Below are positions 1 through 36,804 of a stretch of 36,804 nucleotides of DNA, one piece after another. The translations under genes and the position numbers were made by a program. The notes beneath the pieces are model-generated. The model was not told the origin of the DNA. It was given only the letters and a program-made list of their open reading frames with translations, and did no database searches. This DNA is from Myxococcota bacterium (GTDB lineage: Bacteria; Myxococcota; XYA12-FULL-58-9; JABJBS01): positions 1 through 36,804 of the forward strand of contig JAYZAY010000074.1 of the NCBI GenBank assembly GCA_036339465.1, written 5' to 3'. Numbering within the stretch: the first letter of the stretch is position 1; every line of letters starts with the position of its first letter.

Positions 1-87
1 AGGCAGCCGCCCAAGGAGTGGTTAGTGACTGGGGTGAAGTCGTAACAAGGTATCCGTACCGGAAGGTGCGGATGGATCACCTCCTTT
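1..87 (+). rRNA. rrs: 16S rRNA, 3' end (partial, runs off the window start)
   Basis: Contains the universal GAAGTCGTAACAAGGTA, helix 45 (TATCCGTACC-GGAA-GGTGCGGATG) and the anti-Shine-Dalgarno GATCACCTCCTTT at 75-87. Confidence 0.98.
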
Positions 88-161
88 CTAAGGAGTTCAG
101 AGGCAATAGCCTCTCATGAACCCTAGGTCGATCACACGTACGTACTTGCTATTCAGCTTTC

Positions 162-190
162 AAGGAGTCAGGCATGGCTCCTTTTTTTTT
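162..190 (+). terminator. Intrinsic terminator downstream of 16S rRNA
   Basis: 9-bp stem AAGGAGTCA/TGGCTCCTT (one G-U pair), GGCA loop, T9 tract at 182-190. Confidence 0.85.
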
Positions 191-293
191 GCCCAAATTC
201 TTGATTCCCCAATCCGACTTTGCTCTAAAATTTCTTGCTCTAATATGCGCTGAGGCGTACTGTACCCAGCCGTTTAACATGGAGGTCGTCTGG

Positions 294-2669
294 ATGGCAG
301 AACGCGTAGAGACAGCTGCGGTGTTGGGTGCTGGTGTTATGGGAAGTGCCATTGCTGCTCACTTAGTGGGAGCAGGAATTCGCACAATTCTCTTGGATAT
401 AGTGCCCCCGAATTTGAATGATGAAGAAAAAAAGGACAGAACCTCGCGGAATCGTTTTGCAGATGGTGGCTTGGCGAAGGCATTGAAGATTAAGCCTGCT
501 GCATTTTATGAACCAGACGCAGCCCGCTTGATGACCACAGGTAATCTCGATGACGATTTAGAGCGACTCAAGGAATGTGATTTGATCATTGAGGCTGTGA
601 TTGAACGGATGGCTATTAAGCAGTCCCTTTTTGCCAAAATCGTTCCGCATTTAAAGTCCACGGCTATGTTGGCGACCAATACCAGTGGGCTTTCTATTAC
701 AGAGATGAGTAACTCGTTGCCTGAGGAAGTTCAGAGTCGATTTTTCGTCATGCACTTTTTCAATCCAGTTAGGTATATGAAATTACTAGAATTGGTACCG
801 GGTCCTAAGACGGCTCCAGCAGCCATGGCGCGGGCAGCAGCTTTGGGCGAAGATTTGGGTAAAGGAATTGTTTACGGAAAGGATACGCCGAACTTTGTTG
901 CCAATAGAATTGGTGTTTATAGCATGATGCTGGCGTTCCGGATGATGGATGAATTCGAGTTGTCCATTGAGGAGGTCGATAAAATTGCAGGTCCACCCAT
1001 GGGGCGGCCCAAGAGTGCTGCATTCCGGACAGCAGATGTTGTGGGAATTGATACTTTGGCTCATGTTGCACAGACGTGTTACGATAATCTGCCTGACGAC
1101 AAAGAGCGAGAAGTCTTTAATGTACCAAAATGGGTGACCAAATTGGTCGAAAGTGGCCGGATTGGTCAGAAAGCAAAGGCGGGCTTTTATAAAAAAGTAG
1201 GCAAGGTGATTAAGGTCTTGGATCACGGCAATCTGGAGTATCGTGAACAAAGGAAAGTACGATTTGATTCTCTCGGTGCTGTAAAAGCTGTTGAGGATGT
1301 CGGAGAGCGGATTAAAACCCTCATTAGCCAGGACGATGTGGCTGCTAGGTTCGCATGGAAGTGCTTGGCCAAGACCCTTTGTTATACCGCCGGCCTTGTC
1401 GGGGAAATTGCCGATGATGTGTTGAACGTCGATCGTGCCATGCGTTGGGGGTTTAACTGGGATCTTGGACCTTTTGAGGTTTGGGATGCGATTGGGGTTC
1501 CAGATTCTGTGGCTCGAATGAAGCAAGAGGGCTACGATGTTCCTGAATGGGTCGTAGAGATGGTGGAATCTGGTACGAAAACTTTTTATGCGGGTACGCC
1601 TGCGGACAAGACTTACTACGATCGTTGCTCTAAAAAGAACTCAGTGATCCCGAAGGACCCGCGGCATATTCATTTGGCAGCACTTAAAGAAGACAAGAAA
1701 AGACTCATTAAGTCGAATATGGGCGCGAGCTTGATCGACATTGGGGATGGGTGTTTATGTCTCGAAGTACATACCAAGATGAATACTGTGGATGCCGATG
1801 TTATTAGCATGCTCAATGAGGCTGTCGCGGAAGCAGAAGAAAATTTTGACTCATTGGTTATTGGAAATGATGGTCCACATTTTGGTGCAGGGGCGAATCT
1901 CTTGATGATTTTTATGGCCGCGCAGCAAAAGGAGTGGGGACAAATTGAAACCATGATTTCTGAGTTTCAGAAGGCGTGTCAGGGCTTGCGTTATGCGAAG
2001 ATCCCAGTGGTTTCTGCGCCATTCAATTTGACATTAGGCGGCGCTGCCGAAATCGCCATGGGTGCCGATGCTATTCAAGCATATGCTGAGACCTACATGG
2101 GATTGGTAGAAGTTGGCGTTGGCTTGATCCCCGCGGGGGGGGGATGTCTCCGAACGGTCGAGCGCTTTTCAGACGGCCTCCAAGGTATACCCGGAATTGA
2201 CCCTCTGAAATTTATTGGAACCGGTGCTCTGAATATAGCCATGGCCAAGACTGGTCAAGGTGCCGAGGATTCACGAAGATTGCGGTATATTCTACCTACG
2301 GATGGTATTACCTTGAATCGTGACCATCTCTTATATTCAGCGAAGCAGCGGGCACTCGGGATGACTCGAGCCGGTTATCGTCCGCCACGCCCAAGGACAT
2401 TCAAAGCCGCGGGCTACGATGCGGCTAGGACGATTGGGGTTCAGACCTGGGGGATGGTGGAAGGAGGATGGGCGTCTGAACACGATCGGCTGATTGCCGA
2501 TAAGGTCGCGTATATCATGTGTGGCGGAAATGTGTCGGCAGGAGCAATCCTTTCAGAAAACGATTATCTTAATTTGGAACGCGAAGCGTTCCTATCGCTG
2601 GTGGGTGAAGAGAAAAGCCAGGCCCGAATGCAAAGCATTCTCATGAACAACAAGCCACTGAGAAACTAA
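294..2669 (+). CDS. fadN: 3-hydroxyacyl-CoA dehydrogenase / enoyl-CoA hydratase (FadN type, dehydrogenase N-terminal)
   Basis: GAGVMG Rossmann motif, EAVIE, TNTSGL, HFFNPVRYM, and a C-terminal crotonase domain (FGAGANL, LGGAAE, GLVEVGVGLIP). Start moved to ATG 294, which follows GGAGG at 281-285. Confidence 0.93.
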   Translation: MAERVETAAVLGAGVMGSAIAAHLVGAGIRTILLDIVPPNLNDEEKKDRTSRNRFADGGLAKALKIKPAAFYEPDAARLMTTGNLDDDLERLKECDLIIEAVIERMAIKQSLFAKIVPHLKSTAMLATNTSGLSITEMSNSLPEEVQSRFFVMHFFNPVRYMKLLELVPGPKTAPAAMARAAALGEDLGKGIVYGKDTPNFVANRIGVYSMMLAFRMMDEFELSIEEVDKIAGPPMGRPKSAAFRTADVVGIDTLAHVAQTCYDNLPDDKEREVFNVPKWVTKLVESGRIGQKAKAGFYKKVGKVIKVLDHGNLEYREQRKVRFDSLGAVKAVEDVGERIKTLISQDDVAARFAWKCLAKTLCYTAGLVGEIADDVLNVDRAMRWGFNWDLGPFEVWDAIGVPDSVARMKQEGYDVPEWVVEMVESGTKTFYAGTPADKTYYDRCSKKNSVIPKDPRHIHLAALKEDKKRLIKSNMGASLIDIGDGCLCLEVHTKMNTVDADVISMLNEAVAEAEENFDSLVIGNDGPHFGAGANLLMIFMAAQQKEWGQIETMISEFQKACQGLRYAKIPVVSAPFNLTLGGAAEIAMGADAIQAYAETYMGLVEVGVGLIPAGGGCLRTVERFSDGLQGIPGIDPLKFIGTGALNIAMAKTGQGAEDSRRLRYILPTDGITLNRDHLLYSAKQRALGMTRAGYRPPRPRTFKAAGYDAARTIGVQTWGMVEGGWASEHDRLIADKVAYIMCGGNVSAGAILSENDYLNLEREAFLSLVGEEKSQARMQSILMNNKPLRN

Positions 2670-2680
2670 GGAGGTTCGAT

Positions 2681-3856
2681 ATGGGGTTTCCATTAAATGT
2701 TGCAATTGCGAGTTCGGTTCGGACCGCTGTGGGGCGAGCGGGCAAGAAAGGTACTCTAAAGAACACTCGACCAGATGATATGGCTGCTACCGCTATGAAG
2801 GCGGCGATAGCAAACGTCCCTGGTCTAAAAGGGGAAATGATCGATGATGTCATTTTGGGTTGTGCAATGCCTGAAGGAGAACAAGGGTTAAATATCGCTA
2901 GGAATGCGGTGTTTTTGGCAGAGTTACCGAATTCCGTCGCCGGTGAAACCATCAATCGGTTTTGTGCGAGTGGTCTACAGGCCATTGGGCATGCAGCTCA
3001 GATGGTGGAGACTGGTTCGGCTCAGGTGGTCATTGGAGGTGGAGTTGAGTCCATGTCCATGGTGCCCATGGGCGGAAATAAGATGAGTGTGAATCCGAAA
3101 CTCGTGGATCGCTACCCCGAGGCCTATATTTCCATGGGCCATACGGCTGAAAGAGTTGCGGAGCGCTTTGGGGTTTCAAGAGAAGAGCAGGACCGATTTG
3201 CGGTTCGGTCCCATGAGAATGCACTGGCGGCGATTCAAGCAGGCTATTTTAAAGAGGAAATAGCGCCGGTTGAGGCCCGTGTCTTTGGTCGTGATGGTGA
3301 GTCTACTATGGTTTTTGATACCGATGAATGTCCTCGGGCAGGTACTTCCATGGAAGGGTTGGCAAAATTAAGAGCGGTTTTTAAGGCAGGAGGAACTGTT
3401 ACGGCAGGTAATGCTTCTCCAATGAATGATGGTGCTGCGGCCGCTGTGTTGATGTCTGAAGCCACGGTGAAGGATTTGGGGGTTGAACCTATTGGCTATA
3501 TGAGAGGCTGTGTGGCGGCAGGTTGTGATCCGGATATTATGGGTATTGGCCCGGTTCCTGCTATCGAAAAGTTGCTGAAGCAAACAGGCTTAAGCATTGA
3601 GGATATCGATTTGTTTGAAATCAACGAAGCTTTTGCAGCCCAGTCGGTTTATTGTCAGCGAGAGTTGAAGATAGATGAGAACAAACTTAATGTAAGTGGG
3701 GGGGCGATTGCTTTGGGGCATCCATTGGGTTGTACGGGGGCGAAACTCTCGGCAACGGTGCTCCATGCCCTTAAACGTACGGGTGGAAAGTTTGGAATTG
3801 TTTCCATGTGTATCGGTGGTGGTATGGGCATGGCGGGGCTATTTGAAGTAGCTTAA
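2681..3856 (+). CDS. fadA: Acetyl-CoA C-acyltransferase (thiolase)
   Basis: NRFCASG active-site Cys, NEAFA, GHPLGCTG, CIGGGMG; SD GGAGG just upstream. Confidence 0.95.
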   Translation: MGFPLNVAIASSVRTAVGRAGKKGTLKNTRPDDMAATAMKAAIANVPGLKGEMIDDVILGCAMPEGEQGLNIARNAVFLAELPNSVAGETINRFCASGLQAIGHAAQMVETGSAQVVIGGGVESMSMVPMGGNKMSVNPKLVDRYPEAYISMGHTAERVAERFGVSREEQDRFAVRSHENALAAIQAGYFKEEIAPVEARVFGRDGESTMVFDTDECPRAGTSMEGLAKLRAVFKAGGTVTAGNASPMNDGAAAAVLMSEATVKDLGVEPIGYMRGCVAAGCDPDIMGIGPVPAIEKLLKQTGLSIEDIDLFEINEAFAAQSVYCQRELKIDENKLNVSGGAIALGHPLGCTGAKLSATVLHALKRTGGKFGIVSMCIGGGMGMAGLFEVA

Positions 3857-3891
3857 TTCCTGGATATCTGTATAGAGGCCATCTGACGAAC

Positions 3892-3937
3892 GAAGGGTCC
3901 GGTGAATTCCTTGGGATTGCCGGGCTCTTTTTATTTG
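3892..3937 (+). terminator. Probable intrinsic terminator after fadA
   Basis: Stem AAGGGTCCGGT/GCCGGGCTCTT (with G-U pairs) followed by a T-rich tail. Confidence 0.65.
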
Positions 3938-3960
3938 GCAGACGATAGGTGAGGCGAGAC

Positions 3961-5397
3961 ATGGTACGAGTACGAATAGCTCCATCCCCAACGGGTGATC
4001 CCCATGTGGGCACTGCGTATATTGCTTTGTTTAATTATCTTTTTGCGAAGCAGAATAACGGTGAGTTTATTTTACGCATAGAAGACACTGACCGAACTCG
4101 CTCGAAACCTGAGTGGGAAACAATGATCATCGATTCGTTAAGGTGGTTTGGTGTCGATTGGGCAGAGGGGCCGGATGTCGGGGGGCCTTACGGACCCTAT
4201 CGTCAAAGTGAGCGAGGAAATATCTATCGTGAATATGCTGAAATCCTCTTGGCTAAGGGAATGGCCTATCGCTGCTTTCTGACCTCGGAGGAGTTAGGTC
4301 AGATCCGTGAGGAACAACGCGCCAAGGGATCACCTTTGGGTTATGATGGACGTAGTCGCGATCTGAGTGCAGAGGACTTAAAGCAAAACTTGGCTGCCAA
4401 TAAGCCATATGTCATTAGACTCAAGGTACCGCGACCAGAGCGCACAGTTTTCAATGATCGAATGCGTGGAGATATCGAAATTGATCATGACCAAGTGGAT
4501 GATCAGGTACTACTTAAAACCGACGGAATGCCTACCTACCATTTAGCGAACGTCGTTGACGACCATTTGATGAAGATCACCCATGTTATTAGGGCTGAAG
4601 AATGGATCTCATCAACACCAAAGCACGTGCTTCTATATAAGGCTTTTGAATGGGAGATGCCTGAGTTTATTCATATGCCCCTTTTGAGAAATAAGGATAA
4701 ATCTAAGATATCTAAGCGTAAAAACCCAGTGAGTATTAACTACTATAAAGAAGCAGGTTTCTTACCTGAGGCTATGCGCAATTATCTTGGTATGATGGGA
4801 TGGTCGATGCCGGATGGGGAAGAGAAGTTCACGACAGATGCGATGCTGGAGAACTTTACTTTCGACCGGATTTCTCTGGGGGGGCCCGTATTCGATATCG
4901 AAAAATTTACGTGGCTGAATGGTTTGTATCTGAGAGACATGTCTTTGGAGCAAATGGTCGGCTATCTACGCGAGCAGATTGTTTCTGAGGAACGCTTGAG
5001 GGAAGTTGCGCAGTTGGTGCAAAATAGAATTGAAAAATTCGAGGATTTTGCCAGCAAGACGACATTTTTTTTCTGTGGTGCTTTGGCGTTAGGCGAGAAA
5101 GAAGTTCAACTTATGGTTCCTAAAAAGCGAAGTGCTCAGGATATCTATAAGGCCTTTGAGGATGTGGTGAGCTTTATCGATGGTTCAGTGGGTTTGGAGT
5201 TTGAATCACTTCAATCTGGCCTAAATGAAGTTCGTGAAAAACACGAATTAAAAGGCAAAGAATTTTTCATGCCCTTGAGAATCGCGGTGACTGGTCGAAA
5301 GGACTCACCGCCCTTGGTGGAATCCATGGTGGTATTGGGTAAGGAATGTTGTCGTCGTAGGATTCGTGAGGCCATCAATTTCTTAAAGAAAAGTTAG
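3961..5397 (+). CDS. gltX: Glutamate--tRNA ligase
   Basis: RIAPSPTGDPHVGT (HIGH-like), LRIEDTD, YHLANVVDDH, KISKR (KMSKS-like), PLRIAVTG. Confidence 0.97.
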   Translation: MVRVRIAPSPTGDPHVGTAYIALFNYLFAKQNNGEFILRIEDTDRTRSKPEWETMIIDSLRWFGVDWAEGPDVGGPYGPYRQSERGNIYREYAEILLAKGMAYRCFLTSEELGQIREEQRAKGSPLGYDGRSRDLSAEDLKQNLAANKPYVIRLKVPRPERTVFNDRMRGDIEIDHDQVDDQVLLKTDGMPTYHLANVVDDHLMKITHVIRAEEWISSTPKHVLLYKAFEWEMPEFIHMPLLRNKDKSKISKRKNPVSINYYKEAGFLPEAMRNYLGMMGWSMPDGEEKFTTDAMLENFTFDRISLGGPVFDIEKFTWLNGLYLRDMSLEQMVGYLREQIVSEERLREVAQLVQNRIEKFEDFASKTTFFFCGALALGEKEVQLMVPKKRSAQDIYKAFEDVVSFIDGSVGLEFESLQSGLNEVREKHELKGKEFFMPLRIAVTGRKDSPPLVESMVVLGKECCRRRIREAINFLKKS

Positions 5398-5419
5398 GCA
5401 GGATCGGGGCTGTTTGGTT

Positions 5420-6304
5420 TTAGAGCCAACCGCCATTTTTAAGAGTTCTGTTTAATTTCGACAGATTGTCTTTATGTATCGGTACCAATGGTAGTCGGAG
5501 ATGATTCTCGATTTTCTTTGTCATTGATAGAGCAGCCTTAACAGGAATCGGATTTGACTCGATAAACAATCCGTCGAAAACGGGGGCGAGTTTGTGATGA
5601 ATCTTTCGGGCTTCTTGAGTATTACCTTGCATCGCGGCTGAGACCATTTCGCTGAACGTCTTGGGAAGTAAGTTGGATGTTACACTAATAACGCCGGTGC
5701 CTCCCATTAAAACAAATGGGCAAGCGGTGCCATCATCACCGGAGAGCAGCGATGTGGCTCTTGTGCCTGTTAGAAGGGGGCTTAATCTGGTTATATCGCC
5801 CGTGGCTTCCTTGATACCAGCGATAGCGGGTATATTAAGTAATCGGTGATAAGTAGTGGGAAGCATATCACATCCCGTCCTTCCGGGAACATTGTAGGCA
5901 ATAATTGGAATATCAACTGCATCCGCTATGGCCCAATAGTGTCGATAGAGTCCTTCCGGGGTGGGTTTGTTGTAATAGGGCGTAACCACGAGCGTGGCGT
6001 CGGCACCGGCATCTCTAGCCCGCTTTTGGTGTTCTATAGCGCTGGTAGTATTGTTTCCGCCAGTGCCTGCGATAACCGGAACTTTACCTTTTGCCACTTC
6101 GACGACGGTTTGAATGACTTTCTGGCGTTCGTCTGCCGATAGAGTTGCTGATTCTCCGGTGGTGCCACAGGGAACCAAACCGTGAATACCTTCGCTGATT
6201 TGCCATGTTGCCAGTGCTTTGACCGCTTCAAAATCGACACTGCTATCGGCATTCATGGGGGTTACGAGGGCCGTAAAAGCGCCTCTGAAAATGGTGTCTT
6301 CCAT
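5420..6304 (-). CDS. dapA: 4-hydroxy-tetrahydrodipicolinate synthase
   Basis: GTTGES, PYYNKP, YNVPGRTG, Schiff-base Lys in GIKEATG, ESNPIPVK. Confidence 0.96.
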   Translation of the reverse strand: MEDTIFRGAFTALVTPMNADSSVDFEAVKALATWQISEGIHGLVPCGTTGESATLSADERQKVIQTVVEVAKGKVPVIAGTGGNNTTSAIEHQKRARDAGADATLVVTPYYNKPTPEGLYRHYWAIADAVDIPIIAYNVPGRTGCDMLPTTYHRLLNIPAIAGIKEATGDITRLSPLLTGTRATSLLSGDDGTACPFVLMGGTGVISVTSNLLPKTFSEMVSAAMQGNTQEARKIHHKLAPVFDGLFIESNPIPVKAALSMTKKIENHLRLPLVPIHKDNLSKLNRTLKNGGWL

Positions 6305-6306
6305 GG

Positions 6307-7587
6307 TTAATCTTCCGATAGAGCGGATAAATCATGCTCGGATAGGGGGGTTTCATGCTGCCAGAGGTCTTCATAGGACTCCCTTGCTCGGATAACTTGG
6401 AATTGGTCACCGTAACAAATTACTTCGGGAGGGCGGGGACGTCCATTATATGTGGAACTCATGACAAAGCCATATGCGCCTACGCTCCGTATGGCAACCA
6501 AGTCTCCAGCTGTCCAATTTGGGATTTCCACTTGTTCGAGAAAAGTATCTGCGGATTCACAGACGGGACCAACCACGTCAGCGATTATTTTGTCTTCCGG
6601 CTCTTTTGTTACGGATTCTAATTCGTGGTGGGCGTGGTAAAGGGACGGTCGAATTAGGTCGTTCATGGCAGTGTCGAGAATGATAAAGTTTCTTTTCTCT
6701 CCGATTTTGCGTCTAATGACCCGTGAGAGCAATACCCCCGCGTTACCAACAATGACCCTTCCTGGCTCAAATACTATCCGTAGTGGGAGATCATGAAATA
6801 CTTCTGCGAGTACTTTTCCGTAGGCGTCCGGATCGGGTGGTGTTTCGTTACTGGTATAGGGGATGCCTAGCCCACCTCCCATTCCGAGATAATCCAGTGT
6901 GATGCCTTCTGAAATAAGGCGCTGGGTAATCTCGTGCATGATTCTTGCTGTATCAATAAAGGGGGAGAGGGTCGTGATTTGAGAACCTATATGGCAAGTG
7001 ACCCCTACTGGCTTAAGGAGGGGGTGCTTTTTGGCGAATTGATACAGGGCATAAGCTTTTTCGATTGGAACGCCAAACTTATTTTTTGTTAGGCCCGTCG
7101 CAATGTATGCGTGGGTTTTGGGGTCGACGTTGGGGTTTACCCGAATTGAGATAGGTGCTTCAATATTTAATTTTTCTGCGAGCTTGGCGATTGCGCCCAA
7201 TTCTTCCGCGGATTCTACGCAAATATATAGAGGTCCGTATTCGAGGGCTGCGGCAATTTCGTCATCACGTTTTCCCACACCACTAAAAATGACAGCTTTA
7301 GGGGGCGCTTTGATTTTTTCGACTCTTTTAAGTTCTCCAAGCGATACTGCGTCGAATCCACATCCAAGGGACTTGAGTAATTCCAGAACAGCCAGGTTAC
7401 TATTAGCTTTCACGGCATAGCAAATTTGAGCCCTCAATGGCTCAAGTGCTTTTTGAAGAACTCTTACGTGTCGGGCAATCGTCGCTGCGGAGTAGACATA
7501 GGCAGGCGTGCCGACATCGTTTGCAATTTTGGAGAGTGGCACTTCCTCGCAATATAGCTCTGTTTCTTTCCTAACGAAGAAATCCAT
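6307..7587 (-). CDS. lysA: Diaminopimelate decarboxylase
   Basis: YAVKAN PLP-Lys, HIGSQ, GGGLG, EPGR, GPVCES, GAYG...YN. Confidence 0.96.
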   Translation of the reverse strand: MDFFVRKETELYCEEVPLSKIANDVGTPAYVYSAATIARHVRVLQKALEPLRAQICYAVKANSNLAVLELLKSLGCGFDAVSLGELKRVEKIKAPPKAVIFSGVGKRDDEIAAALEYGPLYICVESAEELGAIAKLAEKLNIEAPISIRVNPNVDPKTHAYIATGLTKNKFGVPIEKAYALYQFAKKHPLLKPVGVTCHIGSQITTLSPFIDTARIMHEITQRLISEGITLDYLGMGGGLGIPYTSNETPPDPDAYGKVLAEVFHDLPLRIVFEPGRVIVGNAGVLLSRVIRRKIGEKRNFIILDTAMNDLIRPSLYHAHHELESVTKEPEDKIIADVVGPVCESADTFLEQVEIPNWTAGDLVAIRSVGAYGFVMSSTYNGRPRPPEVICYGDQFQVIRARESYEDLWQHETPLSEHDLSALSED

Positions 7588-7624
7588 AGCGGCTCCTTAA
7601 CCATCCTCCATCGATGGTATTTAT

Positions 7625-9460
7625 TTAGAAGCGCAATGCTAGATGGGCTTCAATACCCCACGCGAATTGACTGTCTAATACCGTAGCGCCACTTGTGGGC
7701 TCCGCATTGTCTGCTAACAAATCAAATCCGCCGAGTGGGAAAAGCATTGCTCCTGTCACCCCTCCGAAGACTCCGGTATCCTCTGTGCCGGTTTGATCTC
7801 CAAAGGTGATGGAGGCGTCGATTTCAACCCCCAGTGGCCGTTTTCGAGCTTTCTGTCCATCAACGCAGCTCGCTACAAAGTCAGGTCCCCAGCACCTCGC
7901 GGTCGAATTTGTGTAGATCGCTTGTGAATAGATCGCCGCAAGTTCTCCGCCGATGAGCTCAGTGAAGGCATAGCTGGCTGACGGTCGTAAATACCAGGCG
8001 TCGGTGACGGCTCCCAGAATACGTCTAAATAGCAACCGGTCGATGTGATAATTGGGACTAAATTGAAAATTTAGAAGATCCTGATCGATAATATTTTCTT
8101 TCGATTGAAGGCCGCGCTGAGTGTCTGCTGAATTTAAGGATCCAAGTCCTACCCACTGGTCTCCTGTTGCACCTCCAAGCTTGAGCTGGAAAGTAGCACC
8201 GGTCATATCGCTGGGCCGATAAGTGAGTTCAGCTACAGCCCCGGCTTGAAAAATGTTTGTAGATAGCTCGGTTCCATTGATACTTGTGTCGGTGAATTCC
8301 CCATAGACTAAAGCCGCTTCGGCACCGATTTCCCAGTTGCCGAAATAGATTTTTCCAAAAGCGTCCCCCATGTAAATATTCCCATCTCGAGTTTCCGATA
8401 TGTCGACCCCATCAGCTTGGTTGATGATGTCCGATAGCACGTAGCTGGACGCATCCTGGCCATTTGTATCGTAGTAGGAGGGGGGGAGCCCGTTTGATTG
8501 GCGGCGCAAACTATTCCAGATACCGTAGTTAATCACCGTGTTGCCACGGAGTACATGGTCTCGAATATCTTCAGGATGATCTATTCTCAGAACCTGAAGA
8601 GAGTATTGCGATATATCGTCCCAGCTGAAGGCGTCTGCGGCTTGGCTAGTTAGATTTCCATGGGGTTTCCATAGTGGACCGCTAGAAATCCAATCGTACC
8701 CCGCGACAAAAACATGATCGGCGATTCGAAACGCCACGGAGAGTCGGTCAGTGTACTCGTCGTAATCACAGTCAAGGCATGAGCCGTTGTTGAAAAGCAT
8801 TCCCAGTCCCCAGTGACTCGGCATGCGGCCTATTTGGAGCTTGAGTTGTTCATTGAGCGCGGTAATGCTGGAAGAGGCATGTTTAACATTAATAATATCT
8901 GCCACTTCGAGTCCGTCATTACTTTGAGATCTACTTAAAATATCGACGGGGGAACGCCCATTCAACCGGGAGGTGTTGGGGGAGCTACCCAGAATCAAAT
9001 TATCGAGGACGTCCACCGTGAAGTGAAGTCGAGCAGACTTTAACACGTGAACGGTGGGTCGAAGTCTCAGTCGTAAATTTGCAGATGAGTAGTTGGAACT
9101 TAGAGCATTTGAACTAGATCCCGATGTTGCCGGGTATCGATGTACCCCAGCGTCGCCGGTTGCGGTCGATTCCCATATGCTCTTGTTGCCGAAATCGAGC
9201 CTTTGGAGTGTGTGGGTCCGCGCTCTGAAATATCCGTGCAAATCGAATAGTTGGAGCTTTGGCTTTACGAGGACCCAATCAGGACTCTTCCAATCTTCGA
9301 GATTGATGGTGTTGCCGCCAGTGGATTTTGTGGGAAGCTCAGTGCTTTGGGGAGCGGGTGCCGCGGCGGGGGGCTTCGGCTGGGAACCGGCCTCAGGGCC
9401 AGGCTCTGTCACCTGAGATAAAGAAGCCATGTAAATGAACCACAAGGTTGCCACCTTCAT
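7625..9460 (-). CDS. Outer-membrane beta-barrel protein, TIGR04551-like (myxobacterial family)
   Basis: N-terminal hydrophobic leader, Pro-rich linker, HGYFR, DVLDNLILGS, GRMPSHWGLGM..N.G.CLDCD, NFQFSPNYHID.LLFR, C-terminal aromatic (LRF). Confidence 0.75.
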   Translation of the reverse strand: MKVATLWFIYMASLSQVTEPGPEAGSQPKPPAAAPAPQSTELPTKSTGGNTINLEDWKSPDWVLVKPKLQLFDLHGYFRARTHTLQRLDFGNKSIWESTATGDAGVHRYPATSGSSSNALSSNYSSANLRLRLRPTVHVLKSARLHFTVDVLDNLILGSSPNTSRLNGRSPVDILSRSQSNDGLEVADIINVKHASSSITALNEQLKLQIGRMPSHWGLGMLFNNGSCLDCDYDEYTDRLSVAFRIADHVFVAGYDWISSGPLWKPHGNLTSQAADAFSWDDISQYSLQVLRIDHPEDIRDHVLRGNTVINYGIWNSLRRQSNGLPPSYYDTNGQDASSYVLSDIINQADGVDISETRDGNIYMGDAFGKIYFGNWEIGAEAALVYGEFTDTSINGTELSTNIFQAGAVAELTYRPSDMTGATFQLKLGGATGDQWVGLGSLNSADTQRGLQSKENIIDQDLLNFQFSPNYHIDRLLFRRILGAVTDAWYLRPSASYAFTELIGGELAAIYSQAIYTNSTARCWGPDFVASCVDGQKARKRPLGVEIDASITFGDQTGTEDTGVFGGVTGAMLFPLGGFDLLADNAEPTSGATVLDSQFAWGIEAHLALRF

Positions 9461-9661
9461 AATTACTCCAATTCATATTCTTCTGTTTGCGTCCTGGTTG
9501 CCCAGCAACGAGGCGGAATCTACACTGCTGGTAGTCTCTCTTCAAGTCTGAGGAGGTAAGGAACTGAACTCCGCGGACAAATTAATTGTCCGTTTTGTGA
9601 TCTCGGTGATGCTCAGTTACTAAACTATCGAAATAGAAGAGTTTTATGAACGATAGAAGGA

Positions 9662-9691
9662 CTTGACATCAGCGCCAAGCAAACCATATTA
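9662..9691 (+). promoter_or_regulatory. Candidate dnaK promoter (sigma32/sigma70-like)
   Basis: CTTGACA at 9662-9668 and ACCATAT at 9683-9689, about 70 nt before the dnaK ATG. Resembles the CTTGA-N(13-17)-CCCCATNT consensus. Confidence 0.55.
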
Positions 9692-9756
9692 CCGACGATA
9701 ATTGAAAGAGATTGAGCCCAATGCGGGCTTCCGACGTTACTAGGAGACTACAATTT

Positions 9757-11661
9757 ATGGGCAAGATAATTGGTATTGACTTGGGTACGACCAACAGCGT
9801 CGTTGCGGTAATCGAGGGAACAGAGCCTAAGGTTCTGACAAACGAAGAAGGTGCACGAACAACTCCTTCGGTCGTTGCTTTTGGCAAAGATAGTGACGTT
9901 ATGGTTGGGCAAGTAGCTCGGCGTCAAGCAGTTACGAACCCAGAAAACACGATTTTTTCAGTCAAGCGTTTTATGGGGCGACGGTTTAACGAAGTTCAGA
10001 AGGACGTGAAGCGCGTTCCTTATAACGTGATTGCGGGTAAAGGTGAACTTGCGTTTCTGAAAGCCGCAGGCAAGGAATATGCTCCATCGGAAATTAGCGC
10101 AAAGGTACTGCAGAAACTTAAACGAGCCGCTGAGAATTATTTAGGTGAAGAAGTTAATGAGGCCGTTATTACCGTCCCTGCTTATTTCAATGATTCTCAA
10201 CGACAAGCGACCAAGGATGCAGGACGTATTGCAGGCTTGGAAGTTAAGAGAATTGTAAACGAACCCACGGCCGCAGCTCTTGCTTATGGGCTTGATAAGA
10301 AATCGGACCAAATCATTGCCGTTTATGATTTTGGCGGTGGTACATTTGATATCTCTATTCTCGAAGTAGGAGAAAATGTCGTGGAAGTTCTATCCACGAA
10401 TGGAAATACACAGCTCGGTGGTGATGATTTTGATGAGTGTGTCATCGAGTATCTCACGGCGGAGTTTAAGAAGGATCAAGGAATTGATGTCTCAGGTGAT
10501 AGCATGGTGATGCAGCGCCTTAAGGAAGCAGCGGAAAAAGCGAAAATCGAATTAAGTTCTGTTTCTGAGACTGATATCAACCTTCCGTTCTTAACGGCAG
10601 ATGCGTCCGGTCCTAAGCACCTTAATCTGAAACTTTCACGTGCGAAATTTGAAAGTTTGATTCTAGATCTCGTGGAGGAGTCCATTGAGCCATGCCGCAA
10701 AGCTTTAGCAGATGCGGGTAAAGCAGCTGGTGATGTTGATGAGATCCTATTGGTAGGTGGTTCTACGCGTATTCCGATTGTTGGGGATACAGTGAAGAAG
10801 TTTTTCGGAAAAGACCCAAACAGGTCTGTGAATCCCGATGAAGTTGTGGCGGTTGGGGCAGCGGTTCAAGCTGGGGTTTTGTCTGGAGATGTTAAGGATC
10901 TTCTTTTACTAGACGTAACGCCTTTATCGCTGGGAATTGAGACCCTGGGTGGCGTGATGACTTCACTTATTTCCCGAAATACGACCATTCCAACGAAAAA
11001 GAGTGAGATTTTCTCAACTGCGGCAGACAATCAAACATCTGTCGAAGTTCACGTATTGCAGGGTGAGCGACCTATGGCGGGCCAGAATCGTACTCTCGGT
11101 CGATTTCATCTCGATGGGATTCCTCCTGCGCCTCGGGGTGTTCCACAGGTGGAAGTAACTTTTGATATCGATGCCAACGGTATGGTCAATGTTTCTGCTC
11201 GAGATAAAGCAACGAGTAAGGAACAGAAAATACGTATTGAGGTAGGGAGTGGACTATCTGAATCCGAGATCGACGAGATGGTTGATGACGCAAAAAATCA
11301 TGAGGAAGAAGACAAGGCTAAGCGTGATGACATCGAACTTCGCAACAAAGCGGATTCCCTTTGTTACCAGGTTGAAAGAGGCTTAGAGGAGTATAAGGAT
11401 AAGCTTGATGATGCGACCAAATCTGATTTGGAAGTTAAAATCAAGGCATTACGAAGTGCGCTTGAGGCCAATGATACCGAGACAATCAAGACGAGCATGG
11501 AAGAATTGACTCAGGCAAGCCATAAAATGGCTGAGCAGATGTACCAATCAGCAGGTAACGGGGCTGGTGAGGATGCAGGAAGCTCGAATGACGGAGCTGC
11601 GGCAAATTCGGCCAGTGATCCAAATGTTGTGGATGCGGAATTCGAAGAGTCTTCCCACTAA
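9757..11661 (+). CDS. dnaK: Chaperone DnaK (Hsp70)
   Basis: [40 protein letters not shown] tail; ATG 9757 follows AGGAG. Confidence 0.98.
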
Positions 11662-11697
11662 ATGATACTGGGGTGATCCCACGTACCCAGATTTCTT

Positions 11698-13941
11698 CTA
11701 TCTACAATTCAGCACCAGTCGGTTGGTTGTAAATGACTCGACCTCGATGGCCGCGCGTTTGAACGTTCCAGAGCCCTTACACCGATAAGTTAGGTTGTAG
11801 GTACCCGCCTGAATAGTGAGGTTGGTAGGCTTTCTCCATGCTGATTTTCCCAATCTAAAACGACTCCCACTTGGTCCTGAAACCGATAGTTCTCCTGGTT
11901 CATTGGTAATCTCAATCTCGGTTGTTGATTCGGGTTGGATGATTGCATAGCGAATCATGCTGAGTCCGGAGCCGGCTTCAGTTATGTCTATTTGCTTTTT
12001 GCCAATGGATAGGACTTTTCTTTGAATCGGGCTCACGCCAAGTAGTTTACCATCCATCATAAGACGAGCGCCCGTCGCCCCTTGGATGGTTAGATATCCG
12101 AATGATTCCTGAGCTTTCTTTGTTCGAGAATTTTTTTCTAGGGGCTCTAGATCGAAATCTAGATTCTTGTGTTTGAGTCTATCGATGAGAATTCGAAGCT
12201 TACTCGGTTTGTGCCCCTCTTTTTCTAAGAAAAATGTGTACGGATTTCCTCCACTTAAGCGATAATTTTCCACAGGTGTTTTTTGGGCGACCCAATTGCC
12301 GTTGACGAAAATATTAGCGCCAGGTGGTTCAGAGCGGATGTTTACTGTAGCAAAAGGAGCTTGAGTAAGTTTTTCACCCATGGGTATTGAGATGGTGGCA
12401 GGCTTATTTTCTGCTGTTATGGTCGGTAAACTGATGATTTGGTCTTGGTAATGTTCTAATTTTATTTCGAGTGCCCAGTGGGCCTCTGAGGGGATTCCTT
12501 CTTTGATGAGGAACGGTGTTTTATCATTTCGGTATTTTTGGTTGTAGGATTCAGAGCCTGGACCCACAAAGTGAATTTCGGCACCGGGCGGTATGGTTTC
12601 CAATATAATGGGACCAGATTTTATGGCCGTATTTTTTGGGGAGGTTTGACTTAAGCGAGCCAGAACACCTGCACCTAAACCAACAAATAAGCCGAAGAGA
12701 ATCAGCCATGGCACTCGGTTATTCTTGGGGTTGGGTGCGTTGACATCTGCTTTAGGGAAGCTGGCGACCGTCCTATTTGTCGTCATCTGGTCCATATTGA
12801 GTTTAAAGTCTTCGACTCGGACTGTCTCACTTGATACAGTCGTTTTGGTAATCAATTCTGTTTCTTCTTCTCCGATATCCTTTTTGGCTTTTTGGCTTTG
12901 CGTTGTCTGCCCTTCCATTTCATCCGGCGACTCTGGTGGAGTTTCTGATACCGAGTTTATCGATAGACGGTTAAAATTTGATTCTAGTTGTGGGATCCGT
13001 AGCCCGAAGAGATAATCTTCTAAAGTATTTGGGCTAATAACGTAGCCCATATCAGTGAGGCTCGTGCGAAGTGCCTCTGCCAATTCATTCGCCGAACTGA
13101 AGCGGTTCATTGGATCAGGTGCGAGGCATTTGAGTAGGATCCTTTCGAAGTTCGGGTCGAAGTCCGGTAGTATCTTTGATGGCTTAGTGACCTCACATTC
13201 AATGACAGCGTGTAGCGTTTCGAGTTCGTTGTCTCTCTTAAAAACTCGGACTCCAGTGGATATTTCGTAGAGCGTAATGGCTAAGGCGAACAAATCAGAG
13301 CGGCCGTCTAAGGGATCTCCGCACGCCTGTTCGGGAGACATATACGCATATTTACCTTTCAATACACCGGCTTGGGTTTCGTTGAGTCGATTGGCGGCTT
13401 TGGCCACCCCGAAATCGATTATTTTCACGTAACCACTTCGGCTCACTAGAATGTTTTGGGGGCTGATATCTCGATGGACGATATTTAATGGGATGCCCTT
13501 AAGGTCTTTACAGCGATGGGCATGTTCTAAACCTTGCGATATTTGCAACCCTATGTGGGCAACGACGTCTTGGGGCATTGGCCTACCGAGGGACGCTTGG
13601 TGGTTGTAGATATTTCGTACGTCATATCCATCCACAAACTCCATCGCGATAAAGTCACGTTCTTCGAATTGACCGATATCCAAAATTTGCGCGATGTTTG
13701 GATGATTGAGATGAGCTACGATACGAGCTTCGTCTCGAAACATTTGGATAAATTCTTTGGTTGCACACAAGTGAGGAAGTATTTGCTTGATACAAACTTT
13801 CCGTTCGAATCCCGCATGTTTTGTTTGTTTAGCGAGATAAACCTCGGCCATGCCACCGGATGCGATCCTATTTAGAAGCTCGTATTGGCCAATCTTCTTA
13901 TTTGTGAGTTGGCGACTGCTTTTATTTTTCTTACTTGGCAC
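11698..13941 (-). CDS. Membrane Hanks-type Ser/Thr protein kinase with C-terminal PEGA domains
   Basis: GGMAEVY, HRDISPQN, DFG, YMSPEQ; one TM segment (WLILFGLFVGLGAGVLA); repeated PPGA PEGA-like motifs. Confidence 0.92.
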   Translation of the reverse strand: MPSKKNKSSRQLTNKKIGQYELLNRIASGGMAEVYLAKQTKHAGFERKVCIKQILPHLCATKEFIQMFRDEARIVAHLNHPNIAQILDIGQFEERDFIAMEFVDGYDVRNIYNHQASLGRPMPQDVVAHIGLQISQGLEHAHRCKDLKGIPLNIVHRDISPQNILVSRSGYVKIIDFGVAKAANRLNETQAGVLKGKYAYMSPEQACGDPLDGRSDLFALAITLYEISTGVRVFKRDNELETLHAVIECEVTKPSKILPDFDPNFERILLKCLAPDPMNRFSSANELAEALRTSLTDMGYVISPNTLEDYLFGLRIPQLESNFNRLSINSVSETPPESPDEMEGQTTQSQKAKKDIGEEETELITKTTVSSETVRVEDFKLNMDQMTTNRTVASFPKADVNAPNPKNNRVPWLILFGLFVGLGAGVLARLSQTSPKNTAIKSGPIILETIPPGAEIHFVGPGSESYNQKYRNDKTPFLIKEGIPSEAHWALEIKLEHYQDQIISLPTITAENKPATISIPMGEKLTQAPFATVNIRSEPPGANIFVNGNWVAQKTPVENYRLSGGNPYTFFLEKEGHKPSKLRILIDRLKHKNLDFDLEPLEKNSRTKKAQESFGYLTIQGATGARLMMDGKLLGVSPIQRKVLSIGKKQIDITEAGSGLSMIRYAIIQPESTTEIEITNEPGELSVSGPSGSRFRLGKSAWRKPTNLTIQAGTYNLTYRCKGSGTFKRAAIEVESFTTNRLVLNCR

Positions 13942-14033
13942 CGTTGCAGGGTTTCCCGATCGTCTTGCTTTTTGGGTGATGTTCTCAATGATTTAGCTGA
14001 GAGGGAAGTATTAAATCATCTTTCTGCTCCTTG

Positions 14034-14666
14034 CTAATTTGATGGGGAGTCGATGATGCACCCGATTTTCTGCATTAATTCGTGATTTACCTCGGCTATG
14101 CTCTTACTTCCATCAATGGTTTGTCCGACCCCGAAGGAGTCATCCGTAATCAGAGATTGGTATGTGTTTGCTATCTGTTTTTGTAGCTCTTGGGCATCAA
14201 AGATTTCGTCGGGTTCACCGCGGGAGGCTCGTCGCTTGGCCGCCTCATCTGATGGAATATCCAAGAGGAAGCATTGATCACATGGAATGGCGTTCTTATT
14301 AATTTCACGAACCCATTCTACGGGAAGACTTTGTGACTGGTAGACCAATGAAGATAAAACGTAGCGATCAGAAAGGACGATATGTCCGCCATCCATTTTG
14401 GGTTGAATCTCTGTTTGGATATGATGAATTCGATCTGCTGCGAATGCTAGGGCCAGCCCTTCGGCACTTAGCGAGGTCTCACCTCTTAATACCGCTCTAA
14501 TGAATTTTCCGACGGGACCTTCACTGGGTTCTGCCGTTGTGTGTACTTTGGCACCTCGGTTCCTCAGAGCCTGGGCGAGCATCTTTATTTGGGTTGTTGT
14601 CCCCGAACCGTCGATTCCTTCGAGCACAAAGAACCAACCCCTCTTCTTATTAACTTTGGAGTTCAT
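14034..14666 (-). CDS. tmk: Thymidylate kinase
   Basis: EGIDGSGTTTQ P-loop, AEP, FAADR, SDRY..SSLVYQ. Confidence 0.93.
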   Translation of the reverse strand: MNSKVNKKRGWFFVLEGIDGSGTTTQIKMLAQALRNRGAKVHTTAEPSEGPVGKFIRAVLRGETSLSAEGLALAFAADRIHHIQTEIQPKMDGGHIVLSDRYVLSSLVYQSQSLPVEWVREINKNAIPCDQCFLLDIPSDEAAKRRASRGEPDEIFDAQELQKQIANTYQSLITDDSFGVGQTIDGSKSIAEVNHELMQKIGCIIDSPSN

Positions 14667-14680
14667 CGAGATACTCTTGC

Positions 14681-15427
14681 TTAACTTTTGGGTTTGATCG
14701 CGACTAGTTTCTGTGAGCGAAAAACATATTCCTGGTTGGGATAATGTGCTACCGAAGCTATTTCGGGGTCTGTATTTTGGGGTACGAGTTTTTCAGGTTT
14801 CCCCAGTGCGGCAATCAACTCTTCAAGAGTCATTCCTTCAATGGCTTCTTTGTTGCGAATACCATATTGGATCATTGGGCTTAGGTTAGCGAGCCACTTA
14901 GAGGTGGTACCGTTTTTGTCCAACCAGCTATTCAACGCCAGTTCGAGCTCTTGACTTTCTGCGTAATCCCCCTTGAGTACAATTACGAATGGTCTCTCTC
15001 GGTGTTCAAGATTTGGGGGAGTACTTATTTGCTCCAGGTAAACCCAAGTATAAAAGCGGGGGGTCCAGAGCATGCGCCCAAACAGGGTCCACCGACTGGG
15101 GGCTTCGATGCGTTTCACTTTAAAGGCGGTGCCTGCTGGAACGAGGCCCTTTTCGTTCTGGGGATGAATTGCGTTTCCGTCTAAGTCTCTCATATGAGAT
15201 GTTGCGGAAAAAGGGTAGGGCGAGAGAAGCCAGAGTTCATTCTCACCGTACAGATCGCCGAAAAAGCATGAGTGTTTAAGTTCAACCGAGTGTTCAATCC
15301 ACGCACTGTTAACTGTTGGAAATGTGTGTGGGGGGCCCTCGGAGAAAATCGAAGAGCAGCCATAGCTTGTGATGCTCGCCATTACGGTAAATAACGTCAG
15401 GATTTGGTGATTCAATACGTACCTCAT
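14681..15427 (-). CDS. Lipoprotein of unknown function
   Basis: Lipobox-like SYGC after a hydrophobic leader; C-terminal GMT.EE....LGKP (SmpA/OmlA-like) motif. Confidence 0.7.
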   Translation of the reverse strand: MRYVLNHQILTLFTVMASITSYGCSSIFSEGPPHTFPTVNSAWIEHSVELKHSCFFGDLYGENELWLLSPYPFSATSHMRDLDGNAIHPQNEKGLVPAGTAFKVKRIEAPSRWTLFGRMLWTPRFYTWVYLEQISTPPNLEHRERPFVIVLKGDYAESQELELALNSWLDKNGTTSKWLANLSPMIQYGIRNKEAIEGMTLEELIAALGKPEKLVPQNTDPEIASVAHYPNQEYVFRSQKLVAIKPKS

Positions 15428-15566
15428 ATATCCTTGGTATAACAGTCAGGGCTCGGGCTCAAAAAAATTGATTGGCGTGGTTTTGAGGCGTTGTGGGGGC
15501 GTTGACCCGCAAGATTTCCTCAGAGCTCAGTAGATGGTTCCCATGGAAGATAGATTCACGACAAAG

Positions 15567-15995
15567 ATGAAGCTTGTGGGGGGGGGATGGCTCAACCTCC
15601 TCCTTATCCTTTGTGCAGCCAGGAGCTGTTTCCCCCTTAGCAACAGTTCCTCAGGCGTGGGTTGTTGTCTTGGCAATTGAGATTGTAGGCATGAAACGGT
15701 ATGTTTCGAGTCTAAGTGCTTGGAAATATAGGTTGTTTTTCGGCCTCATTGTTCCAGCGAGAAAGTAGGTTGTGACGGTTATTGTCACGGCCCCTTTTTT
15801 CCGGAGATGGTATGAAAGAGGGGAGTGAATCTTGTGATGACGGGGAAAATAATGGGATTTTGATGGTTTGCACTGAGCGTTAAGATTTGGAGAAATGTGG
15901 CGTTGGAATGGTCTGGTGATGTTGAAGGCTGCGATGATGGTGGCGAAGTCGACGGGCTGATAGGGGGCAATAATTGTGGTTCTAATTTGTACTTA
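15567..15995 (+). pseudogene. Decayed lipoprotein gene with Myxococcus cysteine-rich (DUF4215/TIGR02232-like) repeats
   Basis: Conceptual translation across stops and frameshifts gives MKLVGGGWLNLLLILCAARSC..CCLGN*DCRHETVCFESKC..GCDGYC / GDGMKEGSESCDDGENNG..C..*..KCGVG / EGCDDGG..NNCGSN. The 3' boundary is approximate. Confidence 0.65.
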
Positions 15996-16472
15996 TCTCT
16001 CAATAGATCTCAATGGTTGGCCATACGTCACGGCAGCTTCATAAGGAGCTTTCCGGTAGGTGCCGGCCGGTCGAACGAAACTGACATTTGGCGAGTTCTG
16101 AGATGGCGGAATAAATGAGCGCTTTACTGACGCTGGGCTTTTGGCCGAGTACGGCTGCGGCCTTGGCGTGTCTCGGAGGGCGAGATGCGTCTAGGTCCTT
16201 GCCTGAATTGCTCGGAATTCCCTCCACGTCAATAAAGGCAATAGGTGCCTTACGAATATTCAGTGTCTCTCGTTCTAAGTACCTATTTACAGGCGCTTCT
16301 GGGGTGTGGAGTATAGCATGGCTGAATTTCTGGCATTGGAGCGTTACTTCGTTGCCACACTGCTCCAGGAAGCCGGATCGTGAGAGCTGTGGTTGTTTCA
16401 TAAAATTGATTAGCTTGTTCCCAAACTCCTGAACAATGTGTATGGCGCCAGTGCTTAATTTACGAGATAAGA

Positions 16473-17945
16473 ATGGATGTTGCGCGAAGAAATGCAGTTG
16501 AGTCCGTGGGTCATTGCACTCCAGAGATTGCAAGAGCGATCCAGCTGGCGGAGAGTTTATCTCGCCCAGCCTTTCTACGATTGCATAAACCACTAGAGCA
16601 ACTTAGCTTCTTTAAGATTCTTCGCTATACGCTCTCTGCTAAGAAACGTTATCTGGCTTGGGCGGATGGGCGTGATGATCGCTCGTTCATTACCCTAGGA
16701 GAAATTACCCAAGCCGAGCTGACAGGAGATATTCGATTTGCGCGGGGCGAGTACGTCAGTTCACAGTGGTCTCAACAATGGGTTGAGGCTTCTTTTGTGC
16801 CCTCGGAGGAGCAGCGTTGGAAACCACCCATGGCGGTTGGAGGCTTTGCATTTGCTGCACGAAAGAATCCCCATTCGGGAATCTGGAATGATTGGCCCGA
16901 TGGTAGTTTGTGGATCCCACAATTTGTTTTTCATCGATGGCGTTCTCAGCGGTATGCGGCGCTCACCATCAAGGTTTTGCCAGGGGAAACTCCTGATGAT
17001 GTTAGGACTCATTTGGATAGCACCCATAATGCTCTGAATTCTGTGATTCAGAAGAGTCGGGAGTTGGAAGGGGCATCTGGGAATGGATGTAAGCTTTCTG
17101 ATGAAACAAGCGTTGCTGAAATGGAGTCGCAAAAAAATCATTGGTGTACTTTAGTTAAAGACGCAAAACGGGAAATCGAAACCAAATCGATTCAGAAGGT
17201 TGTTCTGTGCCGAATTGACGAGACTAATTTATCTGAGAATGAGAGTTTCGATCAGGTGGAGACTCTCGATAGTCTTCGCAAGTCATATCCCAAGTGTAAA
17301 GTTTTTATGGTTGGGCGTTCAGATGGCTCTACTTTTTTGGGAGCCACCCCAGAACTCTTTTTGAGCAAACGAGGCAAAGAGCTAAAAACGGTGGCGTTAG
17401 CTGGGACCATTCGGCGGGGCATCGATAAAGCGGAAGATGACCTTTTAGCGACGACTCTTCTTGGTAATAAAAAGGACCGCCACGAGCATCAAGTGGTGGC
17501 TGATTCGATCGAAGAGGCTTTAGCTCCGCTCTCGCTCATGTTTTCGAAGGCATCCGAGCCGTCGATACTTCCACTCAAGAATGTTCAGCATTTAGAAACA
17601 AAGATTCAGGCGACACTTCATCGAGCGCGCTCTCTTATGGAGTTGTTGGCAAGACTACATCCTACGCCCGCGGTTGGAGGTGCTCCAAAGCAAGATGCGC
17701 TCAGATTCATTGAGTCTAATGAGTCAGCCGATCGGGGCTGGTATGCGGGTTTGGTTGGATGGATCGATGGTGCAGGTGACGGCGTTTTTGGAGTCGGGAT
17801 TCGTTCGGCTCTGATTCGAGGGAATCGAGCATGGGCTTTTGCAGGGGCTGGGATTGTTGCGGAATCCGACCCAGAACTAGAGTGGAATGAAACAGCGATG
17901 AAGCTTTTGGCAGTCAAAAGTAACTTAAAGGTTCGTGATGATTAA
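16473..17945 (+). CDS. menF: Isochorismate synthase
   Basis: KVVLCR, FLGATPE, ALAGT, KDRHEH, HPTPAVGG, RGWYAG, IRSA, AGAGIV..S....EWNET..K; first gene of the men cluster. Confidence 0.92.
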   Translation: MDVARRNAVESVGHCTPEIARAIQLAESLSRPAFLRLHKPLEQLSFFKILRYTLSAKKRYLAWADGRDDRSFITLGEITQAELTGDIRFARGEYVSSQWSQQWVEASFVPSEEQRWKPPMAVGGFAFAARKNPHSGIWNDWPDGSLWIPQFVFHRWRSQRYAALTIKVLPGETPDDVRTHLDSTHNALNSVIQKSRELEGASGNGCKLSDETSVAEMESQKNHWCTLVKDAKREIETKSIQKVVLCRIDETNLSENESFDQVETLDSLRKSYPKCKVFMVGRSDGSTFLGATPELFLSKRGKELKTVALAGTIRRGIDKAEDDLLATTLLGNKKDRHEHQVVADSIEEALAPLSLMFSKASEPSILPLKNVQHLETKIQATLHRARSLMELLARLHPTPAVGGAPKQDALRFIESNESADRGWYAGLVGWIDGAGDGVFGVGIRSALIRGNRAWAFAGAGIVAESDPELEWNETAMKLLAVKSNLKVRDD

Positions 17946-19719
17946 AGGTGGCACCGTTGCTCAAATTGTAGGCGACCACTTGGTTGGGGTTCTCACGGAG
18001 TTGGGGGTTTGTCGGGCTGTTGTGTCACCAGGTTCACGCAATTCTCCACTGGTATTTGGTGTTGCAAGGCGAGATACCTGGGATATCGAAGTCATCTTAG
18101 ATGAACGGAGTGCTGGCTTTTTTGCTTTGGGATGGGCGAGAGCTACTGGCGAACCGGTGGTTCTGATCTGTACTTCAGGCAGTGCAGGTGCTCATTATCT
18201 ACCTGCGGTGATTGAAGCTTATCACTCGCAGGTTCCCCTCGTCCTCCTTACCGCCAATCGGCCAGAGGAATTACACGGTTTGGGGGCATTGCAGACGACT
18301 AAGCAAGCTAACTTTTTTACAGACTTTACGCGGGGCTCTATTCACATTCCTGCTCATAGAGAGGAGGGATTGGCGTATCACCTTTATGAACTGGAGCATT
18401 CTTTAGTGGCAACTCTCGATAGTCTTTGGAATGGTATCGCGGGCCCCGTGCATGTGGATGTTGCTTTTCGTGAGCCATTATTTATCGAAGATTTTTCCTA
18501 TGGAGAATGTTCGCGTTCGGGTTTGTTGGGGCCACAACGTTCGTCTCATGTTTTAGGTCAAGAGGAGATTGAGAGGCTGTCTTTGAGTTTGGTCATGAAG
18601 CGTAAAGGCGCCATTGTTGTGGGACCTCTTTTGGATTCCATGCGAGATGAACGTGACTTTCCAGCCGCTGTGGATGCACTTGCTGATTTAATGGGTTGGC
18701 CTATATTTATTGAAGCGACTTCATTGAGGGAGTCTTGGCGGGCTTTTTCCAGCCATATCATTTTTAGGCCTGATCTTGTGTTTCGGGCACTCGAAGGACG
18801 AGAAGATGCCACTCCGGAAGTTGTGATTCAGATCGGTCAAACTCCAACCTCAAAAGCTCTAATGCGTTGGATGAGTCATCCCAAAGTACTTCGTTTTGGA
18901 CTTGAGCCCAGCGGCACCCCATTTGACCCGCTTCGTACGCAAACCGAAATGATTGAGGCGGATGTTGTCTCGACCTTACGTGCTCTGACTTCTAACTTGA
19001 AGTTTATTGACGACCATGAACCCGTGGGGGCATGGTGGTTGAGCGCTTGGCGATCTCTAAACCCAATTTCCGACTCGTTAGGAGCGGAGTGTGATGGGAA
19101 AGGGCTATGGGAAAAGGATGTGATGGAGGTGGTGGCTCACGAGGTTGATGAAAGGGCGACTCTTCACTTGGCCAATAGTATGGCTATTCGCAGCTACGAC
19201 CAATTTGGTGGCCAGGGACTCCTACCGCAAGATGTTTTTGCCAGTCGTGGTGTCAGTGGAATTGATGGAACTATTGCGACTTCTCTAGGTGAGTCAAAGG
19301 GAAGTGGCCTTAAGCCGATGGTGGTATTGTTGGGGGATCTTACATTTTTACATGATTTGGGATCCTTACAATTGGCCTGTGAAACTTCAGCTCCTATTAC
19401 ACTCTTGGTTATGGATAATGATGGGGGGGGGATTTTTCGTTTTTTACCTGTGGCCGAAGGTGGCGACATATTCCAGAAGTTTTTTATCAAACCACATGGG
19501 CTGGAACTTTCTGAGCTGGTGAGTGGTTTCGGACTTGCAACCTATGAAGTTTTTGACAGGGGGAGTCTCGAATCGACGCTCAATCAAATTATCGAAGCCC
19601 CGGGTGTTAAAATTGTTATCGCGAAAGTGGATGGGGAGGTCAGTATTTTGAAGCACCGGGTATTCTTTGAACGCTCCGCCAGCCGGTTGACCGATGCATG
19701 GGAGGAGAGTGTCGGATGA
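17935..19719 (+). CDS. menD: SEPHCHC synthase (ThDP-dependent)
   Basis: SPGSRNSPL, DERSAGFFALG, CTSGSA, ANSMAIR, RGVSGIDG, GDLTFLHD, NDGGGIF. Confidence 0.95.
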   Translation: MMIKGGTVAQIVGDHLVGVLTELGVCRAVVSPGSRNSPLVFGVARRDTWDIEVILDERSAGFFALGWARATGEPVVLICTSGSAGAHYLPAVIEAYHSQVPLVLLTANRPEELHGLGALQTTKQANFFTDFTRGSIHIPAHREEGLAYHLYELEHSLVATLDSLWNGIAGPVHVDVAFREPLFIEDFSYGECSRSGLLGPQRSSHVLGQEEIERLSLSLVMKRKGAIVVGPLLDSMRDERDFPAAVDALADLMGWPIFIEATSLRESWRAFSSHIIFRPDLVFRALEGREDATPEVVIQIGQTPTSKALMRWMSHPKVLRFGLEPSGTPFDPLRTQTEMIEADVVSTLRALTSNLKFIDDHEPVGAWWLSAWRSLNPISDSLGAECDGKGLWEKDVMEVVAHEVDERATLHLANSMAIRSYDQFGGQGLLPQDVFASRGVSGIDGTIATSLGESKGSGLKPMVVLLGDLTFLHDLGSLQLACETSAPITLLVMDNDGGGIFRFLPVAEGGDIFQKFFIKPHGLELSELVSGFGLATYEVFDRGSLESTLNQIIEAPGVKIVIAKVDGEVSILKHRVFFERSASRLTDAWEESVG

Positions 19720-20633
19720 ATCTAAGTTCCTCTGCAGAGTCGCGCCTTAAAGTACAGCCAATGGGTTGGAGGGTTTGGCTACAAGCGGCTCGACCCGCAA
19801 CTTTGCCGGCAGCGTTGGCACCAGTGCTGTTGGGTATAGCCTGTGGGTTTCACCATGGTCAGGTTGATGCGGGCGGGTCGGTCCTCTGCGTGTTGATTGC
19901 TCTTGGAATTCAAATTGGGACGAATTTTGCCAATGACTATTTCGATTTCAAAAAAGGGGCCGACGGCCCAGGCCGATTAGGGCCAACCCGAGTAACATCG
20001 AAAGGCTTGGTGGCTCCTTCCGCAGTAGCGTGGGCAACGGTGATTACGTTCGCAATTGTGTTTTTGTTGGGGTTAATCCTAGTGGCACAAGTGGGCTGGT
20101 GGCTTTTACTTTTGGGGATTGCTGCAATCCTTTCTGGCTTGCTCTACACTGCAGGACCTTTTGCGCTCGCTTATACAGGTCTTGGCGATATTTTCGTGTT
20201 GCTGTTTTTTGGCCCGGTGGCTGTGGTGACAACAACCTATATCAATATAGGTGCGTGGTCCCAGGTTGCGTTCATGACTTCAATTTCAGTGGGAATGCTC
20301 ATTACGGCTATTTTGGTCGTCAATAATCTCAGAGACCGGCTTTCCGACGCCCAGGTCAACAAGCGAACCTTGGTGGTTCGTTTTGGTCAGCGTTTTGGGC
20401 GACTGGAGTATGGAACCTTACTTATAACTTCTTTCGGAATTCTTATCGTGGGTGTGGTGGTAGGTCTCCTACCTAGGGGGACTTTATTGGCATGCTTCAT
20501 GATTCCCAAGGCCCTGATCCAAATCCAAAAAATCAATCAATTGGATGGTGCAGTGCTGAATGCGGAACTCGCTGCTACGGCTAAGTTGAGCCTAGGGGTA
20601 GCGCTGCTTTTGGCTATCGGGGTGAGCATGTGA
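19716..20633 (+). CDS. menA: 1,4-dihydroxy-2-naphthoate polyprenyltransferase
   Basis: RPATL, NFANDYFDFKKGAD, LVVNNLRD..SD...KRTL; multiple TM helices; ATGA overlap with the menD stop. Confidence 0.95.
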   Translation: MNLSSSAESRLKVQPMGWRVWLQAARPATLPAALAPVLLGIACGFHHGQVDAGGSVLCVLIALGIQIGTNFANDYFDFKKGADGPGRLGPTRVTSKGLVAPSAVAWATVITFAIVFLLGLILVAQVGWWLLLLGIAAILSGLLYTAGPFALAYTGLGDIFVLLFFGPVAVVTTTYINIGAWSQVAFMTSISVGMLITAILVVNNLRDRLSDAQVNKRTLVVRFGQRFGRLEYGTLLITSFGILIVGVVVGLLPRGTLLACFMIPKALIQIQKINQLDGAVLNAELAATAKLSLGVALLLAIGVSM

Positions 20634-21691
20634 AGGTTTGTCTGACATCCATAGAGGCCTATGGGCTTGCTTTTGTTTCGCCGCTCCATACTGCTAATGC
20701 GACTCTTCGAGAGCGTTGCGGCTATTTTTGTTCTGTTTCCACCCTCGACGACTCTTTTTCGAGTGTGGGCGAGGTTGCGCCATTGCCCGGTTGGAGTACC
20801 GAAACTTTGTCAGAGGTTAAGATTGTTTTAGAGTCTTTGATTGGTTCAGTTTTCGATATTGAACCAGATGCATTCTTACGGGAAGGACTCGGCGATACCG
20901 AGCGTCGTTTATGTGGGTACCATGCTGCTATCTGTCATGGTGTTGAGTCCGCTATTCTAGAGATCCTGGCTCAGCGGGAAGGACTGCCGGTAGCGGCCCT
21001 ACTCAATTATCGTTATGATTCAGTACTGCCCTACTGTCAGATGGTTCAGTCGTTTCAGGCCGGTGTCGATTTTGTTGTTCAGGGGGGAAGAGCGGTTAAG
21101 CTAAAAGTCTCACATGGGACGGTGGCGGAGGATATTGAAAGAGTAAGCCAAATGCGCCAGGAAGTTGGCCAATTAGCAGAGATTAGAGTTGATGCAAATT
21201 GCGGTTGGGAGTTGGCGGAAGCGAGACAATTTATAGAAGGTGTGGTTGGGCAAAAGGTTTCCTTACTCGAAGAACCCCTGCAAAACCGAGAAAAAGATGG
21301 GCTTCGTTCTTTGTCAAGCTCAATTAAATTGGCGGCCGATGAATCCGTTAGAACCCATGCCGAGTTAGAAGACATTGGAAGTGAAGGTATTTATGGCGTT
21401 GTGGTATTGAAGCCCATGTTGTGTGGGGGGCCCATTCAGGTATTGAAGATGGCTCGACGCAGCCGGGAGCTTGGTCTTGAATTTGTTATCACGACTTCTT
21501 TTGAGACGGGCCTGGGCCGGTCGGTCGCGATTCATACTTCGGCAGCGTGCGGTCTAGAAGGCCAATTACCAGGTGGCTTAAATACCTCCAGTGTCTTTGC
21601 TTCAGATCCATGGTATTTTCCTAAAGGCCAGTCTGGTTTCATTACTATCCCAAATCAGGTTGGTTTGGGTGTGCGGAGGGAAATCCCATGA
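20630..21691 (+). CDS. menC: o-succinylbenzoate synthase (enolase superfamily)
   Basis: GEVAPLPG, KLKV, RVDAN, EEP, ADES, LKP; men cluster context. Confidence 0.9.
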   Translation: MKVCLTSIEAYGLAFVSPLHTANATLRERCGYFCSVSTLDDSFSSVGEVAPLPGWSTETLSEVKIVLESLIGSVFDIEPDAFLREGLGDTERRLCGYHAAICHGVESAILEILAQREGLPVAALLNYRYDSVLPYCQMVQSFQAGVDFVVQGGRAVKLKVSHGTVAEDIERVSQMRQEVGQLAEIRVDANCGWELAEARQFIEGVVGQKVSLLEEPLQNREKDGLRSLSSSIKLAADESVRTHAELEDIGSEGIYGVVVLKPMLCGGPIQVLKMARRSRELGLEFVITTSFETGLGRSVAIHTSAACGLEGQLPGGLNTSSVFASDPWYFPKGQSGFITIPNQVGLGVRREIP

Positions 21692-23517
21692 CGATGCTTC
21701 CCAATCCCCTTATGAGTTCATGTTTGGCTCGGCCAGACCACCCCGCTTTGAAGTGCGGAAACACCGAACAAACCTTTCGTGAGCTTACTTTGCACGTGCG
21801 ATCTTTGGCCAGCTCCTACCTTGCTCGCGGGGTTGAACCGGGTTCTAGGGTATTGTTACTTATTGAAGAACCGTGTGGTTGGATTCATCATTTTTTGGCG
21901 TTGAGGTGGCTGGGTGCAGTGCCGTTTCTTTTAAGACCCAATCTGGACCTTAGCGTTCTAGAATCGGTGTTTCTAGAAACCGGTGCGTTGGTGGCAGTGA
22001 CCGATCAAGAAGAACTTTCGAAACGGCCGAATGTTATTTTGAATTCGAATCTCATTTTATCCGAAGAATTGGCCGAGGAACGATTTTGGTTGTTGGAGGA
22101 ACCGGCTTTGGCGCTCAGAACTTCCGGCTCATCGGGAAAACCCCAATGGCATCACCTTTCCGTGGGACAGCTTTTTTTCAGCGCCATGGGAATGATGATT
22201 CGTTTAGGGCATGCCCCTTGTGACCGATGGTATGTGGCGTTACCTCTCAACTTTGTCGCTGGGGTGTCTATGCTTTTTAGGGCAATTTGGATGGGGGTTA
22301 CTATCGAGGTTGGACTACCCTTTACCCCTAAGGGGTTTCGTGAAGCCATTGAGTCAAGTGGTGTTTCATTGGTTTCTATGGTGCCGACGATGCTCGAAAA
22401 AGTTCTCTGCGCATTTCCCAATTGGTCTCCACCTGATAGCCTGCGAGCGGTATTGGTGGGAGGTGATGCTTGTGCTCACTCACTCTTAGCGAGAGCGGAG
22501 AAGAGTCACTGGCCGGTGGTCACGACTTGGGGAATGACGGAGTGCGCTTCTCATATCGCTACGGGGAAACCCGGAGAGAATTCTGCGGAGACTTGGGTTG
22601 GTCCAGTGCAACCGTTTGCTCGGGTTGAAGAGGAGAACGGGCGTTTGGTTGTCTCTGGCCCCATTACTGCCGATGGTCGAATGGAGACCTCAGATTTTGG
22701 TTTAGTAGAAGAAGGTTCTCGGGTGAAGATTCAAGGTCGCGTTGGCGACATGTTTATCAGTGGCGGTATGAATGTTTTTCCTCGGATGGTTGAGAGGGTT
22801 GCGGAGAAATCCTGCAGCGTTCGTAAGGCTGTGGTGATGGATATACCTCACCCTTATTGGGGTGCCAGGCCTATCCTTTTTGTTGAATATGTCGAGGGAG
22901 ATTTTGCCCTTCAAGACTTGGTGCAGCTTCGTACGGATCTGTTGACTCATCTGAATCAAGCAGAGTGTCCTGATTGGTTGGTTTTGGTTAAGGCGCTCCC
23001 CGAAACTCCTCGTAATAAGGTGGATCGTCAATGTCTTCGGAATTGGTTTGCAGGCTCTGGATTATTCAAGAAGTTTGTGTTGCTTCAAAGTGACGAGGAG
23101 TTCATCCGGTATCGCTCGGGGCTCAAATGTTTTGAGGGTTACGATGGTGTGAACCAGTTGGCAGGTGCACCTGAGCTGGTCATCTTCACCGAGAACTTTA
23201 TAGAAGAAGGTAAGGGAAGTTTTACCCGTGGTCACTCGATCAATCACAACTTTCAATTTTTCGCCGAGGCGCATGGGGGATTTGTAATCGGCTTCGGAAT
23301 GAACCAAGGGCATTCCCCAACCCTTGGTGAAGATATTTCCAAGATGGGTCTTTTCGGTGGCGAGGAGATCTTCAAAGGCTGCATGGCAATATTCGTAGGC
23401 TCTTCCAAAGAAGGCGATACCCGCTCTGTCAACTTCATTGAATCTAACAGTCACAGTCGTTTCGAAACCCATGGCCGCTCCCAGGTTAATAACGCGAGCA
23501 AAGGTGAGCAACTATGA
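21688..23517 (+). CDS. menE: o-succinylbenzoate--CoA ligase with an approximately 150-aa C-terminal extension overlapping an antisense gene
   Basis: TSGSSGKP, WGMTE, TSDFG, GR..DMFISGG.NVFP, NKVDR. The recognisable ligase domain ends near 23055 but the frame stays open to TGA at 23515-23517. Confidence 0.85.
   Translation: MTMLPNPLMSSCLARPDHPALKCGNTEQTFRELTLHVRSLASSYLARGVEPGSRVLLLIEEPCGWIHHFLALRWLGAVPFLLRPNLDLSVLESVFLETGALVAVTDQEELSKRPNVILNSNLILSEELAEERFWLLEEPALALRTSGSSGKPQWHHLSVGQLFFSAMGMMIRLGHAPCDRWYVALPLNFVAGVSMLFRAIWMGVTIEVGLPFTPKGFREAIESSGVSLVSMVPTMLEKVLCAFPNWSPPDSLRAVLVGGDACAHSLLARAEKSHWPVVTTWGMTECASHIATGKPGENSAETWVGPVQPFARVEEENGRLVVSGPITADGRMETSDFGLVEEGSRVKIQGRVGDMFISGGMNVFPRMVERVAEKSCSVRKAVVMDIPHPYWGARPILFVEYVEGDFALQDLVQLRTDLLTHLNQAECPDWLVLVKALPETPRNKVDRQCLRNWFAGSGLFKKFVLLQSDEEFIRYRSGLKCFEGYDGVNQLAGAPELVIFTENFIEEGKGSFTRGHSINHNFQFFAEAHGGFVIGFGMNQGHSPTLGEDISKMGLFGGEEIFKGCMAIFVGSSKEGDTRSVNFIESNSHSRFETHGRSQVNNASKGEQL
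23062..23472 (-). CDS. Hotdog-fold acyl-CoA thioesterase (4HBT/YbgC family), probable DHNA-CoA hydrolase
   Basis: VRFNEVDRAGIAFF..AYEYCHAAFE, PLVHSEADYKSP; ATG at 23472 with GGGAG upstream on the minus strand. Resembles the cyanobacterial-type DHNA-CoA thioesterase. Confidence 0.85.
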   Translation of the reverse strand: MGFETTVTVRFNEVDRAGIAFFGRAYEYCHAAFEDLLATEKTHLGNIFTKGWGMPLVHSEADYKSPMRLGEKLKVVIDRVTTGKTSLTFFYKVLGEDDQLRCTCQLVHTIVTLKTFEPRAIPDELLVTLKQHKLLE

Positions 23518-24593
23518 CACAAACTAATACAGTGTCCACAAAGAATTACTTTTCATCAACTCAAGCAGTGTTGGCCCCCATGGTTAGGGCGGCTCAAGTT
23601 GCAGGTGTCAAATCTCTACAGGAGCAGTTACAGGATATTCAGCGATGGCTCTCCGCGGACCTGGTTGACTTAGAAGCTTCTTTTTTACGCGCCACGGCGA
23701 TTGATGCGGATTGCGCACGTAAGGCAGCAGATCATCTCTTACGACAGCCCGGTAAGCGCGTTCGTCCGTTATGTGTGCTCTTAGCCGCTCGCGCCGGTGG
23801 GGAGGCGATGAGCGAAACGGTGAAGGAGCTCGCCATTGCTTGCGAGTTAGTCCACTCGGCGACACTTTTGCATGACGATGTGCTCGATGAAGGGCGTATG
23901 CGTCGAGGAGCTGAGGCTTCAAGGGTGCTATACGGGAATTCAGCGAGTGTTTTGGGGGGCGATTATTTGCTTATCGAAGCCCTGCGGCGAGTGCGTCGCA
24001 CGGGGGAAAATGAGTTGCTGGGTCGGTTGATGGATGTCATTGACGGCATGGTTCGAGCTGAGGCAGCTCAATTAGATCGCCGCGGCTCCTTTGGGGCCGA
24101 TGCAGATGCCTATCACTATATTATATATGGTAAGACGGCTTCTATTTTTGAGTGGGGATTGTCCGCAGGAGCTCGGGTAGCAGGTTTGAGCCAAGAAGCG
24201 ATCGATGGCTTTGCGGGTTACGGGAAAGCAGTGGGAATGGCCTTTCAATTGGTAGATGATATTTTGGATTTGACCGCAGATGATGCCGCCTTAGGAAAGA
24301 TAGGTCTAGCCGATCTGCGAGATGGAAAATTGACTTGGCCCTTGATTTTGGCGACGGAGGAAAATCCGGGATTGGAACGAGAATTGGATCGCTTGGTGAA
24401 GAGTGCCGATGACGAAGTCGATTTGTCATCGGTTCGAGCTCAGATCTTGGCGACAGATTGTATTGAACGGTCTCAAATCAAGGCGAGAGCCTACGGCCAA
24501 GAAGCGAGGGATTTTTTGTCCGTAGTTCCACCTTCCGAGGCTCGAGAGGCTTTGTTGACCGTGATAGATGCCGTGATTGAGAGGGGTTTATAG
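23514..24593 (+). CDS. Long-chain polyprenyl diphosphate synthase (IspB/HepT-like)
   Basis: GKRVRP, ATLLHDDVLD (FARM, small Ala at -5), RRG, GKTA, FQLVDDILD (SARM). Confidence 0.92.
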   Translation: MTQTNTVSTKNYFSSTQAVLAPMVRAAQVAGVKSLQEQLQDIQRWLSADLVDLEASFLRATAIDADCARKAADHLLRQPGKRVRPLCVLLAARAGGEAMSETVKELAIACELVHSATLLHDDVLDEGRMRRGAEASRVLYGNSASVLGGDYLLIEALRRVRRTGENELLGRLMDVIDGMVRAEAAQLDRRGSFGADADAYHYIIYGKTASIFEWGLSAGARVAGLSQEAIDGFAGYGKAVGMAFQLVDDILDLTADDAALGKIGLADLRDGKLTWPLILATEENPGLERELDRLVKSADDEVDLSSVRAQILATDCIERSQIKARAYGQEARDFLSVVPPSEAREALLTVIDAVIERGL

Positions 24594-24594
24594 G

Positions 24595-25590
24595 ATGCAG
24601 CGTCTGGCGACTATTTGTGTTGGAAATCCGGAAGACGTGCCTAAAGTGCGTTCTCGACTCATTGAACTCGGCTTATGGCTTAATGAGCTTGGCGGTTCAT
24701 CTATGTCCGCATTTGAGGTTTCGGGGGTATCAGGGAGGATAAACGTTCAGGATATAAGAGAAATTCCGGGTATTAGCGAGGTGCTTACCCAGCGAGATAT
24801 AACGCCGCTTCTGAGTAAATTATCTGGGAAGCCGGTTCGCTTGATGGAGTCTTGTACATTGGGATCGGACCTTCCACCGGTTCTCTTTGCGGGGCCCTGC
24901 AGTGTGGAATCTGAAGGCATGCTGGATGAAATTGGTGCAGCGGTAGCTACGGCAGGTGGAAAATTTCTGCGTGGTGGTGCCTATAAACCTCGAACGTCTC
25001 CCTACTCGTTTCATGGTGTTGGGGAAAAGGGTCTCCACTGGCTGAGGGCGGTGGCTGAGAAATACAAGCTTGGCGTGGTTACCGAGGTGCTGAGTGAAGA
25101 CGATGTGGCGGTCGTTGGTGCCTATGCGGATTTGATTCAGGTAGGTTCGCGGAATATGCAGAATTTTGCATTGCTGAAAAAAGTTGGTGCTTTGGGAAAA
25201 TCGGTCCTTTTAAAGCGAGGTATGGCGTCCAATTTGGAAGAGTGGAAGCTCGGTGCGGAACACCTTCTATTTGATGGGGCTAAGGACGTGGTTTTTTGTG
25301 AGCGCGGTATTCGGGGTTTCACTGAAACGACTCGTAACTTATTGGACCTACAGGCGGTTGCTGACCTTTCATTGGCTCAAGGTTTTCCGGTGATGGTAGA
25401 TCCTTCTCACGCGAGTGGACGGCGAGATCTCATCTTACCGATGACCATGGCGAGTTTGGCGTCTGGGGCCCACGCAATCATGGTCGAGGTACATCCATGT
25501 CCCGCTAAAGCCAAAAGTGATGGGCCACAAGCGCTGGGCTTATCTGAGTTGGTGGAACTGGGAGCCGCCATGGGTTGTTTGTCTTCGTAA
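24595..25590 (+). CDS. aroF: DAHP synthase, type I-beta, with N-terminal regulatory domain
   Basis: AGPCSVES, RGGAYKPRTSPYSF.G, GSRNMQNF, LLKRG, CERGIR, DPSHASG, SDGPQ. Confidence 0.93.
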   Translation: MQRLATICVGNPEDVPKVRSRLIELGLWLNELGGSSMSAFEVSGVSGRINVQDIREIPGISEVLTQRDITPLLSKLSGKPVRLMESCTLGSDLPPVLFAGPCSVESEGMLDEIGAAVATAGGKFLRGGAYKPRTSPYSFHGVGEKGLHWLRAVAEKYKLGVVTEVLSEDDVAVVGAYADLIQVGSRNMQNFALLKKVGALGKSVLLKRGMASNLEEWKLGAEHLLFDGAKDVVFCERGIRGFTETTRNLLDLQAVADLSLAQGFPVMVDPSHASGRRDLILPMTMASLASGAHAIMVEVHPCPAKAKSDGPQALGLSELVELGAAMGCLSS

Positions 25591-25672
25591 AAGTCCCATT
25601 CCCGGGTTGTTTAGCGCAGGTAATATCTGTCTCTGGTTTGAGCTTTAAGGCAATGGGAGATAAGACTCCCAT

Positions 25673-26500
25673 ATGCTCAAGTTTTGGAAATACCAAGCTA
25701 CGGGTAATGATTTTGTGATCGTTGATCGATCTCAAGAAATTAATTTGCTCTCCTCTGAGGTGGTTCAACGGATTTGTAAGCGAAATACTGGTGTTGGTGC
25801 GGATGGGGTTCTTTCTTATTGTTCTTCAGAAACCGCCGATGCTCGGATGCATATTCAAAACTCTGATGGTTCGGATGCGGGGATGTGTGGGAATGGAATC
25901 CGAGCTCTTGTGCGGTATTTGTATGATGAATCTCATATTGCAGAGGATCGACCTTCCCTGACTCTGGAGGTAAATGGTCAAGAGTATGGAGTTTCTCGTC
26001 TATCCCACGAAATATACGAAGTGGACATGGGAATTCCGGTTGAGATTCATGCTGAGTTACCATTGGCTGATGCGGGGGGAGCCTATCAAATCGATTTAGA
26101 CGATAAGGTGTTCAAAGGATGGTTGCATCATTTTGGCAATCCTCATTTCTCGGTACTCACCTCCGACGACCCCATGGTATTGGCGCAAACTTATGGGGGG
26201 GTGCTAGAGCGACATGAGACATTTCCGAATCGAGCGAATATTGGTTTTGCCCGATATTTGGGGGATGGTGTTTTGGAGATGGTTGTTTATGAACGTGGGG
26301 TTGGAATTACCCAGGCTTGCGGAAGCGGTGCATGTGCTATGGGGGTATCGGCTTTGAAGCAAGGGTTGAGAGTTCAGGAAAAGCTCTACCAGATCCAATT
26401 ACCTGGCGGGCGATTGATGATTCGGGTCGATAGTTCGTTGCGGGTTTTTATGAGGGGGGAAGCTCAGCGAGTTTTTATGGGTACGGTGGAGGATTTGTGA
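25673..26500 (+). CDS. dapF: Diaminopimelate epimerase
   Basis: GNDF, GVGADG, NSDGS...MCGNG, GNPH, ERGVG.T.ACGSG. Confidence 0.95.
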   Translation: MLKFWKYQATGNDFVIVDRSQEINLLSSEVVQRICKRNTGVGADGVLSYCSSETADARMHIQNSDGSDAGMCGNGIRALVRYLYDESHIAEDRPSLTLEVNGQEYGVSRLSHEIYEVDMGIPVEIHAELPLADAGGAYQIDLDDKVFKGWLHHFGNPHFSVLTSDDPMVLAQTYGGVLERHETFPNRANIGFARYLGDGVLEMVVYERGVGITQACGSGACAMGVSALKQGLRVQEKLYQIQLPGGRLMIRVDSSLRVFMRGEAQRVFMGTVEDL

Positions 26501-28176
26501 GTCGTACTGAATTATTTGCATTGAGTACCGCAGGCGAGACAAAGTACGCCGAGTTTTTGGAACGTCTCCAGGAGGTTGCACAGCTACGGGTGGTCGAAGA
26601 TGTTCAAAATGAAATTTCTTTTTCATCCACAGTGCCACATTTACTGATTACCTCGGGGGCTAGATTTAACTCTACAGTTTCGAAAGTATTATTTTGGACC
26701 CACAGTTGGAATATCTTGGTTGTTTGCTCCAATCGTTTCGAGGTGAAGCATTGGGAAAGATGGGCCGAGAAGGGTGTTCTTTTTTGGGAGTTGAATCATA
26801 GCCCTCCGGAATGGATGGCCCACTTTATAGACCTCTTATCTCGTGATGAAGGTGTGGACCGTTTGACCGAAATGCGACTCTGGCTGATCCATGGACTTTC
26901 GCTCTTGAGGGGAGCAGAGACCGGAGTGCGCAACTTCTCGATACTTACTTCTCAACTTTCTTCATTGTTGGATGGAAAAGAGTACCTTTCTTGGCGGTTA
27001 ATGGACGATGGGAATTTTCGATTAAAGGGTGGGGGTAAGAACCGAGGAAAACGTGAATTTCCGGCCACGATTTTGACTGAAACCAATGAAGGGAAAAGAC
27101 TTTTAAAGTATGGCTTTGTTGATTCAGCCCGAGGATTTCATCCGCTTGAATCTCCGGATAACCCGCGGTGTATTTTTCTCTTCACGAGTGGGATCAATGG
27201 GACGTGGCTTTTTGAGTGTCAACACGAGGGAAGCATCAATTTAGAATTGTCCCTCTGGATGGCGACTCTATTTCTACGGGCTGGGGCTCGGTGTTTTGAG
27301 AGACTTACCGAGTCTCATTTCTTGCGCTCTCAAGGAGATTTTACGTGGGAATTGAAACGTCAATTCGAGAGTGCCAAAAGAACAAAACGCCCTTTCTCGC
27401 TGTTACGTATTCAGTTGGAACGTGTGGATTCGGATACCTCTCTTGATCATGGAGAATGGTGTCGCCGGCTACAAATCATTGTTGCCCGTGAAATCCGAAC
27501 GCGGGTTCGAAGTTATGATGATGTTGGTGAATCAGGTCTAGATGGAGTCGAGGTTCTTCTTACGGATACGACTTTTTGGTTGGCGAATCTAATTGCCATG
27601 AGAATTTCCAAGCGTCTTCAAAAGGTTGTTACTCAATCGAGCTATCATGGGAAGGTTCGTTTTGGGTTTGTCTATTCGGTAGCTACTTATCCTTATTCTG
27701 CATCGAATTTGCACGGCTTGAGGTTTACCCTAGACCGCGAGACTCGAGGGCAAGTTGAAGCCGGGGCCAGGATTGAATTTACTCAGGGGCCTCAAGGGGC
27801 GCCACCCTCGGAATTGAATTTTGAATTTTGGTCTAGGGATTCTCTTTTGGCATTTGAGCCTATTCTATTTCGCGATTTAGCTGCTTGTAGCGAGGGTGCG
27901 GGATGTCTTGTTGCCACGGGTCGATGGGCAGAGGCATGTACAGCGGCAGAGACATTTCTTGGGAGACTTCAACAGTCTGGTTATATTGTTCATTTGAGTC
28001 AAACTGGTATTGAAGGGGGGGAAGACTATTTGGCTTGTTTGACACCCCACCGGTCGATTTTGCTTAAAACCAGAAGCGTTTCTGAAGGTTATGAGGTTTT
28101 CCTGTCTACGGCATCAATGAGAGCCCGAAATTGTATTGAAGAATTTCTTGGGCAGCTAAGGGGCGAAGAGGAGTAA
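26497..28176 (+). CDS. Multidomain protein with a degenerate GGDEF-like domain
   Basis: ELKRQFESAKRTKRPFSLLRIQLE ... RVRSYDDVGESGLDGVEVLLTDT ... SVATYP follows the GGDEF fold pattern, but the catalytic motif is lost. Confidence 0.65.
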   Translation: MSRTELFALSTAGETKYAEFLERLQEVAQLRVVEDVQNEISFSSTVPHLLITSGARFNSTVSKVLFWTHSWNILVVCSNRFEVKHWERWAEKGVLFWELNHSPPEWMAHFIDLLSRDEGVDRLTEMRLWLIHGLSLLRGAETGVRNFSILTSQLSSLLDGKEYLSWRLMDDGNFRLKGGGKNRGKREFPATILTETNEGKRLLKYGFVDSARGFHPLESPDNPRCIFLFTSGINGTWLFECQHEGSINLELSLWMATLFLRAGARCFERLTESHFLRSQGDFTWELKRQFESAKRTKRPFSLLRIQLERVDSDTSLDHGEWCRRLQIIVAREIRTRVRSYDDVGESGLDGVEVLLTDTTFWLANLIAMRISKRLQKVVTQSSYHGKVRFGFVYSVATYPYSASNLHGLRFTLDRETRGQVEAGARIEFTQGPQGAPPSELNFEFWSRDSLLAFEPILFRDLAACSEGAGCLVATGRWAEACTAAETFLGRLQQSGYIVHLSQTGIEGGEDYLACLTPHRSILLKTRSVSEGYEVFLSTASMRARNCIEEFLGQLRGEEE

Positions 28177-28178
28177 GG

Positions 28179-29465
28179 ATGATAATGTCACAGATGGTAC
28201 TTCTTTTGGCTTTGAGTACCGTTGGGTATGGAGCAGAAGACTCTCTTTTATTGGAATCAGCAGAGAATGGGGAAAGGGCTTCCATGGGGAGGGAGCCGGA
28301 GTCTGAATCCCAAGAAAATGGGGAGGCTGCGGAGGAACTATGGCAGTCAGAAAGGGCCGATGACAATGGTGCGGCCGAATCGAAGGCGGCTGAAACGAAA
28401 GAGCAAGAGTCTTCCTCTACTTCGGAGAAGAGCGGTGTTGCTGCAAGTGAGGTTCCTGAGCAAGAAGGTGATTCGAAGGAGGAGTCAGAAAGGGAAGAAG
28501 AGACGCACTCTGGAGAAGTTGATGCCGCTTGGGAGGAGGAAGAACCAGCGGTTTCAAAAGGTTCGAATGTTTCTGATGTGAAGGGAGCCCCCGCTTTAGG
28601 GGAGCCACTTGGTCCCATAAAAAGGGAAAGTGAAAATACGAACCCAACCGTAAAAGACTCAGCAGGAAATGCGGTTGGTGCTGCTCCTCAAAATATTGGA
28701 GGAGCCCAAGGCGCAGCTTCGGAACTTCAATCGCAGGAGTCGGCTAAGTCGGCTAAAGTGTCTGAAAAGGATGGGCCTTATGAGAAGGCAGTGACACAGG
28801 ATGGGGTGGGTGCAAAAGAACTCTCTGTACCGGGAGCCTATGGTTGGGGGTTGGGTCTAAGTTTTCCTATTTCGGGGCCTGTTGCTGGGCTTGGCTCAGA
28901 CAGTCGTCCCGGGGCGGGTTATCACTTAGGTGGTGTTTTGTCGCTAGAAGTGATTCCCCGTTTCGAATTACGCTTGGGAGTTCACCAGACAGGGACCTAC
29001 GGGGGACGAGCCACCATTCACTATGCGGATGGGAATACGGAGCGGTTTTCTCGCGTTGATTCGGAATGGATTGATATAGTCGTCATGGGCGGCGTCGCTT
29101 ATTTACATCGAGACTTGGATTGGCCATGGATTCCATTTTTTGGATTTGATTTTGGCCTAAGTTTCCATGGCTATTATTATGAGTTGCCATCGGAACTCTC
29201 TACATTGCCCGCCAACGACACCGCCACTCAGTTTTTGGAAGGCGGACAAGATGGCTTAACTCTTGGTTGGCGAGCAACTTTTCGGGTGGGAGGGAGGCTG
29301 AGCTTAACGAAATGGCTAGAAACAAGTTTGGAGTTCGCGATTGACTATACCTCACTTACGGACGAGGAGCCTGTAAGCAATACGGTGGTGGGTCGAAAGG
29401 TGCAGACTTTGGGTGAGGATGTATTCCTGTTTAGATTGGTTTTTGCCGTGTGGATGGGTGTATGA
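28179..29465 (+). CDS. Outer-membrane beta-barrel protein with a long acidic disordered N-terminus
   Basis: Signal-like leader, about 190 aa rich in E/S/A, then alternating beta-strand pattern (IPFFGFDFGL, FRVGGRL, terminal FRLVFAVWMGV). Confidence 0.65.
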   Translation: MIMSQMVLLLALSTVGYGAEDSLLLESAENGERASMGREPESESQENGEAAEELWQSERADDNGAAESKAAETKEQESSSTSEKSGVAASEVPEQEGDSKEESEREEETHSGEVDAAWEEEEPAVSKGSNVSDVKGAPALGEPLGPIKRESENTNPTVKDSAGNAVGAAPQNIGGAQGAASELQSQESAKSAKVSEKDGPYEKAVTQDGVGAKELSVPGAYGWGLGLSFPISGPVAGLGSDSRPGAGYHLGGVLSLEVIPRFELRLGVHQTGTYGGRATIHYADGNTERFSRVDSEWIDIVVMGGVAYLHRDLDWPWIPFFGFDFGLSFHGYYYELPSELSTLPANDTATQFLEGGQDGLTLGWRATFRVGGRLSLTKWLETSLEFAIDYTSLTDEEPVSNTVVGRKVQTLGEDVFLFRLVFAVWMGV

Positions 29466-30895
29466 GGACTGATGCTATATGCATTGTTGTCGACGTGGCC
29501 CGTGAATCTCTTCCTCAAAAGTTGGGTGAGATTCTAGGGGATGCCTATCAGGTCTATAGTTTCTCAGAGCCATCTTCTTTTTTGAGTGCCTGCATTTCTC
29601 AAGCACCGGTGATCGGTATTTTGGATGGAAGTGTTTTAGAAGATGTCGGTGCCTTTCTTGAGTTGGCAGGGCATTTACCTCAGATTCGTCAAATGGGTTT
29701 GATGCTTATGAATACCGATGAGGAGGTGCTTGATAGGGAGAGTCATTTTCTTCGGGTTGTTCCGGTTGAACCCGATTGCCATAAGCTCGCGAGCAAAATT
29801 CTAACCCTACATTCAGATATGACTGCCCGTGGAAAACAGTCTTCTGGTCTTGGTGTGAGGGGGGCTATCAAGGGAGTGAGCGTCGTTGATATTTTGCAAT
29901 TGTTGTACAATTCGAGACAGAGCGTCGATTTAGAGTGTTTTGGTGATTCAGGTCTTTTGGGTAGTCTGTCTCTTGCGGATGGTGAGTTCAAAGGAGCTTG
30001 TTTGAGGGGCGCGACAGGCTTGAAGGCAGCCATGCGTTTGATTGTTTCAAATGAAGTTGTGCAAGTCACGATGAATCCGGGACGTGCTAATGGAGCTCTT
30101 TGTGATGCTCCCGCGATTCCCCAGTTGGTTATGATGGCTATGCAAGCGGAGGATGAATTGGCCCACCTGGCATCGGAATGGGATTTGAATTCAAACGTTT
30201 TAGTGCGATGCGAATTGAAGCCCGACCCTCATGAGGTGATTGGCAATGATATTTGGGAAATGTTGGTTTTGCCGATGCCTCTCGGAACGCTGTTAGACAG
30301 GTCTATTTACTCTGATTTACAAGTGATCTCTGCGATTCGTGCGATGTTGGCCAAAGGTTTTATTCAGTTTGAGAAAGGGAATATCGAGACCGAATGGGTG
30401 CTTAAGGCTGGAGTTATCGAAAATTTCAAGGAACGATTACAGGTATTACCTCTCTCTGAAGCTTCTAAGCAGTTTCCGAGAGTGGCAGTTGTTGCGGCAA
30501 CCTCGACAAGTCTGCAAAGGCTCTTTTGCTATTTAGAACATTCGTCTTTTTCGACTTCACATGAATCCCCGGTTTCTCTGAATTCCGATTTCTTTTCGTC
30601 TACGCTGGTTCTTGATTCACAATTGCAACTGGAATGGATCGGGATGGTTTGGAAGTCGGAGTTAGAAGGGGCTCTACGGTTTATTTTGGAAGGCGCTATA
30701 GGAGCTCTACTTTTGGCGCCTAAACAGGGAGAAGACCAGAGCCCGGAGACCTTGGGCTGGCCAATCGATATTCACCAAATCACTCCCTTTCGGGTTATTC
30801 AGTTAGATGAAAATCTATTGGAACAAGAAATTATCGAGGAATGCTTGAAGCAAACAGCAACCCTTGTCAGAGAAGGTGAGGTTGAGGCTAAGTGA
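29462..30895 (+). CDS. Receiver-like + DUF4388 domain protein with a degenerate small-GTPase-like C-terminus
   Basis: N-terminal REC-like pattern (IVVD...P..GILD), DUF4388 signature G.I...SVVDILQLL....QS..L.....G.L.L.DGE...A, C-terminal VAVV...LQLEWIG...EGAIGALLL. Confidence 0.7.
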   Translation: MRTDAICIVVDVARESLPQKLGEILGDAYQVYSFSEPSSFLSACISQAPVIGILDGSVLEDVGAFLELAGHLPQIRQMGLMLMNTDEEVLDRESHFLRVVPVEPDCHKLASKILTLHSDMTARGKQSSGLGVRGAIKGVSVVDILQLLYNSRQSVDLECFGDSGLLGSLSLADGEFKGACLRGATGLKAAMRLIVSNEVVQVTMNPGRANGALCDAPAIPQLVMMAMQAEDELAHLASEWDLNSNVLVRCELKPDPHEVIGNDIWEMLVLPMPLGTLLDRSIYSDLQVISAIRAMLAKGFIQFEKGNIETEWVLKAGVIENFKERLQVLPLSEASKQFPRVAVVAATSTSLQRLFCYLEHSSFSTSHESPVSLNSDFFSSTLVLDSQLQLEWIGMVWKSELEGALRFILEGAIGALLLAPKQGEDQSPETLGWPIDIHQITPFRVIQLDENLLEQEIIEECLKQTATLVREGEVEAK

Positions 30896-30900
30896 TTACC

Positions 30901-31350
30901 TTAATCCAGCAGCAGGACCTGTAGTTTTGTTTTTCCGATCAGAATTGAGTCTCCACTTTGGAGCTGTCGTGAATTGACGTTTTGCCCATTAATTTGGGTT
31001 CCATTGGTGCTCGCGAGATCAATAATTCCAATTCCCGAGTTGTCAAAAAATACCATAGCGTGGGCTCTGGATATGGAGTTATCAGAAAAAATCATGTCCG
31101 GAGCTCTCTCAAAAGACGCGGGGCTTGGGGGCGTCGAAGGACTGGTCGTTGGGGCCTTCTCCTGGAGAAGATCCTGAACGATGGTGTTTGCTTGTCCATC
31201 TAACACCCGGTTACCGTCTCGATCGATGAGAGCAGTCTCGGATTCTGAGAGGTGTCTTCCTACGAGTCGGCATGAACCCTGCTCGATGCTCATTTTATCC
31301 CCGTGGTTGGGGCCTTCTAGTACAAGGATTAAGGCTTGTTTTGTTGCCAT
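30901..31350 (-). CDS. Stand-alone FHA domain protein
   Basis: VGR ... DNSISRAHA ... DLASTNGT.ING ... L.SGD.I.IG. Confidence 0.9.
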   Translation of the reverse strand: MATKQALILVLEGPNHGDKMSIEQGSCRLVGRHLSESETALIDRDGNRVLDGQANTIVQDLLQEKAPTTSPSTPPSPASFERAPDMIFSDNSISRAHAMVFFDNSGIGIIDLASTNGTQINGQNVNSRQLQSGDSILIGKTKLQVLLLD

Positions 31351-31647
31351 TTACCCGACCTCACATGTTGAGATTTCGTCTAATAAACAGGCGTTTATCT
31401 CGGAATGGGTTTGAATGCTAGTCATTGCGATGAGCTCAGGTCGTAATTGAGTGCAGTCCCTCAATCTCTTCCTGGCAGGGCGATCGAGTTCTGGATGTTG
31501 ACTTGGTTTGGGAGTTTTGCTCGAAGCGGGGAATGAGAAGAAAAAAAGAGCGAAGCAGAAGAGATTCAAGTACAAGACATTGAAGCTGAGAACCAGGAAA
31601 TTGCGCGTGAGTTTTTCTCCCGAGAAATTCAGTACCTTAGAAGACAC
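31351..31647 (-). CDS. Small hypothetical membrane/secreted protein (start uncertain)
   Basis: Hydrophobic stretch LYLNLFCFALFFFSF; its stop codon directly abuts the FHA ATG; no family recognised. Confidence 0.35.
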   Translation of the reverse strand: MSSKVLNFSGEKLTRNFLVLSFNVLYLNLFCFALFFFSFPASSKTPKPSQHPELDRPARKRLRDCTQLRPELIAMTSIQTHSEINACLLDEISTCEVG

Positions 31648-31834
31648 GCAATCAGCTCAAAAATCACCGGGGAGACGAGGTCGGGGTGAAAAACACTCGA
31701 AAAATAGCTGGCTGGAGTCTCGACCAACGTGTTCCTCTGAGCACCCGACCTATGGAACTCGTTGGAATTCGACAGCCTAGCCATTGGAGGTTTGTCCGGT
31801 TGTAACCGGCGCAGGTTAGTGCTAGGTGCGCGCC

Positions 31835-32110
31835 ATGTATCTCGGAAGAGTAACAGGAACGGTTGTTGCTACCCAACGGATCTCGGGTTTGGAGGCGGCT
31901 AAGTTTATGCTCGTAGAACCACTCGATGAAGATGGCGAAGGTCTAGGGTATTCTGAAGTGGCGGTAGATACCGTTCAAGCTGGACCTGGTGATCTTGTTT
32001 ATTTAGTGGGATCGCGAGAAGCTGCTTTGGCGCTTGAGCCGACATTTGTACCGGTTGATGCGGCTATCGTGGGAATTGTCGATGACCTAAATCGCGTGGT
32101 GACATCATGA
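31835..32110 (+). CDS. Bacterial microcompartment vertex protein (BMC-P, EutN/CcmL family)
   Basis: MYLGRVTGTVVAT, VAVDTVQAGPGD.V, GSREA, PVDAAIVGIVD. Confidence 0.95.
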   Translation: MYLGRVTGTVVATQRISGLEAAKFMLVEPLDEDGEGLGYSEVAVDTVQAGPGDLVYLVGSREAALALEPTFVPVDAAIVGIVDDLNRVVTS

Positions 32111-32385
32111 TGATCGCAAGAGTCATTGGTAATGTTGTGGCGGCTGCTCAGCATTCAGCTTTCGATGCCCGGAAACTGATGCTCGTTCGTCCTGAATCTC
32201 CGGATACTGCGAGGGCGGGTCCAGCGATCATAGCCATTGATGAAATCGGTGCAGGTCCGGGTGAACGCGTATTGGTGATGCGCGAGGGTAATGGAGTTCG
32301 GCAGATTTTGGGGAGTGATAAGTTGCCCATTCGGTCGGTTATTGTGGGAATTGTCGATGAGATAAGTCATACGCTTAAGCGTTAA
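32107..32385 (+). CDS. Bacterial microcompartment vertex protein (BMC-P, EutN/CcmL family)
   Basis: MIARVIGNVV, IAID.IGAGPGERVLV..EG, PIRSVIVGIVD; ATGA overlap with the previous gene. Confidence 0.94.
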   Translation: MMIARVIGNVVAAAQHSAFDARKLMLVRPESPDTARAGPAIIAIDEIGAGPGERVLVMREGNGVRQILGSDKLPIRSVIVGIVDEISHTLKR

Positions 32386-32412
32386 TGTTGAGTAAGCAGG
32401 AGAGAGGATTCT

Positions 32413-33096
32413 ATGCCTGTGCCTAGGCGCCAGTGGGAAGTTGATATTGTTCGATATTCGGGACTTTTACATTCCCGTGGTTGGGTTGCTAACCATGATG
32501 GGAATATTTCGATTAAATTGGACTCAAATAGGTTTTTGATAACGCCTACGGGCACTTCGAAAAGCGACGTGGAACGAGGCAATCTTCTGATTGTGGATAA
32601 GGCGGGCAAGAGAATCGGGGGTAAGGCGCGCTCTTTCAGTGAATTGAATCTTCATTTGTACGCGTATACCGTGAGGCCAGATATCCGAGTTGTGATGCAT
32701 GCGCATCCGCCTTCTGCTACGGGGTTCGCAGTAGCGGGACACCAAATCCATACGAGAATGATGGCGGAACCCGTGGTCTCTCTCGGTGCAGAGATACCCA
32801 TGGTTCCCTACACTAGCCCGAAAACTCCGGAGTCGTCATTAGTATTAGAAGGTGCTTTAAGTGTCGCAAATGCGTTGCTTCTTGAAAATCATGGTGTCAT
32901 GAGCGTGGGCCCGGATCTAGAGACTGCCTACCTTCGAATGGAACTGGTGGAGCACCTCGCCAAGATTCAAGTGGTCGCTCATCAGCTCGGAGGTGTGCGT
33001 TTGATTCCGGAAGAAGATGTGCAAATTTTATTGGAGTCCCATAGAGCTTCTGGGCTGCACCCGAGTGGTTCTTTAGGGCTGAGTCGAGCGGGATAG
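32413..33096 (+). CDS. Class II aldolase/adducin family protein
   Basis: DGNIS, ITPTG, SE..LH, HAHPP, LLENHG metal-binding motifs. Confidence 0.92.
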   Translation: MPVPRRQWEVDIVRYSGLLHSRGWVANHDGNISIKLDSNRFLITPTGTSKSDVERGNLLIVDKAGKRIGGKARSFSELNLHLYAYTVRPDIRVVMHAHPPSATGFAVAGHQIHTRMMAEPVVSLGAEIPMVPYTSPKTPESSLVLEGALSVANALLLENHGVMSVGPDLETAYLRMELVEHLAKIQVVAHQLGGVRLIPEEDVQILLESHRASGLHPSGSLGLSRAG

Positions 33097-33103
33097 GTGA
33101 GTG

Positions 33104-34024
33104 ATGCAAGATATCTACATCGATGGTTTGGTAAACGAAATAACGGCCAGAGTTAAACAGCGGCTTAACGGAGAAAAACCCAGTGACGCTCCATGTGTTG
33201 CAGGGCAACCAGGTCCGGAGTGCGAGAGTTGTCAGGGGTGCCATGTTCAACGAGCCGATGATGTCCGAGATATCATTCAAATTGGTGCTTCAAGAATTGG
33301 AGCAGGCCCAGGCAATGTTCGTCCGGATTCGGATTTAGCGGGCTATATCGATCACACTCTTCTCAAGCCGGAAGCCAGTAGAGAGGAATTGCGGCTATTT
33401 TGTGAAGAAGCGCTGAAATTCGGATTTGCATCGGTTTGTGTGAATGCCTCGAATATTAAATATTGTGCGAGTCTTCTGCAAGGTTCTAATGTTTTGCCAA
33501 TCGCTGTGGTGGGCTTTCCACTAGGGGCGATGACTCCTTCGGCGAAGGGGTTTGAGGCAAGGGAAGCAGTACGCAATGGTGCCAAGGAAATCGATATGGT
33601 GATTAATATCGGCGGACTTAAATCTAAGGATTACTCACTGGTTCTGGAAGATATTGCTTCCGTTGTGGGCGCGGCCCAGGCTATGCCGGTTAAGGTTATC
33701 TTGGAGAATGCGTCTCTTACTCGAGATGAGAAGGTCATTGGTTGTGTACTTTCTAAGATTGGTGGGGCCGCATTTGTCAAGACTTCCACCGGATTTGGTG
33801 TAGGGGGGGCAACAACTGAGGACGTTGGTTTAATGCGCGAAATAGTCGGTAAGCACATGGGGGTCAAAGCCAGCGGCGGCGTGAGAACTACGGAAGACGC
33901 AAAAAAAATGATTGAGGCTGGTGCTACCAGAATCGGGGCAAGTGCCTCGGTGCAAATTGTTACTACCGGAGCTGGTACCAATAAAGCCAAGAAATCGAGT
34001 AGGCTCGTGGGTGGGGGATACTAG
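33104..34024 (+). CDS. deoC: Deoxyribose-phosphate aldolase with an N-terminal encapsulation-peptide-like / Cys-rich extension
   Basis: IDHTLLKP, VVGFPLG, EIDMVINIG, KVILE, FVKTSTGF, VKASGGVR, GATRIGAS; about 75 extra N-terminal residues. Confidence 0.95.
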   Translation: MQDIYIDGLVNEITARVKQRLNGEKPSDAPCVAGQPGPECESCQGCHVQRADDVRDIIQIGASRIGAGPGNVRPDSDLAGYIDHTLLKPEASREELRLFCEEALKFGFASVCVNASNIKYCASLLQGSNVLPIAVVGFPLGAMTPSAKGFEAREAVRNGAKEIDMVINIGGLKSKDYSLVLEDIASVVGAAQAMPVKVILENASLTRDEKVIGCVLSKIGGAAFVKTSTGFGVGGATTEDVGLMREIVGKHMGVKASGGVRTTEDAKKMIEAGATRIGASASVQIVTTGAGTNKAKKSSRLVGGGY

Positions 34025-34150
34025 TTCCTCCTGGCTAACCTTAAGCCAATGTATCTCTGTTTCTGCTTTTCTTTTCTAACCCTATCTTGCCACCCTATGG
34101 GTACCCTAACTTCTGGATTGTTAAATGAAAACTCGCGATATAGGAACATT

Positions 34151-34915
34151 ATGTCAAAGAAACCCCAAAAACACGAAAATCTAAACACGCATGTATACGG
34201 CAGACATGCCTGTATCAGTCACCTTAGACACTCCAGGGCTTCTGTTTCGGAGGTTATCGTTACTCCCGAGACCGTCGGTTCACCTTTTGGAGATACCCTA
34301 AGAGCTTTATTGGCCGAGGGCAAGTTCAGCTTAGCGAAGATGGGGAGAAGAGAATTAACCGAATATCTCGGTCACGATAATCATCAAGGAATCGTATTAA
34401 AGCTTCGTGAGGGTTTTAGCTATTCCGATTTTGATGACGTTTTAGGAAAAATGACCGACACAAACCTCCGACCCATTCTCTTTTTGGATCGTGTCCAGGA
34501 TCCTCGTAACTTAGGTGCAATTATCAGGAGCGCCTGTGCTTTCGACTTCGCAGCGGTCGTCATTCAGAAGGATAGAGCAACCGAAGTTACTGGAGTCACG
34601 CTCAAAACCGCAGCCGGTACTGCTTCCATGATTCCAATTTGTCGGGTTACAAATCTTGGGCGCGCCATGGACCTCGCCAAAGCCGCTGGTTTTTGGTTTG
34701 TTGGCGCGGATGGGAACGGCGTCAATCTAGATCGACAAGAGCAGTTTCCTAGCCCGATGGCACTGATCATTGGCTCGGAGGGCGAAGGAATTCGGCAAAA
34801 GCTAAAGGAACGTTGTGACTTTCTTGTCCGCATTCCAATGGCCCAATCCGTCGAGTCTCTCAATGCTTCCGTTGCCGCAGCGATTCTCTGTTATGAACTG
34901 CGGAAACAGAGTTAA
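34151..34915 (+). CDS. rlmB: 23S rRNA Gm2251 2'-O-methyltransferase (SpoU family)
   Basis: YGRH, HQG, LDRVQDPRNLGAIIRSA, GSEGEG, IPM...ESLNASVA. Confidence 0.92.
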   Translation: MSKKPQKHENLNTHVYGRHACISHLRHSRASVSEVIVTPETVGSPFGDTLRALLAEGKFSLAKMGRRELTEYLGHDNHQGIVLKLREGFSYSDFDDVLGKMTDTNLRPILFLDRVQDPRNLGAIIRSACAFDFAAVVIQKDRATEVTGVTLKTAAGTASMIPICRVTNLGRAMDLAKAAGFWFVGADGNGVNLDRQEQFPSPMALIIGSEGEGIRQKLKERCDFLVRIPMAQSVESLNASVAAAILCYELRKQS

Positions 34916-34990
34916 TGCCCCAAGTACGATCGAGAATCTACAAAACCACGATATCAGCCCAACACAAAAGAGCAGCACCAAGTTTTTTCC

Positions 34991-35027
34991 TTGACTTGGG
35001 ATATTGCCCTCCTTATAACCCGCCGGT
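34991..35027 (+). promoter_or_regulatory. Sigma70 promoter with GC-rich discriminator for the tRNA-tuf operon
   Basis: TTGACT (34991-34996), 17-nt spacer, TATAAC (35014-35019), then CCGCCGG. Confidence 0.75.
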
Positions 35028-35206
35028 CTCGCGGGGCGAAGATAACCGGACAGCCACATGGTGACGGTAACTCAGCTCCAAGGGAACCGAAACCGGCTAA
35101 TCTCTGTCTGATAACTCGGAAAGCCGGGTTCTGAGTTGGAAAGTAGTTGGTGTAAAAAACGAAAATACACTGTGATTAAACATAGTAATAAGTAGATACA
35201 ATGGCT

Positions 35207-35291
35207 GGAGGGGTGCCCGAGTGGTTAAAGGGGGCGGACTGTAAATCCGTTGGCATAGCCTACGATGGTTCAAATCCATCTCCCTCCACCA
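35207..35291 (+). tRNA. tRNA-Tyr(GTA)
   Basis: GGAGGGG/TCCCTCC acceptor stem, GCGGA-CTGTAAA-TCCGT anticodon arm, long variable arm, GGTTCAAATCC, encoded CCA. Confidence 0.97.
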
Positions 35292-35297
35292 GTGGAT

Positions 35298-35373
35298 GCG
35301 GGAATAGCTCAGTTGGTAGAGCATTAGCCTTCCAAGCTAAGGGTCGCGAGTTCGAACCTCGTTTCCCGCTCCA
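35298..35373 (+). tRNA. tRNA-Gly(TCC)
   Basis: GCGGGAA/TTCCCGC acceptor stem, TTAGC-CTTCCAA-GCTAA anticodon arm, GTTCGAAC, CCA. Confidence 0.97.
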
Positions 35374-35427
35374 AGCCTCCAGCCGTTGGCTTCCACGAAC
35401 AACAAGGATTGAGTTAAGACACTGGAT

Positions 35428-35503
<76 letters not shown>

Positions 35504-35578
35504 CGGATCGAGTCACTAGGCAAATGCCAGGATTCGTAGCAAACAACTAGCGCACTACGAGGCGCGGGAGATAGAAAG

Positions 35579-36781
35579 ATGGCCAAAGAGAAATTTGATC
35601 GATCAAAGCCTCACGTGAATGTTGGCACTATTGGTCACGTCGACCACGGTAAAACAACGCTAACCGCTGCTTTGACAAAAGTATCCGCTGGGGAAAACGA
35701 GGGAGTGAAGGCGATTAACTACGATGAAGTAGCGAAAGCGTCCGAGTCACAGGGGCGCCGTGATGCAAGTAAAATCATGACGATTGCCACTTCACATGTC
35801 GAATATGAAACAGCCAATCGTCATTATGCACATGTCGACTGTCCGGGGCACGCAGACTACGTGAAGAACATGATCACCGGTGCGGCTCAGATGGACGGTG
35901 CGATCCTGGTTGTTTCAGCCGCGGATGGCCCAATGCCTCAGACCCGAGAGCATGTCCTTTTGGCGCGACAGGTTAACGTTCCCCACCTAGTGGTATTTAT
36001 GAATAAGGTGGATGTTGTTGATGATGAGGAACTTCTCGATCTTGTTGAATTGGAAGTTCGCGAGCTTCTCAACGAGTATAAGTTTCCTGGTGATGATGCC
36101 CCAGTCATTAGGGGGTCTGCCCTTGGAGCGATTGAAGGCAAGGAAGCAGGTGTTAACTCGATAAAGGAGCTATTCGAAGCACTTGATAATTTCATCCCTG
36201 AGCCTGTTCGAATCACGGATAAGCCCTTTTTGATGCCAATCGAGGACGTTTTCTCGATCTCCGGTCGTGGAACAGTTGTCACCGGTCGAGTGGAGCGTGG
36301 AATCCTAAGAACTGGCGATGAAATCGAAATCGTTGGTATTCGGGAAACGCAAAAAAGCACCTGTACTGGCGTCGAAATGTTCCGAAAATTACTTGACGAA
36401 GGTCGAGCCGGAGACAACATCGGCGCGCTTTTACGTGGAACCAAGCGTGAAGATGTTGAGCGCGGGCAGGTTCTTGCTGCACCTGGAACGATCACTCCTC
36501 ACCAAAAGTTTAATTGTGAGGTTTATGTTCTTAACAAGGACGAAGGCGGGCGACACACCCCGTTTTTCAGTAACTATCGACCACAGTTCTACTTTCGAAC
36601 CACGGACGTAACCGGCTCCATTAAGTTACCCGAAGGTACTGAAATGGTGATGCCTGGTGATAACGTTTCAATGGAAGTTGAACTCATCTGCCCAATCGCA
36701 ATGGAACGAGAAGTCCGATTCGCGATTAGGGAAGGTGGCCGTACCATTGGTGCTGGTGTTGTTACTGACATCATTGAATAG
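35579..36781 (+). CDS. tuf: Elongation factor Tu
   Basis: [40 protein letters not shown]. Confidence 0.99.
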
Positions 36782-36804
36782 GTATTAGTGGGAGTGGAAG
36801 CACC

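Follow-up and report, generated by a model that had tools for sequence, protein, structure and literature searches.

Why does an open reading frame that encodes a menaquinone-pathway enzyme run on past the end of the enzyme and across an oppositely oriented gene? The question is raised by the menE frame of a marine myxobacterial genome, which lies in the 36,804-nucleotide stretch of DNA analysed here (the window). The plus-strand ORF 21688..23517 encodes 609 amino acids and comprises a MenE part followed by a long C-terminal tail (Table 1). A first-pass annotation had described a menE frame that stays open across an antisense thioesterase gene and ends with a TGA on the ATG of the downstream polyprenyl synthase gene, and both the sequence and its relatives bear this description out. 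We suggest that the tail is probably a translational bridge, kept by selection, by which ribosomes would be carried across an antisense pathway gene within a non-contiguous men operon.

Table 1. Features of the men region (positions in the window)
Feature	Position	Strand	Basis or remark
menF-like	16473-17945	+	Pfam Chorismate_bind
menD-like	17935-19719	+	Pfam TPP_enzyme_N/C
menA-like	19698/19716-20633	+	Pfam UbiA
menC	20630-21691	+	Pfam MR_MLE_C plus MenC_N
menE catalytic part (o-succinylbenzoate-CoA ligase-like, ~456 aa)	21688..23055	+	Pfam AMP-binding, AMP-binding_C
menE tail (putative bridge), 153 codons + TGA	23056..23517	+	in-register antisense to thioesterase gene
Hotdog (4HBT-type) thioesterase gene, 136 aa from ATG 23472, TAA 23062-23064	23062..23472	-	Pfam 4HBT_2
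Shine-Dalgarno-like GGGAG	23478..23482	-	5 nt upstream of thioesterase ATG; read from sequence
Shine-Dalgarno-like AGGTGAG	23502..23508	+	before synthase ATG, in last bridge codons; read from sequence
Sigma-70-like promoter match, TGGACA-16-CATAGT, TG before second hexamer	23511..23538	-	consensus scan only
ATGA, tail stop/synthase start overlap	23514..23517	+	read from sequence; same or similar in relatives
Polyprenyl diphosphate synthase gene (menaquinone side chain)	23514..24593	+	Pfam polyprenyl_synt 4.2e-57
DAHP synthase-family gene	24577..25590	+	Pfam DAHP_synth_1 3.1e-71

In the product of the ORF, Pfam places AMP-binding at residues 14-314 and AMP-binding_C at residues 368-444, and the matches to the NCBIfam menE models end at residues 449-455. 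These models are the top matches, with scores under their curated cut-offs (207.7 bits against 556, and 193.2 against 330); the assignment as MenE leans on the men gene context. The last 153 residues (23056-23514) have no match in Pfam or NCBIfam, and the tail is without a confident fold in the AlphaFold prediction (AF2 pLDDT 22-42, compared with 66-98 for residues 1-459). Tail and thioesterase gene consist of identical triplets on opposite strands, that is, they are in exact codon register. The tail ends in a TGA (23515-23517) that shares letters with the ATG of the synthase gene (23514-23516), the close contact of stop and start that is found in translationally coupled gene pairs.

All genes between 16473 and 28176 are on the plus strand, except for the thioesterase gene between menE and the synthase gene; an opposite-strand gene interspersed in a co-oriented functional unit is the arrangement of a non-contiguous operon. 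The plus-strand genes follow one another closely, with GTGA at the menA/menC junction (20630-20633) and a 17-nt overlap between the end of the synthase gene and the start of the DAHP synthase gene. Use of the same ATGA coupling at menC/menE and menD/menA had been proposed, and we find it at menC/menE (21688-21691) and, provided that menA starts at ATG 19716, at menD/menA. Given the 41-nt divergent spacer upstream of the synthase gene, the absence of a terminator-like site in 23000-23520, and the conserved continuity of the ORF, one plus-strand transcript probably crosses the thioesterase gene. The genome also has a rho gene (686 bits, over the cut-off).

The minus-strand ORF 23062..23511 encodes 149 amino acids from a TTG and matches 4HBT_2 with an E value of 1.2e-13, and the alignment to relatives of the thioesterase begins at the internal ATG. 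A profile built from 12 orthologues has its best PDB match, over the full length, in 4k00 (E 1.4e-27), the solved structure of a 1,4-dihydroxy-2-naphthoyl-CoA (DHNA-CoA) hydrolase. Relatives at 50-54% identity are named '1,4-dihydroxy-2-naphthoyl-CoA hydrolase' by some sources, while the NCBIfam matches (YbgC/FadM, MenI_Staph) are all under curated cut-offs. The nested gene has a 4HBT-type DHNA-CoA hydrolase as its best solved relative and probably encodes such an enzyme, in keeping with the first-pass suggestion that it acts in the same pathway. Twelve columns of the thioesterase alignment are invariant, including D15, which we take to be the N-terminal acidic catalytic residue, and these columns point to clear purifying selection on the protein. 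Since only 41 nt (23473-23513) separate the divergent ATGs of the thioesterase and synthase genes, and only 5 nt in one relative (L046), the thioesterase promoter must lie in or beside the synthase gene. The first-pass annotation had considered this position probable, and a consensus match (23538..23511, minus strand) does lie upstream of the thioesterase gene within the 5´ end of the synthase gene, but the scan of the region gave two sites where shuffled sequences give 2.2, so that this particular match is not evidence of function.

A missed stop or sequencing error at 23040-23070, where the menE domain ends, had been considered as an explanation. Logan contigs from four runs in four studies agree with 22600-24000, with no other letters and no gaps where they cover it, and their cover includes 23040-23070. 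The junction is thus the same, letter for letter, in four independent metagenome runs, and an error of sequence or assembly is excluded. Among the runs listed as containing 22600-24000, none is an RNA run. The open frame of this genome taken by itself is another matter. The codons TTA, CTA and TCA, each of which puts a stop into an in-register antisense frame, are missing from 100 of 4940 non-overlapping 150-codon windows taken from long ORFs of the genome (2.0%), so a single open antisense frame is not significant alone. Nor is the thioesterase gene of the window unusual in its third codon positions (A3 23%, C3 35%, a C3 value reached by 22% of genome windows). Long shadow ORFs are common in this DNA; an ORF of 246 aa at 786..1526, which is nested antisense, is one example.

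The decisive evidence comes from relatives, since there the avoidance of stops holds across loci matched for gene arrangement. Apart from this genome, 13 genomes of the order have a menE match at E <= 1e-30, and in nine of them the menE frame crosses the antisense thioesterase gene, by 154-162 codons; in these bridged genomes identity to the window is 34-44% for menE and 27-59% for the thioesterase. We then compared 148 distinct loci carrying thioesterase relatives, with classes set by gene arrangement only. The thioesterase gene is free of TTA, CTA and TCA in 42 of the 44 loci where it diverges from the synthase gene, against 52 of the 104 others. At a locus GC of 0.60 or less, a cut-off picked after inspection of the data and applied to related loci that are not fully independent, the divergent arrangement is stop-free in 12 of 12 loci and the other arrangements in 5 of 27 (Fisher p = 1.6e-6). 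In these low-GC bridged loci the three codons make up 1.8-4.5% of the codons of the flanking genes, whose codon use gives each locus a chance of 0.001-0.09 of having none; over the 25 stop-free loci of our first set the log10 P values sum to -19 to -26. The low-GC loci are not near-identical copies, with thioesterase identities of 40-74% among them, two close pairs excepted. In the GC-rich bridged loci, which are the majority, chance would be expected to leave the frame open (P = 0.2-0.85 each).

Codon register and base composition follow the same division. In the divergent arrangement, 36 of 37 loci have menE in register with the thioesterase codons, compared with nine of 30, about the chance rate, for convergent menE/thioesterase loci that lack the synthase gene. 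Two loci of the divergent arrangement depart from the pattern: at L019 menE stops at the domain end, out of register and without a bridge, and at L119 the frame falls some 50 codons short of the thioesterase start, which leaves about 90-120 nt untranslated. Third positions of the low-GC bridged thioesterase genes hold 43% C and 10.5% A, where flanking genes hold 24-27% C and 18-20% A, and the bias also separates them from other thioesterase relatives (Mann-Whitney p 1.5e-6 for C, 1.2e-4 for A). As a result of this bias, G is frequent and T scarce at the first codon position of the tail, as they are in genuine coding sequence. The tail is rich in Gly, Glu and Asp and poor in Cys, Tyr, Trp and Arg. 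Taken together, sequence comparison indicates that the open frame is conserved and is kept free of stops in low-GC relatives, and that it is not the result of the recently lost stop that had been considered as an alternative.

Two sets of loci were considered and set aside. The five inspected stop-free low-GC loci of other arrangements (L052, L065, L070, L074, L067; L146 and L159 are further loci of this kind) are taken as chance because their antisense frames continue no upstream gene. Relocated thioesterase genes in five genomes (G002, G004, G008, G009, G015) were dropped as a natural control. In four of the five, menE and the synthase gene have no thioesterase gene between them, and the hotdog matches found are weak and probably paralogous (E 9e-7 to 5e-17).

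The place where the long frame stops is conserved too. Among the 26 loci of the first set, with start codons assigned in this analysis, the menE stop and the next start form ATGA in 13 and TGATG or TAATG, a 1-nt overlap, in four; in six the start overlaps the stop or follows it within 12 nt (the starts of L026 and L030 being ambiguous), in two the stop falls 14-29 nt within the synthase gene, and one (L019) has no bridge. Comparison of orthologues had been proposed as a check, and both the open frame and the stop/start overlap come out of it as conserved. The contact persists where the thioesterase gene is absent: there the bridge is down to 12-66 unrelated codons, and the menE stop still overlaps or abuts the synthase start, as in L015, where a 47-codon bridge ends in ATGA. 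Stop/start coupling is therefore the conserved trait of these loci. In L161, which lacks the synthase gene, the gene that the extended menE reaches beyond the thioesterase gene is a UbiE/MenG methyltransferase gene, and the junction is again ATGA.

These observations fit the role tentatively given to the tail in the first-pass annotation, that of taking ribosomes past the antisense gene. The plus-strand genes menF-D-A-C-E, the polyprenyl synthase gene and the DAHP synthase gene are chained through overlapping stops and starts, and in the model we favor, ribosomes would read past the MenE domain, continue through the antisense of the thioesterase gene and finish where the synthase gene starts. 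The roughly 450 nt opposite the thioesterase gene would thereby be covered by ribosomes and spared Rho-dependent polarity; untranslated RNA is the loading site of Rho, according to a review (PMC12548453). Ribosome cover could also reduce pairing of the plus-strand mRNA with the thioesterase mRNA, and the translational coupling from menE to the synthase gene, found clade-wide, would stay intact. The synthase gene has a Shine-Dalgarno-like site of its own, so coupling need not be required for its translation. The tail itself would be a tolerated, probably unfolded appendage with a tuned composition. Translation of the tail and the parts played by Rho and by coupling are deduced from the gene arrangement and its conservation.

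Could the tail instead be a functional part of MenE, such as an interaction or localization module, with selection acting on its amino acid sequence? The shift of composition toward Gly, Glu and Asp would suit true dual coding, as would the retention of synonymous codons at conserved residues other than Leu and Ser: in 12 of 13 close bridged pairs the thioesterase gene keeps a larger share of them than either menE or the synthase gene does. For the pair L025-L027, 72 of 100 such codons are retained in the thioesterase gene, against 50 of 105 in menE and 115 of 237 in the synthase gene. The 13 pairs, however, amount to about seven independent contrasts, and in distant pairs synonymous conservation is 0.435 where codon usage predicts 0.427, the raw excess of identical codons in those pairs arising largely because thioesterase codon usage is skewed. 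Control pairs of non-bridged thioesterase genes gave a mixed picture, being too close or confounded by shadow ORFs. A tail that has low pLDDT over its whole length, belongs to no Pfam or NCBIfam family, and shrinks to 12-66 unrelated codons where the thioesterase gene is absent speaks against a conserved module, and we consider dual coding of this kind unlikely. The narrower version, in which the tail is a selected disordered C-terminal module of MenE that might tether or regulate the thioesterase encoded opposite, or membrane steps, seems to us slightly less probable again. If it held, about 410 nt would encode two functional products, in register on opposite strands, conserved across a bacterial order.

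As unlikely as dual coding in general, in our view, is a bridge that serves mainly to regulate the thioesterase, with ribosomes preventing or modulating mRNA pairing and RNase III cleavage, or setting the balance of transcriptional collision, and with coupling secondary. Mutual antisense or interference control had been put forward in the first-pass annotation as a possible consequence of the arrangement. The architecture is that of a non-contiguous operon with an antisense pathway gene, and the closeness of the divergent starts, which places the thioesterase promoter within or beside the synthase gene, would suit such control. Regulation alone leaves unexplained the exact coincidence of the frame's end with the following start, and why a bridge or overlap persists in relatives without the thioesterase gene. 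The remaining explanation is a neutral one, in which a GC-rich ancestor with an antisense frame that chanced to be open lost the menE stop and left a long ORF with no function, or in which the long frame is an artefact of assembly or annotation. The abundance of long shadow ORFs in this DNA, the 2% of comparable genome windows that are open, and the openness expected anyway in GC-rich relatives all lend it some plausibility. It does not account for the complete lack of stops in the 12 low-GC bridged loci despite the frequency of TTA, CTA and TCA in their flanks, for a register held in all but one locus, or for the conserved stop/start overlaps, and an artefact is at odds with the identical sequence in four independent runs. 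We regard it as strongly disfavored and very improbable.

The proposed translational bridge joins known kinds of organization: non-contiguous operons, translational coupling and antiparallel overlapping ORFs. As in Staphylococcus aureus menEC-01914-ytkD-01912 and 00979-[menA antisense]-menFDHB, an opposite-strand gene is interspersed in a menaquinone operon. In the latter case the antisense gene, menA, itself belongs to the pathway, as the thioesterase gene probably does here, and the available text describes regulation through RNase III and transcriptional interference (PMC11034616). Co-transcription in S. aureus is known from RNA data, whereas here it is deduced from sequence. Classically, the stretch of mRNA that faces the antisense gene in such an operon is untranslated, as described for S. 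aureus (PMC7154746). Here, in contrast, no stop closes menE after the enzyme domain, and its frame goes on in register past the full length of the antisense gene and ends on the next start codon.

With translational coupling through ATGA or TGATG, the locus shares the contact between stop and start: in almost every bridged locus the extended menE closes in overlap with the following start or directly beside it, and the other junctions of this operon are alike in this. Unlike in usual coupling, some 150 domain-less codons that are the reverse complement of another gene precede that start, and the words 'antisense' and 'opposite' do not occur in the accessible portion of the translational coupling review (PMC12548453). 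The complete overlap and the statistical avoidance of opposite-strand stops are shared with antiparallel overlapping ORFs, and, as expected for dual coding, the conservation of the two open frames between species exceeds what chance would give. A preprint lists 2,898 such cases and suggests that some may matter through translation and not as essential proteins (10.1101/724807). Unlike in those ORF pairs, the antiparallel frame described here is no gene of its own; it prolongs the 3´ end of a conserved enzyme gene within an operon, its end point is defined, and it is plausible that the act of translation is what counts. We found no description in open-access papers and preprints of an ORF extended across an antisense gene of its operon.

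The locus also bears on annotation. The 609-aa MenE is present in the public protein collection, while the nested thioesterase of this genome was not found there with either of the starts tried, which illustrates how a gene caller that accepts the long ORF can hide a pathway enzyme beneath it. The proposed bridge is cleanly testable, since replacing any thioesterase codon for Leu or Ser by TTA, CTA or TCA would introduce a stop into the bridge and leave the thioesterase protein unaltered. If the bridge operates as we suggest, it would link three usually separate fields, namely the study of non-contiguous operons, that of translational coupling and Rho polarity, and that of antiparallel overlapping ORFs, and would provide a concrete reason for the avoidance of opposite-strand stops, in that translation itself may be needed to cross an antisense gene within an operon.

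The menE ORF of this menaquinone chain (see table) runs well beyond the enzyme it encodes. Neither the adenylate-forming ligase domains nor any NCBIfam menE model reaches past about residue 455, and the last 153 amino acids match no Pfam or NCBIfam family. Exactly beneath this tail, with triplets common to both frames, lies an antisense hotdog thioesterase gene. Its ATG, where alignments of relatives begin, has a GGGAG motif 5 nt upstream. Stop and start codons overlap at each junction of the plus-strand chain; the tail TGA meets the synthase ATG as ATGA (23514-23517), and the divergent thioesterase and synthase start codons are only 41 nt apart. The first-pass annotation had described the domain ends, register, ATGA and 41-nt gap accurately in all checkable details. 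Farther along, the GTG start of a 559-aa ORF without a Pfam family at E <= 1e-5 (26497..28176, +) overlaps the stop of a dapF-like gene as GTGA (26497-26500).

Genes of the menaquinone chain and the nested thioesterase gene
Feature	Coordinates	Strand	Evidence
menF-like, chorismate-binding	16473-17945	+	Pfam
menD-like, ThDP-enzyme	17935-19719	+	Pfam
menA-like, UbiA-family	to 20633	+	Pfam
menC	20630-21691	+	Pfam
menE ORF, 609 aa	21688-23517	+	Pfam
hotdog thioesterase gene	ATG 23472 to stop 23062-23064	-	4HBT_2, E 1.2e-13
polyprenyl diphosphate synthase gene	23514-24593	+	Pfam
DAHP synthase-family gene	24577-25590	+	Pfam

The thioesterase has 12 invariant columns, an N-terminal Asp among them. 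A profile of 12 orthologues finds as its best match the solved 1,4-dihydroxy-2-naphthoyl-CoA hydrolase 4k00 (E 1.4e-27), with YbgC far behind at about 1e-14. Because of this match, and because some sources give its relatives that very name, the nested enzyme likely works in the same pathway. The 609-aa MenE product is present in a public collection of 15 billion proteins, which has no entry for the window's thioesterase with either start; relatives are annotated mostly on very short contigs. Public annotation appears to omit the nested gene. Other arrangements occur: in the metagenome locus L067, a 54%-identical thioesterase relative lies directly 3´ of a same-strand alpha/beta-hydrolase-like ORF, perhaps MenH-like judging from a motif, and some Myxococcota fuse MenC (MR_MLE) and MenE domains within single proteins of 692-789 aa (P0008, P0011, P0015, P0040, P0042).

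An open frame opposite a gene could reflect a sequencing error or chance. The former, raised earlier as a caveat, is ruled out: Logan contigs of four metagenome runs (marine or seawater, four studies) have no differing letters and no gaps wherever they cover 22600-24000, including 23040-23070, where a missed stop or indel would have lain. Chance, the other caveat, proved well placed for this genome. The tail can contain a stop only where the thioesterase gene has TTA, CTA or TCA, which account for 3.3% of the codons of the genome's long ORFs and are absent from 100 of 4940 (2.0%) non-overlapping 150-codon windows. Taken alone, the open frame here is unremarkable. This genome (~50% GC) is rich in long shadow ORFs; the window has a 246-aa ORF (786..1526, -) nested antisense in an 831-aa ORF (174..2669, +), and others at 28106..28618 and 35938..36495.

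Relatives, whose clade falls within Myxococcota according to the sources named for matching proteins and records, argue against chance. A search of 22 genomes of the order gave a menE match at E <= 1e-30 in 14, the window's own included; 9 of the other 13 carry the thioesterase gene in antisense orientation between menE and the synthase, and all 9 keep the menE frame open for another 154-162 codons, at identities of 34-44% (menE) and 27-59% (thioesterase). We also collected thioesterase relatives with flanks, 80 loci from metagenome contigs and 80 from species-representative genomes (148 distinct after near-duplicate removal), and sorted them on gene arrangement alone, the matched class having the thioesterase divergent from a synthase with an extrapolated start -60 to +250 nt from the thioesterase start. 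The three stop-forming codons are absent in 42/44 matched and 52/104 other loci and, at a locus GC <= 0.60, a cut picked post hoc, in 12/12 versus 5/27 (Fisher p = 1.6e-6). Where menE is visible or convergent, it is in the thioesterase codon register in 36/37 matched versus 9/30 other loci; 7 loci have contigs too short to reach menE and were scored for openness alone. Flanking menE and synthase genes of the low-GC matched loci contain 1.8-4.5% stop-forming codons, giving a per-locus chance of zero of 0.001-0.09; over the first set's 25 stop-free loci, the log10 P values add up to -19 to -26. The low-GC thioesterases are 40-74% identical, two close pairs aside, and synonymous codon identity there equals random expectation, so their Leu/Ser codon choices are close to independent. 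In L019 (another family, GC 0.70), an exception, menE ends at the domain end and out of register. L138 fits the rule because its sole stop-forming codon precedes the likely thioesterase start, 11-14 nt inside the synthase gene. In L119, just outside the arrangement threshold, the frame stops ~50 codons short of the thioesterase start.

The ATGA overlap also recurs in orthologues. With start codons that we chose among in-frame candidates close to where the alignment begins, the tail stop forms ATGA with the synthase start in 13 of the 26 loci of the first set and overlaps it by one base (TGATG or TAATG) in 4. The start overlaps the stop or follows within 12 nt in 6 (L026 and L030 have ambiguous starts), the stop falls 14-29 nt within the synthase gene in 2, and L019 has no bridge. 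Across all 44 matched loci, the stop falls between -45 and +30 nt relative to the extrapolated start of the synthase. In relatives that lack the thioesterase gene, the menE stop likewise overlaps or abuts the start of the synthase, as in L015, where a 47-codon bridge ends in ATGA. In L161 (Nannocystis sp. MAG), where the synthase gene is missing from this position, the extended menE frame spans the antisense thioesterase (match 2501-2890) and forms ATGA with a UbiE/MenG-family methyltransferase gene (Ubie_methyltran 9e-54, L161:1590-2336:-), the same bridge with another downstream partner. Because these loci end alike, the conserved trait appears to be unbroken translation from menE to the next co-oriented start, whatever intervenes. 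In the metagenome locus L046, the divergent ATGs are merely 5 nt apart (junction ~647-658), and therefore both ribosome-binding regions must sit within the other gene's coding sequence.

What the tail itself encodes is a separate question. AlphaFold2, given an alignment of 20 full-length bridged proteins, returned a pLDDT of 66-98 for residues 1-459 and 22-42 for residues 460-609. Thioesterase third codon positions, which are tail first positions, have 43% C and 10.5% A in low-GC bridged loci (flanking genes, 24-27% and 18-20%), a bias also seen against low-GC thioesterase relatives arranged otherwise (Mann-Whitney p = 1.5e-6 for C, 1.2e-4 for A) that enriches tails in Gly, Glu and Asp and depletes them of Cys, Tyr, Trp and Arg; within its class, the gene in the window shows the weakest bias (A3 23%, C3 35%). 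Real dual coding, with the tail sequence itself under constraint, would explain why, in 12/13 close pairs, synonymous codon choice at conserved residues other than Leu/Ser is retained more in the thioesterase than in its neighbours. However, distant pairs have no site-specific synonymous excess in the thioesterase gene, control pairs are mixed and tail pLDDT is low, and we consider dual coding unlikely. We read the pattern instead as selection for a tail of a certain overall composition, soluble and free of stops and near-stop codons, and not for a defined fold.

We propose, with somewhat better than even confidence, that the menE tail is a translational bridge. The stretch opposite the thioesterase gene would stay inside an ORF, this cover would shield it, and ribosomes would be carried along the bridge to the start codon that follows. 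Rho, whose gene is found in this genome, binds RNA that is not being translated and produces polarity (PMC12548453); we infer co-transcription, translation of the tail and a role for Rho. As described in PMC7154746 and PMC11034616, the non-contiguous men operon of S. aureus has an internal untranslated region opposite an antisense gene; this region forms a duplex with the antisense mRNA and undergoes RNase III cleavage, whereas here the corresponding stretch is kept within an ORF. The component parts are already known, namely non-contiguous operons, ATGA coupling and stop-avoiding antiparallel ORFs, the last described with statistical support in 10.1101/724807. We found no counterpart of their combination in open-access papers and preprints. 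What is new is that combination, an enzyme gene extended in register over an entire antisense pathway gene and ending on the next start, which, from the comparison of loci, appears to be maintained by selection across many genomes.
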